NCBI GenBank assembly: GCA_964409385.1
Contig: CAYPCY010000001.1
Span: 106,546 to 170,545, forward strand
Direction of reading: 5' to 3'
From: an uncultured Methanosarcinales archaeon
Lineage (GTDB): Archaea; Nanobdellota; Nanobdellia; Woesearchaeales; CAYPCY01
Length of the DNA stretch: 64,000 bases
Made by a program: the position numbers and the translations under genes. The first letter of the stretch is position 1, and every line of letters starts with the position of its first letter. The notes beneath the pieces are model-generated. The model did no database searches. It worked only from the letters and a program-made list of their open reading frames with translations, and was not told where the DNA came from. Positions 1 through 64,000 of the stretch are shown in pieces.

Positions 1-1118
1 GTTCGCCTAGTTTGTTTATTTACAGTAGCGCCTAAAGCACAAGGAGAGTATATTTCTCCCCTATTTTCTGTTAAGAAAATAAACGGATTTTCCTTCCTTT
101 CATCTTCATTATAAAATTTAAAATCCACATTTCTAGATAAATCTCCTAATTCCAGTTTTGCCCTCTTTATGGATGATCTAGTAATATCTGTTGCTATTAC
201 TCTTGCATTTTGATTCACTAAATGCTTCATCACTTCCCTCCCACAATTTCCTATTCCTTCTAATAAGATTATTCTATCTTTCAAAGGATTTTCTTCAATC
301 CTAAAAACTCTTTTTGCTCCTTCAATCATACTATAAATAGTTCCTATAGCCGTATATGGAGAAGGATTTCCAGTCCCTCCTAGAGTTAGCGACTTACAAA
401 TAGCATATTTTGTAGTTTGGAACATTTCATCAAAATCAGAACATTTAGTTCCTACATCTTCAGCAGTATAGTATGGATGTACATTTCTTGAGATTCTTTT
501 TTTATTTATTATGTTTAACGCAATTGCTAATTCCCAATTTGCATCATTTCTTTTTTTATTATATTTTTTTGAAAATTCCTCATTCTCTAATTGTTCCTTC
601 TTCGGTTTTATATTAGACCTTGCTGATTTTCCCCCTCCCGAATTGGTTTCATTAATTGCACCTTTATAGGTCATTCCTTCAGCCAACCTCAAACAATCTA
701 TGAGCATAGAATCATTATGGAAATTCCCATATTCCTTCTTGTAGTCATACTCTCTCAAACCTCCAATTCCAGGCCCTAAAACATGATTATGCATAACAAA
801 TAATTGTGGCAGATTACTTTGTTTAGAATATACAAAAACAACTTCTCCATCACCATCTTTCTCCCTGAAGTTATGCTCTCTCATATACTTTCTTAATGAA
901 GTATAATGTATTTTTTCCTGATGCGTCATTCTATTAGTTGTATCAACGAAAAGAACATCATCAATATTTGATAAATCGTCAGATTTTTGACATTTGTCCT
1001 CTTTAGTAATATAATGATTTATTTTATTAGAAGTTACAGAAATTATATGAACCTCTTTAGCCCTAGAAGTTTTTCTTAAATTAGAGTATAATTCCCTAAC
1101 CGTAAGTTCTACACCCAT
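1..1118 (-). CDS. Glu/Leu/Phe/Val dehydrogenase family protein, partial (C-terminus runs off the window start)
   Basis: Minus-strand translation starting at ATG 1118 reads MGVELTVRELY...VFVYSK...LFVMHNHVLGPGIGGLREY...MTYKGAINETNSGGGKSARSNIKPKK...ILLEGIGNCGREVMKHL. The G-x-x-GG-L-R and GGGK-S motifs of the GDH/LeuDH dimerisation domain and a Rossmann GxGxxG are present. It is missing from the ORF track because it is truncated by the window edge. Confidence 0.7.
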   Translation of the reverse strand, partial: MGVELTVRELYSNLRKTSRAKEVHIISVTSNKINHYITKEDKCQKSDDLSNIDDVLFVDTTNRMTHQEKIHYTSLRKYMREHNFREKDGDGEVVFVYSKQSNLPQLFVMHNHVLGPGIGGLREYDYKKEYGNFHNDSMLIDCLRLAEGMTYKGAINETNSGGGKSARSNIKPKKEQLENEEFSKKYNKKRNDANWELAIALNIINKKRISRNVHPYYTAEDVGTKCSDFDEMFQTTKYAICKSLTLGGTGNPSPYTAIGTIYSMIEGAKRVFRIEENPLKDRIILLEGIGNCGREVMKHLVNQNARVIATDITRSSIKRAKLELGDLSRNVDFKFYNEDERKENPFIFLTENRGEIYSPCALGATVNKQTRR

Positions 1119-1148
1119 ACCCTTAGTAATTGTTAAAGATTTAAAAAA

Positions 1149-1475
1149 TTAAGCGTTAACTTTAAAGAATGAAATTGATAATGGATATCTCCATAACTTA
1201 CTATCTCCTGCCTTAACTGCTGCAATTATACAAAATATTGTATTTAATATTGCTAATAGAAACATTGTTACAAAACCTATCAATATTAATACTAAAATAA
1301 AAGATATTACAAAATATATTAAGAGACTGAATTGCCAATTTAATGCTAGTCTTGCATGGTTTTTCACATATTCATCCTTAGTTACTAAAAGAATTATTAA
1401 TGGACCTAAAAAACCAGTAATTAATCCTAAAACATGAGTTAGTACTGGTAAAACATTATCTTGTGATTCTGTCAT
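1149..1475 (-). CDS. small integral membrane protein (3-4 predicted TM helices), function unknown
   Basis: 108-aa ORF, strongly hydrophobic (LPVLTHVLGLITGFLGPLIILLV..., FSLLIYFVISFILVLILIGFVTMFLLAIL), lying just upstream of the dehydrogenase on the same strand. Confidence 0.45.
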   Translation of the reverse strand: MTESQDNVLPVLTHVLGLITGFLGPLIILLVTKDEYVKNHARLALNWQFSLLIYFVISFILVLILIGFVTMFLLAILNTIFCIIAAVKAGDSKLWRYPLSISFFKVNA

Positions 1476-1536
1476 AAACTTAATTTGTTTTTTTATTTAT
1501 ATAATTTTGTATTTAGAAGAATGAGTCTGGTAGAAT

Positions 1537-1634
1537 CGAGTGTTAATGGGCCTGCGGAGATTTGAACTCCGGACCACTCGATTTCTATAAAGAATATATC
1601 AGTCGAGCACTCTACCAGACTGAGCCACAGGCCC
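1537..1634 (-). tRNA. tRNA-Ile (anticodon GAU) with a ~14-nt intron at the canonical 37/38 position
   Basis: Minus-strand reading: GGGCCTG-T-G-GCTC-AGTCTGGTA-GAGT-G-CTCGA-CTGATA[intron]...TCGAG-TGGTC-CGGAG-TTCAAAT-CTCCG-CAGGCCC-A. Clean acceptor, D and T arms. The anticodon stem CTCGA/TCGAG is interrupted by ATTCTTTATAGAAA-like inserted sequence. Confidence 0.7.
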
Positions 1635-1690
1635 ATAGGTGTTTGAGACTAATATTTCATTTATAATAGTTTTGCTTTTAATAGAAAATA

Positions 1691-1709
1691 GAGGCTCAAA
1701 AAGAGCCTC
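1691..1709. terminator. perfect 7-bp stem / 5-nt loop hairpin (GAGGCTC-aaaaa-GAGCCTC) between the two tRNA genes
   Basis: Seen directly in the sequence. It sits 6 nt beyond the 3' end of tRNA-Asn on the transcribed strand. Confidence 0.3.
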
Positions 1710-1714
1710 AAGAG

Positions 1715-1827
1715 CGCCTCCGACCAGGATCGAACTGGTGACCTTGCGGTTACTTTCGAACTCGTTTTGAAAGTTCAAAACGAAGTTTTGTTAACAGCCG
1801 CACGCTCTACCGCTAAGCTACGGAGGC
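1715..1827 (-). tRNA. tRNA-Asn (anticodon GUU) with a ~41-nt intron after position 37
   Basis: Minus-strand reading: GCCTCCG-TA-GCTT-AGCGGTA-GAGC-G-TGCGG-CTGTTA[intron ACAAAACTTCG...AAAGTA]A-CCGCA-AGGTC-ACCAG-TTCGATC-CTGGT-CGGAGGC-G. All arms pair, and the intron is at the canonical archaeal position. Confidence 0.8.
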
Positions 1828-1952
1828 TTAATAGTATGCTTGACCGTAGGGAAACATACATTCCCGATCAAACCTGAAAAGGTTTGCTACGGAGGCACAA
1901 AATTATGAATTCAATCTTATTTTATAAAAGTTTTGGAATATTCAACAACCTA

Positions 1953-1984
1953 CTGTATTCAAAGAATACAGAAGTTCAAAATGC
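1953..1984. repeat. 32-nt hairpin-plus-flank element; an inverted copy of it lies at 4397..4428
   Basis: ctgtattcaaagaatacagaagttcaaaatgc. Its reverse complement matches 4397..4428 at 28 of 32 positions (attttgaacttctgtattctt-gaataca). The core is a 7-8 bp stem-loop. Confidence 0.6.
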
Positions 1985-2009
1985 ATTTTACACATTTTTC
2001 AACTCATGA

Positions 2010-3914
2010 TCACAATATGTAACAATTAGTTTTTTTCTCTCCTCCAACTCTCCCTCCGAAAGAGTCTGAATATGCTAATTCTCCAAAATCTACTGTGATT
2101 TCCATCAAATTATTATTTTTTATTTTTTTAATTTCTTCATTTGTGAATCTATTTGTTAAATTTTCAGGAACTGCTAGTTTTTTGTTTGCATTTTCTGAAA
2201 TTTCTTTTATTTCATTAAGAATTCCTATGTTTTCTCCATAAATATCATCTATAACAACATATTCATCAGTAGTCCACAATAATGCTCGTTTTAAGTCTTT
2301 TCCTTCTGCAGTTGCGATTAATGGTATAACATTAGGATTATCTGCCATTTTTATTAGACAATCAGAGTTTGATCTTCTAAGATTCAAACAGGTTTCTCTT
2401 GGTTCATGTCCTATAAATGCGAAATCTCTCAAACTATATGCAGTTCTGAATGTTATTGAATTTGTTGTTATTGAACTATTATTTTGAAATGTTAAAACAT
2501 ATTCTAAATGTTCAATTGCGTCTTGAATATTTTTATTATTTCCTTCAATTATTTTTAAAATTTGACTAGAATTTTTCATCATATTAGTATAGAATTTACA
2601 ATTAATATTTTCTTTTTCGAGCAATTTTATCGCTTCGTCATAACTATCTTGAATTTTGTCTTCAATATTAATTTTTATGCCCTCAATATTCTTTTCTGAA
2701 AAATATTCTATTTCAGGAGTTATTGATCTATAACTGAATATATCTTCATTCATTAATAATGATGCAGTGAATCTTTTGGTTTCATCTAATTTTTTATTTT
2801 TTTCATATCCTGAAAATATATAATTTAAATCTTTTTCATTTATTGATATGGTTGTAATATTAAAATAATCTTTTACTATTTTACTAATTTCTTTTTCTAA
2901 CTTGTTAATATTTCCAATATTTTCTTTTTTTGAAAATTCATTTAGAAATTCTATAATTGTATCTCCATATATTGAGTGTAAGTCTCCCATTCTGTTAAAG
3001 AATTTGCTTTTTTTCTTTTTCCCTAAATAATATGTTTTTTCTAGAAGATTTTTATCTTTATCCAATGTTATTAGAACATTTACTGAATTATTCATATTTC
3101 TTCTTGATCCTCTTTCAATCAAATGCGTGAATATTTCTCTTGCTTTATTTGATAAATCACTTTCATGTTTTGCATAATTTTCTAAATTTTTAAATCTGAA
3201 TCCTCTTTTTATTCCTATAGGTAATTTTCCTATAAATTCTTTATTCTCAATATTTTCAAGAATTCCTGTAATCTTTTCTAGTTCCCAGTATGTATTCCAT
3301 CCTTTTTCTAAGGCAATTTCATAAATTTTTTGATATTCTCTCTTATAATTCATATTTTTTATTAATTCTAGACTTGTTGAATAATGACCGCCTCTAATTC
3401 CCGCCTTTGCTAATTCAATAATATGTTTTGGTTCTTTGTCAAAACTTTCGATAATATCATCTATATCGTAGGAATAATTTTTTTTGGAATTGAATAAGTC
3501 TCTTAACAAGCCCATATTTTTATCTTCTGTCGTATTTATCTTATCTAAAATTTCATGTAATACCCAAGAATATTTGGTAATTCTTTCAGTATATTTATTA
3601 TTTTTAAGAATTTCAGTTACTAAGTCTATCCTGTTTTCATCCACACTTAATAATTTATAGTCTGTTTTTACATTCCTTCCTAGATAGACAAGTCCTGTTC
3701 CTGCAAATACTATTGAAGACACTATTTCTGGATATTCTTTGATTGCTGAAGACGTTGCAATAGCCAAATTTAATCCTGCCAATCCAGACCATTTAATATC
3801 TTCTTTAAAATTATTCTTATGAATTTCAAAAAGTAAGTCTGTATGAGTTTTATTAGTTAAATTCTTACTTATCTTCTTAAGATTTCTTCCCGTTTCCAAT
3901 ATTTTTTCTAGCAT
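2010..3914 (-). CDS. hypothetical protein, 634 aa, no recognisable domain
   Basis: Long uninterrupted ORF with normal Lys/Asn/Ile-rich composition for this genome. No motif was recognised by eye. It is flanked by tRNA genes and by the inverted hairpin repeats. Confidence 0.55.
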   Translation of the reverse strand: MLEKILETGRNLKKISKNLTNKTHTDLLFEIHKNNFKEDIKWSGLAGLNLAIATSSAIKEYPEIVSSIVFAGTGLVYLGRNVKTDYKLLSVDENRIDLVTEILKNNKYTERITKYSWVLHEILDKINTTEDKNMGLLRDLFNSKKNYSYDIDDIIESFDKEPKHIIELAKAGIRGGHYSTSLELIKNMNYKREYQKIYEIALEKGWNTYWELEKITGILENIENKEFIGKLPIGIKRGFRFKNLENYAKHESDLSNKAREIFTHLIERGSRRNMNNSVNVLITLDKDKNLLEKTYYLGKKKKSKFFNRMGDLHSIYGDTIIEFLNEFSKKENIGNINKLEKEISKIVKDYFNITTISINEKDLNYIFSGYEKNKKLDETKRFTASLLMNEDIFSYRSITPEIEYFSEKNIEGIKINIEDKIQDSYDEAIKLLEKENINCKFYTNMMKNSSQILKIIEGNNKNIQDAIEHLEYVLTFQNNSSITTNSITFRTAYSLRDFAFIGHEPRETCLNLRRSNSDCLIKMADNPNVIPLIATAEGKDLKRALLWTTDEYVVIDDIYGENIGILNEIKEISENANKKLAVPENLTNRFTNEEIKKIKNNNLMEITVDFGELAYSDSFGGRVGGEKKTNCYIL

Positions 3915-3991
3915 TACGGGGTCTTAAATAATTTAATCTTATTTATATAGCTTATGAAAAGATTTATTTATGATAAATTCTTAATAATTCT

Positions 3992-4378
3992 ATGAAAATC
4001 TTAATAGTTGTTATAATTGTAACTTTACTTGCCCAATTAATCAAATTTTGTCATCATTATTTAATTAGTGGAAAGTTTCGGTTTGAAAAGTTTTTTGAGA
4101 CGGGAGGAATTCCTAGTTCTCATAGTTCTGCAATTTCTGCAATGAGCCTTGCAGTTTATTTCGAAGATGGTTTTTCAACATTATTTTTTGTTAGTTTAAT
4201 AATTGCAGTAATGGTTATTAGGGATTCTTTTGGAATTCGTTATGCTGTAGGTCAGAACACTAGAAGATTGAATGAATTAACTCATAATAATATTAACGAA
4301 ATTAGTGGTCATACTCCTTTCCAAGTTATTGTTGGTATCGTGCTTGGAATTATTGTTTCTTGGATTGCTTATGCATAA
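3992..4378 (+). CDS. divergent PAP2 family membrane protein (DUF212 / YuiD-like acid phosphatase-related)
   Basis: 128 aa with several TM helices and the family-diagnostic GGIPSSHSSAISA motif (GGMPSSHSA in DUF212). Confidence 0.7.
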   Translation: MKILIVVIIVTLLAQLIKFCHHYLISGKFRFEKFFETGGIPSSHSSAISAMSLAVYFEDGFSTLFFVSLIIAVMVIRDSFGIRYAVGQNTRRLNELTHNNINEISGHTPFQVIVGIVLGIIVSWIAYA

Positions 4379-4396
4379 TTACAAAATGTGTTTCAC

Positions 4397-4428
4397 AGAT
4401 TTTGAACTTCTGTATTCTTCGAATACAA
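4397..4428. repeat. inverted copy of the 1953..1984 hairpin element, 3' of the PAP2 gene
   Basis: agattttgaacttctgtattcttcgaatacaa; see the 1953..1984 feature. Confidence 0.6.
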
Positions 4429-4440
4429 TAAGTTATGAAA

Positions 4441-4516
4441 TTGTTTCAATTTCAAACTTTGGAATTTTAAAAAATTCCATAAGTTTCATAATTTCACTTT
4501 GTTAAATTCTGAACTT
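4441..4516. repeat. copy 1 of a ~60-nt palindrome-containing intergenic repeat (second copy at 44122..44195)
   Basis: caaactttggaattttaaaaaattccataagtttcataatttcactttgttaaattctgaactt. It contains a perfect 20-nt palindrome tggaattttaaaaaattcca. Near-identical sequence recurs in circularly permuted order at 44.1 kb. Confidence 0.65.
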
Positions 4517-4574
4517 AGAAATCTCTTTGAGATTTCGTAAGTTTTTTAAATTAATTCTTTATTTTCAATTTCAC

Positions 4575-4588
4575 GCCTCTGTAGCATA
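4575..4588 (+). repeat. 14-nt exact copy of the tRNA-Thr 5' end (GCCTCTGTAGCATA), 50 nt upstream of the gene
   Basis: Exact match to 4638..4651. Confidence 0.7.
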
Positions 4589-4637
4589 CACTGCAATCTA
4601 AGATTGCTGGACGCTCCACAGGCTCATAAAAACACTT

Positions 4638-4710
4638 GCCTCTGTAGCATAGTGGCTAATGCGTCAGCCTTGTAAGCTGAAGATCATGGGTTCAACTCCC
4701 ATCAGAGGCT
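4638..4710 (+). tRNA. tRNA-Thr (anticodon UGU), intronless
   Basis: GCCTCTG-TA-GCAT-AGTGGCTA-ATGC-G-TCAGC-CTTGTAA-GCTGA-AGATC-ATGGG-TTCAACT-CCCAT-CAGAGGC-T. Canonical cloverleaf. Confidence 0.85.
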
Positions 4711-4781
4711 TTTAATATTAACTGTTGAACGAAGTTGTTCATGATCACATTATGAACTCAAGAAATTCTAAATTTCGCAGA

Positions 4782-4800
4782 CAACTCCCATCAGAGGCTT
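4782..4800 (+). repeat. 19-nt exact direct repeat of the tRNA-Thr 3' end (CAACTCCCATCAGAGGCTT), 71 nt downstream of the gene
   Basis: Exact match to 4693..4711. It abuts the stop codon of the minus-strand membrane-protein gene. Confidence 0.8.
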
Positions 4801-5482
4801 ATCCTGTTTCATTAACAAATTGGGAGGTATTCATTGTATTATTTAATACTTCAATAAAATTCGCCACTCCCCAATCTGATTTAAAAACATCTATTAAGAA
4901 AAAGAAAAGAACATCATAAACTGCTGTCATTCCAAAAAGCAATATTAACATTAGTATTGAATGTCTAAACTTAAAAGGGTACAATCCAGTTAGTAAAGCT
5001 ATTATGAACAGTAAGATTGGAATTGATACAAACCAAATAAAGAATAAACTAAATGAGAAAAAAGGAGATAATATTCCTAGTAAAGTTCCCATAACAAAGT
5101 TTTTTCTCCAAGAATTATTAAATTCTGTAGTTGGAAATGCTAAATCTACAGTTATTTTTATTGTTAAAGAATAAATAATAATTTTAGGTATTATTATTAT
5201 TGAAAAAGGAAGTATTAATACTTGATAAGAAGGATTTTTTAATAAAACAAAAGCCAAAGCTCCAGCTAGAAATGCAAAGAACATTATGTAAAAATTATCA
5301 TAGAAAAAATCAAAAAATTTACTTTCAGACTTTGCAAGTTCGGACCTATTAATATTACGTAATGCCTTATCAACTTCTTTTTCAGAAAAATTACTTGATA
5401 GTAGAAAACTTCTTGTTTTACTTGGATGAAGACCTTCCTCTAAAGATTTCTTTGCTAAATCTTCACATTCTTTTAAACTCAT
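4799..5482 (-). CDS. hypothetical polytopic membrane protein with a soluble N-terminal region
   Basis: 227-aa ORF. The N-terminal ~65 aa are hydrophilic, followed by 5-6 hydrophobic helices. Confidence 0.5.
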   Translation of the reverse strand: MSLKECEDLAKKSLEEGLHPSKTRSFLLSSNFSEKEVDKALRNINRSELAKSESKFFDFFYDNFYIMFFAFLAGALAFVLLKNPSYQVLILPFSIIIIPKIIIYSLTIKITVDLAFPTTEFNNSWRKNFVMGTLLGILSPFFSFSLFFIWFVSIPILLFIIALLTGLYPFKFRHSILMLILLFGMTAVYDVLFFFLIDVFKSDWGVANFIEVLNNTMNTSQFVNETG

Positions 5483-5547
5483 TAACTTATGTTTAGCAAG
5501 TCCCTATTTAAATTTAACTTTTTGAAAATATCTTTACTAATTTAATA

Positions 5548-5560
5548 GCAAATTATAAAT
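5548..5560 (+). promoter_or_regulatory. candidate BRE/TATA box (gcaaaTTATAAATa) ~28 nt upstream of the pilin-like ATG, implying a leaderless transcript
   Basis: The TATA-like octamer ttataaat at 5553..5560 is spaced as in archaeal promoters relative to the ATG at 5584. The AT-rich background reduces its specificity. Confidence 0.3.
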
Positions 5561-5583
5561 AGTGTTCTTCCAAATTATTAGCT

Positions 5584-6531
5584 ATGAAAAAAGGTCAAGT
5601 TGCTACAGAATTCTTAACTACTTACGGTTGGGCTATAATGCTTATTTTATTAGCAATGAGCGTATTGTTTTATTTTGGTTTCTTTGATATTGATGTTTTT
5701 ATTGAGGATTCTTGTTTTTTTGGTCAGAATTTTGGAGAGTGTGATGAATTTACTAGAGTTGGAGACAAAATTTTTATCAAATTAACTAATAATGGACTCC
5801 AAAACTTGACTTTTCATGCTTGTAATGTTTCTGTTCAGGATTGTGAGACTTCTTGTTCTTTTGATGAAGAAGATTTTGCTATTGAGAGAGTTTGGGAACC
5901 TTATACTCAAAAAGTGTTGAGTTTTTCCTGTCCTGCCTTGTTAGAAGATATAGATTCAAATATTGAATTAACATTCAGTCTTTCTGACAGTGATAGAATA
6001 CACTCTTTAAAAGGAAAACTTATTAGTTCTATGAAAAAACAAGATGATATTTATAACGAGAATGATATTCTAGGATGTACTACTCCTACCGCGTCTAACT
6101 ATGATCCTGAGGCTACTGTTGATGACGGTAGTTGTGAATATTTACCATTTATTAATTCATTCAGCATTAATGATGTTAGTGATCAGTTAGAGTTTTATTT
6201 TCCTGAAGGAACTCCTTTAAATTTTGAATTTGTTCTTTATGATCATTATCCTTCCGAGAATATGGAAGCTTGGTTTACTGGTCCTTTAGCTAATTTAGGA
6301 TCTCTTAATATTCCTAATATATGTATTTCTCATAGCGACTCTCTTAATACTTATTCTTGTGGTGGTGAATTTAATTGCCCAGGTGATGAACCTTGTCAAT
6401 TTACATTAACAATTTCTAACGTTCCTGGCTTGTCAGAAGGAGAATATGAGTATGATATAATGCTTACTCAACAACCTGGTACTACAGAATTTACTGATTT
6501 AGCTTTTAACATTAATTTTTATGACCCTTAG
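5584..6531 (+). CDS. archaeal type IV pilin-like protein with a class III (prepilin-type) signal peptide and a Cys-rich extracellular domain
   Basis: The N-terminus MKKGQVATEFLTTYGWAIMLILLAMSV matches the class III signal peptide pattern (KG-Q-x-x-x-E-F/Y-L followed by a hydrophobic helix). The mature part is Cys-rich and contains a GCTTPTASNYDPEATVDDGSCEY motif. It ends at a single TAG. Confidence 0.7.
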   Translation: MKKGQVATEFLTTYGWAIMLILLAMSVLFYFGFFDIDVFIEDSCFFGQNFGECDEFTRVGDKIFIKLTNNGLQNLTFHACNVSVQDCETSCSFDEEDFAIERVWEPYTQKVLSFSCPALLEDIDSNIELTFSLSDSDRIHSLKGKLISSMKKQDDIYNENDILGCTTPTASNYDPEATVDDGSCEYLPFINSFSINDVSDQLEFYFPEGTPLNFEFVLYDHYPSENMEAWFTGPLANLGSLNIPNICISHSDSLNTYSCGGEFNCPGDEPCQFTLTISNVPGLSEGEYEYDIMLTQQPGTTEFTDLAFNINFYDP

Positions 6532-7350
6532 GGTTGTACTGATTCTTCCGCTTGTAATTATGACCCTGCTGCTGAGATTGATGATAATAGTTGTGAGAGT
6601 ACGGATACTTATTATTTGGATTGGGATGGAGATAGTTTTGGAGATCCTTATGTTGGTGTTGAAAGTTGTGGTTATCCTGACTGTGATGGTCCTGAAAATG
6701 AAATTGGAAATCCAACTTGTTATTCTAATGCTCATGGAGATTGTGATGATACAACTTCATTAATTCATCCTAATATTATTGAAGATGGTTCTTATTGTTT
6801 TGATGATTTAGATAATGATTGTGATGGTTTTATTGATTTTTGCAGTATTAAGTGTGACGAGGATGACCTTCCTCCTGGAACTTCAATTTCTGGTTGTGGA
6901 ATTAAGGAATCTGCTTGTGATGATGGTCTTGATAATGATAATGATGGTAATATTGACTTGTGCGATTCTGACTGTGGTTGTGGATCTGCTATTAAGATAG
7001 GTTGTGAATGTTATAACTGTGATATAGAACCTTACGCTGTTGGTAGTGTTTATTGTTTTGATCCTGGATCTTCAATTAATCTAGAATTTTCTTTAATTAA
7101 TAGTGATACAGGTTCTCCATTAAGTAATTGTAACAGTGTAGAATTTCATGAGAATTTAGGAACTAATAATGTTTATTATAATTTGCTTTCTCCGGGTTGT
7201 ACTACAACTTTAAATCTTGATGAAGCATTAGGAAATCTTGGCTTGCTTGACATTCCAAGATTCAAAATAGACTATGCTTACTATGATTATAGTAGTGAGG
7301 CAACATGTGGTTTTGATATTTACAATACTGGAAATCCTGAATGTACTTAA
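6532..7350 (+). CDS. Cys/Asp-rich repeat protein carrying 'putative metal-binding motif'-type C-x-D-x-D-N-D-C-D-G repeats; same frame as 5584..6531, separated from it only by one TAG
   Basis: Translation directly after the TAG reads GCTDSSACNYDPAAEIDDNSCES (a repeat of the motif in the upstream ORF), then DCDGPENE...DCDDTTSL...DDLDNDCDGFIDFC...CDDGLDNDNDGNIDLCDSDCGCG. There is no ATG start; the ORF track used TTG at 6616. Confidence 0.55.
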   Translation, partial: GCTDSSACNYDPAAEIDDNSCESTDTYYLDWDGDSFGDPYVGVESCGYPDCDGPENEIGNPTCYSNAHGDCDDTTSLIHPNIIEDGSYCFDDLDNDCDGFIDFCSIKCDEDDLPPGTSISGCGIKESACDDGLDNDNDGNIDLCDSDCGCGSAIKIGCECYNCDIEPYAVGSVYCFDPGSSINLEFSLINSDTGSPLSNCNSVEFHENLGTNNVYYNLLSPGCTTTLNLDEALGNLGLLDIPRFKIDYAYYDYSSEATCGFDIYNTGNPECT

Positions 7351-7368
7351 ATACTTAACAACAAACTT

Positions 7369-7662
7369 TTATATGTTTTTGTCAGTGAAGTAATTGTTTG
7401 CTCTGCTTGCAAATCTTATAATCCATCTTGATGCTGGCCCTGGATTTTTTGAAAAGTATCGTTTAACTTGTTCCAATTCTTCACCTTGATAGAGTGCATA
7501 TTCTATAATGCATACTGTTCCTGTATCAATTGCATTAACTATTCCTTTTTTTTCTTTTTGTATTCTTTCGAAAGTAATTGTTTCCGAGTCTGTTCTTTCC
7601 CAACCTATTCTTTGCATTAATCCTGAAATGTCCTTTTTTTCTATTAATTCTTCAAGTTTCAT
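7369..7662 (-). CDS. hypothetical protein (97 aa)
   Basis: Complete ORF with a plausible ATG. No motif recognised. Confidence 0.4.
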   Translation of the reverse strand: MKLEELIEKKDISGLMQRIGWERTDSETITFERIQKEKKGIVNAIDTGTVCIIEYALYQGEELEQVKRYFSKNPGPASRWIIRFASRANNYFTDKNI

Positions 7663-7747
7663 TACTTTAGATAATTAGTTGTTTATTTTAAAGTTAACGA
7701 GAAAAAACATAGCAAGCATTAAATACTCAGTCATAATCTTTATTATT

Positions 7748-8095
7748 ATGAGAGCGACAATAATTCACAATCCTAAATGTGGAACTTCTAGGAAAGTTTT
7801 GGAAATATTAAGGGAAAATAAGATTTATGCTAGTATTATTAATTATTTGGAAGAACCTCTTTCCATGGATGAACTTAAGGGATTATTGTCTAAATTAGAA
7901 ATGTCTGCTGATGATATTGTTAGGAAGAAGGAAAAAGAGGCGTCATTAATTAAGCCTGGCATGTCTGAGAATGAAAAACTTCAAATTATTCACGATAATC
8001 CCATCCTTATTGAAAGGCCTATTGTAATAACGCGTAAGCATGCTAAGATCTGTAGACCTAAAGAACTTGTTCTTGAATTAATCAAACAAGGATAA
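7748..8095 (+). CDS. ArsC/Spx-family protein (arsenate reductase-like thioredoxin-fold)
   Basis: From the internal ATG: MRATIIHNPKCGTSRKVLEILREN...IINYLEEPLS..EL..LLSKL....DIVRKKEKEA......SENEKLQIIHDNPILIERPIVI. This shows the family's N-terminal Cys-x-x-S/T-R motif and the C-terminal LIeRPIV motif. The ORF-track start at 7679 adds an unlikely hydrophobic leader. Confidence 0.65.
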   Translation: MRATIIHNPKCGTSRKVLEILRENKIYASIINYLEEPLSMDELKGLLSKLEMSADDIVRKKEKEASLIKPGMSENEKLQIIHDNPILIERPIVITRKHAKICRPKELVLELIKQG

Positions 8096-8926
8096 TAAAT
8101 CTTTCTTTGAAGATTTTTTTGAATATTCTATATTGCTATTCAATAAGTAATTTTCAATTTCTTCTTTTGAATTTTTAGATGTTGGTTTTATTATTCTTGG
8201 TTTTATAACTTCTGGAGTTTCTAAACTTTTTACATCGTCAAAGTTCACTTTTTCTCTTCCGTTAATAATTGCATTCCTGCAAGAGTCTTCACAATTAGCT
8301 AATACTGCTCTTGGATTTCTGTCAAGATCATAGATTGCTTGTGTCATTTCTTCATTTAATATCTCATGACCTTCAAGTCTTCCTTGAATTAGTTCTACTG
8401 CTTGTTGTGGAGTTAGTTCTCCTAGTTTGTAAGTGTTTTCTTCAACTAAATCTCTTAAGTCTTCAGTTAGTAATACTTCTTTTTTAGAAACTAGTACTAT
8501 TGATTTAAAGTATCCTTGGTCGTACAAGTCTACTATTTTCTCCATTTCGCCAGGTTTTAAGTCTTGAGCTTCATCAAGTAGTAATATTGCATCTCTTGAT
8601 TTTATATTTATTAGTCTTTTGAAGAAGGAGTTTCTTCCGATTAATAATTTATTGAATGGTATTGTTTTTTCTGTAGTATTGCAACTATAATAAATTATTT
8701 TTCCTTCTCCTAAATAATCATTGATTATTGTTTTTAGTGTTGTTGTCTTTCCACTTCCATACTCGCCTTTTAGTAGTATTAACTGTCCTGATTCTATTTT
8801 ATCAAGAATTTCTTGGTTAACTTTTTCTTGGCCTATCATATCAGTAGCTCTTGGCTTCATACTAAATGGATTTTCTTCAAATCCTAATTCCTCATACCAT
8901 GTTTCTTCCGTCATTTTAATTTTCAA
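8078..8926 (-). CDS. ExeA/GspA-like AAA+ ATPase (AAA_22 type)
   Basis: The N-terminus YEELGFEENPFSMKPRATDMIG...ILLKGEYGSGKTTTLKTI reproduces the ExeA signature (hFGL-x-x-x-PF, then a Walker A ~45 aa later). A Walker B-like LLLDEAQDL follows. Confidence 0.6.
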   Translation of the reverse strand: MKIKMTEETWYEELGFEENPFSMKPRATDMIGQEKVNQEILDKIESGQLILLKGEYGSGKTTTLKTIINDYLGEGKIIYYSCNTTEKTIPFNKLLIGRNSFFKRLINIKSRDAILLLDEAQDLKPGEMEKIVDLYDQGYFKSIVLVSKKEVLLTEDLRDLVEENTYKLGELTPQQAVELIQGRLEGHEILNEEMTQAIYDLDRNPRAVLANCEDSCRNAIINGREKVNFDDVKSLETPEVIKPRIIKPTSKNSKEEIENYLLNSNIEYSKKSSKKDLLSLFD

Positions 8927-9791
8927 ATATTGCCTCGCATCCTATGCATTGGTCATTTTCTATTTCCACTTTAGTTCCACATTCTACACAGTAAGTGTCA
9001 CATTTTGGACATAACCATTCTTCCTTTATATTTTCTAGTTTTGTTTTGCAAGCATTACATAATAGGACTCCATTGGGATATTCTACATGTTGCTTGTGCA
9101 AGATCAAATCTAATTCTTTCTTGGATAATTCTTTTCCTTTTGAAATTCTTTTTTCCATATAATTACTTAATTTCATGAAAAAATCTTTTGTTGAATTTGA
9201 TGTTTTGAAAATTTCGCTTAATTCTTTTTCATTTATATGCTCTTCATATTCTGAAAATTTGTCTTTTAAAATTTCTTGTGTTTGTTTAAAGTTCAGTTTG
9301 GGAACTGTTACTATTCTATTTCCTATCCTATCTTTTAAACTTCCAGAAATTTTTGCGTTTTCATAATCATGTGTTGTTAAGACTGCTGATTTTATGTATC
9401 CTTGATCAAAATAGAATTTTATTCTTTCACAGTTTTTTCTTGTTAGTTTATTAACATCATCAAGAAGTAATACCCTGTTTTTCGGAGTATTTCCAGTTAG
9501 TCTTTTTAAAAATCCGTATTTTTTTCTTAGAAGATCTTCAATGTTTAGTCTTTTACTAACATCTGAAGCATTTACATAAATTATTTTTCCTCTGAAATTA
9601 TCTATTATTCCTTTTAGTAATTGTGTCTTTCCAGTTCCTTTATGTCCTTGTAAGACCACTAGACTTCCAGCTTTAACTCTGTAAAGTAAGTCTTCAAATT
9701 CTTTATCAAAGAATTTCGTTTCACTATCACTCCTTAAGGGTTCTAATCCTAAAGGGTTATCAAAAAAGCCTAAATCCTCAAACCACTCCAT
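8916..9791 (-). CDS. ExeA/GspA-like AAA+ ATPase paralogue with a C-terminal double zinc-ribbon
   Basis: MEWFEDLGFFDNPLGLEPL...VVLQGHKGTGKTQLLKGI, then LLLDDVNKL (Walker B). The C-terminus CNACKTK..CPKCDTYCVECGTK...CIGCE gives four CxxC pairs. It overlaps the downstream paralogue by 11 nt. Confidence 0.6.
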   Translation of the reverse strand: MEWFEDLGFFDNPLGLEPLRSDSETKFFDKEFEDLLYRVKAGSLVVLQGHKGTGKTQLLKGIIDNFRGKIIYVNASDVSKRLNIEDLLRKKYGFLKRLTGNTPKNRVLLLDDVNKLTRKNCERIKFYFDQGYIKSAVLTTHDYENAKISGSLKDRIGNRIVTVPKLNFKQTQEILKDKFSEYEEHINEKELSEIFKTSNSTKDFFMKLSNYMEKRISKGKELSKKELDLILHKQHVEYPNGVLLCNACKTKLENIKEEWLCPKCDTYCVECGTKVEIENDQCIGCEAIFEN

Positions 9792-9928
9792 CTTGCAAGT
9801 AAGAATTTACTAGGGATTTTTAAACCTTTTGTTTCTTAAGAGTGGTTTTTTTGTATTATTACTTTAGGATGGAAAGTTTCCAGTTATTCATAACAAGTTT
9901 TTTAAATAATCAACGCCATACTATTTTT

Positions 9929-10060
9929 ATGGAAACAATTACAATTCCTAAAAAACAATTTGATGAACTAAAATCTTCAGAATCAAATATTAATCTCTTA
10001 AAACAATTAAAGGAAAGCTTGAAAGATATTAAAGAAGGAAGAATAAAAAGAGTGAGATAA
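9929..10060 (+). CDS. small hypothetical protein (43 aa from the internal ATG), convergent with the RelE/ParE-like gene
   Basis: METITIPKKQFDELKSSESNINLLKQLKESLKDIKEGRIKRVR. Its stop abuts the toxin's stop. It is not recognisably an antitoxin. Confidence 0.25.
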   Translation: METITIPKKQFDELKSSESNINLLKQLKESLKDIKEGRIKRVR

Positions 10061-10375
10061 TTATCTATTCATTAAATTTTCAAGTTCTTCTTTGAAAAGA
10101 GTTGAAAACATTCTTACATTATTTATTGTGTTTTGTTGATTTTTCTTTTCGCTAATTCCCACCATTATCACTGAGCACAATTTCTCATGTATTAAATAAT
10201 AAATTCTATATTTTCCAAATCTTTTTTCTCTAAAATTTAAAGGTCCTAGAACTTTTCCAGATTTTGGATTTAGTTTTAATTGTAGTTCTATTTTTTCTAT
10301 CCTTTCTCTTAGCTTCTTTTCACATTTCTTGAATTCTTTTTCAAATCTGAATGATCTATAAACTTTAAAAATCAT
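10061..10375 (-). CDS. RelE/ParE-family type II toxin-like protein (no co-directional antitoxin ORF found)
   Basis: ...KKCEKKLRERIEKIELQLKLNPKSGKVLGPL...RFGKYRIYYLIHEKLCSVIMVGISEKKNQ matches the ParE/RelE pattern (l..nP..G..L.g.l....R.G.YRiiY.i.......V.il.i.hRk). Confidence 0.6.
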   Translation of the reverse strand: MIFKVYRSFRFEKEFKKCEKKLRERIEKIELQLKLNPKSGKVLGPLNFREKRFGKYRIYYLIHEKLCSVIMVGISEKKNQQNTINNVRMFSTLFKEELENLMNR

Positions 10376-10458
10376 GTTTGAAATAGTGAGTTAAAATAAT
10401 AAAATAATTCTTCACGAATATTCGAAATATTTTTATTATCTTAGAATAAACTCATGCT

Positions 10459-11091
10459 ATGACCGTAATATTAATTTCTGGACCTCAAGCTTCCGGAAAG
10501 GGGACTCAAGCAGAACTTTTGGAGAAAAGACTTGGTTTTAAGCATGTTTCTATAGGTAAAATTTTAAGGGATAAAACTAAAAAAAATGATGTTTTAGGAA
10601 GACAAATTAAGGAATTAATTGATAAGGGCGAATTTGTTCCTAATGAAATAACTAATGAGATTGCATTAGAGTATATTAATAATAATGAGAAGATCATTCT
10701 TGATGGCTATCCTAGAAATAAGGAACAGGCAGAATTCTTGTCTAGAGAGTCAGATATTGATTTGATGATTGTTTTAGAAATTTTTGAGTCTTTAACTATT
10801 CAAAGAATTTCTAACAGGAGGGAATGTCCATCTTGTGGAAATGTTTATAATTTAATCACTAAACCTCCTAAAAATAATAAAACGTGCGATTGCGGGACTA
10901 ATTTGGTTTTAAGAAAGGACGATACACAAGAATATATTAAGAAAAGATTATATTCTTATCATAAAAGAACAGAACCTGTTATTAATATTTTTAAGAAGAG
11001 GAATAAGGTTGTATTCTTTGATGGGAGTAAAGATATTGAAGAAATTTATAAGGATGTTCTTTCTATTTTGAAGAAGAAGGAGCTCATTTAA
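10459..11091 (+). CDS. adk: adenylate kinase (long form with Zn-binding LID)
   Basis: P-loop GPQASGKGTQAELL, AMP-binding region, and LID with CPSCG...CDCG zinc knuckle. Confidence 0.9.
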   Translation: MTVILISGPQASGKGTQAELLEKRLGFKHVSIGKILRDKTKKNDVLGRQIKELIDKGEFVPNEITNEIALEYINNNEKIILDGYPRNKEQAEFLSRESDIDLMIVLEIFESLTIQRISNRRECPSCGNVYNLITKPPKNNKTCDCGTNLVLRKDDTQEYIKKRLYSYHKRTEPVINIFKKRNKVVFFDGSKDIEEIYKDVLSILKKKELI

Positions 11092-14000
11092 AGTTTGCTA
11101 GTTCTTTCTTTATTTTTTCTATTTCTTTATCGTCTTTTATTTTTCTCGCATTCTTTAAATCATTAGCTAAAGAATCAAGTCTTAATTTAGTTATGTCTTT
11201 TGTTTTCTCGGAATTTTTTAATTCTTCAATTTCATCTTCTAATGTTTTTTCTTTTTTAGTTTCTTCCTTTACAACTTTCTTTTCTTCAGTTAACACTTTC
11301 TTTTCTGCAGTCCATCCGTGTACTATTGAAAATTCTGTTTCTAATTGTTCTTTCTGTTCTGGAGTTAGTGTGTCTGTATCTATAGAAACTAATATTATTC
11401 CGTCTTTGGTGCTTATTTTATCTTTCATATGATCTAGTAAGTATATTGCCCTATCAAAACTTGTATTTTTCATTATGAACAAGAATGAATCAAAGAATAC
11501 TACTGGATTGTTTTCTTTTAATATATAGTCTACAAATGCCCTGTATATTTTATCAATATCTGTCGGACTTAATGTTTCTTTTCCTTGCTCTAGTGTTATC
11601 CAATAACTCTTATCTTGAGGAATGTCTTTAAGTAATAATTCAGGATTTTCTCTTGTGAATGAAAGTATTTTTCTTCCTTCCATATTACTCTTTACTAGTT
11701 TTAACGAAATTGTGTTTTTCTTTTCTTCAACAATATATAAATTTCTAGATCTTAATTTTCTTTCTAATAATCTAGGATTGAAAATTTCATGGCCTGTTTT
11801 CTTCAAATATTCTTCTCTTTCTTTCTTAGCCTGTGCTAATTCTTTAATTAATTCTTCATCTTCTACTAGTTCTAATGGTTTTTTCTTGACTGTTTTATTA
11901 ATTCCTTTCCATAATGCTTCAACTCTTGGAAGTACACTTTCTAAATAGATTTGTACCATGTTGAAATTTCCTGATTTTAATTTTTCAGTTGCTAGATTTA
12001 CTTCTATCCTAACATCGAAAACATCTACTTTTTCTTTTTCTAATTCTTCAAGTTGATACTCTAAATCTTCTATTATTGTATTATATTTTGAATAATTTGC
12101 TAATGCTTGATCATCTAACCTTTCTATATTATGTAGTAGTGGTCTGAAGTTTACAAAGTATGCTCTTCCTTTGTTATAATCCGCATTCTCTATCATTCCA
12201 GTTCCAGTTCCTGCTTTTATTAAACTCTGCATTATATCAATTCCATATTTTGTTTTTATTCTTTCTAGATCTCCTTCATCTTTAGTTTTCATTTGTATTT
12301 CTGTACTTATGTTTGCTTTTATTTCTCCTATAAAATCACTTAATACTTGACTTATTAGTACTAGACCAACTCCCCATTTCCTAAATTCTCTCGCTCCCCT
12401 TTCTATTTGTAAGAATCCTGCACCACTACCTCCAAATTTAGGTAGTAGTCTGTGAACTTCGTCATATATCATTAATAGTTTTAGTTCTGGACTTTCTGGT
12501 AGGTTTTCTCTGAAGACTTGTCTTATGGTGTTTGCTACGAATAAGTCTACATCTTTTTGACTTAACTTGTTAATTACAAAAACATGAATTTCTCCTGGCT
12601 TCATGAATTTTTTAATACTTACTTTTTGTCTTGGGTTTTCTACTACATGAACATTACCATTAAATGCTCTTGCTTCATTTCTTTTCATTTGGAATTTATG
12701 GTATAATTTCAGCATTGGTTTATTTTCTGATTTTCTTAAGAATCCTGTCCATTGTGCTGTTGGATCAAATACTATAACTGCAGTATTATGCTTTAGTGCT
12801 TCTTCTGCAATATCTTGTGCGGCTACTGTTTTTCCGCCTCCAGTAGCTCCTGCTACTATAGTGTGTGTTTTCAATTTTTCTAATTCTACAAATGTTCTAA
12901 TACTGGTTTCTGCAACATTTCCTAAGAATGCTACTTTTCCTTCTGGCTTTGGTAATGCACTATAGTCAATTTGTATTTTATACCTTGACTTTTTCCTTTT
13001 CCTATACTCATAAAATTCGAACATTCCAAAGTTTAATCCTAAGAATATTATTATTCCTAGAATCACCCATACTGGAATTATTCCTGCAATCCTATAATTA
13101 TACCAGTAATCAGATACTAATACTGTGGCTAGACTAGTAGCTGTCATGTTAAATCCTGTTCCTGAAGGATAAGTTGCTGTTCCTCTTAATACATACCTTC
13201 CTTTAATTAAATCTTCAGGAATTTTTAATGTCTTTATAACGGAGATTGTTGTCTCTATAGCTATTGCTTCTTCCGCTGCTGCTAAGACTTCAAGAGTAGA
13301 TTGGTCTACAAGTTCAAGCAGCAGCTGAACATCCACTCTCTTGGACATCCCTAGGTTATAGACATCCGCCTGAATTTTCAAGGTTTTTCCGGGGGGAATC
13401 CTATCCTGTAATGGAGTTATTTTCAGATCGAGAAGCTTCTCCCTCAATTCCAAAACCCGAATTTCTACAGGGATTGAATTAACGATTGCATCTGCAAGCA
13501 TTAATACAAGGTCTCCTTGATACATTCTTGGTTTGGTCTCGTAGGGTATTGCTATTCTGATCTCTACGTCTCCTTTTTCCCCAGGCGGGATTTCTATTAT
13601 TTGATTCACTACCGTTATGAAATCAGTGATTTCTCCTGATAGTTGCACAACTAGTGCTGCTGCTTCTTGTAGACCGTTTACTATTCCTACTTTCGTATCT
13701 GTTATTTCACCAGGGTAGAGTTGTCGGGATATCCTTGCGGTATCCACTGTAAACTCACTGGTTTTTTGCATATACTTTTGTAGGAGTTCTTCTATTGCTG
13801 TGAGCGTTAAATTTCCCATGTCTGCGACTTGGGTTGAAGTTGAAGCTGTTGAAGATGTTGATACTAATGTTAGAACTTGTGTTACATTTTGGAATGCAGC
13901 ACAATCTTCTGGACTATTTTGGAAACTTTCTCCAAGACTTATTGTACATATTCCGTCTCCTATTACAAATCCTGCCGCTGCATGTTCTGTTAGTACATAT

Positions 14001-17000
14001 GCTGAGAATCCTGTTGTGTTTGCAGTGATTTTATTATTGGTTTGGTCTAATGTTGTATTTATTGAAGTCCATCCTGATTGACAAGCATCATCTATTGATG
14101 ACCAGTTTGTACATTTTGCAACTACTAGTCTTGAAGGATCGTTAACTAGTGAAGTGTCATAATCGAATTCTATACTTATATTATTGGTTAAACTAATATT
14201 TCCTGCTATTCCTGCATGGTTTATTCCTGTTCCTGCTATTGAGAATGCTGTAGTGTTTAGTTTTTCTAGTATGAAATTTTCATTTAATTGTGAAGCATTT
14301 ACATTTATGAAATTCACTATGAAATTGTTGAAGTTGAAACTTGTTTTTGAGAATGTCCTGTCTGGAATTGTTGCGGTATAATCACCGTCAGAATCTAAGG
14401 TTATGTTTGTTCCTTTAGTATCTCCAGTCCATCTGTAAAGGGTTAATTCTGCATTTGATGAAGTTCCATTAAAGTCTTTTACACTTCCTGTTATACTTCT
14501 TGTATTGAAGACTTCAAATAATTCTGATGTGTTTCTTGTATTTCCTAAACTGTCTACTAAATTGTAGCTTATGTTATAATCGTTTTCTGTTGTTATTGTT
14601 AGTGTATTTGTTAGTAGACTTCCAGATACTGAATTTGTTACTTCCCTTTCAGTATATGGAGATACTGTCTCGTAAACTTTTGCATTTGTTGATGATCCTA
14701 TTCCTGTCTCGTCTGTTAAGTAGGTTTTTAGCGTTATTGATCCTGGCGTGAATGAGTCTGTATAGTTTACTATTGTTGGTCCAAAAACGTCAAGGTATGT
14801 TACTGTACTATAATCGTAAGCGTGACTAGTGTCATATACTGCTTTTAATGTGAAGTTTTTAGTTAAATCTCCTGTTGTTATTGTTGGCGCGGTGCATTGT
14901 ACCGTTTCTGAAGTTCCTGATGTTACTTGGCAAGTACTTCCGTCAATGTATACTTTGAAACTTTCCAAGGTTCCACTTCCTTCTGTTGCAGTGGTTATGT
15001 TTATTGTATCTCCTGATTTTATTCCTGTGGATGGTGAGATAGTTAATATTTTAGTGTGTGAAGTAACATTAATGTATGCTGCGAAGTTTTTATCATAACT
15101 CAAGTTTATTGCGTAAGTGTAAAAATTTTTTGTGTCTGGTGCTGTATAATTTATGCTTATTAGGTTGGTAGTATTACTTGATACTGTTGTATTAGTTGGT
15201 AATTCTAGGTTTGTTGTTATGTTAAGGAATAATTCTGTATTTCCAATATTTGTTATGTTTAGATATCCTATAACTCCTTGAACTTGACTTCCTACAGTTA
15301 CTCTATCATTCGTTAATGATGCATTGTATGATTTGTCTTCTGGTACTGTTACGGTTAGTAAGACTTGTTGGTCTGCATCGTTGCTTGTTATTTTTAATGA
15401 TCCTATGTATGTTCCTGCAGGGTAATGTTTTGGCACTGTAATATTTACATCCATGTATCTTGTTGATCCTGCTGGTATTTGTGTGTAGTAGATAGTGTCT
15501 ATTGTGAAATTATTACATACTGTTCCTGAAACACATGTTGCTAATACTCCAACAAGTGGAAATGTTCCAGTACTTTGTACTGTTAATTGTTTTGAGACTG
15601 TTTGTGAATGATTTATTGTGTATGTTAAAGTTGTAGTGTCTAGTGTTAATTCTGCAAGGCTTGATTCTGGCTGTTGTGCTAGTACGAATGATCTATTTCC
15701 GTTTGCGAAAGTGTCAAATGTTGATGTTATTCTTTTGTTCACCTTGTCTATTGTTGTTGTTAGTGCGTTCCAGTCTTGTAAACAGTTTTTGCCTGTTACA
15801 TTCCATGAATTACACTGGTATATTCTTAGGTCGTCTTCTATTGCTATATCGCTCATGAATGAGTTGTATTCTTTTATTACTGTTCCATTACTTGAGAAAT
15901 TATTTTCGAATGATATTCCTGTTATTGATCCTTGTAGTTGTCCTGCTGTTTCACTTCCTAATAAAGTATCTACTGTTAGAAAATTTGATGGTACTTTTCT
16001 AAAGTCTGCCTCGTTTATTGTAAAGTTAAATCCTTCTATTTGTATTTTTGTGATGTATTGTCTTTTTGGAATTGTGAAATTATAATGTCCTGTGGAGTTT
16101 GTTGAATTTTCTAGATAGAAGTTTTTTACAGTATTATTGATTGAAAAATTTGCTAGTAGTGGATTGTTGTTTTGGTCTATTAATTGTCCTTGGAATGTCC
16201 CGTTTTGTCTAACTTCAAAATATCCAGTTCCTGTTCCTGTATTATTTTCTGAATCTGTCGCGTATACTGTTACTTGGAATAGTCCTACTCCATCGTATAC
16301 TGTGGATGCTATTGTTCCTGTATAAATATCAGTTCCTGCTGCTGATAAGTCATCATTATGTGTTCCTCCCCCAAATAATTCTACACTGAAGTTTACTGTG
16401 GTTATTGCATTATTATCTGTTGCATTTACTGTAATGTTAATGTCTGTTCCTGAATCAACATCTGTTAGGTTTATTAGGTTTACTACTGGAACTGTTACAT
16501 CTTTGTAGAATACTGCATTTGTTGTTTCTTTAGTTACTGTAACGTCCGATCCTGAAATGGTATAATTAGCTATTATCTTTAGTGTGTGGTTTACTGCGTC
16601 TGTTGTTGATGGCGCGTAACATTCTAGAGTTGTATTGCTTGTAGTATCGTCAGTAGTGAATATTGTGCATTCAGTATTGTTTATGTATGCCTTATAAGTC
16701 GTATTTGTTGAAATATGATTTGTGTCTGTCCATGTTAGTTTTACTGTTGTATTTATTTGATCGCCTGAAACTACTTTTTCAGGAGCTTCTATTTTTAGAA
16801 TGTTTAGTATTAGTTTTAAGACTCTGAAATTGAAGTTTATTGTTTCATTAACTCCTGTTTCTGTATTATTCACAAATATTGTTCCATTGTAGAGTGTATT
16901 ATCATCTGGAGTTGTATAGTTTAGTTGTATACTTCTTGATTCTTGTTTTTGTATTGTTAATGAAGTGTTTAGATTGGTTGTTATTTGAGATACGTTTCCT

Positions 17001-20000
17001 GAAATATTAGTTGTGAAGTTTAATTCAGTATTTCCTAAATTGTTAATTATTAAATCTGTTATTGTTCCTGTTTCATTTGCTTGTCTGGAAACATTTAATT
17101 CATTAGTTGATAAATTCCATGAATTGTCTGTTAGCACATTTGCTGATGAACTTTCTGTCTTGTCATTAACATTATTTGCTCCTGTGAAGTTTATGTTGTA
17201 GGAGTAACTTCCTGGAGTTTGCCCTAGTGTTGTATTAAATCTTACGAATATTGTTTGGGTTTGTCCTTTTGTTATTTCTGTTAATGATGTTGTGAAGTCT
17301 AGACTGTTTGAGTAGACAGTATTATTTTTTGATAGTTCTATTGTTGTATTTTCTGGTGGTGAATCTACAGTTATTAATAATTGAGTATTATCATTTCCTA
17401 ATGCTGTTATTGTAAAGTTTGTAATGTTTAATTGTCCGTGAGTTACATTATATACTGTTGAGAAGTTGTTTATTGTGTAGTAATGGTTTTCTTCAATTAG
17501 TAGTGTTCCTGTGGTTGATGATTCCGAACCATTAGTTCCGTCAGTATTCGTAAAGTTTGCAATGAATCTTACTCCGTTAGTGTATAGTCCAACACTCTTT
17601 TTTGGAATTTCTATTGTTAAGTTTGTTTGTTTTGTTGCTCCTACACTAATATTCCCTAGGAAATTTCCTGTCACATTCCAGTCTTCAATAGTTCCTGTTA
17701 GATTAACATTATAAGCTGTTGCATATCCTGAATTTGTAATATTTACTGGGAATGTTATGTTCTCTCCCCATAAGTTAGTTACATTGTTTGCATTAACTTG
17801 TGATGATGCAAAGCTTAATGTTGTGTTTCCATGAACCATGAAGTATTCTGTGGTATTACCATTCTTTCCTGAAGTATCGTATACTTGGAAGTATACACTA
17901 TGATTTCCTGTCTTGTTTGTTTCATAGGTTAGATTGAATAATTCTGCATCTTCATATCCTGATGATTCCGGCCAGTTTACAAATTGTCCATAATAATTTG
18001 TTCCGTTAATTGTCCAGTTTCTTTCTGTTTCATTAACATTCACATCATCTTGGACTATTGCTTCAAAAGTTATATTCTTGCCTAGTTCAACATTACTTGT
18101 TTCTACCCCATTAACTAGTTTTTTGAAGCTAGTAATTACTGGTTCAGTATCTGTAACGTTGAAGAACATGAATGCAATATTTGAGGATGGAGATGCTGTA
18201 TTGTTTGAAATGTTTATTTGAACTCCTGATTCGTAATTCGATATATATCCATTAGGGTCTAAAACCCATACTTTTAGATTATAAGTTGAATTTTTATCTA
18301 CATAAACACTTGTTGGATTATATAATTCTAAAGATTCAGTATGATTTTCAGTAATACAATTAATAGAACTACATGAGTCCAAACCAGGAATATTATCATA
18401 TGAAATTGTGAAATTTAAAGGAATATTACCAATATTTTTTATTGTTAGATTTGCTAAGTTTCCTTCTTGATTTAGATTGAATACTTTTGATTGATTATAT
18501 GCTGGTGTGAAATACCATGTGGAGTTTGTAGGTACTTCTATTGATATATTTACTATTTGTGAATCTACATTATCAGTACTTACATTAATAATGCTCGAAT
18601 AATTTCCTGGACTTAAGAATTCTGGCAATGTAATATTTATTGGTATTACTTGCTTATTATTTTCTGTCAGGTTAAATATTGAATTGTTAAAACTTACCCA
18701 TGATTCGTTCAGTGTTTGTTCAATAAATGTTGTGTTCACATTTACTAATTTTGCATTTCCAACACTACTAATATTCATTAAATACTCAATGCTTGAGTTT
18801 CTTGATTGGACTGCTGAAATATTATGTGTTGTCATTAATGGATTAATTATTATTGTTATGTTTATGCTATCATTAAGTCCTTCAGTTGTTGTTATGTTAA
18901 TAAAGCCAGTATAAGTTCCATTAGTGAAATTTGTTACTGTAACATTAACTTCTAAGTCTGCGGCAAATCCGTCTTGTAATGGGTCCCATTCATTAAGGGT
19001 GGGATTCCAAGATGTAAAAGAACTGTTGAACTTAAACCAGGAACTATTAATTTCAGTAACATTTAGTTTTACATGATTTAAATCTTTATTTCCTGTACTG
19101 TTTACAATATAATTGAATATTTTGCTTGAACTAATATTAGTATTATGTAATAATGTGTGATTGTCTAGTTCCATTACTGGATTTCCAGTTATTGTTAGTG
19201 AAGAAGTTGTTATTATGTAAGCTTCAGTAGTGTCATTATTAGTCCAGTTAGCCCCCCATGTGAAAGTGTAGGAGAATACTTGAGCAGAATCACTTATTGT
19301 AATATTCATTCTAACAGTACAATTTTTATTAGGATATACGATTGAATCACAATTATCAAGTCTTTGTACAGAATCAATAATATTAGGAGTGTCTGAATCA
19401 TATATTAACGAATCATGCATTAATCCAAAACCAGTATTGTTTAATGTTGCATTAACTATGTAATTATAAGTACTTCCTGAAGAATAATCTGTTATTGTAA
19501 CGTCAGGAACAATTAATTCTGCTGTTGTTACAGCATCGTAAATTGTTAAGTTTACATTATTGCTTACTGTTGTATTTCTTGTATCATTTGCTGTGAAGTT
19601 TACTAGTCTTGTTCCGTAAAAGTTTGTGTCTGGTGTTATTGTTATTACTTTTGTAATATTATTTATGTTATAGCTTAAGTTAGTTGCGGGTGTTATAGTA
19701 TAATTAATATCATCCTCGTCCAAGTCTGAGAAATAATCTGATAGGGTGAGTGTTAAATCATTATTTTCAAACCAGGATTGGTTTGGTATTGTAGTATCTT
19801 GACTTGGTGGAGTGTTTAATACTGTAATATTCTGTTCTCTTATTACTGAAATGTTTTCTGTATCATTAGCGTATGTTCTTACTCTTATTGTATCATGAGC
19901 GTCTGTTATTTGAATAGTGTAATTGTTTCTTGAATAATCTGATCCAGTTCCTGTTATGTAAAGATTATCGATTGTGAATCCGTCTACTGTAGTATCTCCA

Positions 20001-23000
20001 GTAATTGCTGCATCATCATATTTGGTTATTGCCCAACCGTATGCTTTACCATCTCCGCCGCATTGATTATTTGCATTTTGTGAGATATTATATGTTTTGT
20101 AATACCAAACTCCATTATTTGAGGCTGATATATCTATATTTTCGACTAGTTTGTATTTATTATCACTGCATTTTACAAATACTCCGTCACAATCAGTAAT
20201 ATTGTTTATATTATCGTATGAAGCAGTGCATGAGTTTGATTCTTCTCCATGATCTTTTATATAAAAACTTAATTTAATATCATTATAGTCACTTATTGAA
20301 TTATTATTCCAGTAAAGAATATTATGATGATACTCATTAGGAGTACCAGCCATGTCCATTCTTAATTGGTAATTTCCTTTGAAAGGTTCTCCACAATATT
20401 TACCACCTGACTGACAACTTTCATTATCTACAATACCTACAACACCTGTATAATTAGATAAATTGCTAAATTGTGAATTCATCACTCCAGATTCAAATCC
20501 AGTACTGAATATTACATTCAACTCTTCAGAATCATTCAGATTATAAAACTTGAAAATGAAGTTGAAACTATCCCCATCTGCATCTGTAGTGTTTGCCGAA
20601 GCATTCAGTGTTTGTAATACGTAAATTGGTTCTGTCAGGTTTAATGTTGGCTGTTCTGGTGGTTTGTTCAGTATTGTTATTGTTTCATTCATCCAATCTC
20701 CCGAATAAGTATCGTTTGCCATGCATGAAAATGTCCAGTTTTGATACTTTTTGGCAATGTTTGCAGTTAGATTCTGAACATTAATTTCAACTGCTGTCGA
20801 GAATGAACTTCTACTTCCTGAACTGTAAGTTACTGATTCATTATACCATTTCCAATTATAAGTTATCAAATCACTATCTGGATCTGCACTCGTATTACAA
20901 TAACCTAATAAAATATCATCAGTATATGCTGTTGTTGGAGTTATTCTTACAGTTGTAACGTTTGGAATGTCTAACCATTTGAAACTTGTTGAGTTTTTCC
21001 AATAGCTCTCTACTGTAGTATTTGCATTACATGAGAAAGTCCAATTTTTGTGTATTGAAGAATCCGTAGTTACATTATTAATATTAACTTCTATTCCTTC
21101 AGTGTATGAACTTGTTGTTCCTGACTCGTTAAGAACACCATCCGCATACCATTTCCAAGAGTAGGATATGGGATTTCCTTCTGGTTCTGTTGCGTTACAG
21201 TATCCCTTAAGAATTTTTTGAGAATAAGTGGTTGGTATTATTTCTACTGTTCTAACTATTGGGAATGATGTGTTAAAGAAAGAACCCGCATCTCCTTCTT
21301 CCGCATTTCCAGATGCTACATATCCTCCAGCAGTATCAATAGTTCCTGTAAAACTATAATTATTTGAATAAGAAATCAGTATTCTTCCTCCTGCCCCTCC
21401 TCCTCCATCAAAACTTGTAGAACCACTAGCTCCTCCCTTAACACTAATAAGTCCAGCGCCCGTAATTAAACTAGTCTTAATACTTATTCCGCCACCACTT
21501 CCTCCGCCACCATAAGTTCCCAAAGAACTCCCACCACCGCTACAAGTAGTACTACTAAGATACGATGAACCTCCACCTATAGAAGTTATATTTCCTGTTA
21601 AATTTAGAGTATTTTTAACTTCTAATATTAATAAACCCCCTCCATCACCACCATCACCACTATTCTCGTCATTACAAGTTCCAAAACAAGATGATGCTCC
21701 TCCACTTCCTAAGAAAGTAACATTAGTTTCTGAACCGTAAGGTTCTCCCCTGTATGAGGTGGGACAACTCCATCTATTTCCTGAAAAATTTCCATATTCA
21801 CATCTTCCTCCAAACCCTCCAAAACCACCTCCTGACCCTCCTGAACACCTGCTGGGTAAACTATATTGTTCTCCTCCTCCATCATCAGATCCATTAAGCA
21901 CTCCTCTCCCATCATCCTCAATAGTACCTCCATAGTATCCTTTCCCATCAATATTTATTTCTCCTGAAGAAGTAATTGTAAGATTTTCTGCAGTAATATC
22001 TAACCAGTATGTCTTATTTCCATCTTTTGCTTCATTAATTGATAATCCATCATTTGAAGAATGAGTTAAACTTCCTGTTATTGTCAAGTCTTGTAGAACT
22101 TCTAATTTTCCATTATAAGTTATACTTCCATTCACTATTGCATCATTATTAACTATTAATGTTCCATTATTATTTACAGTTCCTGTAGATAGATTTAACG
22201 AATTAGTTGTTATAGTATTTCCTTCCTGAATATTTAATGTTCCACTACTTAATAATATACTATTAAGAGTAACATTGTCAGAGAGTGTTTCAGTAAGTCC
22301 ATCTTCAATTACCAGATTAGGCGACCTAAAACTCCCTTTAAGTCCATCACCCGCACTGCCCGGTCCTGTTCCTCCTGAAACATTTGTTTGCCCCGTAAAA
22401 CCCGAAATATTAACATCAAGATTAACTTTAATTCTTCCACCTCCACCACCACCACCATTATGACTACCTTCTATATCTTCACCCCCATCCCCTCCTACTG
22501 AAGTAATATTTCCTATACCTCCAAGAATACTGGTATTAATTGAAATTGTCCCTCCAGACCCACCTCCAGAACCATCAAACAGGTAGGAAGAAGTTCCTGT
22601 TAAACCTTCAGTTCCATCTGCTAAAATCTGTCCATTAATAGTTAAATTGTCAAGAATATTTAATATTACTAATCCTCCTCCAATTCCAGTATTATTTTCG
22701 CTTTGATTTCTTCCATCTCCAGAGCCACCTCCAGAACCTAAATCTGCAGGATTGGAAACACTTCCATAAGTAATCCCCTCATTATTTTCATCATAATATC
22801 CTTCTCCTCCTTGTCCACCATAACCACCACCACCACCACCTTCACCTATTGATTCTCCACCACCACCAAGACCATAACCAGTTCCATTATCTTCTGAATG
22901 ATCCCCTCCAGAATATCCCTTTCCAGAAACATTAATTAAACCTCCAGATTCAATTGTTAAGTTAGTAGCATTAATTTCTAGCCAATAATTTTTCACACTA

Positions 23001-26000
23001 TTAAAAGCATCTATTCTGTTCATATCTGAATTAGTTGAGTGAGTTAAACTACCACCAGACTGAACTATTAAATTATTAAATTCATAACTCCCATTCCATA
23101 TTTTTGCAGTAGTAATATAACAAGTAGTAAATTGATTTCCTGAATCACAACTGTTTTCATTAATAGTAATATTATTAGATTCGATAGAATAAACATCTTC
23201 AGAACCAATGCTTGCTGTGGAAACAACAGCCCACATTTCTGCTCTATCAGATTCTGAACTTGATAATTCTAAATTTTTATTTTGAAATAATAAGCTTATT
23301 TGCTCTGGTGATAATGCTCTTTTGTAGATCATTACTTCGTCTAATGTTCCGTTGAAGTAACTTCCTGTACTATTACTTCCTATTGTCATATTTTCTGAAG
23401 TTGGAATTAAATTTGATGAAGTTGTTGATCCTTGATATGTTCCATCTACATAAAGACTTAGGTTGGAATTTGTGAACGTTCCTGTTATTAAATGCCAGTT
23501 TTTATCGTTTAAATTTCCTGAATAAGTAACATTATCATATCCTAATCTTATTTCTCCTCCATTAATAGTGTTCAAATTCAAACTACTTACATCCTGAGAA
23601 GTTAGATTAATATTATCTATTGCTCGTCCATCACTAGAGCAAGGAAAATCGTCTTTTTGCGAAAATTTAATAGAGAAAGAAGAATTGGTTGTTCCTCCAC
23701 ATTGCTCAGTGATGTTATTTGTTAAATCAAAATCATAATTTGTATAAGTATTATCATTTGCAAGATCTGTTATTTTATACCAATAACTTCCATCACATGT
23801 AAAAAATACTCCGTCACAATTTGCAAACAATCCTGAATGACTAGAACAACTATCTTCTTCATCATCTCCAGAATCATCAATATGATAAAAATTAAAAGTT
23901 AAATTTGATATTCCTGCTAAAGAGAAGTTTGTTTTTACAGTATTATTAACTAGATTACTGTTTGATGTACTTCTTAATATTAGATGATTTGAACCTGCAT
24001 ATGGACTACCACAATCAGAATTAGAAGAAACATCAACATCACCATATGAATTGCTTGAACTTACAGTCCAATTTGATGAAATACTTCCTGATTCCCAGTC
24101 TTCAAAGAACTTTAGAGAATTAATTTCTTCTTTTCCAATCTTCATTATTACTCCTTCACTACTAGCGTTTATCCATGCTGATAAAGTAATGTCATTAGAT
24201 AAATTAGAAACATTCTCTAATTCAATATAATCATCAACTCCATCAAAAATATAAGCTCCTCCCTTGTAACCAGAAGAAGTCCAATTAGGACTATTTGATA
24301 AACTTCCACTTCCTAATGTTCCATTATTTCCATAGCTTGAATAATCCTTAACTATAGTTTCATAATCAGTATCGAAAGGATAATTAAGAACTGCTATTGA
24401 ATTACCATCAATTCTCCAGTCTGTAATGTTAGTGTACGCTAATCCTAAAGGATTATATGTTTCGTTAATATGAGATGTTAAATTATCAGTTGTAAAATTA
24501 TATGCTGATGTTGAATTCAGTAAGACAGTAAAATTTAATGCTTGTGTAACACTAATAATATTAGATAATGCGCTTGCTTCTTGGTCAGTATCTGTAGAAG
24601 TTACCATTACAGTCCAGTTCTCTTCAGTATTAATTTCTTCACCAATTATTTTTTCTAGAGAATGATTATTAAAACCTGCAAGGTATAACTCATTAATCTG
24701 ATCTGCAGACAATATTCTATCATAAACACTTATTTCATCTATACTTCCATTCCATTCAGATGATCCAATATTATCATCTGATCTTCCTATTTGAATATTA
24801 TTTTGAGGAACAGATAATCCACTTGATGTTGTTTTCGAACTCATATATTCTTTATTTCCATTTAGAAATAATGATCCAATTCCAGTATTATTTTTTAGTG
24901 TTAATGCAAAATGATACCACGTTCCTGCAGATAACGGTGTTGTTGAAAATGTAGTTATAGAACCTGTACCATCCTCTAATCTCATTGATGCCTTAATTTT
25001 TACTATTCCTGTATTATTCAATATTTGCAAATACCATCCTTTAAGTAGTGATGTGTTATATTGTTCTATGATAAAATTATCAGATGCTCCGACACTACCT
25101 TCATAATTCATCCAACCAACAATAGTTAATTCTGTTGTCAGATTTAAACTTTCATTATATGGTATTGTTAAGTAATCATCAATTCCATCAAAAGAATAAC
25201 ATCCTCCCACTTTACAATTATCAGTCCATACTGGTCCAGTCACTGTTCCATCATTATCATAAGTGGAATAATCCTTAATACTACTTGAAGAATTAGTGTC
25301 GAATGGCATGTTCAATACGGCTATTGAAGTTCCATTAATTCTCCAATCTGTAATATTAATTATTGACTTATCATTAGTATGTGAAGAATTTATTTTTACA
25401 GTAAGATTATCAACACTAGTATTATAACTACTTGAAGAATTCAAGAATACACTATTAACAACAGGAATATTTAATTTTACTTGTACAGTATTACTTAATA
25501 ATTGAGCTTCATTCTCTGTATCTGTAGCAGTTAGCATAACACTCCAATTCTCTTCAGCCCTAGTTTCATTATGAACTATCTTCTCTAAAGAATGATTATT
25601 AAAGCCAGCAAGATAAATCTCATTAATTTGATCAGTGGTTAATACTCTATTAAAAAATAAGAATTTGTCTATCAAACCTTCAAACTGATATCCTATTTTT
25701 ACATCTGCTATAGGATTTATAGTGGCATCATTACCATCACAATACTCAAAAGAAATAGTAGTTAGTTGACCATCAAAATATACGTTATTACCATCACATC
25801 CTACTGTAATATGTGGTAATTCAGTAGTTACTGCTATAAAATGCCAATCAGTATCATTATTTGTTGAATGTACTGAATACTGCCCACCAACTCCAGTACC
25901 ATCGTAAGAATCAATAACTATATTATCAGTTTCAATTTGTATACTATATCTGTCTGAACTTCCTGTATAGTGATACCATGCATATCCTACATTTGCTTCA

Positions 26001-26740
26001 GTTGATCTTTTATACCAGAATGTTATAGTATTACTCCCATAAATTAAAGAGTCATTATCAGATATGTTAATTTCAGAATTAGAACCATCAAAAAGAAATG
26101 CACCACCAACTTTTCCTGAAGAACTCCAAGTGGCACCGCCTTCAATCCCATCATTACCATAAGTGGAATAATCATTAACCGTACTTGAATTAACATCAAA
26201 AGGCATGTTCAATACAGCTATTGAAGTTCCTTCTACCCTCCAGTCTGTAATATTGTAAACAGTATCTCCACCAATATCACTGGTTGAATAACTTATTGTC
26301 AAGTTGGAAATATTAGTTGGATTAAGAGGCGTTAAATCAACAGAATTTATCGTTGGTGTTGCTTGTGAAGTAAACACTTCCTTGTCAATAACATCTCCTG
26401 TTTCAAAGGTTCCTCCTGAACTGCTTCCTCCAGAATCGGGTGTTTGATCATTAGTTCCTGATCTTGTTTCTGGAGGGGGTTCTTCCTCTTCAGGTTCTCT
26501 ACTAGGTTGTTTCTCAATTGGTTTTTCTATAATATCTCCTTCTTTAGGAGTTTCTTTTGGAGATGCTGGTTTTTCTGTATAGTCTGGAGTTCCTGGTTTT
26601 TCTACAGGGTCTGTAAATCCAAAATCGTCAGTAACTACTGCTGCAAATCCTGTTGGAGAAGGTTGTAAAACTAATGAAAATAAGAAAGTGATTACTATAA
26701 AGAGCACTAGTTCTAAAACTCTATGATTCCCCCGTTTCAT
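11084..26740 (-). CDS. giant (5218 aa) secreted surface protein with a C-terminal single TM helix and a cytoplasmic HerA/FtsK-type (DUF87-like) P-loop ATPase tail
   Basis: N-terminal signal peptide (MKRGNHRVLELVLFIVITFLFSLVLQ) and a Pro/Glu-rich linker. At least 3 LamG/ConA-like lectin modules show the recurring DDYIxL...LDEVxIYxRxLSxxQIxxLY pattern. Two Gly-rich beta-helix-like modules carry GGGGxxGGGG runs. Hundreds of N-x-S/T sequons are present. The TM helix is YRIAGIIPVWVILGIIIFLGLNFGMF. The ~640-aa tail has Walker A THTIVAGATGGGKTVAA, Walker B LLMIYDEVHRLL, an REFRKWGVGLVLISQ arginine-finger box as in HerA/VirB4, and a coiled-coil plus an alpha/beta domain of unknown function. Confidence 0.85.
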   Translation of the reverse strand: MKRGNHRVLELVLFIVITFLFSLVLQPSPTGFAAVVTDDFGFTDPVEKPGTPDYTEKPASPKETPKEGDIIEKPIEKQPSREPEEEEPPPETRSGTNDQTPDSGGSSSGGTFETGDVIDKEVFTSQATPTINSVDLTPLNPTNISNLTISYSTSDIGGDTVYNITDWRVEGTSIAVLNMPFDVNSSTVNDYSTYGNDGIEGGATWSSSGKVGGAFLFDGSNSEINISDNDSLIYGSNTITFWYKRSTEANVGYAWYHYTGSSDRYSIQIETDNIVIDSYDGTGVGGQYSVHSTNNDTDWHFIAVTTELPHITVGCDGNNVYFDGQLTTISFEYCDGNDATINPIADVKIGYQFEGLIDKFLFFNRVLTTDQINEIYLAGFNNHSLEKIVHNETRAEENWSVMLTATDTENEAQLLSNTVQVKLNIPVVNSVFLNSSSSYNTSVDNLTVKINSSHTNDKSIINITDWRINGTSIAVLNMPFDTNSSSSIKDYSTYDNDGTVTGPVWTDNCKVGGCYSFDGIDDYLTIPYNESLNLTTELTIVGWMNYEGSVGASDNFIIEQYNTSLLKGWYLQILNNTGIVKIKASMRLEDGTGSITTFSTTPLSAGTWYHFALTLKNNTGIGSLFLNGNKEYMSSKTTSSGLSVPQNNIQIGRSDDNIGSSEWNGSIDEISVYDRILSADQINELYLAGFNNHSLEKIIGEEINTEENWTVMVTSTDTDQEASALSNIISVTQALNFTVLLNSTSAYNFTTDNLTSHINETYNPLGLAYTNITDWRIDGNSIAVLNYPFDTDYETIVKDYSSYGNNGTLGSGSLSNSPNWTSSGYKGGAYIFDGVDDYIELENVSNLSNDITLSAWINASSEGVIMKIGKEEINSLKFFEDWESGSISSNWTVSSSNSYGDVDVSSNSDCGSPYAGSNHLILRSTSNSNLVNNTVKTNFSLAGISNLTFNFYHIDDSGDDEEDSCSSHSGLFANCDGVFFTCDGSYWYKITDLANDNTYTNYDFDLTNNITEQCGGTTNSSFSIKFSQKDDFPCSSDGRAIDNINLTSQDVSSLNLNTINGGEIRLGYDNVTYSGNLNDKNWHLITGTFTNSNLSLYVDGTYQGSTTSSNLIPTSENMTIGSNSTGSYFNGTLDEVMIYKRALSPEQISLLFQNKNLELSSSESDRAEMWAVVSTASIGSEDVYSIESNNITINENSCDSGNQFTTCYITTAKIWNGSYEFNNLIVQSGGSLTHSTNSDMNRIDAFNSVKNYWLEINATNLTIESGGLINVSGKGYSGGDHSEDNGTGYGLGGGGESIGEGGGGGGYGGQGGEGYYDENNEGITYGSVSNPADLGSGGGSGDGRNQSENNTGIGGGLVILNILDNLTINGQILADGTEGLTGTSSYLFDGSGGGSGGTISINTSILGGIGNITSVGGDGGEDIEGSHNGGGGGGGRIKVNLDVNISGFTGQTNVSGGTGPGSAGDGLKGSFRSPNLVIEDGLTETLSDNVTLNSILLSSGTLNIQEGNTITTNSLNLSTGTVNNNGTLIVNNDAIVNGSITYNGKLEVLQDLTITGSLTHSSNDGLSINEAKDGNKTYWLDITAENLTITSSGEINIDGKGYYGGTIEDDGRGVLNGSDDGGGEQYSLPSRCSGGSGGGFGGFGGRCEYGNFSGNRWSCPTSYRGEPYGSETNVTFLGSGGASSCFGTCNDENSGDGGDGGGLLILEVKNTLNLTGNITSIGGGSSYLSSTTCSGGGSSLGTYGGGGSGGGISIKTSLITGAGLISVKGGASGSTSFDGGGGAGGRILISYSNNYSFTGTIDTAGGYVASGNAEEGDAGSFFNTSFPIVRTVEIIPTTYSQKILKGYCNATEPEGNPISYSWKWYADGVLNESGTTSSYTEGIEVNINNVTTDSSIHKNWTFSCNANTTVESYWKNSTSFKWLDIPNVTTVRITPTTAYTDDILLGYCNTSADPDSDLITYNWKWYNESVTYSSGSRSSFSTAVEINVQNLTANIAKKYQNWTFSCMANDTYSGDWMNETITILNKPPEQPTLNLTEPIYVLQTLNASANTTDADGDSFNFIFKFYNLNDSEELNVIFSTGFESGVMNSQFSNLSNYTGVVGIVDNESCQSGGKYCGEPFKGNYQLRMDMAGTPNEYHHNILYWNNNSISDYNDIKLSFYIKDHGEESNSCTASYDNINNITDCDGVFVKCSDNKYKLVENIDISASNNGVWYYKTYNISQNANNQCGGDGKAYGWAITKYDDAAITGDTTVDGFTIDNLYITGTGSDYSRNNYTIQITDAHDTIRVRTYANDTENISVIREQNITVLNTPPSQDTTIPNQSWFENNDLTLTLSDYFSDLDEDDINYTITPATNLSYNINNITKVITITPDTNFYGTRLVNFTANDTRNTTVSNNVNLTIYDAVTTAELIVPDVTITDYSSGSTYNYIVNATLNNTGFGLMHDSLIYDSDTPNIIDSVQRLDNCDSIVYPNKNCTVRMNITISDSAQVFSYTFTWGANWTNNDTTEAYIITTSSLTITGNPVMELDNHTLLHNTNISSSKIFNYIVNSTGNKDLNHVKLNVTEINSSWFKFNSSFTSWNPTLNEWDPLQDGFAADLEVNVTVTNFTNGTYTGFINITTTEGLNDSINITIIINPLMTTHNISAVQSRNSSIEYLMNISSVGNAKLVNVNTTFIEQTLNESWVSFNNSIFNLTENNKQVIPINITLPEFLSPGNYSSIINVSTDNVDSQIVNISIEVPTNSTWYFTPAYNQSKVFNLNQEGNLANLTIKNIGNIPLNFTISYDNIPGLDSCSSINCITENHTESLELYNPTSVYVDKNSTYNLKVWVLDPNGYISNYESGVQINISNNTASPSSNIAFMFFNVTDTEPVITSFKKLVNGVETSNVELGKNITFEAIVQDDVNVNETERNWTINGTNYYGQFVNWPESSGYEDAELFNLTYETNKTGNHSVYFQVYDTSGKNGNTTEYFMVHGNTTLSFASSQVNANNVTNLWGENITFPVNITNSGYATAYNVNLTGTIEDWNVTGNFLGNISVGATKQTNLTIEIPKKSVGLYTNGVRFIANFTNTDGTNGSESSTTGTLLIEENHYYTINNFSTVYNVTHGQLNITNFTITALGNDNTQLLITVDSPPENTTIELSKNNTVYSNSLDFTTSLTEITKGQTQTIFVRFNTTLGQTPGSYSYNINFTGANNVNDKTESSSANVLTDNSWNLSTNELNVSRQANETGTITDLIINNLGNTELNFTTNISGNVSQITTNLNTSLTIQKQESRSIQLNYTTPDDNTLYNGTIFVNNTETGVNETINFNFRVLKLILNILKIEAPEKVVSGDQINTTVKLTWTDTNHISTNTTYKAYINNTECTIFTTDDTTSNTTLECYAPSTTDAVNHTLKIIANYTISGSDVTVTKETTNAVFYKDVTVPVVNLINLTDVDSGTDINITVNATDNNAITTVNFSVELFGGGTHNDDLSAAGTDIYTGTIASTVYDGVGLFQVTVYATDSENNTGTGTGYFEVRQNGTFQGQLIDQNNNPLLANFSINNTVKNFYLENSTNSTGHYNFTIPKRQYITKIQIEGFNFTINEADFRKVPSNFLTVDTLLGSETAGQLQGSITGISFENNFSSNGTVIKEYNSFMSDIAIEDDLRIYQCNSWNVTGKNCLQDWNALTTTIDKVNKRITSTFDTFANGNRSFVLAQQPESSLAELTLDTTTLTYTINHSQTVSKQLTVQSTGTFPLVGVLATCVSGTVCNNFTIDTIYYTQIPAGSTRYMDVNITVPKHYPAGTYIGSLKITSNDADQQVLLTVTVPEDKSYNASLTNDRVTVGSQVQGVIGYLNITNIGNTELFLNITTNLELPTNTTVSSNTTNLISINYTAPDTKNFYTYAINLSYDKNFAAYINVTSHTKILTISPSTGIKSGDTINITTATEGSGTLESFKVYIDGSTCQVTSGTSETVQCTAPTITTGDLTKNFTLKAVYDTSHAYDYSTVTYLDVFGPTIVNYTDSFTPGSITLKTYLTDETGIGSSTNAKVYETVSPYTEREVTNSVSGSLLTNTLTITTENDYNISYNLVDSLGNTRNTSELFEVFNTRSITGSVKDFNGTSSNAELTLYRWTGDTKGTNITLDSDGDYTATIPDRTFSKTSFNFNNFIVNFINVNASQLNENFILEKLNTTAFSIAGTGINHAGIAGNISLTNNISIEFDYDTSLVNDPSRLVVAKCTNWSSIDDACQSGWTSINTTLDQTNNKITANTTGFSAYVLTEHAAAGFVIGDGICTISLGESFQNSPEDCAAFQNVTQVLTLVSTSSTASTSTQVADMGNLTLTAIEELLQKYMQKTSEFTVDTARISRQLYPGEITDTKVGIVNGLQEAAALVVQLSGEITDFITVVNQIIEIPPGEKGDVEIRIAIPYETKPRMYQGDLVLMLADAIVNSIPVEIRVLELREKLLDLKITPLQDRIPPGKTLKIQADVYNLGMSKRVDVQLLLELVDQSTLEVLAAAEEAIAIETTISVIKTLKIPEDLIKGRYVLRGTATYPSGTGFNMTATSLATVLVSDYWYNYRIAGIIPVWVILGIIIFLGLNFGMFEFYEYRKRKKSRYKIQIDYSALPKPEGKVAFLGNVAETSIRTFVELEKLKTHTIVAGATGGGKTVAAQDIAEEALKHNTAVIVFDPTAQWTGFLRKSENKPMLKLYHKFQMKRNEARAFNGNVHVVENPRQKVSIKKFMKPGEIHVFVINKLSQKDVDLFVANTIRQVFRENLPESPELKLLMIYDEVHRLLPKFGGSGAGFLQIERGAREFRKWGVGLVLISQVLSDFIGEIKANISTEIQMKTKDEGDLERIKTKYGIDIMQSLIKAGTGTGMIENADYNKGRAYFVNFRPLLHNIERLDDQALANYSKYNTIIEDLEYQLEELEKEKVDVFDVRIEVNLATEKLKSGNFNMVQIYLESVLPRVEALWKGINKTVKKKPLELVEDEELIKELAQAKKEREEYLKKTGHEIFNPRLLERKLRSRNLYIVEEKKNTISLKLVKSNMEGRKILSFTRENPELLLKDIPQDKSYWITLEQGKETLSPTDIDKIYRAFVDYILKENNPVVFFDSFLFIMKNTSFDRAIYLLDHMKDKISTKDGIILVSIDTDTLTPEQKEQLETEFSIVHGWTAEKKVLTEEKKVVKEETKKEKTLEDEIEELKNSEKTKDITKLRLDSLANDLKNARKIKDDKEIEKIKKELANFK

Positions 26741-26844
26741 AAACCCCAGGTTTTATGTCGACAAATTAACTATATAAAACTTTCGAAAAGAACATTAATT
26801 TTCGAACAAATAATTTTTATATGATTTAATTAATTATTACTAAA

Positions 26845-27879
26845 ATGAAAAAACTTCCCAAGCCAAAAAAACCTAAGGGTTACAAAGAAAAAAAAGCAGT
26901 TAAAGAAATTAAATTCAAGGCTAAACCTCCTAAAAAGTCTGGTTTAATGCCTGGTTTTATGAAGGATCCTTCTGATTTAGAAACTGTAAGGGAGAGTTTA
27001 GGACTTAAGAAAAAACCTGAAGGACTTAAAAAATTAAGAGAAGTATTAGAACCTCCAAAAGAGTCTGATCCTTTAGAAACTTATGCTGATGATATTCTTG
27101 CCATGGAAGATTTTGAAATTCCAAAACTAAAGTCTGAAAAGACATTAATGGACAAAACAATATCACAAATAAGTATTAAGAAAGAATTATTGAAATTAAG
27201 AAGAGAAAAAAGACAATTACAGGAGGAACAACAACAAATTAAGGAAATTCTTGTTAAAACTACAGAAAGAAAAAGCAAGCCAGTAATTTCTGATGTTTAT
27301 AATGAGGTTAAGAAGACATTAAACAAACTAAAAAGTAAGTCTGAAAAACTTAAAGAAAAAGAAAGAATTCTCTTTCATAAATTCAAAAAGTTAATGCTTG
27401 CTGGAAAAACTATTGAACAAGCCAACTTAAGTATTAATGAAAGATTTGCTAAAATTAGGGAACTTCAAGAACAGGTAGAATCTCATGAAGTCAAGATAGA
27501 ATCAGTTACTTCTTTCAATTCATTAAATGCTTTCATTAAAGATATTGATTTTTATTTAACAGCCGTAAAAAATAGAAAATCAAAACTAAAAATTAATTCA
27601 GAATTCATAGAAAAAGAACAACAATTTCATAGGTTTTTAAAGAACAGAATAATAAACAAAAAAAGTCTTAATGCTAGTTTAACTAGAGAAGTTCAAGGGT
27701 TAGAAAAAGTCGAAATTTATAATTTAATAGATGAAACTTTTACTTTATTAAGAAAAGAACAAATAGAAGATGCAAGAAATAATTATAAATTAATTAGAAA
27801 GAAATATTCTGAATCTAATATTAAAAATCCTGAAATTTACGATTCAATATATTCACTTTACGAAACTATAACTTCTTAA
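26845..27879 (+). CDS. Lys-rich coiled-coil protein, function unknown
   Basis: 344 aa. The N-terminus MKKLPKPKKPKGYKEKKAVKEIKFKAKPPKK is extremely basic, followed by long heptad-like Lys/Glu segments. Confidence 0.5.
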   Translation: MKKLPKPKKPKGYKEKKAVKEIKFKAKPPKKSGLMPGFMKDPSDLETVRESLGLKKKPEGLKKLREVLEPPKESDPLETYADDILAMEDFEIPKLKSEKTLMDKTISQISIKKELLKLRREKRQLQEEQQQIKEILVKTTERKSKPVISDVYNEVKKTLNKLKSKSEKLKEKERILFHKFKKLMLAGKTIEQANLSINERFAKIRELQEQVESHEVKIESVTSFNSLNAFIKDIDFYLTAVKNRKSKLKINSEFIEKEQQFHRFLKNRIINKKSLNASLTREVQGLEKVEIYNLIDETFTLLRKEQIEDARNNYKLIRKKYSESNIKNPEIYDSIYSLYETITS

Positions 27880-28879
27880 TAACCTTATCTACATGTCTTA
27901 AATAATCTATAACATCTGCTAATTTTGTAGTGTGCCTAGCAACTAAATCTTTTAATTTATCATTTGTTTTTCTTAACTCTTCATAACCAACTTCTAAAGA
28001 ATCTACAATTTCATTTTTATCATCAACTTTGTTTTTAGTATTTTCAGAAGTGTCTAAGACAGTTCCTAATTGTTCAAGAACTTCTCCTTGCTTATTTAAC
28101 AAATTAGAGTATTTTTTTTCGAACTTTTCAATATTCTCATCACTTGCCTTACTATCCCTATCTAATTTTTCAATCTTTTGAGAATGTTCTTTAAGCTCTT
28201 CTAATCTTTTATCAAATTCTACAAATCTTGATTCGTTCTTGCCTTGGAAACTATTTAATTCTTGTTTTCCAACAAATTTCTCCATATTAATCTTTAAATT
28301 ATCAAATTCTTTTCTCATTTCTTTAAAGCTCTCATCTAATAATTTTGCAATTTGTTCATATTTTTTGAAGTCTTGAAAATTTTCTTTAACTTGCATAAAA
28401 ATATTTTCTACCTTGTTAGAATTCTTATCAACCATTGCAGATAATCTCTCCATAGCACCAAGGTTTTTCTTGGTTTCCTGACTCATTTTAAAAACTTCTT
28501 CAACACCCTTAAATTTTGCAACATCCCTTCTTAATTCTGCAATTTGTTCCAAAAACTTTTCTCCAAGAACTTGATTACTTTCTATCTTTGCTCTTAATCC
28601 TTCCATCTTAGCTTCGGACTTTTGAGTTTCAAGAATTATTTTTTCAGGCTCTAATTGTGTTACTAAATCTTCAGCCTTTGTTGCCTTTGCCTCTACTCTT
28701 CCAAGTGATTTTTCTAGATTTGCTAATGATGTTCTTATTTCTCCAATAATCTCATCATGTCTTGAGAATTTTTCAGAATTTACCTTCCTTAATTCAGTGG
28801 TTGCTTCTGCTTGTGCTTTTAACTTCTCCACTTCTGCCTGTAATTGTGCAATTATTGCATCTTTAGAATCTTCTGCCAA
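27866..28879 (-). CDS. coiled-coil protein (SMC/intermediate-filament-like heptads), function unknown
   Basis: 337 aa, almost entirely E/K/L/Q-rich predicted coiled coil. It is convergent with, and overlaps by 14 nt, the preceding gene. Confidence 0.5.
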   Translation of the reverse strand: MAEDSKDAIIAQLQAEVEKLKAQAEATTELRKVNSEKFSRHDEIIGEIRTSLANLEKSLGRVEAKATKAEDLVTQLEPEKIILETQKSEAKMEGLRAKIESNQVLGEKFLEQIAELRRDVAKFKGVEEVFKMSQETKKNLGAMERLSAMVDKNSNKVENIFMQVKENFQDFKKYEQIAKLLDESFKEMRKEFDNLKINMEKFVGKQELNSFQGKNESRFVEFDKRLEELKEHSQKIEKLDRDSKASDENIEKFEKKYSNLLNKQGEVLEQLGTVLDTSENTKNKVDDKNEIVDSLEVGYEELRKTNDKLKDLVARHTTKLADVIDYLRHVDKVIKKL

Positions 28880-28994
28880 TGTTCACCTCTTACTTAGAAA
28901 TAGACAACTACCTATATAAAAATTATTCTAAAATTATTGCTTATTTCTACTAGAAACCAAAATATTTAAATAAGCTGTTAAATTATTTTAACAG

Positions 28995-29510
28995 ATGTTA
29001 AGAAAAATTAACAGTTTGAACCTTTTTTTTAAAGATAATTATAGAAGAATAAATATTAGGGAATATGGTCGTTTACAAAATATCAGTCCTCCAACCGCTT
29101 CTAAATTCCTGGCCTCTTTTCAAAAAAGTGGATTACTAAAAAAGGAAGAACACAAACAATATTTATATTATTATGCTAATAAAGAGAATAGTCTTTTCAT
29201 CGAATTATCCAGAATTTACTGGAAATCAGTTCTAGAAAAAATAGGAATTATTGATTTTCTTGAAAAAGAATTACTAACTCCCATAATAATTTTATTCGGT
29301 TCAATATCTAAAGCAGAAGCACGGCCAGAATCAGATATTGATCTAGCAATATTCACAACCAGTGATAAAAACATCAAATTAAACAAATTTGAAAAGAAAC
29401 TTAATAAAAATATTCAATTATTCATATTCAAAACACGAAAAGATGTTAAGAATCCTGAATTACTAAATAATATTCTAAACGGGTACAAAATAAAAGGAGC
29501 TTGGCAATAA
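28995..29510 (+). CDS. MNT-type nucleotidyltransferase with N-terminal wHTH
   Basis: GS-x10-DxD pattern: ILFGSISKAEARPESDIDLAIF. Confidence 0.6.
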   Translation: MLRKINSLNLFFKDNYRRINIREYGRLQNISPPTASKFLASFQKSGLLKKEEHKQYLYYYANKENSLFIELSRIYWKSVLEKIGIIDFLEKELLTPIIILFGSISKAEARPESDIDLAIFTTSDKNIKLNKFEKKLNKNIQLFIFKTRKDVKNPELLNNILNGYKIKGAWQ

Positions 29511-29905
29511 TGGATTGGAAAGAATGTATTAATAGAAGAATAATAAAAGAAGTTGGAAAAGATAATAATCTTATTAAATCCACTAGACAAATAGCAAGTA
29601 TTAAAGTTAAATCTGCAGATTTTTTATCAAATGATTTGTATTATGGAAAGATTTCTCTTCTTTATGATGCTCTAAGAGAATATTTAGAATGTATTGCTTT
29701 AGAAAAAGGATATAAAATATATAATCACGAATGCTACTCTGCCTTTTTAAAAGAAATAATTAATCTATCTAATGAAGCAGATAAGTTTGATAATTTAAGA
29801 AAAATTAGAAATGGAATTAATTATTATGGACAAGAATTCTCTCAAGTAGAAGCTAATAAAATAATAAAAGACTTAAAAGAATTAATTAATAAATTTCAAA
29901 AATGA
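29501..29905 (+). CDS. HEPN domain protein, cognate partner of the upstream nucleotidyltransferase
   Basis: 134-aa all-alpha protein immediately downstream, overlapping the NTase gene by 10 nt. This is the typical MNT-HEPN pair arrangement. Confidence 0.55.
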   Translation: MAIMDWKECINRRIIKEVGKDNNLIKSTRQIASIKVKSADFLSNDLYYGKISLLYDALREYLECIALEKGYKIYNHECYSAFLKEIINLSNEADKFDNLRKIRNGINYYGQEFSQVEANKIIKDLKELINKFQK

Positions 29906-29910
29906 TTTTT

Positions 29911-32682
29911 CTATTCTAAAATTATTGCTGGCTTTCCAGGCATTGCATTACTTGCTTTTTCATTGGATGATTCACTTTCTATAGCTAATTCTATCCTTAA
30001 ATTTAATTTCTTACTTATTCCTACTGCTGACTCTTTAAACAAATTAAATTCTTCCTTTGATGTTGATACTTTCTCAGAAACTTTCCCTGTATTAAACATT
30101 TTAGGAAGTTTTTTGTTAATGAATTGGCCATATTTTCTAAAATTAGGCTTTTTCATTAAAGTAGGAACCAACTTTTTAAAATTTCCAATTTTATTCGCTT
30201 CTTTAAACAATGAATATTTCCATTCATCAGCAATAATAACAATTGCAACTTTTGGAGTTTTTATTCCTGACAACCCAATAACTTTTTGAATGTCTTTTTC
30301 TAACAAGTCTGAAGATTCTTTCAATGACTCTGAAATTTCATCAATATATTTCTTTTCTATTTTTGGCCAGTCTGAATTAACAATTAAATCCATTCCTAAC
30401 CTCTCGCCTAGTTCTTCTGAAAAGTGTGGGATGAACGGACTCATCATTACCACCCATCTGCTAAGTATATAATGTAAGACATGAGGATTTAATACAGTAT
30501 AATCTTTCAAGTCTTTCAAGAATTCAAAAAACAGTATTTGAATGCTTTTTCTTAGTAAGAACTTGTCCATTAATGAAGTTACTTCTTTAACTACTGAGTT
30601 TGTTCTTGAGAGTATCCATTTGTCTAATGATGTTAAGTCTTCTGGCTTTCCTTGTTTAGCCTTTCCAGCCAGTTCCAAAATTTCAGATAGTTTGTTCTTT
30701 AACGTCTTGGACATTTGAGCTACTGTTTCAGTATTCCAATCAAAATCCTGCCATGGTTCAACAAAATTCATTAAGAACAACCTAATCAGATCAGCTCCTA
30801 ATTCTTCACCAATATCAGTTACTATTATTACATGTCCTTTTGAAGCACTCATTTTTTTACCATTTAGATTTCCCATTCCAAGACCAATCTCTCCTTTTAT
30901 CCACTTGGATTCGGGGAATAATACTACATGATGGAATATTGTGAATGTCATATGATTAGGTACTAGTTCTACTGCTGAAATATTATAATCTAATGGGTAC
31001 CAGTAATCAAAACTCTTCTTTAATTCTTTTAATTTCTTAACAGGAATATTCTTTACTTTTTTAGATCCTTTTCCTGTAAAAACATACTCGAAAAAGTCAT
31101 AAGTCATATCTTTAACTTTCACATCTGCTAACAAATGCGATATTGTAAAGTAAGCCATATAAATTGTCGAGTCGGATAATGGTTCTATAATCCATTTTTT
31201 ATCCCAGGGCAATTTAGTTCCTAATCCTTTTTGTCTAGCACAAGGTTTATTCTCTAACCAACCAATTGTATGTTCAAAATTATTTCTTTGGTTTGAAGGT
31301 ATAATATTCATTTTTTTAAAGTGTTTTCTTACTTTTTGCTTCCATTTTTCATCAGAATATTTTAGGAACCACTGCCCTGCCAAAACAGCAACTATTACTT
31401 TACAACCACATCTGCAAACTACTTTTCCTTCTAGTTCATGAAGAACGTCTGCTCTTCCTTGTTTTATTAAAAAATTTTTCACTAGGTCTTTCGCTTCAGA
31501 AACTTTCTTCCCCTTGAATTTTCCAGTAATCATCACTCCCTTGTAAAATCCTGCCTTGTATACTTCTTTAGTTGCCTCTTCTAACTTAGTATCATCTTGA
31601 GATTTTATTTTTAGTTTTTCACAAATTTCTTTTGCAGGAAACTTTCCAAATCCTGGAGTTTTTATTATGCTTACAAGTTTTATTTTTCCATATTTATCCC
31701 CTAAATCTTTCAATGCCATGTAATCCTTAGGCGCGTCTGAAGGTACTGAAGTTACTATTCCTGATCCTATGTTTGGATCACAAAATTTGGAAGGCAATAT
31801 TATTATTTCTTTATTTATTCCTGGCGCGAGTGCATATTTTCCTAGTAATTCTTTTCCTTTCAACACACCTATTTTCTTTACAATTTTTCCTTGTTGCTTT
31901 AACTTTTCCATGCATTCTTTTGAAGCCAACCAAGTTTCTTTTCCAACCTTAAATTTATAATAAGAAATGTTCGCATCCACCCACAAATTAGTTTGTCCAT
32001 AAACTGTTTCAGGTCTTAAAGTGGCTGCTATAATATTATAATCTTCAATTTTGAATTTTAACAATGTAAATTCTTGAATTCCGACACCTTCTCCATCTTT
32101 AAGATCATGATCTCCTACTGCTTGTTTATCATCAGGACAGAATCTTACTGGATAATTTCCTTTAATAACCAATCCTTGTTTTTTCAGTTTGAGATATTGC
32201 CATTCTATAAACTTGTTATATTTAGGATCCATTGTAGTATATTGTCTTCTCCAGTCAAAGCCAAGTCCTAACGCGTTCATTCCATTAACATAACCAGTCT
32301 CGCATTTGTTCACAAAATAATTAACGAATGATTTTGATTCTTCTAATTGTTTAAGTTCAGAATTTTTAACTTTACAAACTTCTTTTAATACTTTCAAAGT
32401 TTGAGGGTCTTTCTTCTTCACAAGTTCGGTCTGGGCTAGTACTGGCGTTCCAGTAACATGCCAAGCCATTGGAAGTAATGAATTAAATCCTTTCAATCTT
32501 TTGTATCTAGTAATAACGTCTGGAAATGTGTATGTTCTTGCATGGCCAAGGTGCATCGCACCACTAGGATATGGGTAAGGAACTACATTAAAGAATTTTT
32601 TATTATTATTTGGTTCTGAATCATAAATTTTCTTTTCAGACCATTTCTTCTTCCACTTCTTCTGAATCTTTATTAAATCCAT
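29911..32682 (-). CDS. leuS: leucyl-tRNA synthetase, archaeal type
   Basis: PYPSGAMHLGHARTY (HIGH-class motif), AWHVTGTP, KMSASKG (KMSKS), and a length of 923 aa. Confidence 0.9.
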   Translation of the reverse strand: MDLIKIQKKWKKKWSEKKIYDSEPNNNKKFFNVVPYPYPSGAMHLGHARTYTFPDVITRYKRLKGFNSLLPMAWHVTGTPVLAQTELVKKKDPQTLKVLKEVCKVKNSELKQLEESKSFVNYFVNKCETGYVNGMNALGLGFDWRRQYTTMDPKYNKFIEWQYLKLKKQGLVIKGNYPVRFCPDDKQAVGDHDLKDGEGVGIQEFTLLKFKIEDYNIIAATLRPETVYGQTNLWVDANISYYKFKVGKETWLASKECMEKLKQQGKIVKKIGVLKGKELLGKYALAPGINKEIIILPSKFCDPNIGSGIVTSVPSDAPKDYMALKDLGDKYGKIKLVSIIKTPGFGKFPAKEICEKLKIKSQDDTKLEEATKEVYKAGFYKGVMITGKFKGKKVSEAKDLVKNFLIKQGRADVLHELEGKVVCRCGCKVIVAVLAGQWFLKYSDEKWKQKVRKHFKKMNIIPSNQRNNFEHTIGWLENKPCARQKGLGTKLPWDKKWIIEPLSDSTIYMAYFTISHLLADVKVKDMTYDFFEYVFTGKGSKKVKNIPVKKLKELKKSFDYWYPLDYNISAVELVPNHMTFTIFHHVVLFPESKWIKGEIGLGMGNLNGKKMSASKGHVIIVTDIGEELGADLIRLFLMNFVEPWQDFDWNTETVAQMSKTLKNKLSEILELAGKAKQGKPEDLTSLDKWILSRTNSVVKEVTSLMDKFLLRKSIQILFFEFLKDLKDYTVLNPHVLHYILSRWVVMMSPFIPHFSEELGERLGMDLIVNSDWPKIEKKYIDEISESLKESSDLLEKDIQKVIGLSGIKTPKVAIVIIADEWKYSLFKEANKIGNFKKLVPTLMKKPNFRKYGQFINKKLPKMFNTGKVSEKVSTSKEEFNLFKESAVGISKKLNLRIELAIESESSNEKASNAMPGKPAIILE

Positions 32683-32755
32683 AATATCTGCAATACAATT
32701 AAAATTTATAAATTTTTACAAAAAACTTTTAAACAAAAAACCTTCCTTTCTTGCC

Positions 32756-34273
32756 ATGGGACTTGAGAAGACTGCAGATTCTTTAACAAATGATGAAAGA
32801 ACTGTAATTTTTAAGCTTGAAAAAGTTGGTTCATTAAGTGAATTATCTAAGGGCATGAATAATACTAAAGCCCAAAGAGTTATTATGTGGTTATTAAGTA
32901 AGAATATAGTAAAAACTAATAATATAGAAACTGAACTAATTATTTTAGGGAAGAATGCTAAAAAATATAAGAAGAAGGGATTGCCAGAAAAAGTTTTTCT
33001 TAAATCAATAAGATCATCTTCAAAAAAAATTGGTGATATTCCTTTGGACAAGCAAGAAATTAATGCTTGTATTGGCCTTTTGAAAAATAATTTAGCAATT
33101 AATATTAAGAAGGATAAAGAACTAATTTTCAGTATTACCAATATTGGCAAGGAATTATTAAAGAAGAAAACTCCTGAAGAATTATTTCTTGAGAAAAAAT
33201 TTCCTTTAGAAATTAAAAAACTTAAAGGTTTAGATCTTAAAGTCTATAATGATTTTTCTAAAAGGAAAGACTTTATTGAAACTATTATATCAAAAGATAA
33301 AACCATTCTATTAACACAATTTGGAAAGAAAGTTTCTGATTATGTTAAGAAAACGCCTGCATTAACTGAAAAATTAACTCCTGAACTTTTAATTAATGGA
33401 GAGTGGAAGAATAAGAAATTTAGAAGATTTGATGTTTCATGTTCTTTACCTAATAAACAATTTGGCAGAAAACATTTTGTTAATGACGTTATTAAGTATG
33501 TTAAGAAGATTTGGTTAGAGCTTGGTTTTGAAGAGATGAAAGGAGATAATATTCAGTCTGCATTTTGGGATATGGATGCTTTATTCGTTCCTCAAAATCA
33601 TCCTGCTCGTGAAATGCAAGATACTTTTTATGTTAATGGTTCTAAAAAGATTAATGATAAATTATTGAATACTATTAAGGAAGTTCATGAGACTGGCGGT
33701 AATACTGGGAGTGTTGGTTGGAAGTACAAATTCTCTAAGAAAGAATCTGAAAAATTATTGTTAAGAACTCATACTACTGTATTGAGTGCTTTGGCAATTT
33801 CTAAATTGAAAAAGAGTGACTTGCCTAAAAAATTCTTTTCTGTCGGCAAGGTTTACAGGAATGAAAATTTAGATGCACATCATCTGTTCGAGTTTCATCA
33901 GATTGAGGGTATTGTTGTTGATCCTAATGCTAACTTGCAGCATTTGAAGGGTTACTTGAGAGAATTTTATACTAAAATGGGATTTACTGATGTTAGGATG
34001 CGACCTGCTCATTTTCCTTATACTGAGCCTAGTTTGGAAGTGGATGTTTTTCATCCTGTTAAGAAGAAATGGATTGAATTGGGTGGTGCAGGTATTTTCA
34101 GGCCTGAAGTTGTAAAGCCACTCTTAGGTTTTGACTGTCCAGTTCTTGCCTGGGGTCAGGGTCTTGAAAGGATTGCTGTTGATTACTGGAAATTAAAAGA
34201 CCTTAGGGATTTATACAATAATGATTTGAAACATATTAAGGAGTTGAAGAAATTCGTAAAATGCCAACAATAA
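32756..34273 (+). CDS. pheS: phenylalanyl-tRNA synthetase alpha subunit, archaeal type
   Basis: N-terminal HTH repeats. Class II core shows FRPEVVKPLLG...AWGQGLERIAV and motif 3. Confidence 0.9.
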   Translation: MGLEKTADSLTNDERTVIFKLEKVGSLSELSKGMNNTKAQRVIMWLLSKNIVKTNNIETELIILGKNAKKYKKKGLPEKVFLKSIRSSSKKIGDIPLDKQEINACIGLLKNNLAINIKKDKELIFSITNIGKELLKKKTPEELFLEKKFPLEIKKLKGLDLKVYNDFSKRKDFIETIISKDKTILLTQFGKKVSDYVKKTPALTEKLTPELLINGEWKNKKFRRFDVSCSLPNKQFGRKHFVNDVIKYVKKIWLELGFEEMKGDNIQSAFWDMDALFVPQNHPAREMQDTFYVNGSKKINDKLLNTIKEVHETGGNTGSVGWKYKFSKKESEKLLLRTHTTVLSALAISKLKKSDLPKKFFSVGKVYRNENLDAHHLFEFHQIEGIVVDPNANLQHLKGYLREFYTKMGFTDVRMRPAHFPYTEPSLEVDVFHPVKKKWIELGGAGIFRPEVVKPLLGFDCPVLAWGQGLERIAVDYWKLKDLRDLYNNDLKHIKELKKFVKCQQ

Positions 34274-35877
34274 ACTTCAACAAACAAGAAATCCTAAAAC
34301 TTGCTGAGGTTAAACTTACTGACAAGGAACTTAAAGATAGAATTCCTATGCTAGGAACTGACTTGGAAGAAGTTAATGATAAGGAAATTATTGTTGAGAT
34401 TTTTCCTAACCGTCCTGATTTACTTTCTGCACAGGGTTTTTCCAGAGCATTATCTAGTTTTATTGGTAGAAAGACTGGATTAATTAATTATTCTTGTAAG
34501 AAGGGAAGTTTGAAAGTTTTTGTTGATAAGGGAATGAGTAATGTAAGGCCTTATACTGTATGTGCAATTGTTAAAAACTTAAAATTAGATGATGAGAAGA
34601 TTAAGGATATTATTCAAATTCAAGAAAAATTACATGTTACTTTCGCAAGGAATAGGAAGAAAGCTGCTATTGGTGTTTATCCTTTAGAACATATTAAATT
34701 TCCTGTTTATTTTAAGGGTTTAGATCCTAAGACTAAATTTCAGCCTTTAGAGTCTAGAACTAAAATGACTGGAGAGCAAATAGTAAAACAACACTCTAGT
34801 GGTAAAGAGTACGGTCACTTATTAGCTGGTTTGAAGAAGTTTCCTTTTTTTATAGATTCTAATAATGAAATTTTGAGCTTGCCTCCATTAATTAATTCTA
34901 ATAAGACTGGTAAAATTACTGATAATACTAAGGATGTTTTTATTGAAGTTTCCGGTTGGGATTTGAATACTCAAGAGTCTTGTTTGAACATGTTAGTTAC
35001 TTCTCTTGCTGATATGGGCGGAGTGGTTTATTCTGTTGACGTTGTTTATCCTGATAAGAAATTAACAACTCCTAATTTAGTTCCTGGAAGGATGAGGTTG
35101 GATTTGAAATATATTAATAATCTTTTAGGTTTGAAACTTACTGAAAAGCAAGCTTCTAACTTGTTGGGAAGGATGGGTTTTGGTTTTGACAAGCAAGTTT
35201 TAATTCCTTGTTACAGGACTGATATTTTGCACCAGGCTGATTTGGCCGAGGATATAGCTATAGCTTATGGCTATGAGAATATTAAGGAAGTAATTCCTGG
35301 AGTTGCAACTATTGGAAAGGAAAGTTCGCTTGATTTATTCATTGATAGTTTGAGGGAGGTTCTTGTTGGTATGGGTTTTATTGAAGTTAAGAATTTTGAT
35401 TTGACTTCTGAAGAGAAACAAACTTCTATGCTTAATAAGAAAATTAAATTAGTTAGTATTGAGAATAGTATTAGTCAAGAATTTAATGTTTTAAGAGCTT
35501 CACTTCTTGGTTCTTTAATGAATACTTTAAGAAATAATAGGAATAGGGAGTATCCTCAAGAGATTTTTGAGACTGGGACTGTTTATGATACTGGTGAAAC
35601 TGAAAATTTCGCTTGTGTTATTGCTTCTAAAGATGCTGATTTTACTAATTCTAGAGTAATAGTGGATTCTTTAATTAGTGCTTTAGGTATTAAGCCATCT
35701 TATGATGAAGTTGAAGATTCTAGTTTTATTTCTGGAAGGTGTGCTTCAATAAAAGTTAAGGGCAAGATTATTGGTAGGGTTGGAGAAGTACATCCTAGCG
35801 TATTAACTAATTGGGATTTAGAAGTTCCAATTTCTAGTTTTGAATTAGATGTTAAGAAATTAATTACTCTTTTCTAA
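34261..35877 (+). CDS. pheT: phenylalanyl-tRNA synthetase beta subunit, archaeal type
   Basis: 538-aa ORF overlapping pheS by 13 nt, with B3/B4 and B5-like regions. Its position immediately after pheS supports the call. Confidence 0.85.
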   Translation: MPTINFNKQEILKLAEVKLTDKELKDRIPMLGTDLEEVNDKEIIVEIFPNRPDLLSAQGFSRALSSFIGRKTGLINYSCKKGSLKVFVDKGMSNVRPYTVCAIVKNLKLDDEKIKDIIQIQEKLHVTFARNRKKAAIGVYPLEHIKFPVYFKGLDPKTKFQPLESRTKMTGEQIVKQHSSGKEYGHLLAGLKKFPFFIDSNNEILSLPPLINSNKTGKITDNTKDVFIEVSGWDLNTQESCLNMLVTSLADMGGVVYSVDVVYPDKKLTTPNLVPGRMRLDLKYINNLLGLKLTEKQASNLLGRMGFGFDKQVLIPCYRTDILHQADLAEDIAIAYGYENIKEVIPGVATIGKESSLDLFIDSLREVLVGMGFIEVKNFDLTSEEKQTSMLNKKIKLVSIENSISQEFNVLRASLLGSLMNTLRNNRNREYPQEIFETGTVYDTGETENFACVIASKDADFTNSRVIVDSLISALGIKPSYDEVEDSSFISGRCASIKVKGKIIGRVGEVHPSVLTNWDLEVPISSFELDVKKLITLF

Positions 35878-37143
35878 TTTTTTCTTTCCGAACATGTATG
35901 GTTGTAAGACTTTAGGTATTGTTACACTACCATCCTTGTTTTGATTATTTTCTAGTATTGCCACCATTACTCTTGAAGTGGCAATTGCAGTATTGTTTAG
36001 TGTGTGTAATACTTCTCTCTGACCATTTTTTCTTACTAGTTTAATATTTGCTTTTCTTGCTTGGTAGTCGGTACAGTTTGATAGTGAGGTTACTTCTCCA
36101 TAATTTTTGGTTGTTGGCCTGTAAACTTCTATATCTGAACTTTTACTTTTCCAGTCTTGCAAGTCTCCAGAGCATATTTCTAATATTCTTATTGGTAATT
36201 TTAGGCTTTTGAATAATTCAATAGTGTTTTTTTGTAGTTCATCATACATTTTATGGCTTTCTTCAGGCTTGCAGAATATGAATTGTTCTACTTTGTTGAA
36301 TTGGTGTGTTCTCCATAGTCCTTTCTCGTTAATTCCGTGGCTTCCTATTTCTTTTCTAAAGCACATACTGTAAGAATAATATTTTGTGGGTAGTTTGTTC
36401 TCGTGAATTTCATGGTCTAAATGCATTGCTAGTAGTGAATGTTCACTAGTTCCTATTAACGATAATTCTTCATTTTTAACTTCGTATATTGTTTGTTCGA
36501 ATTCTTGAGTGTCTAATGCTGTTGATAATACTTCTTTTCTTAACATTAGTGGTGGTTCTATATAATTATATTTTTTCTTTTGCATAAAGTCTATTGAATA
36601 TCTTATTAATGCCTGATTTAGTAGTGCAAGATCTCCTTTTAGAAAGTAGAATCCGTTTCCTGAAGTTTTTGCACTTGCTTCAAAATCTGCCAGTCCTAGT
36701 TCTTCTATTATTTCTACATGATTTTTTATTTTGAAAGTTGGCTTTTTTGGTTTTCCTATTATTTTAATAACATTATTTTTTGAGTCGTCACGTCCTTTTG
36801 TAACTTTAGAATGTATGATGTTGGGCATTTGTAGTATTGCCTTGTCTGCTTTATTTTTGACTCTTTTTAGTTTTGTTTCTATCTTTTCTAGTTCTTTTGG
36901 TATTTCTTTTGCTTTCTTTAGTATTGGCTTAATGTTTTTTCCTTCTTTTTTTGCTTTTGAAATTTCTAGGCTTATCTTGTTCCTTTCACTTCTTTTATTA
37001 TCTGCTTTTAACTTTAGTTTTCTCCATTCGTTATCGTCTTTTATTAATTGTTGTAATACTGGAATTTTATCTTCTTGAAACTTGTTTTTTAAGTTTTTCT
37101 CTATTAATTTTGGATTTTCTCTTACTAGATTAATGTCTAACAT
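35860..37143 (-). CDS. serS: seryl-tRNA synthetase
   Basis: N-terminal coiled-coil arm followed by a class II core (YSMCFRKEIGSHG, GTSEHSL...). Confidence 0.85.
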   Translation of the reverse strand: MLDINLVRENPKLIEKNLKNKFQEDKIPVLQQLIKDDNEWRKLKLKADNKRSERNKISLEISKAKKEGKNIKPILKKAKEIPKELEKIETKLKRVKNKADKAILQMPNIIHSKVTKGRDDSKNNVIKIIGKPKKPTFKIKNHVEIIEELGLADFEASAKTSGNGFYFLKGDLALLNQALIRYSIDFMQKKKYNYIEPPLMLRKEVLSTALDTQEFEQTIYEVKNEELSLIGTSEHSLLAMHLDHEIHENKLPTKYYSYSMCFRKEIGSHGINEKGLWRTHQFNKVEQFIFCKPEESHKMYDELQKNTIELFKSLKLPIRILEICSGDLQDWKSKSSDIEVYRPTTKNYGEVTSLSNCTDYQARKANIKLVRKNGQREVLHTLNNTAIATSRVMVAILENNQNKDGSVTIPKVLQPYMFGKKKLEKSN

Positions 37144-37179
37144 AGTAGTTTGAATAATTTATTTAGAATATATATTTTT

Positions 37180-38628
37180 CTATCCTTTAATATTACCAAG
37201 TGGTTTTAAGGATGCTACCTTATTAGAAATTCCTGCCTTGTGAATTGCATCTATTACTGTGTCTATATCTTTGTATGCCGCTCCTGCTTCTTCTGCTAAG
37301 CCTTTCATTGATACTGCCTTTACATAAATTCCTTTCTTCAACATTTGTTTTTCTAACTCTTCGCCCGTAAATTGTTTTTTTGCTTGTGTTCTTGACATTA
37401 CCCTTCCACTACCGTGTGCTGTACTTCCAAAGGTTAATTCCATTGCTTTTTTAGTTCCTGTTAGTAAGTATGATCCTGTCTCCATGCTTCCTCCTAGTAT
37501 TACTGGCTGTCCTATCTTTTTGAATTTGGGGTTTAAGTCTTCACTTCCCGGACCGAAACTCCTGGTTGCTCCCTTCCTGTGTACTATTAATTCTTTTATT
37601 TTACCATTTACCTTGTGTTTTTCTAATTTTGCAATATTATGTGCTACATCATAGACTAGCTTCATTTCTTCGAATGGAACATTCATTATTTTATTGAATG
37701 CTTCCCTAACCCTGTGCGTTATTACTTGCCTGTTTGCAAAGGCCATGTTTGCAGCGCATGCCATTGCTTTGTAATAGTCTTGTCCTTCCTTGCTTTTGAA
37801 TGGTACTGCTGCTAATTGTCTATCATTAACTTTTATTCCATAACTATCTAGTTTTTCTTCGAACACTTTCAGATAGTCTGATGCTATTTGATGTCCGAAT
37901 CCTCTACTTCCACAATGTATCATTATTACTACTTGGTCTTTGAATATTCCCATTACTTTTGCTTTTTCTTCATCGAATATTTCTGAAACAAATTGTATTT
38001 CTAAATAGTGGTTTCCACTTCCTAAAGTTCCTAATTGTATTCTTCCTCTTTTTCTTGCCCTGTCTGAAACTTTTGTAGGGTCTGCAAATTTTATTCTTCC
38101 ATTCTCTTCTGCAGAGTCTAGATCATCTTTTATTCCATATCCATTATCTACAGCCCATTTTAGGCCGTCAATCATTACTTTTTCAAACTCTTCATCTTCT
38201 AATTTTAAGAATCCTTTATTTCCCACTCCTGCTGGGACTGTTTTGAATAAATAATCAACTAGTCTTTTCAATTCTAATTTTATTTCTTCTTTTTTTAGGG
38301 GTGTTGTTATTAGTCTCATTCCACAATTTATATCAAAGCCAATCCCTCCTGGACTTATTACTCCTGTTTCTTTGTCAAAAGCTGCAACTCCTCCTATTGG
38401 AAATCCGTATCCCCAGTGTCCGTCTGGCATGCAATATGCTTGTTTTTGTATTCCGGGTAGTGCTGCTACATTTATGATTTGTTCAAAAACTCCATCATCC
38501 ATATTTTCTAGGATTGTTTCTGAAGCTATTATTCTTGCCGTTACTTGCATTGTGTCTTTATAACTAGTTGGTATTTCCCATACTAGATTATCTACTTTCT
38601 TTAGATATTTCTTATCCATAATCTTCAA
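37180..38628 (-). CDS. rtcB: RtcB RNA-splicing ligase
   Basis: 482 aa with the family's metal-binding pattern: FDINCGMRLI, HCGSRGFGHQ, GSTAHGSGR. Confidence 0.9.
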   Translation of the reverse strand: MKIMDKKYLKKVDNLVWEIPTSYKDTMQVTARIIASETILENMDDGVFEQIINVAALPGIQKQAYCMPDGHWGYGFPIGGVAAFDKETGVISPGGIGFDINCGMRLITTPLKKEEIKLELKRLVDYLFKTVPAGVGNKGFLKLEDEEFEKVMIDGLKWAVDNGYGIKDDLDSAEENGRIKFADPTKVSDRARKRGRIQLGTLGSGNHYLEIQFVSEIFDEEKAKVMGIFKDQVVIMIHCGSRGFGHQIASDYLKVFEEKLDSYGIKVNDRQLAAVPFKSKEGQDYYKAMACAANMAFANRQVITHRVREAFNKIMNVPFEEMKLVYDVAHNIAKLEKHKVNGKIKELIVHRKGATRSFGPGSEDLNPKFKKIGQPVILGGSMETGSYLLTGTKKAMELTFGSTAHGSGRVMSRTQAKKQFTGEELEKQMLKKGIYVKAVSMKGLAEEAGAAYKDIDTVIDAIHKAGISNKVASLKPLGNIKG

Positions 38629-38686
38629 AGGTATGTTAATATGTATAAAAGTGTTTCCTTGTATTAGTTCTTAAGAAAGATTCTAG

Positions 38687-39100
38687 TCATATATCAAATA
38701 TTATTCTTGCTTTCCAGTTTTTTTCTTTTTGTTCTATTTTAAATTGATGGTATGTTATTGCTTTAATATCGTCTAGTACTACATGTTTGGTTTGGTTTAG
38801 TTCTTCTCCTTTTGCTTTACAAATTAGTTTATTATTTTTTATTTTGCAATTGAAACTTTTGAAAATAGTTAGTTCTGTGTCTTTTATGAATACTAGTTCT
38901 TCTAAGAATTTGAATAATAATTTTTCTGTATTTTCTGCTTTTAGTATTATTTCTTTCTCTATTTTTTCTTCTACCTTATCTAATTCTGCAGTGCATTCTG
39001 AGAATGATACTCCTGCTTCTTCAAATAATTCATTTAAAGTGTTTGCTTCTATATCTACTGCTATGTCTGCAGTTGCTATTTCTTCTAAGTATGTTCTCAT
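38687..39100 (-). CDS. archease (RtcB activator)
   Basis: 137 aa. N-terminus MRTYLEEIATADIAVDIEA and C-terminus KAITYHQF...ARIIFDI match the archease family pattern. It lies adjacent to rtcB. Confidence 0.8.
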   Translation of the reverse strand: MRTYLEEIATADIAVDIEANTLNELFEEAGVSFSECTAELDKVEEKIEKEIILKAENTEKLLFKFLEELVFIKDTELTIFKSFNCKIKNNKLICKAKGEELNQTKHVVLDDIKAITYHQFKIEQKEKNWKARIIFDI

Positions 39101-39179
39101 AACAGGTTAGATTAAAAGATTCTTTTAAAAAATTAATTAATTATAAATATTTATAAATTCTGTATATTGTTCTTTTATT

Positions 39180-39851
39180 ATGAATAAAGTTTTAATCATA
39201 CTTCCTGCTTTTAATGAAGGTAAGGTTATTGGAAAAGTTATAACATCCGTTAGAAAGGAGGGTTTTAAGAACATTTTAGTAGTTGATGATTCGTCTAAAG
39301 ATAATACTTCTGAAACTGCTGAAAAGGCAGGGGCGATTGTGTTAAGACATTCTATTAATAGGGGTGCGGGTGCTACTACTCTTACTGGATTAACTTATGC
39401 AAGACTGAAAAATTATGATTTTGCCGTGACTATGGATTCTGACGGCCAGCATAATCCTAAAGAGATTAAGAAATTATTGAATAAATCTAGGAAGTATGAT
39501 GTTGTTATTGGTTCTAGAATGATTAACTCTGAGGGTATGCCTTTACATAGAAGAATTGCTAATAATATTGGTAGTTTACTAACTTGGTTTTTTTTCGGAT
39601 TGTTCGTTAAGGATTCTCAGAGTGGCTTTAAAATTTTCAATAAGAAAGCTTTAGATAAGATCACCATTACTTTTGACAGGTATGAATTCTGTTCAGAAGT
39701 TATTGGTGAAATTCACAAGCATAAACTTTCTTTTGTTGAAGTTCCTATTCATGTTATTTACACTAGTCATTCTCAATCTAAGGGCCAGAGTATTAAGAAT
39801 GGTTTCATTATGATTTTGAGGTTTATTTATAGGAAACTGTTGAAATCTTAA
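39180..39851 (+). CDS. GT2 glycosyltransferase (dolichol-phosphate sugar transferase-like)
   Basis: ILPAFNEGKVIGKVI..., VVDDSSKDNT, DSDGQH (the DxD-like motif of the GT-A fold). Confidence 0.75.
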   Translation: MNKVLIILPAFNEGKVIGKVITSVRKEGFKNILVVDDSSKDNTSETAEKAGAIVLRHSINRGAGATTLTGLTYARLKNYDFAVTMDSDGQHNPKEIKKLLNKSRKYDVVIGSRMINSEGMPLHRRIANNIGSLLTWFFFGLFVKDSQSGFKIFNKKALDKITITFDRYEFCSEVIGEIHKHKLSFVEVPIHVIYTSHSQSKGQSIKNGFIMILRFIYRKLLKS

Positions 39852-39916
39852 AAAAACACGATTTCAAAGTTTCCCCAACAGTAAACTATTAAAATCTTGA
39901 TTATTTCTAGAATAAA

Positions 39917-40837
39917 ATGAAGAAATTAGTTGTTTGTGGGGCTGCTGGCTTTGTAGGTCAGAATTTAGTTCCTTTACTTAAGAAAAAGTATGATATTGTT
40001 GCTATTGACAAGCATTTTCATAATCTTAACTTGTTAAAAACTTTAAATCCTGAGATTGAAACTGTATATTCTGACTTGGCTGAACTTACTAAGTGGACGG
40101 ATACTTTCAAAGGTGCTGATTGTATTATTCAATTAAATGCTGAGATTGCTTCTCATGATAAGGATCCTTTCATTAGGAATAATATTATTTCTACTAAGAA
40201 TGTTGTTGATATTATGAAGAAGTATAAGATTCCTTACCTTGTTCATGTCAGTAGTGCTGCTGTTAATTCTATAAGGAGGGATTACTATTCTGAAACTAAA
40301 GAGGAGGGTGAAGGTCTTGTTAGAAAGTCAGGGATTAAACATTCTATATTAAGACCTTCTATGATGTATGGTTGTTTTGATAATAAGAATGTTGGTTGGC
40401 TAATGAGTTTTATGAGGAAGAGTCCTTTATTTCCTATTCCTGGAACTGGCAATTATCCTAGACAGCCAGTTTTTGTGACTGACTTTTGTAATATTATCGA
40501 GAAGCTTGTTGAGAATAGGCCTAATGGTAAAGACTATAATATTAATGGTGATAAGATTGATTTTATTGACATGGTTAGGGTTATTATTAAGGCTAAAAAG
40601 ATTTTCAGGCCTGTCGTTAAGCTTCCTTTAAGAATGTTTATTTTCTTAATGCAATCTTATAATTTTATTCTTAGAAAGGTCGAGTTTACTCCTGATCAGG
40701 TTAGGTCTTTAACTTCTGGTGAAGTTTTTGAAATGTTTCCTTGGTGGTCAGAATTTGATATTGAAAAAACCTCTTTTAAGGATGGAATTCATAAAATGTT
40801 AAATTCTAAATTTTCTAAGATTGTTTTGGAAAGATAA
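39917..40837 (+). CDS. NAD-dependent epimerase/dehydratase family protein
   Basis: N-terminal Rossmann GAAGFVGQNL and a downstream YxxxK region; length 306 aa. Confidence 0.7.
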   Translation: MKKLVVCGAAGFVGQNLVPLLKKKYDIVAIDKHFHNLNLLKTLNPEIETVYSDLAELTKWTDTFKGADCIIQLNAEIASHDKDPFIRNNIISTKNVVDIMKKYKIPYLVHVSSAAVNSIRRDYYSETKEEGEGLVRKSGIKHSILRPSMMYGCFDNKNVGWLMSFMRKSPLFPIPGTGNYPRQPVFVTDFCNIIEKLVENRPNGKDYNINGDKIDFIDMVRVIIKAKKIFRPVVKLPLRMFIFLMQSYNFILRKVEFTPDQVRSLTSGEVFEMFPWWSEFDIEKTSFKDGIHKMLNSKFSKIVLER

Positions 40838-40884
40838 AAACTGTGTGAAACACATATTAAATTAACTTAATGAATAATATTGTA

Positions 40885-41094
40885 ACTAACATCGGGATTA
40901 TGAGAAGTTCGCGAAGCGAATTTGGGCAAAATCCTGCAAGGATTTTCCTCATAATCCTTGTTAAATGAGGGTGAGCGAAGCGAAAGGCTGCAAGCCGTCC
41001 CCGAGGATTACTATCGTTCCGAAAGTACCATCAGTAGTATTATTAACATAAGTGAGTAGTTCGTACGGTCTTGTAATGTTTGGGCTTGCGAATG
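40885..41094. ncRNA. candidate structured noncoding element: a GC-rich island with GNRA-type loops and an internal duplication
   Basis: Local GC is far above the surrounding ~25-30%. 10-bp perfect inverted repeat gggattatgag/ctcataatcc. Hairpins aaaatcc-tgcaa-ggatttt and ggc-tgcaa-gcc. gcgaagcgaa occurs twice. No ORF of 60 aa or more lies here. Confidence 0.3.
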
Positions 41095-41520
41095 TCATAA
41101 GTCTTTCCTCATCATTAGGCTTAATAAAGCGAGTAGTATAGTTATTACGATCACTGTCTTTATACCATTAGTAATCCAAGGATTACTATCTATCCCTGGT
41201 GCTTGACTCGTAGCGTCCACCATCTCCCCAGCAGTTTCTACGCTCGAGTATGTTCCTTTAATCTGTCCTCTTTTCTTTGCAAGTAAAAAATCTCTGTAAG
41301 TTACAACAATCTCCCAAGCCATTCTGTCTTTATGGGTTCCTGTTGGATTATGACTTTCATCTTTTAGCCATACATTTGAGAATTCTAGAACTTTAATCTT
41401 GTATGTAGGAGTAGCAGGAAACTTTGGATTATCTGCTGGAAATTCAGGTTTGTCAGGATCATTTTCAGAAGCTATAATAATTGACTTCAATATTTGTTCT
41501 TCTTTTTTAGATAAAATCAT
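41095..41520 (-). pseudogene. remnant of a PLP-dependent beta-family enzyme (Thr synthase / Cys synthase / TrpB-like N-terminus only)
   Basis: KDESHNPTGTHKDRMAWEIV is the Lys-PLP motif (NPTGSFKDR). The ORF is only 141 aa, loses family similarity after ~100 aa and ends in a hydrophobic tail. Full-length members are 300-450 aa. Confidence 0.45.
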
Positions 41521-41592
41521 ACTATTTGATTAAAAATAAAATTATTATATAAACATTTCTTTTAATGTGCCAAAAGTTGTTCTTATTACAAT

Positions 41593-43203
41593 TTAGTAAG
41601 TTAATTCTATATATGTTGATGCTGTCCATGCTTGTAGCCATGATCCTTCTTGTTCTAATTCTTCCGCACTGCTCACTTCTGGGCATGAGTCTTCTAAGAC
41701 TTTTGTTGTTGCTTTGATTATTTTATTAATATATTTTGAGTATTTTTTCTTGTTTACTTGTTTCATTGATAATGCTGTTATATTGTTTATGAAAAACCAT
41801 GAATCTCCCTGATGATAACTTAATGGGTCTTCTCCAGTGTGTTTTCTTTGGAAGTTTTTTGAATTTGTTGATAGTGTTGATATTCCTCCCCAGTATATCC
41901 ATAATTCGTCAAGTGCCTTGTCGAATAGTTTCTCCCATTCTTTCTTTGTATATAAGCCTGGATAATAATAGTGTGCTAGGAAAATATTGCATGTGCATTC
42001 CGTTCCTTCTATGGAATCCCAGTTTATTCCTTTCTTCCCAAATTCTTTCTTTACTTTTTTCTTTGTCAGTTCTAATAATTTTTCATACTTTGAAGCATGA
42101 TCTTCATTCAACATTTTGGTTAGGTAGTATGCTAATTCTATAGTTGCCAGTAGTAATGATTGCATTTCTATCGTTCTTCCTTTTCTTGATATTGAATCCA
42201 TCCATGTTTCTCCCGTTTCATTGTAATAAAGTGAGTTTCTAGTTTCTTTTTCTTGAATATGATGCAGATTTTTTATTACATTAGTGTATATTTGTTTAAG
42301 TTCGTGCTTGGTGAATTTTACATTTTCTTTTAATAATTTTAGAATGTTAGTGTAGGCTATTAATCTCGCATCACAACTTTTTCTGTCACTTCCTGGTTTT
42401 GTTTCGAACTTGCCAATTCCTTTTACATATTTTAATAGTATTTGTTTCGTTAGTTTAGAATTTCCCATCACATGATATGCTATTGAGGATATTGCTTCAT
42501 CCCGCCTCCAGTCTTGATTAAACCAGGGCATTCCCGCCAATATTTTTGGTGGGTTTTCTCTTATTGTCAGACTATCTAATGTTTTAATGGCTTGTGTTAA
42601 TGCCTTATTTTTTGTTATTAGCTTTTTTGAGTGTGCATTTAATGCTGCTTTTAGTATTTTAATGTTTGAATTTGCTTTTCTTACTGCTTCATTCTTGGTT
42701 GTACCTTCTGCAAATATTAATTCAGAATTGCCGTGAATGTGAAATTTTAATGCTTTATACACCCATTGACTGTATGGTTTTGAATTTCTTTCTTTATCTC
42801 TTGAAAAGAATTTTTCTTCCCAACTCATTATTTTATTATATTCTTTTATTCCTTTTATTGCCAAGTATTTTTTGTATTCTATTTCTTTTAATGAATTATT
42901 GTTGTATTTTTTGTATTCTATTATTATAATGTTTTTTTCTTCTTTTATATCGTAGATTCTTCCTTCTTCTGGAGTTTCATTTTGTCTTCTGAAGTCTAGT
43001 TCTAGTGTTATTTCTGAATCACAATTGTTTATGTCGTGTATTAATCCTGCTTTTGACAGGTAGAATTGTTTTGTAGTGTTTTTCTTCTTGTTTTCAATTA
43101 TTATATTGTGTATTGTCTTGTATCCTTTAATGAATAATCCGTCATATCTTGAATTCCATCCTCTTGCAAAGTAGGAATTCCCGAATGCTATTATTTGTTT
43201 CAT
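41593..43203 (-). CDS. amylo-alpha-1,6-glucosidase family protein (glycogen debranching enzyme, GDE_C-type six-hairpin glycosidase)
   Basis: LAGMPWFNQDWRRDEAIS and the C-terminus GSWLQAWTASTYIEL are family-typical. Confidence 0.65.
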   Translation of the reverse strand: MKQIIAFGNSYFARGWNSRYDGLFIKGYKTIHNIIIENKKKNTTKQFYLSKAGLIHDINNCDSEITLELDFRRQNETPEEGRIYDIKEEKNIIIIEYKKYNNNSLKEIEYKKYLAIKGIKEYNKIMSWEEKFFSRDKERNSKPYSQWVYKALKFHIHGNSELIFAEGTTKNEAVRKANSNIKILKAALNAHSKKLITKNKALTQAIKTLDSLTIRENPPKILAGMPWFNQDWRRDEAISSIAYHVMGNSKLTKQILLKYVKGIGKFETKPGSDRKSCDARLIAYTNILKLLKENVKFTKHELKQIYTNVIKNLHHIQEKETRNSLYYNETGETWMDSISRKGRTIEMQSLLLATIELAYYLTKMLNEDHASKYEKLLELTKKKVKKEFGKKGINWDSIEGTECTCNIFLAHYYYPGLYTKKEWEKLFDKALDELWIYWGGISTLSTNSKNFQRKHTGEDPLSYHQGDSWFFINNITALSMKQVNKKKYSKYINKIIKATTKVLEDSCPEVSSAEELEQEGSWLQAWTASTYIELTY

Positions 43204-44132
43204 TTTCGATAATATTCTGCTGCTGTTTCTGGACTTACTGAGATTATGTATGTTCCGGTTCCTAGTTCAAAACCTGCCCATATTGCTAGTCTTGGTATTA
43301 TTTCTATTTGTAAGTGTAAGTTTTCTTTTTTTGGAGAATAATGTAGTATTAGATTGTATGATGCGTTTATTTTTTTTAGTTTTCCTAATATTTTTATTAT
43401 TGCTTTTGCAATGTCTTTTTTTTCTTGTTCGTTCAGTTCTGATATTCTTTTTACATGTCTCTTGGGAAAGATCATTGCGTGATATGGTTCTATGCTACAG
43501 TAGGGTGTGAAGCTGGCTATATTTTCTGTTTCTAATATTTTTCTTTCGGAATTTTGTTCTTTTTCTATTATTTCGCAGTATTTGCAATGTTTTTTTGTTG
43601 ACTTTTCTATTTTTTCTTTTACTAGTGGGGGTATTTGATTGTATGCTATTAGTTGTGAGTGTGAATGTAGTATTGAAGTTCCTGCTTCGCTTCCTTTATT
43701 CTTGAAGACTGTTACGTACTTTACGCCTTTCTTTTTTTCTAGTGTTTCTATTCTTTGCGAGTATGTTTCTAATACTTTTACGACATGTTCTTCTGAAAGG
43801 TCTGATAGCATTTTTGTTTTGCTTCTTGTTTCTACTATTACTTCGTGAAATCCGTATGCTGTTGCGAACTTGTAGTATTTGTTATGTGTTTCGAATTCTT
43901 TTTTTCCTTTATTTTCTACTGCTGAGAATTTGTTTGGGAATGTTCTTATTTGCCAGAGTTTATTTCCTACCCTGTATGTTTCTTTTGGGGTTAGTTTTTC
44001 ATTTTCTGGTGAGAAATAGTCTATTCCTTTGTTTAGTTCTATTTTTCTTTTGAAATCGTGCGGTCTCTTGCCTCTCTTTTCTGATATTATACAGTATCTT
44101 TCTAGTATGTAGTCTTTTCTAATCTGTTTCAT
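43200..44132 (-). CDS. galactose-1-phosphate uridylyltransferase (GalT) family nucleotidyltransferase
   Basis: Zn-knuckle CKYCEII and the HIT-like HSHSQ (HxHxQ) active-site motif. It overlaps the GDE gene by 4 nt. Confidence 0.65.
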   Translation of the reverse strand: MKQIRKDYILERYCIISEKRGKRPHDFKRKIELNKGIDYFSPENEKLTPKETYRVGNKLWQIRTFPNKFSAVENKGKKEFETHNKYYKFATAYGFHEVIVETRSKTKMLSDLSEEHVVKVLETYSQRIETLEKKKGVKYVTVFKNKGSEAGTSILHSHSQLIAYNQIPPLVKEKIEKSTKKHCKYCEIIEKEQNSERKILETENIASFTPYCSIEPYHAMIFPKRHVKRISELNEQEKKDIAKAIIKILGKLKKINASYNLILHYSPKKENLHLQIEIIPRLAIWAGFELGTGTYIISVSPETAAEYYRK

Positions 44133-44195
44133 AATTTCACTTCGTTAAATTCTGAACTTTGGAATTCTAAAAAATTCCATGAGTTTCATTCAAAC
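44122..44195. repeat. copy 2 of the ~60-nt palindrome-containing repeat (see 4441..4516), intergenic within the glycogen operon
   Basis: tttcataatttcacttcgttaaattctgaactttggaattctaaaaaattccatgagtttcat. Same unit as at 4.45 kb, with 3-4 substitutions and permuted order. Confidence 0.65.
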
Positions 44196-44210
44196 TCACT
44201 TCTTTAATTT

Positions 44211-45959
44211 TTATTTTTCTAATGCTTTCTGGTGTGCTTCAAAATAATTTTTTATTAGTATGTTCCAGTCTGCTATTTCACTTGTTTTTTTTGCTATCAT
44301 TTTTTGGTGGATTCTGTCATGGTGTGACATTGTTATGTATTTGTGGATTAAGTCTACGAATTGTTTTTGTTCTTCTTCTGGTGTTTTGTTTAGTCTTTCA
44401 AGAACGAAAATTCCTTCTTTTCCTTTTCCTCTGCTTTTTAGGAACTTTCCAAATCCTGAAAGGTCTGATGTTAATGCTGGCGTTCCTAATGCTGCACTTT
44501 CTAATGGCGTGTATCCCCATGGTTCGTAGTAGCTTGGGAATATTCCTAGGTGTCCTCCTGCCATTGCGTCATAGTATGGTAGATTTATCATTTCATCATT
44601 TCCGTCTAGATATACTGGATAGAATATTACTTTTACTTTGTCTTCTTCCTTGTTTGTAAGGCCTTCTTTCTTGAAGTTTTGTATTATTGGATCATTGTCT
44701 TCATCTATATTATGTGTTGTTAATGGTGGTAGTCCTTCTCTTTTGAAATGTAGTAGGTCTTTTCTTACTCTTAGCATGAATTCTTTAGTGAATAAGTTCC
44801 CTTGATTAAGGTCTTTTTGAGATATTAGGTCGGATACTATCTTTTTTTGTATTGCGTCTGAATGCCATGCTATGAAGTTTTTTATATGTCTGTAGTAACT
44901 CTTATTTTCTAAGATTTCTACTTTTAATCCTTTTGTTGCTGTTGGTATCCAGAAGAATACTGATACTGTTCTTTCCGTTTTTTCTTTCTTTAGTTTCTTG
45001 TTTAATTCTCCTAATGCTTTAATTAGTATGTCTACTCCTTTATTTCTAAATTCGTATCTTCCTACTATGAATAGTATTAGGTTTTTTTCTAGGTCGAATG
45101 TGTAGTATGGGAAGAAGAAGAATGTTAGGAATTCTCTTATTTTTTCTCTTCTTGTTACATGTTTTATTGATGTGTCTTCCATTGTTGGAAATTTTTCTGC
45201 GTCTAGTCCGTTTAGTACTAGGACTTCTGCTTTTCTTCCTATTATTTTTTCTGCTTCTAATGCTGTTATTTCACTTACTGTTGTGAATATGTGTGCATTT
45301 GTTGCTGCTGATCTTTCCATTGTGAACTTGTCTTGTACTCCGTGCTTGTATGCTTCTTCTTCAGGGTTTATTTTATCTAGTATGCTGTATAAGTCCTGTC
45401 CTGATCCTGCTAGTGTTCTTCCTAGCATTGTCGCGTGGGTTGTGAATACTGTTTTTATTACGTCTTTAGTGTAGAGTAATGCTCCTCCACTTAGCCATTC
45501 GTGGAAATGTCCTACTATTTTCTTGTTTGATCTTTCTGCTATTTTTCTTAATAGTCTGCTTACTGCCCATCCCCATATTAGTGGTTCTTCAAAGTCCCAT
45601 CCTGCTTTTATGGAGTCTATTTTGTAATCATCCCAGTATTTTGTTTTTATCTCGTTTTTTCTTTCTGTCATTCCTGTAAAGTCTATTAGTATTGTTTTTG
45701 GTTCTCCTTTAATCTGCCATTTTCCGTAATGGAATTTTAGTCCTTCTTGTTTTAATTCTTTGAATGCCACTGATAATTCTGCTGGTGGTTCTTCCTCTTC
45801 CAAGTCTACTTTTGCTTTTTCTTCAAAGTATGGTCCTATTAAGAAGTAATTTTTGTATTCTTTGTTCATCAGGTCTGCTTTTGATTTTATTACTGTGTAT
45901 ATTCCGCCTACTTTGTTACATACTTCCCATGATACTTCAAATAAATAGTCTGGTTTCAT
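44211..45959 (-). CDS. glycogen synthase, GT3 (eukaryote/archaeal type)
   Basis: The N-terminus FEVSWEVCNKVGGIYTVI closely matches the GT3 glycogen synthase signature (FEVAWEVANKVGGIYTV); length 582 aa. Confidence 0.8.
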   Translation of the reverse strand: MKPDYLFEVSWEVCNKVGGIYTVIKSKADLMNKEYKNYFLIGPYFEEKAKVDLEEEEPPAELSVAFKELKQEGLKFHYGKWQIKGEPKTILIDFTGMTERKNEIKTKYWDDYKIDSIKAGWDFEEPLIWGWAVSRLLRKIAERSNKKIVGHFHEWLSGGALLYTKDVIKTVFTTHATMLGRTLAGSGQDLYSILDKINPEEEAYKHGVQDKFTMERSAATNAHIFTTVSEITALEAEKIIGRKAEVLVLNGLDAEKFPTMEDTSIKHVTRREKIREFLTFFFFPYYTFDLEKNLILFIVGRYEFRNKGVDILIKALGELNKKLKKEKTERTVSVFFWIPTATKGLKVEILENKSYYRHIKNFIAWHSDAIQKKIVSDLISQKDLNQGNLFTKEFMLRVRKDLLHFKREGLPPLTTHNIDEDNDPIIQNFKKEGLTNKEEDKVKVIFYPVYLDGNDEMINLPYYDAMAGGHLGIFPSYYEPWGYTPLESAALGTPALTSDLSGFGKFLKSRGKGKEGIFVLERLNKTPEEEQKQFVDLIHKYITMSHHDRIHQKMIAKKTSEIADWNILIKNYFEAHQKALEK

Positions 45960-46393
45960 GCTAGTATCCTCCCTATGATTAATCCTATGAATAGTCCTAG
46001 TAATACGCCTATTATTATGTCTGAAGTTATCATTTTTCTTTCTGGCGTTTCTATTATTGCTACTTGTTGTGTTTGTTTTGGACTTGTTGTTTCGTGTATT
46101 GTTCTTGCTATTTTTTCTTCTTTCTTTTTACTTGTGTGTTTGTGAATTTTTGGTTTTACGTAAGAATCTAAGTATTGAATAAATTCGGGTAGTGAACTTG
46201 ATTTTCTTAATTGGTTTGCTAATGTTTTGTTATGCATGGCGTGTTCTATCCAGTCTGCAAAATCGTTTTTTTTTCCTTTTGTGTGTTGTAGATATATTTC
46301 TGGATGTTTTTTTAGCAAGCTAGATAAGTCTTTCAGGTTTGAAACTATCTTTCCTGTTGAGAATTTGAACTCTTCTCCTCTTTTTGACTGCAT
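45956..46393 (-). CDS. hypothetical tail-anchored membrane protein embedded in the glycogen operon
   Basis: 145 aa, hydrophilic with a single C-terminal TM helix (IIIGVLLGLFIGLIIGRILA). The reading frame overlaps neighbouring genes by 4 nt. Confidence 0.45.
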   Translation of the reverse strand: MQSKRGEEFKFSTGKIVSNLKDLSSLLKKHPEIYLQHTKGKKNDFADWIEHAMHNKTLANQLRKSSSLPEFIQYLDSYVKPKIHKHTSKKKEEKIARTIHETTSPKQTQQVAIIETPERKMITSDIIIGVLLGLFIGLIIGRILA

Positions 46394-46413
46394 TAACTCA
46401 CCTCTTTCTCTTT

Positions 46414-47574
46414 TTATTGTGTTACTTTAGTTTTTAATCTTTCTGTTATGTCTGCTAGTATGTTCATGTATGCTATGAATGCATCGTATGGATTATTGTA
46501 TGGGTTGAAGTATTTGTGAACATCTCCGTCTTGAAACCATTTTGTGCACATGTAGTAGTAATGGTCTGATGTTGATAGTTTCCTCCATGTTTCTTGTAAT
46601 TCTTTATTGTTTCTTGTTTCTTTTTCTAGCGAGTATAGTTTTTTTGCTGCGAAGTCTTGCATTTCATTTCCTAGCCATGCTGATGTGTCTCTTTCTACGT
46701 CTGCCCAGGATATTAGTGTTGGAACTTCTATTTTGTCTTTTGTTTCTAGTGTTAGTGTTTCGCTTACTGTTCTAAATCCTATTCCTTCTAGTAATGCTGT
46801 TTCTGGTAGTGTTTTTAAGAAATTGAATATTCCTGTGTCTTCCCATTGGTGTTCTCCGAATGTTTCGTAGTCCATGAATAAGTTTGTTGTTTCTCCTTCT
46901 GATTTTCTTATCCAGTCTATGAATTTTTCTGTTGTTAATGGGTGGTCTTTCCATTCTTTATTTGAGAATCTGAATGCTATATCGTCTGATAATCTGTAGT
47001 TTTTCATTAGTGTTGGTAGTTCACTTACTTGGTATATGTAGTTTGGACTTCTCCATCCTAGTATTTTTTCTGTTCCTTCCATTAGTATTCCATTAAATCC
47101 TAGTGTTTTGATTTTGCTTGCTATTACATTATTCATTATTAATTCTGTATTTCTGAATACTTTTGGTTCTTGATTGAATAATTCTTTCATTGTTTTCTTG
47201 TGTAGTTCTATTTGTTCGTTGAATTCTTGGTCTGAGAAGATTGCTGCTAGGCTGTGGTAATATGTTTCTGCTAGGAATTCTACCTTTCCTGTTTTTGCTA
47301 GTTCTTTGAAGCTTTCTAGGACTTCTGGCGTGTATTTTTTGAATTGTTCTATTGCAGTTCCTGTTATTGAGTATGTTACTTTGAATTCGGGATATTTGTT
47401 TAGTAGTTCAAGGATTATTTTGTTTGTTGGTATGTAGCATTTTCTTGCTACTTTTTCCATTATTTCTTTGTTTTTTGTTTCGTCAAAGTATTCTTTTGAT
47501 TGGCCTATGTCTAGTACTGAGTAGTTTTTCATTCTGTATGGTTGGTGTACTTGGAAGTATAGACATAACTTCAT
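46414..47574 (-). CDS. glycoside hydrolase family 57 protein (alpha-amylase / 4-alpha-glucanotransferase / branching enzyme type)
   Basis: N-terminus LYFQVHQPYR (GH57 HQP motif) and a conserved (beta/alpha)7 region with Glu/Asp catalytic candidates. Confidence 0.7.
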   Translation of the reverse strand: MKLCLYFQVHQPYRMKNYSVLDIGQSKEYFDETKNKEIMEKVARKCYIPTNKIILELLNKYPEFKVTYSITGTAIEQFKKYTPEVLESFKELAKTGKVEFLAETYYHSLAAIFSDQEFNEQIELHKKTMKELFNQEPKVFRNTELIMNNVIASKIKTLGFNGILMEGTEKILGWRSPNYIYQVSELPTLMKNYRLSDDIAFRFSNKEWKDHPLTTEKFIDWIRKSEGETTNLFMDYETFGEHQWEDTGIFNFLKTLPETALLEGIGFRTVSETLTLETKDKIEVPTLISWADVERDTSAWLGNEMQDFAAKKLYSLEKETRNNKELQETWRKLSTSDHYYYMCTKWFQDGDVHKYFNPYNNPYDAFIAYMNILADITERLKTKVTQ

Positions 47575-48767
47575 GATAATGCCTCTTCGTATACTTGTTT
47601 GCAGAGTAGTGCTTGTTTTTCCCAGGAGAATTTTTTTAATTCTTTAGTTCCGTGTTTTGTTAGTTCGTGATGTAATGCTCTGTATTTTAGCACACTTAAT
47701 ATTTTGTTTGTTAGTTCGTTAATATCCCAAAAGTCTACTTTTAATGCGTGTTGTAGTACTTCTGAGACTCCTGATTGTTTTGAGATTATTACTGGTATAT
47801 TATTTCTTAATGCTTCTAGTGGTGTTATTCCGAATGGTTCTGATACTGATGGCATTACATAAAGGTCTGCTAGTTTGTATGCTCTGTCTACATCTTTTCC
47901 TCTTAAGTATCCTGAGAATAGTATTTTATCTCCTAGTCCTAATGCTGCTACTTTTTTTATTATTTGTAGTTCCATATCTCCTGTTCCTGCTATTATGAAT
48001 TTTACGTTCGGGTCTTTTTCTAGGACTTTTTTTGCTGCTTCTACGAAGTAGTCTGGCCCTTTTTGTAGGGTTATTCTTCCTAGGAATAAGACTACTTTTT
48101 CGTCTTTGCTTATTTTGAATGGTTTTGTTTCTTCTACGTCAAAGTCTACTGCATTATGTACTACTTTTATTTTGTTTTCTGGTATTCCGTATTTTTCTAT
48201 TATTTTGTTTTTTGTGAATTGGCTTACTGCTATTATTTTGTCTGCGAATAGTAATCCTTCTTTTTCTATCTTGTGAACTTCTGGATTTCCTCCTAGGTCT
48301 CCTGTTCTATCGTATTCTGTTGCGTGTATGTGTAGAATTAGTTTTTTTCCTGTGATTTTTTTTGCTTGTATTCCTGCTGGGTATGTCATCCAGTCGTGTG
48401 CGTGTATTATGTCGAAGTTTTCTTGTTTTACTATTTTCTTGGCTCTTTCCGCGTATAGTTTTACTTCGTTGAATAGGTTATCTCCGTAGATTCCTTTTTT
48501 TTGTTCTTTTCTTATTTGTATGTATTCTTGGTTTGTTATGTATGGTGTCATTAGTGAGTCAACTCTTTTTATTTTTAGTTCTGGTATTAGTTTCTCTGCT
48601 GATTTTAGATCTACGTATTCTGATAATGCTTCGTATTCTGCATTCGGAATTACAAATAGGACTTGGACTTTATTTTTGCTTAGTCCTTTCGTTAATCCAT
48701 AACATGCAGTTCCTAAACCACCCATACTAAAAGGTGGGAATTCCCACCCAAACATTAGCACTTTCAT
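47571..48767 (-). CDS. GT4/GT5 glycosyltransferase (GlgA-like starch/glycogen synthase)
   Basis: N-terminus FGWEFPPFSMGGLGTACYGL (cf. GlgA GGLADV) and a C-terminal GT-B Glycos_transf_1 region with the E-x7-E-like EPFGITPLEAL. Confidence 0.7.
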   Translation of the reverse strand: MKVLMFGWEFPPFSMGGLGTACYGLTKGLSKNKVQVLFVIPNAEYEALSEYVDLKSAEKLIPELKIKRVDSLMTPYITNQEYIQIRKEQKKGIYGDNLFNEVKLYAERAKKIVKQENFDIIHAHDWMTYPAGIQAKKITGKKLILHIHATEYDRTGDLGGNPEVHKIEKEGLLFADKIIAVSQFTKNKIIEKYGIPENKIKVVHNAVDFDVEETKPFKISKDEKVVLFLGRITLQKGPDYFVEAAKKVLEKDPNVKFIIAGTGDMELQIIKKVAALGLGDKILFSGYLRGKDVDRAYKLADLYVMPSVSEPFGITPLEALRNNIPVIISKQSGVSEVLQHALKVDFWDINELTNKILSVLKYRALHHELTKHGTKELKKFSWEKQALLCKQVYEEALS

Positions 48768-48785
48768 TTAATACCTCTTCTCCCC

Positions 48786-48806
48786 TAGAATACACTATGC
48801 ATTCTA
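48786..48806. promoter_or_regulatory. 6-9-6 inverted repeat (TAGAAT-n9-ATTCTA) overlapping the predicted promoter of the glycogen operon, in the divergent region shared with the wHTH regulator gene
   Basis: tagaatacactatgcattcta lies 19-39 nt upstream of the GT4 start codon (48767). Confidence 0.3.
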
Positions 48807-48948
48807 TACCTTACTAAACCTTGATTTCTAGTATAAATAACTTTGCGAAATTTAAGCACAAATTCTTATTTTTTAATTTCATAATTATAATACTTTCATA
48901 TTTTTGAAATAACAATAAATTTATATATTATAAGTATTAAATAAACCC

Positions 48949-49584
48949 ATGAATCAAGATATGTTAACAGGTTTAAAATGGGAATTAATAAAAGAAATTT
49001 CCAAGAATGAAACTAATCCTTTAGAACTTAGTAAGAAAGTAGGCAAGAGTCTTCCCAATGTTTCCCAACAATTACAATTTCTTGAAGCTGTAGGAATAAT
49101 AAAAAAAAGAAAACTAAACACTAATGAAAGGAACAAGCCAAGAGTTCTTTACTCAATTAATCAAAGCAAAAATTTCATAACACTATTAAATCCTGGAATG
49201 TCTGGCAAAAAAAGTTTTGATTCTGAAATAATCATGGCATTCATTAGAATGTTATTCTATACTAATGAAAAATTATCATTGGGTTTTATGAAAACATATT
49301 TCGAACATAATATTTTCAATAATAATTCTTTAGCATTAATTTCTCATTCAAAGGATGAATTCACATTATTAATAATTTCAGAAAACAAACATGATTTAAT
49401 TAACAAAATGCACAATGCTAAAGTTAAAGTAGATGATAAAATTATTAAAATTAAGACTCAGATTTATGCTAGGATTGATTTTGAAGAGGCATATTCTCAA
49501 AACAATAAACACTTAGTTGATTTACTAAATTCAAAAATAATTTATGATCCTTTAAAACAGTTTAACAAATTGAAAAATGAATAA
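48949..49584 (+). CDS. winged-helix (ArsR/MarR-like) transcriptional regulator with a C-terminal domain of unknown function
   Basis: N-terminal LELSKKVGKSLPNVSQQLQFLEAVGIIKK fits the HTH recognition helix plus wing. It is transcribed divergently from the glycogen operon. Confidence 0.5.
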   Translation: MNQDMLTGLKWELIKEISKNETNPLELSKKVGKSLPNVSQQLQFLEAVGIIKKRKLNTNERNKPRVLYSINQSKNFITLLNPGMSGKKSFDSEIIMAFIRMLFYTNEKLSLGFMKTYFEHNIFNNNSLALISHSKDEFTLLIISENKHDLINKMHNAKVKVDDKIIKIKTQIYARIDFEEAYSQNNKHLVDLLNSKIIYDPLKQFNKLKNE

Positions 49585-49867
49585 ACTATCCAAATTAATC
49601 AACCAGTTAGAAAAGAATGATTTAGAAAAGATAAAGCTAGATTTAGAAACTGGTAATATTAAGAGAATAATTGAAAAAAGACTTGAAATTTCCGAACTAA
49701 AAACTTGTCCAGTTTGTAATTCTAACTTCCAAATTGAAAACATTAAGTATTCCTTAACCTTCGGTCCTGAAAGTTTTAAGAAACAAGCTTGTTTTGACGA
49801 GTTAGACTGTATGGAATATTTCATTACCAACTACATAAAAGTTTTAAAAGAACAGTCTTTTCCTTAG
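49577..49867 (+). CDS. small hypothetical protein with a CPVC zinc-ribbon-like motif
   Basis: 96 aa with a single CxxC; it overlaps the regulator gene by 8 nt. Confidence 0.35.
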   Translation: MNKLSKLINQLEKNDLEKIKLDLETGNIKRIIEKRLEISELKTCPVCNSNFQIENIKYSLTFGPESFKKQACFDELDCMEYFITNYIKVLKEQSFP

Positions 49868-49870
49868 AAA

Positions 49871-50920
49871 ATGACATTAACTAAAGAAGAAATAAGTAAA
49901 TTTAAAGATATACTTAATAATTGTAAAAGACCATTATTCTTTTTTGATGCTGATCCTGACGGTTTAACCTCTTTCTTACTATTATACAGAATAAAAAAGG
50001 AAGGAACTGGAGTTTTTGTTAAGAAAGGACCTGATTTTGAGGATAGGATGAGAAGGAAGGTTGAAGAATATTCTCCAGACGCTATTTTCATTCTTGACAT
50101 TCCAGTATTAGATAGTTTCTTTGACAATTTAAAGATTACAACTTGTTGGTTAGATCATCATCCAGTAATTAAAATAAACAATAATAATTTACAGTATTTC
50201 AATCCTAGAGTTCATGATGATGAAGATAATAGACCAACCTCATACTGGGCATACAAAATAGCAAATAATAAGGAAGATTCTTGGATTGGCTTGTTAGGTA
50301 ATGTTGCAGACTGGTTCATTCCAGAATATAAGAATGAAGTTCATAAAAAACATCCTGACTTTTTCAATATTAAAGCTAAGAAAGCTCCAGAAATTTTATT
50401 TTCTAATGATAAACTAGGAAGATTATACCAAATTATTAGTTTAATGTTTAAAACTCCAACTAAAGACATTAATTCATGCATTAAAATACTAACTAGAATA
50501 AATCATTATGATGAGATTCTTGAACAAACAACTCCACAAGGAAAATTCATTTTTAAGAAAGCAAGTAAAATAAGCGAGTTTTACGATAATTACAGAAAAG
50601 AAGCTCTTGATCAAGTAACCAATGATGATTTTTGCCTGATTAAACTTCACAAGTCCAAATATTCTTTCTCTTCAGAAATTAGTAATGAGATAGTCTTCAA
50701 AAATCCTAACAAGTTAGTTATGGTTTGTACAGAAGCAGAAGATACATATAGATGTTCTTTAAGGTCTGAAAATCACATGGTTATAGACATTCTTAACAAT
50801 ACCCTGAAAGAAGTTCCTAGCGCTTCAGGCGGTGGTCATGATCATGCTTGTGGAGCTAGTGTTTCCAAAGAACATTTTGAAGATTTTATAGCTGGATTAA
50901 AGAAGCATTTTCAAAAGTAA
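49871..50920 (+). CDS. DHH/DHHA1 family phosphoesterase (RecJ-like / nanoRNase-like)
   Basis: FFFDADPDG (motif I), LDHHP (DHH), and C-terminal GGGHDHACGA (the DHHA1 GGGH motif). Confidence 0.7.
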   Translation: MTLTKEEISKFKDILNNCKRPLFFFDADPDGLTSFLLLYRIKKEGTGVFVKKGPDFEDRMRRKVEEYSPDAIFILDIPVLDSFFDNLKITTCWLDHHPVIKINNNNLQYFNPRVHDDEDNRPTSYWAYKIANNKEDSWIGLLGNVADWFIPEYKNEVHKKHPDFFNIKAKKAPEILFSNDKLGRLYQIISLMFKTPTKDINSCIKILTRINHYDEILEQTTPQGKFIFKKASKISEFYDNYRKEALDQVTNDDFCLIKLHKSKYSFSSEISNEIVFKNPNKLVMVCTEAEDTYRCSLRSENHMVIDILNNTLKEVPSASGGGHDHACGASVSKEHFEDFIAGLKKHFQK

Positions 50921-50953
50921 ATATTTTTATTCTGTTCCAAATTCTTTTTATTC

Positions 50954-51883
50954 ATGGATTTGAGTCGTCAGAAGCTTTTAGACCCTTCAATGCTAGATTC
51001 CAGAATAGCAATTGTAGGAGTGGGAGCATTAGGAAGTGTAGTTCTTGAATTACTAGTAAGAGCAGGAATTAAACATTTTAAGATTGCAGATCCTGACCTT
51101 GTTGAAGAGTCAAACCTACAAAGACAAGTGATCTACACCAGCAAACAAGTTAATATGCCTAAAGTCTATGCTGCAAGAGATTATGCTATGGAAGTAAATC
51201 CTGAAGTTAATATAGAATGCTTAAAAGATAGAATAAACGCGAAAAACATTCAGTTTCTAGATTCAGAAATTATTATAGACTGCACAGACAATCTAAACAC
51301 GAGATTCTTAATTAATGATTATGCAATAAAAAACAAAATACCTTGGATTTTTGGCTCTGCAATCAGACAAGAAGGAATGGTATTCTTAACTAACGACAAA
51401 CCATGCTTCCAATGCATATTCAAAAATTCTGGACTTGACGAAAGTTGTGAAAGGGAAGGAATACTAAATTCAATATCTACATTAATAGCTAGTTTACAAG
51501 TTCATTATGTGTATGAATTATTACGAGGAGATGAAATAAAAAAAGAATTAATCAAGGTTGATCTCAAAACTTTCAAAATTGAAAATTTCAAGGTTAAAAA
51601 CAACAATTGTAACGCTTGTAAAGGAAAACTTAATTATTTGAACAAGCCCTTCGTCGTTGAAAAATGCAAGGTTAAGAACCATTTAAGAATAACACCAATT
51701 AACAAGTCAAAACTTAATATTAAACATTTAAAAAAACTTGCTAAAATCACTGCAAAAAATAAATATTCAATAGCAGGAGAGATTAACAAAGTAAGATTCA
51801 TTACTGAAGATATAGGATTAAAACTAGCAACTACTGATTATGAACTTGCAGAAAAGATAGGAAAAGAACTATTCAAAAGTTAA
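50954..51883 (+). CDS. ThiF/MoeB/E1-like adenylyltransferase
   Basis: RIAIVGVGALGSVVLELLVRAGI (nucleotide-binding), ESNLQRQ, and the zinc-binding CFQC...CNAC. Confidence 0.75.
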   Translation: MDLSRQKLLDPSMLDSRIAIVGVGALGSVVLELLVRAGIKHFKIADPDLVEESNLQRQVIYTSKQVNMPKVYAARDYAMEVNPEVNIECLKDRINAKNIQFLDSEIIIDCTDNLNTRFLINDYAIKNKIPWIFGSAIRQEGMVFLTNDKPCFQCIFKNSGLDESCEREGILNSISTLIASLQVHYVYELLRGDEIKKELIKVDLKTFKIENFKVKNNNCNACKGKLNYLNKPFVVEKCKVKNHLRITPINKSKLNIKHLKKLAKITAKNKYSIAGEINKVRFITEDIGLKLATTDYELAEKIGKELFKS

Positions 51884-52402
51884 TTCTTTAAAATCATCAA
51901 TATCAATATTATTTTTTAAGTATAATTTTTTAGTATTTATCGAGGTTGTATCTTTCATTTCATAACCTAATGATTTAACTGCATTCTCTACTTTTTCTTC
52001 TGAAGATCCTTCTATTTCCAGGTAAGGAGGTATTTTTGGCCAGGTGTCAATCTCAAAGTCTACATCGCCTAATTTGTAACTTTCTCTTTTATTTTCTTGT
52101 AGTGCCTTATGCTTATATCCTAATTTATCTAGGATTTGATGTGTTTTTTCAAAATCACTAACATCTATTTCTAATTCTTTAGTTCCAGTGATTGAATCAT
52201 CAGATATTTCTTTAATTGTCAATTGTGTTTTTTCCCCATCATCTCTTAATCTAATCCAAGTTTGTTGATATTTAGAATCTATATCATAAACATATCTTCA
52301 CATATTCCTTTCTAAATACTTCTTAGCACCTATAGAAATCAATTTCTTTCTTATTTCTTTAATATCAATATTTAAAATTTTAACTTCATATTCTGTTTTC
52401 AT
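51869..52402 (-). pseudogene. CYTH-domain (class IV adenylyl cyclase / triphosphate tunnel metalloenzyme) gene interrupted by a single in-frame TGA at 52288..52290
   Basis: Minus-strand translation from ATG 52402 reads MKTEYEVKILNIDIKEIRKKLISIGAKKYLERNM-[TGA]-RYVYDIDSKYQQTWIRLRDDGEKTQLTIKEISDD...DFEIDTWPKIPPYLEIEG. The span is 534 nt (178 codons) with one stop. The ExExK and ExE tunnel motifs lie on opposite sides of the stop. Confidence 0.55.
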
Positions 52403-52465
52403 TTTGTTTGAGAATAAAATCTTGTTTAAATAAGTTTTTATACCTTGTCTAATTTCTTTATTCTC

Positions 52466-53077
52466 ATGAAAGCATTATTATTACTCAGTGGAGGGATAGA
52501 CAGTCCAGTTGCTGGATTATTAATGAAAAAAAGTCTTGAATTAGAAGCAGTTCATTTCTCTCTAGAACCATTCACCGGACCTGAAAGTGTTGAGAAAAGT
52601 ATTGAACTAGCTAAAATTCTAAAACTAAAAACTCTTAACATAATAAAACACGGCAATATCCAAGCAGAAATTGCAGAAAGGGCAAACAGAAAATATTATT
52701 TTGTTCTTGCAAGAAGGTTAATGTTAAGAACTGCTGAAGAACTAGCTAAGAAACTAGATTGTAAATACTTAATCACTGGAGAGAATATGAGTCAAGTTTC
52801 AAGCCAAACATTAAGTAATATGGCAACTACTGACAAATCAGTAAAAATGCACATTCTCAGACCATTACTAACCATGGACAAGGTAGAAATAATTAAACTT
52901 GCTGAAAAATTCAAGACTTTCGAAACTTCTAAAGGCCCAGAAACTTGTGATGTTCTAGGCCCTAAAAATCCAGCAACTAATATTCCTGAAAAGGTAGCAT
53001 TGAATGAAGAAAGAAAGTTTGATTCTGAACTGTTAATAAAGAAAGGACTGGAAGAATTAACTATTAAAAAAATTTAA
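52466..53077 (+). CDS. ThiI-like PP-loop ATP pyrophosphatase domain protein (no THUMP domain)
   Basis: MKALLLLSGGIDSPVAG is the SGGxDS PP-loop. It is similar to the ThiI C-terminal AANH domain. Confidence 0.6.
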   Translation: MKALLLLSGGIDSPVAGLLMKKSLELEAVHFSLEPFTGPESVEKSIELAKILKLKTLNIIKHGNIQAEIAERANRKYYFVLARRLMLRTAEELAKKLDCKYLITGENMSQVSSQTLSNMATTDKSVKMHILRPLLTMDKVEIIKLAEKFKTFETSKGPETCDVLGPKNPATNIPEKVALNEERKFDSELLIKKGLEELTIKKI

Positions 53078-53102
53078 AAACTTCTTTAATAACTAAAAAT
53101 TC

Positions 53103-54428
53103 ATGAAGGTTTACAACACATTAACAAGGAAGAAAGAAGCATTAAATAAGAAAAAATTAAACTTGTTCGTATGTGGCCCTACAGTTTATGATCTTCCTCA
53201 TGTTGGCCATGCAAAAACTTACATTCAATTTGATTTCATCACTAAATACTTAAGAAAGAAAGGAATTGAAGTTTTCTATCTTCAAAATATTACTGACTTG
53301 GACGATAAAATTATTCAACGGGCTAAAGAACAAAATACTACACCAAAACAATTAGCAAAGAAATTCGAAAATGCTTATTATAAAGATATGGAAGCATTAA
53401 AGATTGATTCAGTAACTGAATATGCTAGGGCTACCGATTTCATTCCAGAAATTATAAATCAAGTAAAGACCCTAATAAAAAAAGGATTTGCTTACAAGAT
53501 AGAAGATGGTTATTACTTTAACATTTCTAAATTTAAAGATTACGGTAAATTATCTAAGAGGAAAGTCCAACAGGCAGAAGACGCAATTACTAGGATTGAC
53601 GATAGTATTAATAAGAAAAACAAGGGAGATTTTTGCTTGTGGAAATTATCTAAAGAAGAACCTAAGTGGGATTCTGAACTTGGAAGTGGAAGACCAGGTT
53701 GGCATATTGAAGATACTGCAATTACCGAAAAGTATTTCGGTCCTCAATATGATATTCATGGTGGTGCTTTAGATCTCATATTCCCTCATCATGAAGCAGA
53801 GATTTCACAAATGGAAGCTGCTTCTGGAAAGAAGCCATTAGTTAAATACTGGATTCATACTGGATTCTTAAATTTTAAGGGAGAGAAAATGTCTAAGTCT
53901 TTAGGAAATTTCTTAACAGTAAGAAATGCATTAAAAAATTATAATTACAAAACTATAAGATTCGCTTTCATTAGCAATCATTATAAAAGTCCAATGGATT
54001 TCTCTGAAAAAATTCTTAATCAAAGCAAGAATTCTTTAGATCGACTTAATGACCTAGCATTAAATTCTAAAGGAAAACCTAGAAAGATGACAGGAATTAA
54101 AAAATATAAAGAAAAATTCTATAATGAATTAAATGATGATTTTAACACTCCAAAAGCATTTTCTGTATTGTTTGATTTTGTAAGAGAAGCAAACAAAGTG
54201 AATGCGGGAGATGAAGCATTCCAATTCCTTAAAGAAATAGATGAATTATGTAATATTTTAACTTTAGAACAGAATATTCCAAAAGAAATTATTAAATTAG
54301 CAGAAGAAAGAAAAACAGCAAGAAAAGACAAGAATTGGAAAAAATCTGACAAGTTAAGAGATAAGATTTTAAAGAAGGGATACATTATAGAAGATACTAG
54401 TAACAGTTACAAAATAAAAAATGTTTAA
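53103..54428 (+). CDS. cysS: cysteinyl-tRNA synthetase
   Basis: CGPTVYDLPHVGHAKTY (HIGH), KMSKSLGN (KMSKS), WHIE zinc site. Confidence 0.9.
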   Translation: MKVYNTLTRKKEALNKKKLNLFVCGPTVYDLPHVGHAKTYIQFDFITKYLRKKGIEVFYLQNITDLDDKIIQRAKEQNTTPKQLAKKFENAYYKDMEALKIDSVTEYARATDFIPEIINQVKTLIKKGFAYKIEDGYYFNISKFKDYGKLSKRKVQQAEDAITRIDDSINKKNKGDFCLWKLSKEEPKWDSELGSGRPGWHIEDTAITEKYFGPQYDIHGGALDLIFPHHEAEISQMEAASGKKPLVKYWIHTGFLNFKGEKMSKSLGNFLTVRNALKNYNYKTIRFAFISNHYKSPMDFSEKILNQSKNSLDRLNDLALNSKGKPRKMTGIKKYKEKFYNELNDDFNTPKAFSVLFDFVREANKVNAGDEAFQFLKEIDELCNILTLEQNIPKEIIKLAEERKTARKDKNWKKSDKLRDKILKKGYIIEDTSNSYKIKNV

Positions 54429-54789
54429 ACTTGAAGATTTAGTTTATAAATTTCATGAAGACAAGATTAATTTTGATAATCTTTCTAAAGAATTATTACC
54501 AGTTTACAACTATTTATACCAAAATGGTTATTCAGTAAAACATAGGATTGATGAATTATCTCTTGATTTTAAATTCTTCTTTCATGAAAGAACTGAAGAT
54601 TATGAACTAGCAGAAAAATTAACTAATGAACCCGTATTTCCTAAAATAGAATTAATTCCTAGAAATAATAAATTAAGACCATTATTTGAACTTGCCGAGG
54701 CAATATATGATAATATTAATCATGGCAGAAAGTACAAGGCAAGAAGACATAGAAGTTTGCTTGCTGATGTTGTATTGATAACTTTATGA
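54421..54789 (+). CDS. hypothetical protein (122 aa)
   Basis: Complete ORF overlapping the cysS stop by 8 nt. No motif recognised. Confidence 0.4.
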   Translation: MFKLEDLVYKFHEDKINFDNLSKELLPVYNYLYQNGYSVKHRIDELSLDFKFFFHERTEDYELAEKLTNEPVFPKIELIPRNNKLRPLFELAEAIYDNINHGRKYKARRHRSLLADVVLITL

Positions 54790-54851
54790 AATTATTTAAT
54801 TTCAAACTTCTAAAAAGATAAGTTTTTAAACTAATAACATAAAATAATCAC

Positions 54852-55415
54852 ATGACAGAATCTGATTGGAAAAAACCTTTTCTTATTGCCTTGATTGGTT
54901 CATTATGTGTTAGTGCATTTATTGGAGTTATTATTTTCTTAATAGGTAATTTTGGAGAGTTAGAAATGCGAATTCTAGGAACTACAATATCTATCGGCGT
55001 ATTCAGCCTTATTGGATTATTCTTCGCGAACTTATATGAAAAAAACAAAGTTTTATTATTCTCGTCAACAGGGTTAATCTTTACAATTTTAGGATTTTTA
55101 ATTAATATTTTGTATATTTGGGATTTATTAGATGATGAAATATATTGGAAATCTATGTTAATATTTATTATAATAACTCTATCTGCATTACACGCTTCTT
55201 TAATCATGTTATTAAAATCAAACAATTTAGTAAACACTTCTATAATGGCCACTTTGTTAATGATTGGACTGGTTGCGATTTTCTTGATTGTGCTGGTTAT
55301 TTTAGATGGTGATGTTAGTGAATTTATTTTTAGAATTTTAGGTGCTATTGCCATTCTTGACGGTTTAGGAACAATAGTAACACCATTGTTGAAAAGATTC
55401 GTTAAACTTCAGTAA
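54852..55415 (+). CDS. hypothetical polytopic membrane protein
   Basis: 187 aa with 5-6 hydrophobic helices. Confidence 0.5.
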   Translation: MTESDWKKPFLIALIGSLCVSAFIGVIIFLIGNFGELEMRILGTTISIGVFSLIGLFFANLYEKNKVLLFSSTGLIFTILGFLINILYIWDLLDDEIYWKSMLIFIIITLSALHASLIMLLKSNNLVNTSIMATLLMIGLVAIFLIVLVILDGDVSEFIFRILGAIAILDGLGTIVTPLLKRFVKLQ

Positions 55416-56197
55416 GGATTATTATCAAAGTATACTTTACTAAATCCCATTTCTCTAACTAAATTTGGAATTTCACAAGAAATAAATGTGTTTCCTTTCT
55501 TTTGATAAGCCAAACCACCATTATCACACAATTTCTTAACTTTTTCAATAAGATTTTCATTAGTTGTATTTGTTGATAATTCTTTTCCTAATAATACTCT
55601 ACTAAATGTTTCTCTAGCAACACCTGAAAATCTTGACATATCAGTCCAAGTCATTCTTTCACACTCGTAAAATTTATGACTGGGAACTTTTGATGATTTT
55701 CTCGCTTGTTCAATTTCAAAATTCAAAAACAAAATTATTTTATCCATTGAAGAGTATGATTGAAGTCTTGCAATTTCTAAATAATGAATTCTTTGAACCG
55801 CACCCAATACTGAATAACCTAGATTTACAGAAGCGTTTCCTCCTCTCTTATGAATATACTCAAAACAATACTGTGGAATTTTAAGAACTATAGAATCTTT
55901 TCTTGACTTCCACCTGTGATTTCCTAAATCATCATCAGATATTAAATCTCCAAAAACTTGAGAGCCTACAATATGATCTTGAATTGCTGTCGGTTCGTAC
56001 TTATTATCTGTTGGCAATACTTCAACCAAATCTCCTTCAACAACATAATAAATATTTAGTATTTTTTCTTCTGGTTGAATAAAATCTTTTTTTGAATAAT
56101 GCCTTACAGAAACTCCTGAGGAAGCAATCAATTCAACCTCCCAATCAGAAAGGTCAGTTCCCAATGAAGTTTTCCTTATTGCTTCTTCAATATCCAT
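55409..56197 (-). CDS. Crp/Fnr-family-like regulator (cNMP-binding-like beta-barrel plus C-terminal HTH)
   Basis: IYYVVEGDLVEV... and C-terminal MTWTDMSRFSGVARETFSRVL, which resembles the Crp HTH (ltr.elA...G.trEtvsRvL). Confidence 0.45.
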   Translation of the reverse strand: MDIEEAIRKTSLGTDLSDWEVELIASSGVSVRHYSKKDFIQPEEKILNIYYVVEGDLVEVLPTDNKYEPTAIQDHIVGSQVFGDLISDDDLGNHRWKSRKDSIVLKIPQYCFEYIHKRGGNASVNLGYSVLGAVQRIHYLEIARLQSYSSMDKIILFLNFEIEQARKSSKVPSHKFYECERMTWTDMSRFSGVARETFSRVLLGKELSTNTTNENLIEKVKKLCDNGGLAYQKKGNTFISCEIPNLVREMGFSKVYFDNNPY

Positions 56198-56272
56198 TTT
56201 GTCAAGAGAATCTTATCTTGTTTAAATTGTTTTTGGAAATAGTTTATTAAACTAGTAAATAATATTAACAGT

Positions 56273-56602
56273 ATGGATTTTAATACTTACCAAAAAGAAG
56301 CTAGAAAATCAGCAATCTATCCACATTTAGGAAGTAATTTATCTTATCCAACTCTTGGACTTTGTGGAGAAGCTGGCGAAGTTGCTGAAAAAGTTAAAAA
56401 GTTATTCAGAGATAGAAAAGGAAGGGCAGATATTCAGTTTAAGACGGAATTGTTAAAAGAACTTGGTGATGTTCTTTGGTATTTAAGTTCATTAACTTCA
56501 GAATTGGGTTTTGAACTGGATGATGTTGCCAAAATTAATGTTGAAAAATTAAATAGTAGAATGAAAAACAACAAAATTCATGGTGATGGAGACAACCGTT
56601 AA
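56273..56602 (+). CDS. MazG-like nucleotide pyrophosphohydrolase
   Basis: LGLCGEAGEVAEKVKK...ELGDVLWYLSSL: the EExxE / ExxD metal-binding helices of the all-alpha NTP-PPase fold. Confidence 0.65.
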   Translation: MDFNTYQKEARKSAIYPHLGSNLSYPTLGLCGEAGEVAEKVKKLFRDRKGRADIQFKTELLKELGDVLWYLSSLTSELGFELDDVAKINVEKLNSRMKNNKIHGDGDNR

Positions 56603-58998
56603 AGAATCAATTTTAATTTTCCTTTCTTAACTTCTTTAGCATTATGCATTGTTTTCAAATCTACTGAAATACTTTCTAAACTTGAAGGAATTTGTAATAA
56701 TTTAATTTCAGAATTTAAACTCATTCCTTCATCCTTTTTTGATTTCCAAACTAATGAATTTACTTCAGCAATTATTTCATTGGATAATTTAGAATTTACT
56801 TTTTTAATAATTGGAAATGGTCTTGAATGAATATCTTCATTGTACAATTCATTATATAGTTTGAATGTTATAAAAGGCAATATTGGACTTAATATTTCTA
56901 ATAAAATTCTCAAGCAATAATTTAATGTTTCTAATGCCCCATTCTGTTCTTCCTTGCTAAAATTCTTGTCTTCATTATATGCCCTATTCTTTACCAGTTC
57001 TAAATAATGTGACGAGAATATTTCCCAAATAAAATGTTTTAGTTTGATTGCGGGATTGTGAAAATCATATTTTTCAAATCTTTTCTTTGAATAGTCTACT
57101 AGTGAGTTTAATTCTTTCATTATCCACTTGTCAACCTCCCTATATTTTATTTTGCCATTAACTTTTGGAAATGAACTAATGAATTTTGCAACATTCCATA
57201 ATTTCATTAGTGTTTTTCCTGCACCTTCTATCCTTTCAAACGAACATCTAAAATCAGTACTTACTAGGTTTCCTTCCGTTACAGACCAGAGTCTGAAAGA
57301 TTCTGCTCCAAACTTGTTAAGAACATTTTGAGGATCAATCATGTTACCTTTTGACTTGGACATTTTATATCCTTCCCCATCTACAATATGGTAGTTTACC
57401 CAAACATCCTTGAATATTAATTCATCAGTTAACAAGTAATCTTTTAACACTGTATAATACAACCAAGTTCTTACTATTTCTTTTCCTTGTGGTCTTAAAC
57501 TACAAGGTTTTGCCTTGTTAAAGAATTTGTCATCCCTTCCCCATTTTAGAATGTATAATGGACTTATTGAACTATCAAACCAAGTATCAAATACTCTTTC
57601 TTCACCAATCCATTTTGTTTTTGGAAAGTCTTTAACTAATCCAATCTTTTTTCTTGATTTATTATAAACTTCAAAATTTTTCTTTGGAGTTTTTTTCCAT
57701 GGTTGATGATAACCTCCTTTTTTTGGCAATGCAATATTTCCTTTTTCATCCTTCCACAAAGGAATTTCAGTAGCATAATATCTTCTTCTTGATATTGGCC
57801 AGTCTATACTTACTGATTCTATCCAGTCTAACAATATCTTCTTGCTTCTTGGAGAATGAAAATTTAGTTTTTTAGCCAGTTGTTTCATCTTCTTCTTTTG
57901 ATCTAACTGTTTAACATAATATTCTGGCATTGCAATAAATTCTATTGGGTCTTTGCTTCTTTCACAAACGGGAGTTCTATGATTTATTCTTTTCTGACTT
58001 ACTAATAATCCTTTATTATTAAGTTCCATTACTATCTTCTTTTGCGCTTCCTTAATGTTTAATCCTTTCAAGAAACCTGAATTTTCATTCATTGTCCCAT
58101 CTTTATTTATTGCAATTACTGGCTTTAGATTTAATTCTCTGAAGAATCTTATATCTGTAACATCTCCGAAACTACACATCATCATTATTCCAGTTCCTTT
58201 ATCCATTATTGCTGACGAATGTGCTTTTATTGGTATTTCCTTATTGTAGATTGGAGTTATTGCTTTTTTTCCTTCTAAATGTTTGTATCTTTTATCTTTT
58301 GGATTGTATATTATCATTTCACAAGCGCAAATTAATTCTGGTCTTGTAGTTGCTATTATTAATTCTTCCTTGCTTCCTTTAATTCCGAATTTTATATCAT
58401 TAAAGAATGATGGTAATTCTTCATAAACTATTTCTGCATCTGCAAGGGTTGTTTGACATCCTGGACAATAATTATTTGTTCTTTCCGCTTCATAAATTAA
58501 GTTTTTCTTCCACAAATCAATAAACGTGTCTTGTGTTAAACTCCTATATTCCGGACTGTCAGTTTCATAAACTGAACCTATATTATTATTTTTTTTATAC
58601 TCGTTAAAACTAATTCCTAATTGTTGAAATGAATCCATAGTTGCAGTGCTCGCTTCTTTTAAAACAAGTTCACATTTTTTTAAGAATTCATTTCTTGAAA
58701 TTTGATTAAATTTTATTTTGAACTTTTTCTCTGCAGCCATTTCTATTGGAAGACCATTCCTATCCAAACCTAAAGGAAAAAGTACTGAATGTCCTGTTTG
58801 TCTCTTAAATCTTGCAAACATATCCATTAATACATAAGTTGTTGCCTGTCCTATGTGAACTGGAGAATTAACGTATGGTGGTGGTGTGTCTATTGAATAA
58901 ATTTTTTTCGAATCTTTAAATCTGTAAGGATTCTTTTTCTTCCAAGAATTGATTATTTCTTTCTCAAATTCTTTCTTCCACTTCTTATCTTTAATCAT
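56599..58998 (-). CDS. valS: valyl-tRNA synthetase, archaeal type
   Basis: IDTPPPYVNSPVHIGQATTYVLMD...LFPLGLDRNGLPIE parallels archaeal ValRS (DTPPPFTSGTLHLGH...FPQGFDNHGLPTE). KMSKSKGN is present; length 799 aa. Note the HIGH motif reads HIGQ. Confidence 0.75.
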   Translation of the reverse strand: MIKDKKWKKEFEKEIINSWKKKNPYRFKDSKKIYSIDTPPPYVNSPVHIGQATTYVLMDMFARFKRQTGHSVLFPLGLDRNGLPIEMAAEKKFKIKFNQISRNEFLKKCELVLKEASTATMDSFQQLGISFNEYKKNNNIGSVYETDSPEYRSLTQDTFIDLWKKNLIYEAERTNNYCPGCQTTLADAEIVYEELPSFFNDIKFGIKGSKEELIIATTRPELICACEMIIYNPKDKRYKHLEGKKAITPIYNKEIPIKAHSSAIMDKGTGIMMMCSFGDVTDIRFFRELNLKPVIAINKDGTMNENSGFLKGLNIKEAQKKIVMELNNKGLLVSQKRINHRTPVCERSKDPIEFIAMPEYYVKQLDQKKKMKQLAKKLNFHSPRSKKILLDWIESVSIDWPISRRRYYATEIPLWKDEKGNIALPKKGGYHQPWKKTPKKNFEVYNKSRKKIGLVKDFPKTKWIGEERVFDTWFDSSISPLYILKWGRDDKFFNKAKPCSLRPQGKEIVRTWLYYTVLKDYLLTDELIFKDVWVNYHIVDGEGYKMSKSKGNMIDPQNVLNKFGAESFRLWSVTEGNLVSTDFRCSFERIEGAGKTLMKLWNVAKFISSFPKVNGKIKYREVDKWIMKELNSLVDYSKKRFEKYDFHNPAIKLKHFIWEIFSSHYLELVKNRAYNEDKNFSKEEQNGALETLNYCLRILLEILSPILPFITFKLYNELYNEDIHSRPFPIIKKVNSKLSNEIIAEVNSLVWKSKKDEGMSLNSEIKLLQIPSSLESISVDLKTMHNAKEVKKGKLKLIL

Positions 58999-59082
58999 TA
59001 CATCCTCAAATTAGTTTTTCTTTTTATAATTTGTTGCTTTTTTCCCCAAAGGTTTTTAAATTATCCCGCACATACTATTTAT

Positions 59083-60258
59083 ATGGGTGTTAAGAGGGAT
59101 AAAGTCCTTATTATGGGGGCTGGAACTGTTGGTAATAGGGCTGCTGATGTTCTCTTAAGTCTTGGTATTACTCCAATTCTTTGCAAGTATGATGCTAATC
59201 CTGATGATTTTAAGACTGATCATATTAATACGATTCTTGAAAGATATCCTGATAAGGATATTGAATTATATGTTGCCAGGGGTAAAAAACTTGAGGAAAG
59301 AATAGAAAATTTCAATACTAATTTCGGAAGATGCGAGGGAAGTATTGATGATCTTGACTTTTCAAGGGTTAAACTAGCTATTGATTCTACTGGTAAGAAA
59401 ATGGATGTCAGGAATTTTCTAGAAATTTATCATCCTAACAATTTAGATTTTGCAATTAATGGTGGTGGGGATGATAAACTAGTCAGGAGTCTTTATTTTG
59501 CTAGCATTCCAGGAACTCCAATTCCTGACAATCAAAAGCTTTACAAGAGAAAGAATGCTAAGATTGTTTCTTGTAATACTCACGCTTTAGCCACTGCTTT
59601 TAATATAGTAAAATCAGTTTTTGGGAAAAAATTCGAGAATAAATTAAGGGATAAAATATTTGTGAATTTTGCCAGGAGGTTTGACGATCCTCATAAGGGA
59701 AGGGCAAAACCTGAATTTGTAACAACTTCTCACAAGCCATACCATATTGAAGAGATTGATTATTTAGTTCCTGAAGTTGCTGGAAAGGTTGACACTTTCT
59801 ATTCTAAATGGCCTACAGAGTTTTTTCATAATCTTACTATAATAATGGATTTTAAGGATGAAATATCTTATGAATTAATTGATGATATTAAGTTAGCTTT
59901 TCAAATGTATCCTAGAAGTATTTTAGTGGAGGATGAGATTAGTCATGAGAGAACTATGGATGCTGCAAGATGGGCTAGGATTGAAGATGCTGACATTCCC
60001 TTCCCTGTTTATATGATTGATAAACTTGGAAATTATAAAATTTGTATTAATGCATTAACTCCCCAGAGAGGAATTGTTTCTCCAAGCACTACTGATTATA
60101 TATTGTTAAGAACTGGATTGATTAAAGGTTTAGACTCTTGGGAGGAAGTTTTTGATCATGTTAATAAGAATGCTAAGTTTAGGAATGAGAATTTCACTCA
60201 TATTAAGGATAGTGTTCAGGATAATTTATTAAATTATGACTTGAGAAAACCTCAATAA
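59083..60258 (+). CDS. type II (archaeal) glyceraldehyde-3-phosphate dehydrogenase-like protein, unusually long (391 aa)
   Basis: MGAGTVGNRAADVL (cf. GYGTIGKRVADAV) and catalytic-Cys context KIVSCNTHALA (cf. VSCNTTGL). Confidence 0.55.
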   Translation: MGVKRDKVLIMGAGTVGNRAADVLLSLGITPILCKYDANPDDFKTDHINTILERYPDKDIELYVARGKKLEERIENFNTNFGRCEGSIDDLDFSRVKLAIDSTGKKMDVRNFLEIYHPNNLDFAINGGGDDKLVRSLYFASIPGTPIPDNQKLYKRKNAKIVSCNTHALATAFNIVKSVFGKKFENKLRDKIFVNFARRFDDPHKGRAKPEFVTTSHKPYHIEEIDYLVPEVAGKVDTFYSKWPTEFFHNLTIIMDFKDEISYELIDDIKLAFQMYPRSILVEDEISHERTMDAARWARIEDADIPFPVYMIDKLGNYKICINALTPQRGIVSPSTTDYILLRTGLIKGLDSWEEVFDHVNKNAKFRNENFTHIKDSVQDNLLNYDLRKPQ

Positions 60259-60289
60259 TCTTTATAATTCTTGAGTCATTATTAATATC

Positions 60290-61447
60290 ATGTTGTATAC
60301 TTTAAAATACATTCCCAGAAATTCTAGTGAGGTTATTGGACAGCCTTTAATAGAACTAAAAAGTTTTATTGAAAATTATAATAAAGGTTATGTTTTGCTT
60401 TCAGGACCTACTGGTGTTGGTAAGACTTCAGCAGTTCATGCTATCGCTAACGAGTTAGATTTAGAAATTGTTGAAATTAATGCTTCTGAAACAAGGAATA
60501 AAAATTCTGTAAATTCTATTATTGGAGTTAGTTTGAAACAACAATCATTATTTTCTAGGGGCAAGGTCATTTTGATTGATGAGATTGATGCTATTTCTGG
60601 AAGGAGTGATTATGGTGGTTTGGCAGCTTTAAAAAAATTAATTTCTAAAAGTTCTTTTCCTGTAGTTTTAACTTGTAATGATGATAGTATTCCTAAACTT
60701 AAAGAATTAAGGAAGAAAGCTGTTAAGATTAACTTCTCTCAAGTTGATTATTTGAGGATTACCGAATTATTAAAGCAAATTTGTTTGAAAGAAAATGTTG
60801 TTTTTGAAGAGCCTGCATTAACTCTTATTGCTAGACGATCTGGTGGTGATATTAGAGCTGCATTGAATGATTTGCAAACCTTAGCAATTTCTGAGTCTGT
60901 GACTGTTGAAGAAGCCCAATTGCTTGATGAGAGGAAACAGGAGAAACAAATTCAGGAGGGTTTGTTTAAAGTTTTCAAGTCTACAGATCCTTCAATATTC
61001 TTGGGTGCTTTTGATGATTTTGACGATTCTGAAATTACTTTATGGTTGGAAGAGAATATTCCTAGAGAGTATGAAGATATTAAAGAGGTTGAGAAAGCTT
61101 TTAATTTCTTGAGCAAGGTTGATGTTTTCAAGGGACGAATTAGAAGAAGACAATACTGGAGATTATTATATTATATTCATCAATTCTTAACTGCAGGAGT
61201 TGCACTTTCTAAAAAAGAAAAGTATAGGAAGCAAGTTGAGTATAAGCGAAGTTTAAGATTATTATTTATTTGGCAGGCTAATATGAAGAATGCTTCTAAG
61301 AAAAAAATGGCTGAAGACTTTTCTGAACATTTACACATTTCTAAAAACAGGTTTTTGAAGGATGTTTATTTTTATTTTAGGATTATGATGGAAAATCCTG
61401 TTTTCTTTAAGACTATTAATGAGGAATTATCTGAGAAAAGAATATAA
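60290..61447 (+). CDS. rfcL: replication factor C large subunit
   Basis: LKYIPRNSSEVIGQ..., LLSGPTGVGKTSAVHAIANEL, VEINASETRNK, ILIDEIDAI, SGGDIRAALNDLQ (sensor 2). Confidence 0.8.
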   Translation: MLYTLKYIPRNSSEVIGQPLIELKSFIENYNKGYVLLSGPTGVGKTSAVHAIANELDLEIVEINASETRNKNSVNSIIGVSLKQQSLFSRGKVILIDEIDAISGRSDYGGLAALKKLISKSSFPVVLTCNDDSIPKLKELRKKAVKINFSQVDYLRITELLKQICLKENVVFEEPALTLIARRSGGDIRAALNDLQTLAISESVTVEEAQLLDERKQEKQIQEGLFKVFKSTDPSIFLGAFDDFDDSEITLWLEENIPREYEDIKEVEKAFNFLSKVDVFKGRIRRRQYWRLLYYIHQFLTAGVALSKKEKYRKQVEYKRSLRLLFIWQANMKNASKKKMAEDFSEHLHISKNRFLKDVYFYFRIMMENPVFFKTINEELSEKRI

Positions 61448-61470
61448 ACTTCATGATAAACTAACTAGCT

Positions 61471-61929
61471 ATGGAAATTATTAAAATTGTTGATTATGAT
61501 CCTGTCTATCTCAAAATTTTTGAAAAGTATGAAAAAATAATTAAAAAAGCACTTCTAAGATCACGAGTTAATCTTATTGGTTCTATTGCTGTTCCTATGT
61601 TGGGAAAGGAAGAGATCGATATTATTGTAGAGGTTGAGAATATTAAAGAGTCCCAGGAAGTATTATCAAAAATCAAATTTGGTAAAGGCCCCATTGTTAA
61701 TGGAACTGGTTATCTTAGGGATTATAGGTTTAATATTGAATGTGAAGTGCATCTTGTTAAATTTAATGATTCTAAAGTTAAGAAAACTTTATCTCTTGTT
61801 AACAAGCTTCAAACTAATGTTTTTTTAAGAAAACAATTTGAAGAATTTAAAAAAAGTTGTGATGGGATTTCTCGTGATGAATACAGAAAAAGGAAAACTG
61901 ATTTTTTAAAAAAGAACAATCTCGTTTAA
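61471..61929 (+). CDS. GrpB/UPF0157-family nucleotidyltransferase-fold protein
   Basis: IVDYDPVYLKIFEKYEKIIKKAL...LIGSIAVPML.KEEIDIIVEV fits the GrpB pattern (dp.W...f..e...i...l...ieHiGSTaVpgl.aKpiiDi). Confidence 0.5.
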   Translation: MEIIKIVDYDPVYLKIFEKYEKIIKKALLRSRVNLIGSIAVPMLGKEEIDIIVEVENIKESQEVLSKIKFGKGPIVNGTGYLRDYRFNIECEVHLVKFNDSKVKKTLSLVNKLQTNVFLRKQFEEFKKSCDGISRDEYRKRKTDFLKKNNLV

Positions 61930-63005
61930 TCAAAAAAGAACCAATTCTCTGAACTAATTGCCCATGCTTGATATACTGGATCGTCCTCTCTTCCTACAAA
62001 AAATCCTGCTTCTGTTGAATAATCACATTCTAGAGGGTTTGCGTCTCTTTCTTCCTTTGTAATTATTACATCTTCAACTTGTACTATTCCTCTAGCTTCA
62101 TATTCTGAAAAGACAGTTTCATCAACTATTTCTAGGAAAGAAACTAATTGTAGTCCTTCTGTCGTATCTATTTCTACTGCTATTTCTCCATGTGCATCTT
62201 CATGTCCTATTGTTCCTATTTCTTGTCCTGCAGTTACTTCCGCCCCACTTTGTATTTCATCAAGTAATTTCACGTGAAAGAATTTTATTCTGAATGCTGT
62301 TTGTTCTGTAGGATGTAGTACAAACTGTGCTTCTTGTCCATACTCGTGTTCTGTATATATTACATCTCTTAATGTTCCGTCTACTGGTGAATAATATTTT
62401 ACTGTCATCCATGGAGGATTATGTGTTCCTCCTGGATCTCCTCCTTTTGCCCAGAAGTAATGTTTCATACTTCGACATTCTTCATCAGTTCCGTAAGAGA
62501 AATCATGTCCATATCCTGAACGTAGTTTTGACATTCTGTCTATCCTGTCCAGTTCTATAAAGTTTGAAGTTGCAAATTTTGGAATTCCTTGACTAATATC
62601 TAGTTGTTCTCCGCCGCCCATTGTTTGCATCATCATTGTCATCATTTCTTGTAATGCATTCTCATCAATCATATCTTCCATTCCCATTTGCATCATTTGT
62701 TCCATGTTAGCAATTGTATTTTCCATGTTCATTATTGCTGATGCTGGCATTTTTGCTTTCATATGTGCAGGCATGTTCTCTAGTATTTGCTTCATTGCAT
62801 CTATTTGTTCTTGAATACTGCTTGTTGTTTCAGGAGTTGTTTCTTCTTCAGTTTCTGGTTCTTCATCAATATCTTCTTGGTCTTCTAAAACTGTTTCTCC
62901 CTGTGCATCATTATCGTCCTCCGGAGCTTCCATATACTTATCTGTAGGTTCTTCTACAGTGCAGGCAGTAAGTAATAAAATTAGAAGTATTATCCTAAAT
63001 TCCAT
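61926..63005 (-). CDS. secreted lipoprotein with an acidic, Met-rich (MxxM-type) region and a C-terminal domain weakly resembling M23/LytM-type folds
   Basis: Signal peptide plus lipobox-like LLLTAC. Acidic linker, then MPAHMKAKMPASAIMNMENTIANMEQMMQMGMEDM...MMTMMMQTMGGG. The C-terminus shows GHDFSYG... and GQEIGTIGHEDAHGEIAVEI. Confidence 0.45.
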   Translation of the reverse strand: MEFRIILLILLLTACTVEEPTDKYMEAPEDDNDAQGETVLEDQEDIDEEPETEEETTPETTSSIQEQIDAMKQILENMPAHMKAKMPASAIMNMENTIANMEQMMQMGMEDMIDENALQEMMTMMMQTMGGGEQLDISQGIPKFATSNFIELDRIDRMSKLRSGYGHDFSYGTDEECRSMKHYFWAKGGDPGGTHNPPWMTVKYYSPVDGTLRDVIYTEHEYGQEAQFVLHPTEQTAFRIKFFHVKLLDEIQSGAEVTAGQEIGTIGHEDAHGEIAVEIDTTEGLQLVSFLEIVDETVFSEYEARGIVQVEDVIITKEERDANPLECDYSTEAGFFVGREDDPVYQAWAISSENWFFFD

Positions 63006-63370
63006 CCTATCATCCCCTCAACACTGAATTCTCCATTCAGCATTAATAATGCTATTAAACAAGCCGTTAGTAACAAGCTTAATTCATAATTTTTAAAAGA
63101 ATCCTTCCATACAAAAACATGATAAATTAATGCTATTAACATTACAATAAGTAATAAAGCAGCTGCTATTTTAGTCATAAACCCTATTAATAAAAATAAT
63201 CCTCCGAAGAACTCTGTAGTTCCTAATATTATCGCCCATAAAGTTACTGGTTTAAACCATCTTAGAGTCATAATAAAATCTTTAGTCTTGTCTAAATTTT
63301 GCAATTTTGGAAATCCGTGCGTTAAGAAGATAATTCCTACAATTAATCTTATTATTAATGATGCAGCCAT
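62990..63370 (-). CDS. DoxX family membrane protein
   Basis: 126 aa with 4 TM helices. LIVGIIFLTHGFPKL and EFFGGLFLLIG are typical of DoxX. Confidence 0.6.
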   Translation of the reverse strand: MAASLIIRLIVGIIFLTHGFPKLQNLDKTKDFIMTLRWFKPVTLWAIILGTTEFFGGLFLLIGFMTKIAAALLLIVMLIALIYHVFVWKDSFKNYELSLLLTACLIALLMLNGEFSVEGMIGWNLG

Positions 63371-63454
63371 GGTATTTCATTAATTAGTTCTTATTTAAAA
63401 CTTTTGAACATAATAAAAAAAATATTTTTATAGTATAAAGTAAAATAAGTAGTC

Positions 63455-63724
63455 ATGGCTAAACAGCATGATCATGATTTTGAAATGATGGCAATAGTTG
63501 CGATTGTTGCAGTGGTTGGTCTTATTATAATGTTTATGAATACTGGAAAAACTTCTACTAGTGAAAACTTGGTTGGACAAGGAATCGGAGCACCAACCTG
63601 TCCACCAAATAGTAATTGTGAGGTTTATTGTGAAGAAGCAGGCGGTTGGGAATGTTCTAATGGTTGGTGCAATTGTATGGTAAAAGGAGTAATTAGTAAG
63701 AATGAACCTTCTTCAGAGAAATAA
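63455..63724 (+). CDS. small membrane-anchored Cys-rich protein (8 Cys in ~45 aa ectodomain)
   Basis: TM helix MMAIVAIVAVVGLIIMF, then CPPNSNCEVYCEEAGGWECSNGWCNCMVKG. Confidence 0.35.
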   Translation: MAKQHDHDFEMMAIVAIVAVVGLIIMFMNTGKTSTSENLVGQGIGAPTCPPNSNCEVYCEEAGGWECSNGWCNCMVKGVISKNEPSSEK

Positions 63725-63730
63725 TACTTA

Positions 63731-64000
63731 TTAATATTTTTTAGAAATCTTTTCAATCTTATAAACTCCTGTATTCTCACTTTCCATTATTATTTCTCCT
63801 TCTTTAATTATAATTTTCTTCTTAAAACAAGGACCATTAAGAACTAGAGTCTCAAACTCTCCACCCTCTCCTGCAATATTCAATCCTATCTTATTATTTA
63901 ATTCTACCAACTTATCAACATCTTCTTCCATTATTTTCCTTCCCAGCCAGGTCTTATCAAGACCCTCTGCTGCTACACTGCTCATTATAATCTCGAATTC
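63731..64000 (-). CDS. PP-loop ATPase of the MJ0570/Dph6 (diphthine-ammonia ligase-like) family, C-terminal part; the gene continues beyond the window end
   Basis: GEGGEFETLVLNGPCFKK matches the family's conserved EGGEYET.VlD.P.F block. The frame stays open to the window edge. Confidence 0.45.
   Translation of the reverse strand, partial: EFEIIMSSVAAEGLDKTWLGRKIMEEDVDKLVELNNKIGLNIAGEGGEFETLVLNGPCFKKKIIIKEGEIIMESENTGVYKIEKISKKY

Follow-up and report, generated by a model that had tools for sequence, protein, structure and literature searches.

Partial copies of tRNA ends beside two tRNA genes of a Woesearchaeota-like archaeon, probable footprints of small insertions

The tRNA-Thr and tRNA-Asn genes and their surroundings

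The window analysed here, a stretch of 64,000 nucleotides from a Woesearchaeota-like DPANN archaeon, contains an intact tRNA-Thr gene bracketed by exact copies of its own two ends, and an intact tRNA-Asn gene that carries a partial copy of its own 5' end on its upstream side (Table 1). The first-pass annotation had described the 14-nt copy of the 5' end and the 19-nt copy of the 3' end beside tRNA-Thr, and both lie where it had placed them and are non-random. The 14-mer GCCTCTGTAGCATA occurs at both 4575-4588 and 4638-4651 with 49 nt in between, and the 19-mer CAACTCCCATCAGAGGCTT at both 4693-4711 and 4782-4800 with 70 nt in between, the period of the 3' side being 89 nt (73 nt of tRNA plus 16 nt). 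The longest direct match between tRNA-Thr and its flank was equalled by none of 2000 flank shuffles on either side, and the 19-mer had no match in 100 dinucleotide shuffles, even at three mismatches; a chance origin of the Thr repeats is excluded. An assembly artefact is likewise excluded, because 4379-4800 shows 100% identity among ten independent contigs that come from different samples (JGI, ENA and Logan assemblies).

The upstream copy at tRNA-Asn is a new finding beyond this first observation. The copy GCCTCCGTAGCAAA and the tRNA-Asn 5' end GCCTCCGTAGCTTA agree exactly over their first 11 nt across a spacer of 55 nt, and the gene itself was missed by ARAGORN, which overlooked two of the three tRNAs. 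The Thr and Asn 5' repeats have their first base exactly at the tRNA +1 and their last in the D-loop, and the Thr 3' repeat starts in the T-loop and ends one base beyond the discriminator—edges that are sharp at all repeats, with similarity absent past the repeat ends. The final two bases of the Thr 3' copy are shared with the stop codon of ORF227 (4799-5482, minus strand). Because the Thr and Asn spacers are unrelated (533 of 2000 shuffles score as well), the insertions are considered independent, and the spread of one insertion between the two genes was rejected on the same grounds.

Table 1. Positions of the tRNA genes, their terminal copies, the spacers and the ancestral promoters in the window
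Feature	Position	Strand	Remarks
tRNA-Asn(GUU), intact, with 41-nt canonical intron	1715..1827	-	Rfam, 55 bits; bulge-helix-bulge (BHB) control
Asn 5' spacer, 55 nt, inserted; part of 69-nt leader	1828..1882	-	fold z-score -2.8; also in L099
Asn 5' copy GCCTCCGTAGCAAA	1883..1896	-	first 11 nt equal tRNA-Asn 1-11; 4/2000 shuffles
TATA box TTTTATAAAA, ancestral tRNA-Asn promoter	1920..1929	-	-33..-24 from Asn 5' copy
TATA box TTTTTTAAAT, ancestral tRNA-Thr promoter	4542..4551	+	-33..-24 from Thr 5' copy
Thr 5' copy GCCTCTGTAGCATA, exact tRNA-Thr positions 1-14	4575..4588	+	ancestral +1, putative transcription start; 0/2000 shuffles
Thr 5' spacer, 49 nt, inserted; completes 63-nt leader	4589..4637	+	fold z-score -3.5; homologous in L092, L106
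tRNA-Thr(UGU), intact gene	4638..4710	+	ARAGORN; Rfam RF00005, 74.5 bits
Thr 3' spacer, 70 nt, tRNA 3' end to 3' copy	4712..4781	+	fold z-score -1.1, not significant
Thr 3' copy CAACTCCCATCAGAGGCTT, exact, T-loop C56 to one base past discriminator	4782..4800	+	0/100 shuffles

The 2.4-kb segment at 2010-4378, which had been put forward for comparison with mobile DNA, is not cargo of the repeats; it consists of a DUF212 cassette between inverted repeats and a lineage-specific ORF, and the orientation of the cassette differs between lineages. When contigs were searched with DUF212, the only matches came from cyanobacteria and other bacteria, at no more than 40% identity, and a metagenome scan with the tRNA core returned a single locus. 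Inversion breakpoints in the tRNA 5' ends were considered as a source of the copies and rejected, since the promoter TTTTATAAAATAAG keeps with tRNA-Asn and TTTTTAAA with tRNA-Thr in either cassette orientation. Relative to the related locus L091, the ORF227 block is inserted exactly at the tRNA-Thr 3' end, and no decayed third copy of the tRNA 3' end was found at the far end of this block. ORF634 is lineage-specific, the tRNA cluster of L099 contains a LAGLIDADG (homing-endonuclease) gene, and close relatives do not share the same tRNA introns. Judged from these comparisons, the locus is an insertion hotspot. The organism has intron-bearing tRNAs as well as RtcB and Archease. To the left of the window no further tRNAs lie within about 10 kb, and to the right there are none on a 7.9-kb contig that extends about 1 kb past it.

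No integrase, transposase or Cas1 gene is present in the 64-kb window, in keeping with the earlier statement that an integrase is lacking, and no ORF lies between the repeats (49, 55 and 70 nt). ORF227 has no match to a recombinase, a phage-protein family (PHROGs) or a PDB sequence, and ORF634, considered as a hidden recombinase, was set aside as belonging to a small uncharacterised family with no match in Pfam, PHROGs or PDB sequences. For the 5' and the 3' spacer of tRNA-Thr alike, no source was found elsewhere in the window, in related loci or in the viral collection. The predicted attP junctions are ACACTT-GCCTCTGTAGCATA-CACTG for the Thr 5' side, CTATTAA-GCCTCCGTAGC-AAACC for the Asn 5' side and CGCAGA-CAACTCCCATCAGAGGCTT-TTAAT for the Thr 3' side. 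A relation of the repeat-flanked spacers to mobile DNA, raised in the first-pass annotation, did not emerge, as neither these junctions nor the spacer interiors had an exact match in the viral contig collection, in which DPANN elements are poorly sampled.

Related loci, promoters and leader folds

The Thr 5' insert is found in the window, L092 and L106 and is missing from L091, L093 and L103, and the Asn 5' insert is found in the window and L099 and is missing from L091 and L106. The Thr 3' copy occurs in the window only, being absent from the homologous place in L092 and from L091. In L091 and L093 the tRNAs are identical and the copies are wholly absent. The copies are therefore not a conserved processing or promoter element, because sister lineages with identical or near-identical tRNAs show indel polymorphism. 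According to the first-pass annotation, the same duplications at sister loci, in the absence of such polymorphism, would speak for a conserved element and against a scar; what was found favours a scar. The earlier suggestion that the copies are leader or trailer elements for processing is not supported as an account of their origin, although the 5' insert would now act as a leader.

The Thr 5' spacer is homologous with those of L092 and L106 (none of 2000 shuffles equal the match), and the 5' copy has decayed at 2 of 14 positions in L092 (U1, U5) and at 3 of 14 in L106 (G6, U11, U14), all of them in the acceptor or D-stem. In both lineages this decay is about as fast as that of the adjoining spacer, and polarisation with L092 places the window on a short branch. 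On the 3' side, the proximal part of the spacer, TTGAACGAAGTTGTTCA (4724-4740), has its orthologue in the trailer of L092, a lineage with no 3' copy; the window trailer is about 60 nt shorter than that of L092, and the sequence beyond the 3' copy matches the L091 trailer weakly.

Ordinary tRNAs of the clade all begin with G and, in seven of eight cases, have a TATA box from -33/-34 to -24/-25 relative to +1. AT-only 8-mers starting at -34 to -31 precede the tRNA-Ile of the window, the tRNA-Asn and tRNA-Ile of L091, the tRNA-Ile of L099, the tRNA-Thr of L093, and the tRNA-Thr and tRNA-Gly of L103. They also precede every 5' copy (window Thr, window Asn, L092 and L106), and none is found at this distance from the intact tRNA-Thr (4638) or tRNA-Asn of the window. 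A TATA box at -33 to -24 from +1 implies that tRNAs of the clade are made with essentially no leader, and this arrangement indicates leaderless tRNA transcription, with a layout like that of Nanoarchaeum, as far as promoter sequences can tell.

On the 5' side of each gene in the window the native promoter adjoins the partial copy. The promoters before the copies are orthologues of those that directly abut the tRNAs in insert-free relatives (L091, L093 and L103 for Thr, L091 and L106 for Asn). The Thr promoter, in position and motif, stands directly before the intact tRNA-Thr of L093 and L103 and, in L092 and L106, before the decayed copies, and the homologue of the Asn promoter, with the same 19-nt downstream spacing, adjoins the intact tRNA-Asn in L091 and L106. 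Comparison with these relatives shows the copy to lie at the ancestral +1 behind the native promoter, a point that goes beyond the first-pass annotation, and we infer that transcription begins there. The 5' insertions left a partial copy at the ancestral +1 and shifted the intact tRNA downstream by 63 nt (Thr) or 69 nt (Asn), so that the tRNA, having no promoter of its own, would be made as a precursor that starts with a copy of its own 5' end. Some 5'-processing activity must exist, because of these leaders and of about 7 extra nt on the 5' side of the L091 tRNA-Thr; an RNase P RNA was not found by Rfam in the 64-kb window and the short related loci.

Starting at the copy, transcription would yield a self-folding leader of 63 or 69 nt that has to be cleaved off. 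In the Thr leader, 4593-4607 forms an apical hairpin, 4613-4623 is paired to the 5' copy, and the A-rich linker at 4624-4637 is unpaired; in the Asn leader, two hairpins are accompanied by a CTACGG segment that base-pairs with the copy, and the linker is 16 nt long. By pairing with a complementary leader segment and enclosing a hairpin, the copy should be prevented from competing for the acceptor 3' strand, and an RNase P-type activity would have to cut in the unpaired linker (14-16 nt) that follows the fold. The leaders are more stable than shuffled sequences (z-scores of -3.5 for Thr, -2.0, and -2.8 for Asn). Across the three lineages that have it, 86% of cells in the Thr-leader structure are paired, with two compensatory pairs in the apical hairpin, although the comparison comprises only three sequences and is equalled by 61 of 500 shuffles. 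In the minimum-energy fold of the window sequence, the exact 5' copy and the true 5' end compete for the acceptor 3' strand, and the two outer copies are able to pair together around the entire tRNA-Thr. In each 5' leader the tRNA 5' end also recurs in imperfect, inverted form (GCTCCACAGGC against GCTACAGAGGC in one, CTACGG in the other), and these matches are not individually significant. No C/D-box or other known RNA was found in leader or trailer by Rfam at E values up to 10. The trailer of tRNA-Ile contains an 11-nt inverted copy of its own D-arm.

Origin of the copies

We consider it probable that the repeats are the footprints of three separate small insertions at the termini of two tRNA genes, each of which would have brought in 49-70 nt of unrelated DNA and doubled 11-19 nt at the end of the tRNA gene (14 nt at the Thr 5' end, 11-14 nt at the Asn 5' end and 19 nt at the Thr 3' end). 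A repeat that runs from a tRNA loop (D or T) to the mature end has the geometry of an att identity block, from which site-specific integration would regenerate an intact tRNA. The most likely origin would be tRNA-targeting mobile DNA that integrated and has since been almost entirely lost or was very small from the outset, and, because no recombinase remains, the insertions are read as scars and not as active elements. For decayed integrated elements it is unusual that three independent events all left less than 100 nt between intact repeats. In addition, the native-looking proximal 3' spacer appears at odds with a simple 3' integration, unless the event predates the split from L092 and L092 has lost its copy. 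Overall, as a scar the feature belongs to a familiar general class, and all three inserts are unusually small.

Local repair of a break or stalled fork at the tRNA gene, or template switching there, is an unlikely source. No mobile element would take part, and filler DNA together with a short copy templated by the neighbouring tRNA end would be added in a single step. Such repair would suit inserts as tiny as 49-70 nt that are unrelated to one another and to anything mobile, duplications of varying length (11, 14 and 19 nt), and a native-looking proximal 3' spacer in a trailer some 60 nt shorter than that of L092, as if remodelled. The imperfect inverted copies of the tRNA 5' end in both 5' leaders, the inverted D-arm copy in the tRNA-Ile trailer and the homing-endonuclease gene in the L099 cluster point the same way. 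However, no template for the filler is detectable in the window or related loci, the inverted matches are individually not significant, and repair does not predict the mature end and the loop as the exact limits of all three duplications.

It is rather more doubtful that the spacers, instead of being deletion remnants, represent whole miniature insertions, either mobilised in trans or produced when an integrase- or casposase-like activity acts on short DNA, which would recur at exact tRNA termini in this DPANN clade, duplicate 11-19 nt each time and, on the 5' side, create long leaders with a decoy start. If this were true, the cell would need a 5'-maturation activity that is thought dispensable in leaderless Nanoarchaeota.

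We regard it as quite improbable that selection maintains the copies as cis-acting RNA elements, with the leader holding a decoy 5' end and the trailer a decoy 3' end through which folding, processing or the level of mature tRNA would be controlled. Three diverged lineages have retained the Thr leader, with two compensatory pairs in its hairpin, and the competition for the acceptor 3' strand in the window fold and the potential pairing of the outer copies around the whole tRNA would accord with a regulatory role. Against such a role, L091 and L093 do without copies at identical tRNAs, the 5' copy in L092 and L106 decays at about the spacer rate, the window simply lies on a short branch when polarised with L092, and the 3' copy is confined to one lineage, its trailer fold having a z-score of only -1.1.

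It is very improbable that the tRNA gene, or its first 63-69 or last 89 nt, was duplicated in tandem and that the extra copy then decayed into a pseudo-tRNA leader or trailer. The leaders are loosely tRNA-shaped, with a closing stem from the 5' copy, one or two hairpins and a 13-16 nt spacer, and the 89-nt period of the 3' side corresponds to the 73-nt tRNA with 16 nt more, but no residual similarity links the spacers to the tRNA interior or 4712-4781 to 4801-4870 (2067, 2499 and 1289 of 3000 shuffles were as good), and 14 or 19 perfect nucleotides beside fully randomised sequence are incompatible with uniform decay. Finally, it is scarcely credible that the outer copies are exons and the 63- and 89-nt stretches non-canonical introns, or split-tRNA pieces joined by splicing endonuclease and RtcB: removal of repeat plus spacer does give the same mature sequence, the promoter lies at the copy, and the organism has intron-bearing tRNAs, RtcB and Archease, with introns that move between close relatives, but no tRNA-regenerating splice pair forms a BHB in a test by which both real introns, those of tRNA-Ile and tRNA-Asn, are recovered (H 3/4; outer helix of 7 and 5 bp), with the copies of L092 (U1, U5) and L106 (G6, U11, U14) the acceptor or D stem would be defective, positions 12-13 of the Asn copy would break the D-stem, and an intact tRNA gene is present.

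As probable insertion scars, the repeats offer a clean and comparatively dated view of the gain, persistence and loss of insertions at tRNA termini in an uncultivated DPANN lineage, including the rare 5'-side insertion at two adjacent tRNAs. With leaders of 63 and 69 nt predicted in an apparently leaderless clade, the retention of an RNase P-type activity in such archaea becomes a question that can be put to a direct test at these two genes. It should also be noted for annotation that ARAGORN missed two of the three tRNA genes here and that partial tRNA copies can mislead predictions of tRNAs and integration sites.

Comparison with known systems

The inserts resemble CIME-like remnants of integrative elements, which are short stretches of DNA bounded by an att copy on either side and devoid of recombination genes. 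The CIMEs known so far measure kilobases and can be traced to identifiable ICE or IME elements, and comparable ones of about 50-70 nt are not known.

Scars of the attL/attR type left by tyrosine recombinases share much with the present repeats: a direct repeat of a tRNA terminal segment stands beside an intact tRNA, the repeat extends from a loop as far as the mature end and regenerates the gene, relatives have empty sites, the native promoter keeps with the 5' partial copy, and the site is a hotspot. Published archaeal att sites have a median of 17 bp in Thaumarchaeota and measure 14 nt for SNJ2, they fall in the T-loop and the 3' end, and sites are re-used (PMC8371274, PMC6563490); the 14-19 nt seen here lie in the archaeal range. 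The interpretation as an attL/attR footprint offered by the first-pass annotation thus stands for the position and length of the repeats. It fits less well with spacers of 49-70 nt in place of kilobases (published integrated elements measure 9-23 kb; PMC9897764), none of which matches anything mobile, with the lack of an integrase or other element gene, and with the native-looking, L092-orthologous proximal 3' spacer. That the 5' duplication is unusual although some archaeal integrases use the 5' half, as had been remarked, agrees with the literature, in which the 5' part of tRNA genes is used by pTN3-like integrases and 5'-side integration is the rarer (PMC8371274, PMC6563490). In pTN3-type 5' integration, however, the tRNA is expressed from the integrase promoter of the element, whereas no promoter precedes the tRNA here and expression would depend on read-through from the old one.

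Casposons produce a 14-bp duplication of the tRNA-distal target, their remnants can outlast the element, and tRNA sites are re-used (PMC4779613). In these respects the window repeats are similar to such target-site duplications at tRNA gene 3' ends and to solo-TIR remnants. They differ in that the spacer ends carry no terminal inverted repeats, Cas1 is absent from the window, the duplication length is not constant (11-14, 14 and 19), and two of the three events lie at the 5' end. In Nanoarchaeum equitans, promoters lie at a fixed 26-27 nt upstream of leaderless tRNAs and there is no RNase P (PMC10100707). The ordinary tRNAs of the present clade likewise have a TATA box at a fixed distance from +1; unlike in N. 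equitans, two tRNAs here have gained leaders of 63 and 69 nt.

Copies of tRNA ends and tRNAs displaced from their promoters

The first-pass annotation had described exact copies of both ends of tRNA-Thr beside the gene, and these copies are real and correctly placed. The 5' copy, GCCTCTGTAGCATA, equals tRNA positions 1-14 and occurs a second time in the tRNA itself, and the 19-nt 3' repeat, CAACTCCCATCAGAGGCTT, running from C56 of the T-loop to the discriminator plus one base, is duplicated downstream; on each side, 0 of 2000 shuffles reached such a match. Because ten contigs, assembled independently (JGI, ENA, Logan), agree fully over 4379-4800, an assembly artefact is excluded. ARAGORN finds one tRNA in the window, to which Rfam adds two. 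A 5' copy of tRNA-Asn, GCCTCCGTAGCAAA, lies 55 nt upstream of that gene's own GCCTCCGTAGCTTA, its first 11 nt being exact (4 of 2000 shuffles get there), and no own-end copy of this kind is present at tRNA-Ile. One boundary of every repeat is the mature end of the tRNA (+1, or one base past position 73); the other lies in the D-loop or T-loop.

Features of the window
Feature	Position	Strand	Remarks
tRNA-Ile trailer	1520-1546	minus	TTAACACTCGATTCTACCAGACT
tRNA-Ile(GAU)	1547-1634	minus	Rfam; canonical-position intron; missed by ARAGORN
TATA boxes	1659-1668, 1920-1929, 4542-4551		also at related loci
tRNA-Asn(GUU)	1715-1827	minus	Rfam; canonical-position intron; missed by ARAGORN
Asn 5' copy	1883-1896
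Inverted repeat	1940-1998, 4383-4441		59 nt, 80%
GAACTT-hairpin repeats	1947-1977 (minus strand), 4404-4434, 4452-4486, 4511-4543, 44154-44186
ORF634	2010-3914	minus
DUF212 gene	3992-4378
Thr 5' copy	4575-4588
tRNA-Thr(UGU)	4638-4710		ARAGORN; Rfam 74.5 bits
3' repeat of tRNA-Thr	4693-4711, 4782-4800
Pilin-like ORFs	5584-6531, 6616-7350
5218-aa ORF	11084-26740	minus	single ORF; internal repeats

Ordinary tRNAs of the clade have an AT-only TATA element at -33/-34 to -24/-25 from the mature 5' end, as seen for Ile of the window and, in related lineages, for Asn and Ile of L091, Ile of L099, Thr of L093, and Thr and Gly of L103; this distance is fixed in seven of eight ordinary tRNAs. All tRNAs with this layout begin with G, and none encodes CCA. 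The layout is of the leaderless type, like that of Nanoarchaeum equitans, in which promoters 26-27 nt upstream yield leaderless tRNAs (PMC10100707). In the window, TTTTTTAAAT (4542-4551) and TTTTATAAAA (1920-1929) stand at exactly the ordinary distance from the Thr and Asn 5' copies, respectively, and no TATA-like element stands at that distance from either intact tRNA. These promoters are, moreover, orthologous to those directly adjoining the tRNAs in copy-free relatives. Therefore, each copy is the old gene start, and 63 nt (Thr) and 69 nt (Asn) have been wedged in.

Within the tRNA-Ile trailer, just downstream of its gene, 1524-1534 repeats 11 nt of the D-arm of that tRNA in inverted form, and 9 nt are the complement of the anticodon stem's 3' strand; matches this good arise in 16 of 2000 shuffles. 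In the minimum-energy fold, this pairing breaks the cloverleaf. The first ~27 nt of the trailer are the same in L091 and L099, and the flank beyond diverges.

Distribution among relatives and the surrounding locus

Six related lineages were retrieved through neighbouring proteins and one DNA scan. Relatives both with and without the inserts were found, not the uniform duplications lacking indel polymorphism that the first-pass annotation had set as refuting a scar, and the extra DNA therefore arose by insertion. The Thr, Asn and Ile tRNAs are identical between L091 and the window, and the Thr 5' spacer of L092 is homologous to that of the window.

Inserts and copies in the window and related lineages
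Lineage	Marker	Thr 5' insert	Asn 5' insert	Thr 3' copy
Window		yes (copy exact)	yes	yes
L091	DUF212, 87% identity	no	no	no
L092	DUF212, 79% identity	yes (copy 12/14)	not covered	no
L106 (L107 same sequence)	DUF212, at least 90% identity to that of L091	yes (copy 11/14)	no	contig ends
L093	tRNA-Thr with 1 difference	no	not covered	contig ends
L099	GDH, 87% identity	not covered	yes (contig begins inside spacer)	not covered
L103	GDH, 64% identity	no	not covered	none in ~130 nt read downstream

There are three independent insertion events: the Thr spacer bears no relation to the Asn spacer (533 of 2000 shuffles score equally well), the two 5' inserts are distributed differently among lineages, and the Thr 3' copy is limited to the window lineage. 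When differences between the window and L106 are polarised with L092, nearly all changes fall on the L106 branch; as the window thus lies on a short branch, its perfect copy calls for no special explanation. In L091, the TATA element of tRNA-Thr is 7 nt farther off than usual and the last ~12 nt upstream of the gene (ATTAGCACAATC) are similar to the spacer 3' end (ATTAACACTC in L106), hints, suggestive only, of an imprecise secondary deletion of the insert.

tRNA introns also turn over among these close relatives. The tRNA-Thr of L106 (624-720) has a 23-nt intron at 37/38 that other lineages lack, and the tRNA-Ile of L099 (253-359) has a 33-nt intron at 31/32, versus a 14-nt intron at 37/38 in the window. 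In L099, a free-standing LAGLIDADG endonuclease gene (341-994) is inserted between tRNA-Ile and a DUF4870 gene.

The 2.4-kb segment 2010-4378, to which the first-pass annotation pointed, is not cargo bracketed by the tRNA-end repeats; it comprises a DUF212 cassette with an inverted repeat around it, and ORF634. The cassette looks like a recurrently inverting segment, its orientation in L091 being opposite to that in the window, L092 and L106 despite the close identity of the L091 and L106 proteins. The inverted repeat is also where several assemblies of this population break. ORF634 is seen in the window population only; L091 and L106, the two relatives in which this region is covered, lack it there. 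Its small, uncharacterised family (~14 clusters, proteins of 600-860 aa) shares a conserved C-terminal block (FIG..P..TCL..NSDC...DDIYG...YSDS) and has no match in Pfam, PHROGs phage-protein families or PDB sequences. Between DUF212 and the promoter of tRNA-Thr stand three tandem members of a small repeat family (GAACTT, a 7-8 bp hairpin with copy-specific sequence, then (A/G)TAAGTT), of which L092 and L106 have none there; the third is terminator-like (hairpin and T-run).

The window is cellular archaeal chromosome (31% G+C) encoding several aminoacyl-tRNA synthetases, RtcB with Archease, glycogen enzymes and a 5218-aa protein, and, among named proteins, its glutamate dehydrogenase is closest to one from Candidatus Woesearchaeota. 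The 5218-aa ORF, with its internal repeats, resembles the giant surface proteins that DPANN genomes typically encode. A pilin-like gene whose product starts with a class III signal peptide (MKKGQVATEF...) forms two ORFs in the window and in L002 and a single 588-aa ORF in L001 and L003, all three being contigs of the window population, which reflects either real variation or a frameshift.

Predicted leaders of the displaced tRNAs

The sole promoter in the right place for the Thr and Asn tRNAs is the ancestral one, and the Thr leader has been kept in three lineages. In its predicted fold, pairing between the 5' copy and 4613-4623 encloses an apical hairpin (4593-4607), and the 14-nt linker before the tRNA stays unpaired; the fold z-score is -3.5 for the window Thr leader, -2.0 for that of L092 and -2.8 for the window Asn leader. 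Across the three lineages, 86% of cells are paired, versus 24-47% with partners slid, and the apical hairpin contains the two compensatory pairs; 61 of 500 shuffles do as well. This evidence for a conserved leader structure is suggestive only. The minimum-energy fold of the window sequence also allows the exact copy to pair with the acceptor 3' strand, which the decayed copy of L092 cannot do. Transcription would start at the 5' copy, the leader hairpin would form first and neutralise this decoy, and a putative RNase P-type activity would cut at -1/+1.

Origin of the inserts and comparison with known systems

The repeats are probably scars of integration-type insertion. Bounds running from a loop to the mature end are the geometry expected of att identity blocks, because such blocks must regenerate the tRNA. 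The published att record fits the window repeats: the T stem-loop and 3' end are standard sublocations, archaeal att sites go down to 8-14 bp (Thaumarchaeota median 17 bp; SNJ2 14 nt), pTN3-like integrases target the 5' part of tRNA genes, and successive elements re-use att sites (PMC8371274, PMC6563490). Relative to L091, the ORF227 block, the DNA beyond the tRNA-Thr 3' end, is itself inserted exactly at that end. However, the 3' spacer opens with ~35 nt orthologous to the L092 trailer, in a lineage without the 3' copy, and no older tRNA-end copy could be detected where the ORF227 block ends on its far side; both count against a plain att scar. Neither an attP junction nor spacer sequence was found by exact matching in the viral collection, a poor sample of DPANN mobile elements, and, as the first-pass annotation stated for integrase, the window encodes no integrase, transposase or Cas1. 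The annotation's proposal of an integration scar stands as to insertion and att-like geometry, and is weakened by the tiny spacers, the missing attP match and the native-looking proximal 3' spacer.

The main rival, in which local break repair or template switching produced the repeats, is unlikely. Templated filler was rejected, as no source of any spacer was found in the window or related loci. Rfam returned no known RNA families other than tRNAs at E up to 10. Tandem duplication followed by decay fails because the spacers retain no similarity to the tRNA interior, nor 4712-4781 any to 4801-4870. An intron or split exon is dismissed, since bulge-helix-bulge geometry fails in every tRNA-regenerating splice register (the genuine Ile and Asn introns being recovered as a control) and the decayed copies of L092 and L106 would harm acceptor or D stems, as would the Asn copy at positions 12-13.

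Insertion scars at tRNA termini are, in their general nature, already known. Casposons make 14-bp duplications at tRNA 3' regions and leave remnants behind (PMC4779613), but the window spacers lack terminal inverted repeats. Described att-scar cases hold 9-23 kb (PMC9897764), whereas here just 49-70 nt lie between the repeats, in three separate events. What is new is that two 5'-side events affect adjacent tRNAs, that the inserts are very small and that the tRNAs have been displaced from leaderless-type promoters.

What the first reader, a model, noticed from the sequence alone, without database searches (positions are those of the whole stretch)
5584..7350. A class III signal-peptide pilin-like gene and a Cys/Asp-rich metal-binding-repeat ORF sit in one reading frame, separated only by a single TAG, and a sequence motif repeats across the stop
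5584..6531 and 6532..7350 are in the same frame, and together they span 1767 nt (589 codons) with one TAG at 6529..6531. The downstream ORF has no ATG; the ORF track had to use TTG at 6616. Its first residues after the stop (GCTDSSACNYDPAAEIDDNSCES) repeat a motif from the upstream protein (GCTTPTASNYDPEATVDDGSCEY). That pattern is expected if both parts belong to one protein. TAG is a genuine stop elsewhere in this window (leuS, rtcB). The options are therefore a recent nonsense mutation, a sequencing error, or programmed readthrough yielding a pilin with a C-terminal Ca/metal-binding repeat domain. The motif is of the CxDxDNDCDG 'putative metal-binding motif' type better known from myxobacterial surface proteins.
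Basis: seen in the sequence. Interest (0 to 1): 0.6.

Follow-up and report, generated by a model that had tools for sequence, protein, structure and literature searches.

The report
Nonsense allele splitting archaeal surface-protein gene
The two ORFs are one 588-codon gene for a pilin-like surface protein of an uncultivated archaeon, cut short in this strain by a single T-to-G change (Tyr TAT to stop TAG), while near-identical strains in other samples still carry the intact gene, so this is an ordinary natural nonsense mutation and not a recoding event.

Summary
Window 5584..7350 is one frame of 589 codons with a single TAG at 6529-6531, and a 23-residue Cys-bounded module occurs on both sides of it.

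Other public contigs from the same population settle the cause. They are 99.8-100% identical to the window over up to 18 kb. Three of them (L004, L005, L014) carry an uninterrupted 588-aa gene of exactly the same length, with TAT (Tyr) at codon 316. Six others, from several samples, carry TAG as the window does. A more distant syntenic orthologue (P0001, 606 aa) is also continuous and also has TAT there.

TAG is a normal stop in this genome; it ends leuS and rtcB. No in-frame ATG or GTG follows the stop, and no stable RNA structure lies 3' of it.

So this is a real, recent nonsense polymorphism. It is not a sequencing error, and nothing points to programmed readthrough. The stop lies between the protein's middle domain and its second linker module. 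The TAG allele should therefore give a 315-aa product that keeps the signal peptide and two beta-rich domains but loses the Cys/Asp-rich and C-terminal domains. The 244-aa TTG "gene" is a gene-caller artefact.

Interest is low.

The parts
5584..7350 (+). The complete ancestral gene: 588 sense codons plus TAA. It encodes a pilin-like, class-III-signal-peptide surface protein and is interrupted in this strain at codon 316.
   Evidence: One frame with a single internal stop. Alleles of identical length (1767 nt) without the stop occur in L004, L005 and L014. Continuous 606-aa orthologue P0001.
5584..6531 (+). The CDS actually terminated in this strain: a 315-aa truncated product ending ...NINFYDP, then TAG.
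   Evidence: The identical 315-aa product is called in other assemblies.
5584..5682 (+). Class-III (prepilin-type) signal peptide: MKKG, predicted cleavage before Q5, Glu at mature position 5, then an uncharged hydrophobic helix to about residue 33.
   Evidence: Pattern scan: the only ORF in the window that matches. AF2 predicts a helix at residues 3-30 with pLDDT 62-79. Cleavage itself is inferred, not shown.
6073..6141 (+). Cys-bounded linker module 1, GCTTPTASNYDPEATVDDGSCEY (res 164-186).
   Evidence: The same module occurs in tandem arrays in many marine Bacteroidota proteins.
6529..6531 (+). The premature stop TAG (codon 316). The polymorphic base is 6531: G here, T (TAT, Tyr) in intact alleles and in the orthologue.
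6532..6600 (+). Cys-bounded linker module 2, GCTDSSACNYDPAAEIDDNSCES (res 317-339). Not translated in this allele.
   Evidence: This is the only confidently modelled part of the C-terminal half (pLDDT 87-91).
6601..7350 (+). Cys/Asp-rich repeat region and C-terminal domain, followed by TAA. The whole post-stop part (6532-7347, 272 residues) has 24 Cys and 40 Asp. The sub-threshold MopE-like hit lies at 6739-6837. Untranslated remnant in this allele.
   Evidence: Composition. PF11617 at 22.1 bits, below the cut-off of 27. About 80% identical to the C-terminal half of paralogue A in L001.
6616..7350 (+). The 244-aa TTG-start ORF reported by ORF lists and gene callers. An artefact of the split, not an independent gene.
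   Evidence: No ATG or GTG in frame, and no Shine-Dalgarno-like sequence upstream of the TTG. The same bases are internal coding sequence in the intact alleles.
6331..6340 (+). Two further strain-level nonsynonymous polymorphisms: codon 250 H/Y at 6331 and codon 253 S/P at 6340.
7244..7244 (+). Nonsynonymous polymorphism at codon 554: L in all TAG alleles that cover this site (L002 does not) and in L014, W in L004 and L005. One TAG contig (L095) also has Y531F at 7175.

Best explanation
5584..7350 is a single gene for a secreted, pilin-like surface protein of an uncultivated, AT-rich (31% GC) archaeon. The full-length protein (588 aa) has six parts. [quoted passage not shown] Next come a beta-rich domain, a short disulphide-type linker module, and a second beta-rich domain. 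After those come a second linker module, a Cys/Asp-rich (MopE-like) repeat region, and a C-terminal domain. In the lineage sampled by this window, a single T-to-G transversion at 6531 changed Tyr316 (TAT) to TAG. Translation therefore stops after Pro315, between the second beta-rich domain and the second linker module. The product keeps the anchor and the two proximal domains and lacks the distal Cys/Asp-rich and C-terminal domains. The downstream 819 nt are a very young untranslated remnant, and the 244-aa TTG ORF is not a gene. The stop allele and the intact allele coexist in the natural population. SHOWN: one gene, a one-base change, the allele present in several assemblies, intact alleles and an intact orthologue, and TAG used as a normal stop. 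INFERRED: signal-peptide processing, surface or adhesive role, and that the truncated product is made and stable.
For: (1) L004 (180-kb scaffold), L005 and L014 are 99.9% identical to the window over 6.8-18.4 kb. They carry a gene of identical length, 1767 nt, with TAT at codon 316 and no internal stop. (2) The syntenic orthologue P0001 (606 aa, about 55% identity over the full length) reads FYDP-Y-GCT with codon TAT. Its downstream neighbours are the same: a 98-aa gene, ArsC, two AAA_14 genes, ParE, adenylate kinase, and the giant ORF. (3) TAG recurs in L002, L003, L012, L013 and L095, from distinct ENA and JGI samples, and on two haplotype backgrounds (H-S-stop-L and Y-P-stop-L). Every pair of variable sites shows only three gametes, as expected for a real mutational genealogy. 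(4) TAG terminates leuS, rtcB and a third gene, with alignments ending at the last residue. (5) No ATG or GTG follows the stop and there is no SD before TTG 6616. (6) The RNA 3' of the stop folds no better than shuffles, z = +1.0. (7) The downstream part shows almost no decay: no frameshifts, no extra stops, and one extra missense in L095. That fits a recent event.
Against: No read-level, transcript or protein data were available, so low-level natural TAG suppression cannot be excluded. Only 64 kb of the genome is visible, so a suppressor tRNA or pyl genes elsewhere cannot be ruled out. Some ENA and JGI contigs may be re-assemblies of the same physical samples, so the number of truly independent observations of TAG is smaller than seven, though it is at least several distinct sample accessions. 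The surface or adhesin function is unsupported by any curated family hit, and the structure models were poor (pLDDT 38 and 43).
Confidence: 0.9

Rival explanations
1. Programmed or leaky TAG readthrough. This would include pyrrolysine or a suppressor tRNA. TAG-allele cells would then still make some full-length 588-aa protein, giving two isoforms from one gene.
For: The downstream 272 codons remain a perfectly open frame. The stop allele is found in several samples, so it is not rapidly purged. Two further missense changes accumulated upstream on the stop background.
Against: The stop is not conserved: sister strains and the orthologue have TAT. The open frame is fully explained by how recent the mutation is, since the alleles are 99.8% identical. 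TAG is a normal stop for leuS and rtcB. No stable 3' structure was found. No CUA tRNA or pyl genes occur in the window.
Confidence: 0.05
2. Sequencing or assembly error. On this view the real base at 6531 is T and the TAG is an artefact of this assembly.
For: It is a single-base difference. The repeated linker modules do break assemblies near here: L002 ends 37 nt after the TAG, and L001 starts inside a module.
Against: TAG is the consensus in six other contigs produced by different pipelines (ENA/SPIRE-style, JGI) from different sample accessions, and on two distinct haplotypes. TAT is the consensus in three others. A random error would not recur in this way. A systematic error should also appear on the W554 background, and it does not.
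Confidence: 0.02
3. Two genuinely separate genes. A pilin-like gene would be followed by an independently translated Cys/Asp-rich protein starting at TTG 6616.
For: Gene callers in several assemblies output a 244-aa product from TTG 6616.
Against: The product would lack any signal peptide although it is a Cys-rich, extracellular-type domain. There is no ATG or GTG, no SD and no intergenic spacer. The same bases are internal codons of a continuous gene in sister strains and in the orthologue.
Confidence: 0.02

Closest known systems
Archaeal class-III-signal-peptide (type IV pilin-like) surface proteins, e.g. Epd-type pilins of Methanococcus and the pilin-like substrate-binding proteins of Sulfolobales
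   Same: Short basic N-terminus, a K-G|Q cleavage-type motif, Glu at mature position 5, then a hydrophobic helix of about 25 residues followed by globular beta-rich domains. As with the Sulfolobales binding proteins, the gene is not next to a filament-assembly cluster.
   Different: No curated pilin model matches. The extracellular part is much larger and modular: two linker modules, Cys/Asp-rich repeats and an extra C-terminal domain. Processing and filament incorporation are untested.
PF11617 'Cu-binding_MopE / putative metal-binding motif' repeat proteins (MopE of Methylococcus; many myxobacterial and Bacteroidota surface proteins)
   Same: CxDxxDNDCDG-type Cys/Asp-rich repeats in a secreted protein. 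There is a weak hit in the window protein and a precomputed weak hit in orthologue P0001.
   Different: The score is below Pfam's gathering threshold (22.1 against 27 bits). Only one stretch matches. Metal binding is not shown.
Tandem 'GCTDPxACNYDPxAxxDDGSCE' modules of marine Bacteroidota T9SS/CHU_C-type surface proteins
   Same: The two linker modules flanking the middle domain are 55-91% identical to these modules over about 23-30 residues.
   Different: There are two isolated copies (three in P0001) acting as inter-domain linkers in an archaeal pilin-like protein, not long tandem arrays in a bacterial T9SS substrate. The module has no Pfam or NCBIfam model.
Pyrrolysine (TAG) recoding in Methanosarcinales and related archaea
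   Same: An in-frame TAG inside an archaeal gene whose downstream frame is open.
   Different: The TAG is not conserved (Tyr in alleles and orthologue). TAG is an ordinary stop in neighbouring genes. No pyl genes or CUA tRNA were seen.
Segregating loss-of-function or truncating alleles in microbial cell-surface genes (ordinary population-level nonsense polymorphism)
   Same: A one-base nonsense change, coexisting with the intact allele at 99.8% identity, in a surface-protein gene that holds most of the strain-level differences in the region.
   Different: Nothing essential differs. The only notable detail is that the stop falls between the middle domain and the second linker module.

Membership tests
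Archaeal class-III signal peptide / type IV pilin-like proteins | Basic residues, then a [KR]-G-[Q/A...] prepilin-peptidase motif, within the first ~15 residues | tested here: met
   MKKG|QVATEF; the only ORF in the window that matches the pattern. The pattern itself is recalled from the FlaFind literature; that paper could not be read.
Archaeal class-III signal peptide / type IV pilin-like proteins | Uncharged hydrophobic alpha-helix of about 20 or more residues directly after the cleavage site | tested here: met
   Residues about 10-33 carry no charges. AF2 predicts a helix at 3-30, the only moderately confident part of the model (pLDDT 62-79).
Archaeal class-III signal peptide / type IV pilin-like proteins | Match to a curated pilin / class-III N-terminal profile | tested here: not met
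   No Pfam or NCBIfam hit at E <= 1 for residues 1-315. Such profiles are known to be insensitive for short N-terminal signals.
Archaeal class-III signal peptide / type IV pilin-like proteins | Cleavage by PibD/EppA and assembly into, or anchoring by, a type IV filament machinery | not testable with these tools
   No peptidase, ATPase or platform gene is present in the 64-kb window. The rest of the genome was not available.
PF11617 Cu-binding_MopE (putative metal-binding motif) | Score at or above Pfam's gathering threshold (27 bits) | tested here: not met
   22.1 bits, E = 1.8e-4, one stretch at residues 70-102 of the C-terminal part.
PF11617 Cu-binding_MopE (putative metal-binding motif) | Binds a metal ion | not testable with these tools
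   Only composition is available: 24 Cys and 40 Asp in 272 residues.
Programmed TAG readthrough / pyrrolysine recoding | In-frame TAG conserved among alleles and orthologues | tested here: not met
   TAT in L004, L005, L014 and P0001.
Programmed TAG readthrough / pyrrolysine recoding | TAG avoided or ambiguous as a terminator in other genes | tested here: not met
   TAG ends leuS, rtcB and a 337-aa ORF, each with back-up stops within 4-14 codons. Alignments reach the last residue.
Programmed TAG readthrough / pyrrolysine recoding | Suppressor tRNA (CUA) or pylTSBCD in the genome | tested here: inconclusive
   None in the window: three tRNAs, read by eye as Thr-UGU, Asn-GUU and Ile-GAU, and no Pyl families. 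Only 64 kb was seen.
Programmed TAG readthrough / pyrrolysine recoding | Stimulatory RNA structure just 3' of the stop | tested here: not met
   For 6526-6625 the MFE is -15.9 kcal/mol against a shuffle mean of -18.75, z = +1.0.
Natural nonsense polymorphism (nascent pseudogene or truncation allele) | One-base difference from an intact allele in the same population | tested here: met
   6531 G against T. The alleles differ at 1-4 of 1767 nt.
Natural nonsense polymorphism (nascent pseudogene or truncation allele) | Stop allele reproducible in independent assemblies or samples | tested here: met
   L002, L003, L012, L013 and L095 plus the window. The independence of some ENA and JGI samples could not be verified.
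Natural nonsense polymorphism (nascent pseudogene or truncation allele) | Downstream segment has no start signals of its own | tested here: met
   No ATG or GTG in frame; TTG 6616 has no SD.

The most novel reading that the evidence does not exclude
The TAG allele may not be mere decay. It could be a selectively maintained functional variant. The stop falls between the middle domain and the second linker module, so it would trim the distal Cys/Asp-rich and C-terminal domains from a pilin-like surface protein and leave a well-formed, anchored 315-aa product. Such a variant could help escape a virus, or change partner or host-cell attachment in a DPANN-like archaeon. Weak natural TAG suppression might still supply a little full-length protein. 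Three observations are compatible with this: the allele appears in several samples, two more missense changes arose in the retained part on the stop background, and strain-level differences are concentrated in this gene (4 of 6, P about 0.009). None of these demonstrates it.
Probability: 0.12. Interest if true: 0.4.

Novelty: already known. Interest (0 to 1): 0.12.

Why it matters
This matters mainly for annotation. The 315-aa and 244-aa entries that several public assemblies list as two hypothetical proteins are one gene, and the second entry should not be treated as a protein family member with a TTG start. It also removes a candidate stop-codon recoding event in an uncultivated archaeon. 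A minor positive result is that it documents a naturally segregating truncation in the most variable gene of an otherwise nearly clonal archaeal population. The gene encodes a pilin-like surface protein. It could serve as a strain marker, or as a starting point for studying surface-protein turnover in such archaea.

Tried and rejected
1. I scanned metagenome contigs and genome contigs with the intact 588-aa protein. Patterns matched, but no relative was confirmed. The population contigs came instead from exact-protein look-ups.

2. AlphaFold2 models of the 315-aa part (aligned with P0001) and of the 272-aa part (7-row alignment) had mean pLDDT 38.0 and 42.6. That is too poor for fold searches, so none were run, and the domain folds remain unknown.

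3. Pfam and NCBIfam gave no family for the N-terminal part and only sub-threshold hits for the C-terminal part.

4. I considered that the TAG might mark a recombination or mis-assembly junction. Relative to L001's tandem paralogues, the window gene switches at the stop from 'B-like' to 'A-like'. I rejected this as the cause of the stop, because the intact alleles have exactly the same mosaic with TAT. The switch point is simply the domain boundary.

5. I considered that the giant ORF is also broken in sister strains, since it is split in L004 and L006. I rejected this: the breaks are scaffold N runs at 18099-18107.

6. I tested whether the all-nonsynonymous pattern (5 of 5) shows selection. 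It is not significant, because 80% of random changes in this gene are nonsynonymous (P = 0.33).

7. A literature search for the sample and run accessions found nothing. The FlaFind paper could not be read. The sampling environment is therefore unverified.

8. A LeuRS scan of GTDB representatives gave only 38-46% identity matches. The organism can be placed no more precisely than 'archaeon, DPANN-like'.
Full report
**Observation.** Window 5584-7350 (+ strand) translates as 589 codons with one internal stop, TAG at 6529-6531, and a terminal TAA. After the TAG there is no in-frame ATG or GTG. The first possible start is TTG at 6616, which explains the 244-aa ORF in the mechanical ORF list. The two modules GCTTPTASNYDPEATVDDGSCEY (res 164-186) and GCTDSSACNYDPAAEIDDNSCES (res 317-339) share 14 of 23 residues.

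**Genome context.**
- The window is 30.8% GC.
- Rfam finds two intron-containing tRNAs at 1547-1634 and 1715-1827 (minus strand), in addition to tRNA-Thr.
- The genes present are archaeal housekeeping genes: RtcB with archease, the two-subunit PheRS, SerRS, CysRS, a class-I synthetase, RFC-like AAA+, and glycogen metabolism.
- LeuRS finds nothing closer than 38-46% identity among GTDB species representatives. The best matches are uncultured archaeal, Aenigmatarchaeota and Altiarchaeota MAGs.
- The organism is thus an uncultivated, probably DPANN-like archaeon without a close reference.
- Stop usage among 46 long ORFs is TAA 31, TGA 11, TAG 4. The three other TAG stops are followed by further in-frame stops within 4-14 codons.
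- LeuRS alignments and the RtcB Pfam match both run to the residue just before TAG. TAG is therefore an ordinary terminator here.

**Orthologue.**
- A search with the fused translation (stop written as X) returned one full-length relative, P0001: 606 aa, E = 2e-163, 100% query coverage.
- It lies on a 90-kb contig (L001) and is followed by the same genes as in the window: a 98-aa minus-strand gene, ArsC, two AAA_14 ATPases, a ParE-like toxin, adenylate kinase and a giant ORF of about 5,000 aa.
- P0001 is continuous and reads ...NFYDP-Y-GCT... with codon TAT where the window has TAG.

**Population evidence (decisive).** Exact-protein look-ups recovered contigs of the same population, 99.8-100% identical to the window over 0.8-18.4 kb.
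- *Intact allele.* L004 (ENA SAMN10231923, 180-kb scaffold), L005 (JGI 3300008625) and L014 (Logan SRR8062318) carry a gene of exactly 1767 nt. It has TAT at codon 316 and no internal stop, giving a 588-aa product.
- *Stop allele.* L002 (SAMN10231901), L003 (SAMN10231914), L012 (JGI 3300009008), L013 (JGI 3300007511) and L095 (SAMN10231922) carry TAG, as the window does.

Haplotypes at codons 250 / 253 / 316 / 554:

| Contigs | 250 | 253 | 316 | 554 |
|---|---|---|---|---|
| window, L002 (ends before codon 554), L095 | H | S | stop | L |
| L003, L012, L013 | Y | P | stop | L |
| L014 | Y | P | Y | L |
| L004, L005 | Y | P | Y | W |

- Each pair of sites shows only three gametes, so the data fit a simple mutational genealogy: W554L first, then Y316stop, then two further changes upstream of the stop.
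- The outgroup P0001 has H, P, Y and W at these four positions. Tyr316 is therefore clearly ancestral.
- The stop allele is not a sequencing error, because it recurs across samples, pipelines and haplotypes.
- It is not an ancient or conserved feature either.
- One caveat applies: some ENA and JGI entries may be re-assemblies of the same physical sample. I could not check this.

**Tests of the rival readings.**
- *Programmed readthrough or recoding.* The TAG is not conserved. TAG is a normal stop in neighbouring genes. The 100 nt from 6526 fold less stably than shuffled controls, z = +1.0. No CUA tRNA or Pyl genes occur in the window, although only 64 kb is visible.
- *Two separate genes.* There is no ATG or GTG, no Shine-Dalgarno-like sequence before TTG 6616, and no spacer. 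The same bases are internal codons in the intact alleles.
- *Recombination or mis-assembly junction.* L001 has a second, tandem paralogue ('A', L001:1-1365, cut by the contig end) upstream of P0001 ('B').
  - Window residues 165-315 are about 78% identical to B and about 30% to A.
  - Residues 317-588 are about 80% identical to A and about 50% to B.
  - The switch falls at the stop.
  - The intact alleles have exactly the same mosaic with TAT, however. The mosaic therefore predates the stop and is unrelated to it. It reflects either module exchange at the linker or asymmetric divergence after duplication in the L001 lineage.

**What the gene encodes.**
- The N-terminus is MKKG|QVATEF followed by an uncharged hydrophobic stretch to about residue 33. 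This fits a class-III (prepilin-type) signal peptide, with Gln at +1 and Glu at +5. It is the only such ORF in the window.
- AF2 models residues 3-30 as a helix, the only moderately confident part of that model.
- Reviews describe such proteins as being cut N-terminally of the hydrophobic domain by PibD/EppA and then anchored in, or assembled into, type-IV-filament structures. They also note that many class-III proteins with large C-terminal domains are not encoded next to filament machinery. That matches the absence of ATPase or platform genes here.
- The remainder is beta-rich and acidic. The part after the stop has 24 Cys and 40 Asp in 272 residues, with one sub-threshold PF11617 (MopE-type) match at 22.1 bits against a cut-off of 27.
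- The 23-residue GCT...NYDP...DDGSCE module is widespread as tandem arrays in marine Bacteroidota T9SS/CHU_C proteins. It has no Pfam or NCBIfam model.
- Structure prediction failed for both halves (pLDDT 38 and 43), so the folds and the ligand are unknown.
- A surface or adhesive role is an inference from the architecture only.

**Mechanistic reading.**
- In TAG strains, translation ends after Pro315, the last residue before the second linker module. The expected product keeps the signal and anchor helix, the first beta-rich domain, linker 1 and the middle domain. It lacks linker 2, the Cys/Asp-rich repeats and the C-terminal domain.
- The downstream 819 nt show no frameshifts or extra stops and only one extra missense change (Y531F in L095). 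The event is therefore recent.
- Within the roughly 10 kb shared by the contigs, this gene holds most of the strain-level differences: 4 of 6 against L005 (binomial P = 0.009) and 3 of 3 against L014 (P = 0.017). These two tests are not independent.
- All five variable sites are nonsynonymous. That is not significant, because 80% of random changes in this gene would be nonsynonymous (P = 0.33).
- The gene is thus a local hot spot of variation, as is common for surface proteins, but selection on the stop allele is not demonstrated.

**Comparison with known systems and novelty.**
- The phenomenon is an ordinary segregating nonsense mutation in a cell-surface gene.
- The protein works like, and by its N-terminal features probably belongs to, the broad class of archaeal class-III-signal-peptide pilin-like proteins. 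Curated profiles do not recognise it, and processing is untested.
- It is not a demonstrated member of the MopE family, because the score is below threshold.
- It does not meet the criteria for pyrrolysine use or programmed readthrough.

**Verdict.** The readthrough option is unsupported and the sequencing-error option is very unlikely. Interest is low (0.12). The main practical consequence is to correct the annotation: one gene, not two hypothetical proteins. The most novel reading not excluded is an adaptively maintained domain-trimming allele, perhaps with weak readthrough (probability about 0.12).

Noticed in passing
L001:1-1365 and L001:1411-3231, compared with window 5584-7350: The related archaeon in L001 has two tandem paralogues (A, cut by the contig end, and B = P0001) where the window has one gene. 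The window gene is about 78% identical to B (about 30% to A) upstream of codon 316, and about 80% identical to A (about 50% to B) downstream of it. This points to module exchange at the linker module, or to asymmetric divergence after duplication. About 18 nt after the window's TAA also resemble A's 3' flank (14 of 18, by eye).
   Followed up: partly
window 11084-26740 (-): A giant 5218-aa ORF overlaps the adenylate kinase gene by 8 nt. Precomputed Pfam hits on its counterparts include Laminin_G_3, NPCBM_assoc, DUF87/HerA, ResIII and DUF835. Its apparent splitting into pieces of 2319 aa, 251 aa and 2545 aa in L004 and L006 is caused by scaffold N runs at 18099-18107, not by mutations.
   Followed up: partly
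window 1547-1634 (-) and 1715-1827 (-): Two tRNA genes with introns (88 and 113 nt long) were found by Rfam but missed by ARAGORN. Read by eye, the anticodons are GAU (Ile) and GUU (Asn). This supports an archaeal origin, together with RtcB and archease at 37180-39100.
   Followed up: partly
window 6331, 6340, 6531, 7244 (and 7175 in L095): The pilin-like gene holds most of the strain-level differences in an otherwise nearly clonal population (99.9% identity): 4 of 6 differences against L005 and 3 of 3 against L014. All of them change the protein. The only shared variants elsewhere are two synonymous sites in the giant ORF (12059, 12064).
   Followed up: yes
L002 (= window 5084-6568); L001 start: Short contigs break inside or next to the GCT...NYDP...DDGSCE modules. 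L002 ends 37 nt after the TAG and L001 begins inside a module, so these repeated modules seem to fragment assemblies. L002 also has three mismatches (5109, 5143, 5238) within its first 155 nt. These are probably contig-end errors or variants in the 227-aa minus-strand gene.
   Followed up: no
window 6073-6141 and 6532-6600; proteins P0002-P0120: The 23-residue Cys-bounded module is shared at 55-91% identity with hundreds of marine Bacteroidota (T9SS/CHU_C) proteins and some Parcubacteria proteins, often in long tandem arrays (for example P0011 and P0013). It has no Pfam or NCBIfam model. It is an unnamed, widely exchanged extracellular linker module. AF2 models it confidently (pLDDT 87-91).
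   Followed up: partly
window 41593-48767 (-): A compact glycogen or alpha-glucan gene cluster: GDE_C amylo-1,6-glucosidase-like, GalT/HIT, glycogen synthase (PF05693), GH57 and a GT4/GT5 starch-synthase-like gene. It sits in a small-genome-looking archaeon.
   Followed up: no
window 8078-10375 (-): Two adjacent AAA_14/nSTAND-type ATPase genes (282 and 291 aa) lie next to a ParE-toxin-like 104-aa gene, between the surface-protein gene and adenylate kinase. The arrangement is conserved in L001. It may be a defence or toxin-antitoxin island.
   Followed up: no
window 5553-5560: A TTATAAAT box lies about 24-31 nt upstream of the ATG at 5584, and no Shine-Dalgarno-like sequence lies between them. 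This would fit an archaeal TATA box driving a leaderless or short-leader mRNA. It was read from the sequence only.
   Followed up: no

Follow-up and report, generated by a model that had tools for sequence, protein, structure and literature searches.

The window (the whole 64,000-nucleotide stretch that was analysed) carries on its minus strand two adjacent genes for AAA+ ATPases, referred to here as A and B. Their positions and main features are as follows.

8916-9791, minus strand: gene A, an ORF of 291 aa with an ATG start, encoding the upstream-clade (U) AAA+ subunit.
8078-8914, minus strand: gene B, 278 aa from its ATG, encoding the downstream-clade (D) AAA+ subunit.
8078-8926, minus strand: alternative ORF of gene B, 282 aa from the TTG at 8926.
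9817-9824, minus strand: TATA-like box TTTAAAAA, about 29 nt 5′ of the ATG of A, as read from the sequence.
9738-9791, minus strand: N-terminal family signature of A, MEWFEDLGFFDNPLGLEP, with W3, N12, and P13 invariant in the alignment.
9624-9647, minus strand: Walker A of A, GHKGTGKT, aa 49-56, with G52, G54, and K55 invariant.
9456-9473, minus strand: degenerate Walker B of A, VLLLDD, aa 107-112, with the catalytic Glu replaced by Asp.
9327-9329, minus strand: Arg155 of A (SLKDRIG), at the SRC/arginine-finger position directly before strand β5.
8937-9059, minus strand: putative double zinc ribbon of A, aa 245-285, CNAC-12-CPKC-3-CVEC-10-CIGC.
8744-8767, minus strand: Walker A of B, GEYGSGKT, aa 50-57, with G53, G55, and K56 invariant.
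8564-8587, minus strand: intact Walker B of B, ILLLDEAQ, aa 110-117, with DE in 77 of 77 aligned D genes.
8309-8311, minus strand: sensor-2 Arg202 of B (NPR), an Arg in 77 of 77 D genes versus 4 of 78 U genes.
8081-8182, minus strand: helix-extended-helix (HeH/SAP-like) tail of B, aa 245-278, a weak assignment that follows a phrog_12526 match.

The two genes are paralogues, with 29% identity over 221 aa (E = 4e-27), and the preliminary description of them as a tandem, tightly coupled AAA+ pair holds. Among 78 related pairs, the genes overlap in 57 (by 4 nt in 39 of these), and the gap never exceeds 12 nt. The 11-nt overlap first reported for A and B exists with the TTG start of B but not with the likelier ATG start at 8914, which lies 1 nt past the TAA of A. 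ATG 8914 is more likely to be the start of B because the protein read from it agrees with the N-termini of homologues and with the NCBI/ENA gene call of 278 aa. The TATA-like box may be the pair's own promoter, which would yield a leaderless or short-leader transcript. A scan for sigma-70 promoters and terminators returned matches at chance level only, and the sigma-70 model is unsuited to an archaeon. A ParE-like toxin gene adjoins the pair within the window.

A and B share the N-terminal motif W-x-x-x-L-G-F-x-x-N-P, followed by Walker A about 42 residues later. The motif is far beyond chance, since W, N, and P do not vary among 18 homologues and conservation extends to about 160 family members and to both clades. 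The signature originally read as LGF-x-x-NPF is present in both proteins together with Walker A, except that A has NPL in place of NPF. The AAA+ catalytic set is partial in each subunit and whole in A and B together: A has DD in Walker B, Arg155, and a Lys at the sensor-2 position, and B has DE in Walker B and Arg202. In the AlphaFold2 (AF2) model of A, strand E160-163 comes after Arg155.

The AF2 models (pLDDT 82.5 for A, with an AAA+ base and lid, and 85.4 for B) each have a five-strand core plus lid and are fully soluble. Foldseek returns more than 650 AAA+ matches in the PDB at E ≤ 1e-3; the best for A are RFC, ORC1, MuB, the T4 clamp loader, and DnaA, and those for B are ORC1/Cdc6 (top, E ~1e-9), RFC, RuvB, and MgsA. 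A and B are members of the AAA+ superfamily and belong to its clamp-loader/initiator-like branch. At the sequence level, PDB searches with A or B singly give matches at the level of the P-loop only, and DnaA is the best PDB sequence outgroup (36 bits). Pfam AAA_14 (PF13173) is the sole curated model passed by both proteins (A, 32.1 bits; B, 36.6 bits; cut-off 27), and it matches 17 of 18 members. AAA_14 (COG1373, "predicted AAA+ superfamily ATPase") models a domain generically, with no function assigned to it, and DUF4143, its usual C-terminal companion, is not detected in A or B. The core length of the family is about 230 aa, and the family stands about equally distant from clamp loaders, ORC/Cdc6, DnaA, MuB, and ExeA-like ATPases.

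By the earlier proposal, A and B would be ATPases of the ExeA/GspA/MshM kind that, with a pilin-like neighbour, build a secretion or type IV pilus apparatus. Several likenesses speak for this proposal. ExeA has a glycine/aromatic-Pro-Phe type N-terminal segment ahead of Walker A, as do A and B; both groups lie in the broad AAA_22 neighbourhood with comparable weak scores; and both have a loose tie to a small single-pass membrane protein, GspB being the bitopic partner of GspA. On the Pfam AAA_22 profile (cut-off 27), B passes at 32.7 bits (E. coli GspA itself scores 32.2), but A does not, at 19.4 bits. TIGR03015 (ExeA-like) is the top NCBIfam match of B and matches 8 of 18 family members, but it reaches 28 bits where the cut-off is 324.5. 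One homologue with 89% identity bears the JGI COG label "ExeA". With the family profile, E. coli GspA reaches 3.1 bits, and hhalign aligns it at 16% probability over the P-loop only; this comparison is a weak test of ExeA proper, as E. coli K-12 GspA lacks the ExeA N-terminal segment. A and B have no transmembrane segment, peptidoglycan-binding domain (PG_binding_1, PF01471), or GspA_C39-like domain, whereas Pfam finds both the peptidoglycan-binding and the C39-like domain in E. coli GspA. Models for clamp loaders, ORC/Cdc6, DnaA, MuB, and RarA fit A and B as well as ExeA or better.

The neighbourhood likewise speaks against a pilus role. The pilin-like gene (5584-7350, plus strand), whose product begins with a class-III-signal-like N-terminus (MKKGQVATEF...) at 5584, does lie near the pair, but it is convergent with it, outside its operon, about 730 nt away, and separated from it by two genes. 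Across the 82 loci compared, pilin-like neighbours are confined to the window and one relative with 88% identity; no GspB, secretin, MSHA, or PilB-type neighbour is conserved, and the neighbourhoods that are conserved are not of the pilus kind, a pattern that the preliminary description had itself named as refuting its reading. A and B differ from ExeA/GspA also in having no T2SS or MSHA genes with them and in their archaeal host, which is without a secretin. Membership of the ExeA/GspA group (COG3267) is not supported, and neither is the pilus link: the proposal is highly improbable, and the pair is very probably not a bacterial-type secretion or pilus ATPase. Taken as a whole, the earlier reading of the gene pair is partly supported, and the observation on which it was built is partly confirmed.

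The family comprises at least 256 representative clusters at E < 1e-30 and is almost confined to DPANN archaea; all 80 genome loci, collected with an alignment of the B clade as query, come from DPANN metagenome-assembled genomes. The family is sharply bounded: search scores leap from E ≤ 1e-43 to 3e-6, the next match being bacterial DnaA. Public labels of its members are inconsistent (ExeA, Orc1/Cdc6, EcfA2, "AAA family ATPase"), and a literature search found no description of the family or of a module that joins a surface protein to an AAA+ pair. The pair is present in 75 of 80 scanned loci, and the 82 loci include 78 pairs; five single-gene versions also occur among the related loci. The best out-of-locus match of a U gene is a U gene in 78 of 78 cases, and that of a D gene is a D gene in 77 of 78. 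U and D are two ancient clades, and their identity matrices (U–U versus D–D) correlate with r = 0.83.

The two clades have lost complementary catalytic motifs. Walker A is intact in nearly all U genes. Walker B reads DE in all 77 aligned D genes and DN or DD in about 85% of U genes; the arginine-finger column holds Arg in 78 of 78 U genes and 4 of 77 D genes; and the sensor-2 column holds Arg in 4 of 78 U genes and in every one of the 77 D genes. All five single-gene versions keep the Walker B Glu, the arginine finger, and the sensor-2 Arg. The window pair has both the tandem U-then-D order and the complementary motifs. Two independent homo-oligomeric ATPases that share an operon and form no heteromeric composite site would agree with the retention of Walker A in both A and B, with the DE kept in Walker B of about 15% of U genes, and with the existence of single-gene versions. 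B also carries an Arg two residues ahead of the finger column, so that catalysis in the B-to-A direction is conceivable. Such independence is nevertheless quite unlikely, given the complementary losses across 78 pairs, the retention of all motifs in the single-gene versions, the C-terminal extension that most pairs carry on one member only, and the 4-nt gene overlap in half of the pairs. The complementary defects of the U and D clades instead suggest an obligate heterodimer with one composite ATP site, and A and B most likely form either such a heterodimer or an alternating hetero-oligomer.

In the window, both subunits carry C-terminal additions. The preliminary description placed the double zinc ribbon on the second copy; the four CxxC pairs are confirmed, but they belong to A, which is first in the order of transcription. 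They score 17.8 bits with Pfam DZR (PF12773; cut-off 27.3) and form short β strands in the AF2 model, and the same four-CxxC module is found on the upstream gene in 14 related loci. The tail of B matches phrog_12526 over aa 242-276 (E = 3.8e-6) and Pfam HeH at E = 0.15, and it is modelled as two helices, 249-259 and 270-277, with pLDDT ~80-85. The zinc ribbon of A and the HeH-like tail of B are possible nucleic-acid-binding tails. A PIP-box at the C-terminus of B (KKDLLSLFD) was considered and ruled out by the match to the phage HeH-like phrog_12526 and by the two helices; the C-terminal peptides of relatives (..AEKYY, ..DEQYY, ..PEYKVFVFEN) also depart from the Q-x-x-L-x-x-F-F spacing.

These tails, one on each window subunit, are among the points in favour of a soluble pair acting in DNA transactions (a divergent initiator, helicase loader, or clamp-loader-like factor), in which case the membrane-protein neighbour would be mere synteny. 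The closest folds and profiles (ORC1/Cdc6, RFC, γ, T4 clamp loader, DnaA, MuB, TnsC, and RarA) point the same way, as do the position of DnaA as the nearest out-of-family sequence, the match of a PHROG "clamp loader" family to 13 of 18 members, the naming of two homologues as "orc1/cdc6 family" by NCBI, and the presence near the pair of RNase HII in 13 loci and of a DHH/RecJ-like gene in 7. Against this stand the lack of a winged-helix domain, RFC collar domain, or DnaA domain IV and the scores of the specific models, which are far under their cut-offs (RFC-L, 29.7 bits versus 280 and 19 versus 502; ORC-CDC6-like, 14.8 versus 27). The zinc ribbon and the HeH tail are both missing in most family members. 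Several modules can share a contig (L014/L020, L080), every one of them with an adhesin of its own in front, which speaks against a single-copy replication role, and the upstream membrane partner is far more widely conserved than any DNA-metabolism neighbour. A pure DNA factor is regarded as unlikely, if less so than two independent ATPases.

In about 65 of the 82 loci, the gene directly upstream of the pair encodes a membrane-anchored surface protein of 70 to 2300 aa, which lends comparative support to the early suggestion that the pair and a (giant) surface protein act together. At its C-terminus this partner has a membrane helix and, after it, a basic hairpin that is conserved and cytoplasmic (tail HMM, E 1e-7 to 1e-34), with the consensus K-K-Y-Y-R-K-A..H-K-K-G-E..Y..G-D..A..Y-Y..A..Y-R-K-K-A. 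The hairpin has a sub-threshold likeness to DUF1771 (26.6 bits versus a cut-off of 28.7) and to TPR_2 (18.9 bits). Large partners contain Big, PKD, cadherin, β-helix, and MopE domains. In the relatives, one ATPase subunit is extended by a zinc ribbon or, alternatively, by a long and flexible linker rich in K and E that ends in an acidic-aromatic peptide, and most pairs have a C-terminal extension on one member only. In locus L008, for example, the partner is a TM-tail protein of 79 aa and the D subunit ends in ..EELYY. Pairs with a zinc ribbon have a partner of more than 300 aa that is adhesin-like in all 8 loci with a recognised partner, and pairs with a linker tail have a partner of at most 300 aa in 55 of 56; this co-variation of ATPase tail and partner type could reflect shared phylogeny alone. 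The other neighbours are housekeeping genes that differ between loci, and no function follows from them.

A part in defence or in a mobile element was also weighed, with the pair as a MuB/TniB/IstB-like transposition helper or as a STAND/Abi-type ATPase with a small membrane effector. PADLOC gives weak matches to Nhi and AbiO (28 bits) and to mad8 and BrxF, and nSTAND models also match weakly; a PHROG "DNA transposition protein" family matches 6 of 18 members; the ParE-like toxin lies beside the pair in the window; and an integrase or DDE transposase is close by in a few loci. Every one of the supporting profile matches is weak, however, and the small partner has no PADLOC match. Mobility is hard to square with the vertical inheritance of the two genes together, with their steady housekeeping context (RNase P p30 in 20 loci), and with the deep split into two orthologous clades, and partners that are large adhesin-like surface proteins are unlike typical effectors. 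This role is very improbable.

The window itself departs from the arrangement of its relatives. Run against all six reading frames of the window, the tail HMM finds no tail motif (best E = 0.44), and neither the window nor its 88%-identical relative (L010) has a recognisable tail motif within 64 kb; a model in which the pair docks on such a tail is consequently not directly applicable to the window. The giant protein of the window was considered as a homologue of the partner and set aside, as BLAST of the partners of other loci against the window ORFs gave no matches. This neighbouring surface protein of 5218 aa has a HerA/FtsK-like ATPase fused to it, in a HerA/DUF835 region assigned to the cytoplasm.

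Alongside the observed paralogy, tandem conservation, complementary motif loss, and conserved upstream partner, the reading that we favour, with reasonable though far from full confidence, is that A and B form a DPANN-specific AAA+ heteromer, an ATP-dependent switch with a single composite site that docks on the tail of a surface protein. A and B would be anciently duplicated, co-inherited subunits with a fold of the clamp-loader/initiator/MuB type. B is predicted to bind and hydrolyse ATP via its Walker A, the Asp-Glu of Walker B, and the sensor-2 Arg, and A would supply Arg155 to the composite site as a trans-acting arginine finger. A itself probably binds ATP but is predicted to be unable to hydrolyse it, because of the Asp-Asp in its Walker B and the lack of a sensor-2 Arg. 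Docking on the cytoplasmic tail, as the comparison of loci suggests, would in the relatives place the switch on the TPR-like basic hairpin and link the surface protein with an intracellular event under ATP control. The window copy may instead act on nucleic acid, on the neighbouring 5218-aa surface protein, or on both; these targets are suggested by the missing partner gene, the zinc ribbon on A, and the HeH-like tail on B. A bolder proposal, which we put forward as speculative and rather doubtful, is that the pair and the tail-anchored adhesin-like proteins might constitute an unrecognised DPANN cell-surface machine, serving either the control of adhesion or the coupling of attachment to the uptake or handling of nucleic acid. 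The nucleic-acid option is suggested by the zinc-ribbon and HeH additions and by the HerA/FtsK-like ATPase fused to the 5218-aa protein.

DPANN archaea live attached to host cells and have many giant surface proteins, and we know of no account of how these proteins connect to the cell interior. The analysis delimits an unnamed, sharply bounded AAA+ family that is hidden under inconsistent database labels, offers a subunit model in which one composite ATP site is divided over two paralogues, and identifies a conserved genetic tie between an AAA+ pair and the cytoplasmic tails of surface proteins. If that link is physical, the pair would give DPANN adhesins their first candidate regulator or motor on the cytoplasmic side. 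If it is not, the family is still a clear natural case of subfunctionalised AAA+ catalytic residues, complemented by the single-gene versions that carry all three catalytic motifs.

Among known systems, the clamp loaders (RFC, the γ complex with δ′, and T4 gp44/62) include the best fold match of A (2chg, RFC domains 1-2, E = 1.3e-7) and are among the best fold matches of B. Their SRC motif resembles the S-x3-R-I before β5 of A, a feature of the U clade only, and they are hetero-oligomers with some non-hydrolysing subunits, as is proposed for A and B. In contrast to clamp loaders, A and B lack the collar domain III, number two subunits instead of five, and have no conserved clamp or polymerase genes in their vicinity. 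Compared with Orc1/Cdc6 and DnaA, A and B have no match to a winged-helix domain, domain IV, or the Cdc6 C-terminal domain (Pfam), and the family is set further apart by its membrane partner and by its occurrence in multiple copies per genome. The proposed working principle is shared with Torsin and its partners LAP1/LULL1 as an analogy only, the sequences being unrelated. The hydrolysing pocket of Torsin is without an arginine finger, which is donated by a degenerate AAA+-like partner, and the complex is membrane-associated (PMC5425593). LAP1 and LULL1 do not bind nucleotide at all, whereas A keeps its Walker A, and the membrane anchor in the DPANN module is a separate third protein.

Genes A and B, the upstream-clade (U) and downstream-clade (D) members of a tandem AAA+ gene pair, follow one another on the minus strand; with 29% identity across 221 residues (E=4e-27), they are paralogues. 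Their setting is as follows:

5584-7350, plus strand: pilin-like gene with a class III signal-peptide-like start (MKKGQVATEFL...)
7679-8095, plus strand: ArsC/Spx-family gene (Pfam ArsC, 55.6 bits), converging on B
8078-8926, minus strand: B, ORF of 282 aa from a TTG, with an alternative ATG at 8914
8916-9791, minus strand: A, ORF of 291 aa with an ATG start
10061-10375, minus strand: ParE-like toxin gene (Pfam, 28.4 bits)
11084-26740, minus strand: gene for a 5218-aa surface protein (last ~1000 codons, 11087-14086)

The ATG of B at 8914 is one base past the TAA of A, and the N-terminus read from it, MTEETWYEELGF, aligns with that of A (MEWFEDLGF) and with those of homologues; the NCBI/ENA gene call for B (P0001, 278 aa) uses this start. 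The genes abut under either start, and the 11-nt overlap of the preliminary description is one of two possible readings. The C-terminal end of A bears four CxxC pairs (aa 245-285), and a TTTAAAAA box about 29 nt 5' of its ATG suggests that the pair may have its own archaeal promoter. The ArsC/Spx-family gene overlaps the 3' end of B by 18 nt and is conserved beside the pair only among close relatives of the window. The G+C content of the window is about 30%, and named relatives of its proteins are all from Woesearchaeota or Nanoarchaeota MAGs. Two long Rfam tRNA matches of 88 and 113 nt (1547-1634 and 1715-1827, minus strand), which ARAGORN in its bacterial mode missed, probably represent archaeal tRNAs with introns. 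Taken together, these features identify the source as a DPANN archaeon.

Curated profiles match A and B only generically. AAA_14 scores 32.1 bits with A and 36.6 bits with B (cut-off 27, exceeded by both), and AAA_22 holds for B, which passes at 32.7 bits, but not for A (19.4 bits). An NCBIfam scan of A and B gave no model near its own cut-off; the ExeA-like TIGR03015 reached 28 bits vs. 324.5, and the RFC large subunit model 29.7 bits vs. 280. Among 18 family members, the matches that recurred most were to AAA_14 (17), AAA_22 (14), PHROG 'clamp loader' (13), TIGR03015 (8), PHROG 'DNA transposition protein' (6), and Hda (5). The family profile matched PDB sequences of Aquifex DnaA (36 bits), NLRC4, ORC1, and MgsA; the MgsA alignment covers nearly the full length. 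The confident AF2 models (pLDDT 82.5 for A and 85.4 for B) have their best structural matches, at TM 0.4-0.6, in ORC1/Cdc6, RFC subunits, RuvB, MgsA, the gamma subunit, MuB, the T4 clamp loader, TnsC, and DnaA. GspA of E. coli K-12 scores 3.1 bits against the family profile, with an hhalign probability of 16% confined to the P-loop, and, unlike A and B, contains C39-like and peptidoglycan-binding domains. In our reading, the proteins are probably not ExeA orthologues, and an ExeA-type role of the pair is very unlikely.

The family comprises at least 256 representative clusters (E<1e-30) and is sharply bounded in database searches: in a word-indexed search, scores drop from 1e-43 to 3e-6, where the next match is bacterial DnaA. 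Public labels of its members conflict (ExeA, orc1/cdc6, EcfA2, 'predicted AAA+ ATPase', hypothetical). We conclude that A and B belong to a distinct, unnamed AAA+ family in clamp-loader/initiator/MuB-ExeA sequence space.

Scanning of species-representative genomes yielded 80 loci, all in DPANN, and 75 of them have two adjacent same-strand family genes. When earlier-found loci are included (78 pairs), the spacing never exceeds 12 nt, and the overlap is exactly 4 nt in 39. The U genes make up one orthologous clade and the D genes another: outside the locus, the best match is another U gene for 78/78 U genes, and a D gene or single-gene version for 78/78 D genes; mean identity is 31% between U and D within a locus vs. 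42% inside each clade; and the two distance matrices correlate (r=0.83). A is a U gene and B a D gene. In the 368-aa database protein P0062, the C-terminal half of a U subunit is joined in frame to a whole D subunit, which points either to a natural fusion or to a contig end where two genes were called as one.

Catalytic residues are distributed between the clades in a complementary manner. Walker B is Asp-Glu in all 77 aligned D proteins and Asp-Asn or Asp-Asp in about 85% of U proteins; the SRC/arginine-finger position, which immediately precedes beta5, is Arg in 78/78 U and 4/77 D proteins; and the sensor-2 Arg is present in 77/77 D and 4/78 U proteins, the latter usually having Lys. The single-gene loci (L047, L048, L055, L063, L069) have all three (Asp-Glu and both Arg residues, 5/5 each). 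A follows the U rule (LLLDD, SLKD-R155-IG, Lys at sensor 2) and B the D rule (LLLDEAQ, NP-R202). Such a pattern would be expected if a homo-oligomer had subfunctionalised into an obligate heteromer whose only catalytic interface is that from U to D. A would associate with B, and the two probably constitute a heteromeric ATP switch with one composite site. Single-gene versions (281-301 aa) sit behind a tail-bearing membrane protein of 227-251 aa, and may preserve the homo-oligomeric state preceding duplication.

Neighbour clustering identified a sole widely conserved neighbour, the same-strand gene directly upstream of the pair, present in about 65 of 82 loci. This partner always closes with a hydrophobic helix and then some 45 residues that form a basic helical hairpin (consensus ..(R/K)xxPKKYYRKAxxxHKKGExxYxxGDxELAxxYYxEAExYRKKAxELE), for which DUF1771 and TPR_2 score just below threshold; because positive charges follow the helix, the tail is placed in the cytoplasm. 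Partners are minimal (70-90 aa, helix and tail), of 200-300 aa with a signal peptide, or of 400-2300 aa, the large ones being signal-peptide surface proteins of Big, PKD, cadherin-like, beta-helix, or MopE-type modules. In 64/77 pairs, exactly one member has a C-terminal extension. One type is a double zinc ribbon, found always on U; the other is a long K/E-rich linker with a short acidic-aromatic peptide at its end (e.g. ..AEKYY, ..EELYY, ..DEQYY, ..PEYKVFVFEN). Partners exceed 300 aa in 8/8 zinc-ribbon pairs and are of 300 aa or less in 55/56 linker-tail pairs. Contig CALDOJ010000031.1 carries two complete modules (L014/L020) separated by about 16 kb, each preceded by its own adhesin-like gene of about 2000 aa, and L080 (99-6032) has two ATPase pairs within 6 kb; several modules per contig make a single-copy housekeeping role less likely and favour a cognate link with the surface protein. 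The remaining neighbours are housekeeping genes that vary by locus (RNase P p30, RNase HII, DRG GTPase, tRNA synthetases). A defence or mobile-element role of the pair is very unlikely.

In 17 loci (L030, L033, L035, L036, L039, L043, L045, L058, L059, L071, L073, L077, and others), a signal-peptide protein of 258-676 aa, transglutaminase-like in its core (Pfam, 85.8 bits) and hydrophobic at its C-terminal end, is encoded directly before the small TM-tail gene, some 300 nt from the pair on its upstream side. Here, ectodomain and tail seem to be divided between two genes.

The combination of a zinc ribbon on A with a tail on B is confined to the window and L010, its 88% relative. The B tail (aa 245-278) matches phrog_12526 (E=3.8e-6) and, far more weakly, Pfam HeH (E=0.15), is modelled by AF2 as two helices, and resembles a helix-extended-helix (HeH/SAP-like) motif. 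The partner tail motif was not found in the whole 64 kb. Upstream of A on the same strand are the ParE-like toxin gene and then, 1.3 kb off, the 3' end of the gene for the 5218-aa surface protein, with an adenylate kinase gene in between on the other strand. Past its membrane helix, the 5218-aa protein has a cytoplasmic HerA/FtsK/TrwB-like P-loop domain (DUF87, 35 bits; HerA_C, 30 bits) and DUF835 (75.7 bits), with no basic hairpin, and its ectodomain has no homology to partners at other loci. The protein joins a giant adhesin-like portion to a translocase-type ATPase. Because the tail motif is absent and this cytoplasmic end differs, the canonical anchor has been lost or replaced in the window lineage, and the informative partner is missing from the window's own copy; the giant protein is a candidate for what the pair serves here. 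A small antitoxin-looking ORF (METITIPKK...), which runs on the other strand and ends at 10060, abuts the ParE-like gene tail to tail (region 9842-10375), a convergent layout that is unusual for a toxin-antitoxin pair and also occurs in L010.

The class III signal-peptide-like start recognized earlier on the gene at 5584 stands, and a Pfam scan of this gene gave no match. The gene is convergent to the pair, with a 97-aa gene and the ArsC-family gene intervening. The suggested association of a pilin with the pair did not extend to relatives: among 82 loci, such an N-terminus lies within 8 kb only in the window and L010, and no PilB-, PilC-, or secretin-type genes are conserved neighbours. A role in assembling a pilus or secretion system thus finds no support. 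The pilin-like gene contains an in-frame TAG (6529-6531), downstream of which the same Cys-rich 'GCT..NYDP..DD.SCE' repeat theme goes on; a public gene call on identical DNA runs straight across it (588 aa), and the ORF of the 88% relative is uninterrupted (606 aa). The gene could be a pseudogene, the stop codon could be read through, or the TAG could stem from an assembly error.

Fold neighbours that are all DNA loaders, together with the zinc-ribbon and HeH add-ons, leave room for a DNA-related role, and a purely soluble DNA factor is an unlikely reading of the pair. For the family at large, we tentatively propose that the switch could dock onto the upstream surface protein's cytoplasmic tail via the zinc ribbon or the C-terminal peptide. 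Candidate targets are adhesin state, clustering, turnover, or nucleic-acid handling at the membrane. The subunit model is clear and can be tested, and the tie to DPANN surface biology is plausible.

In the literature searched, no description of the family or module was found, and the three-gene arrangement (partner, U, and D) seems to be undescribed. Split active sites are known in clamp loaders and ORC. AAA+ hetero-oligomers whose active site is split are a known type of machine, of which this would be a new, family-level representative. The same principle operates in Torsin with its degenerate activators LAP1/LULL1 (PMC5425593).
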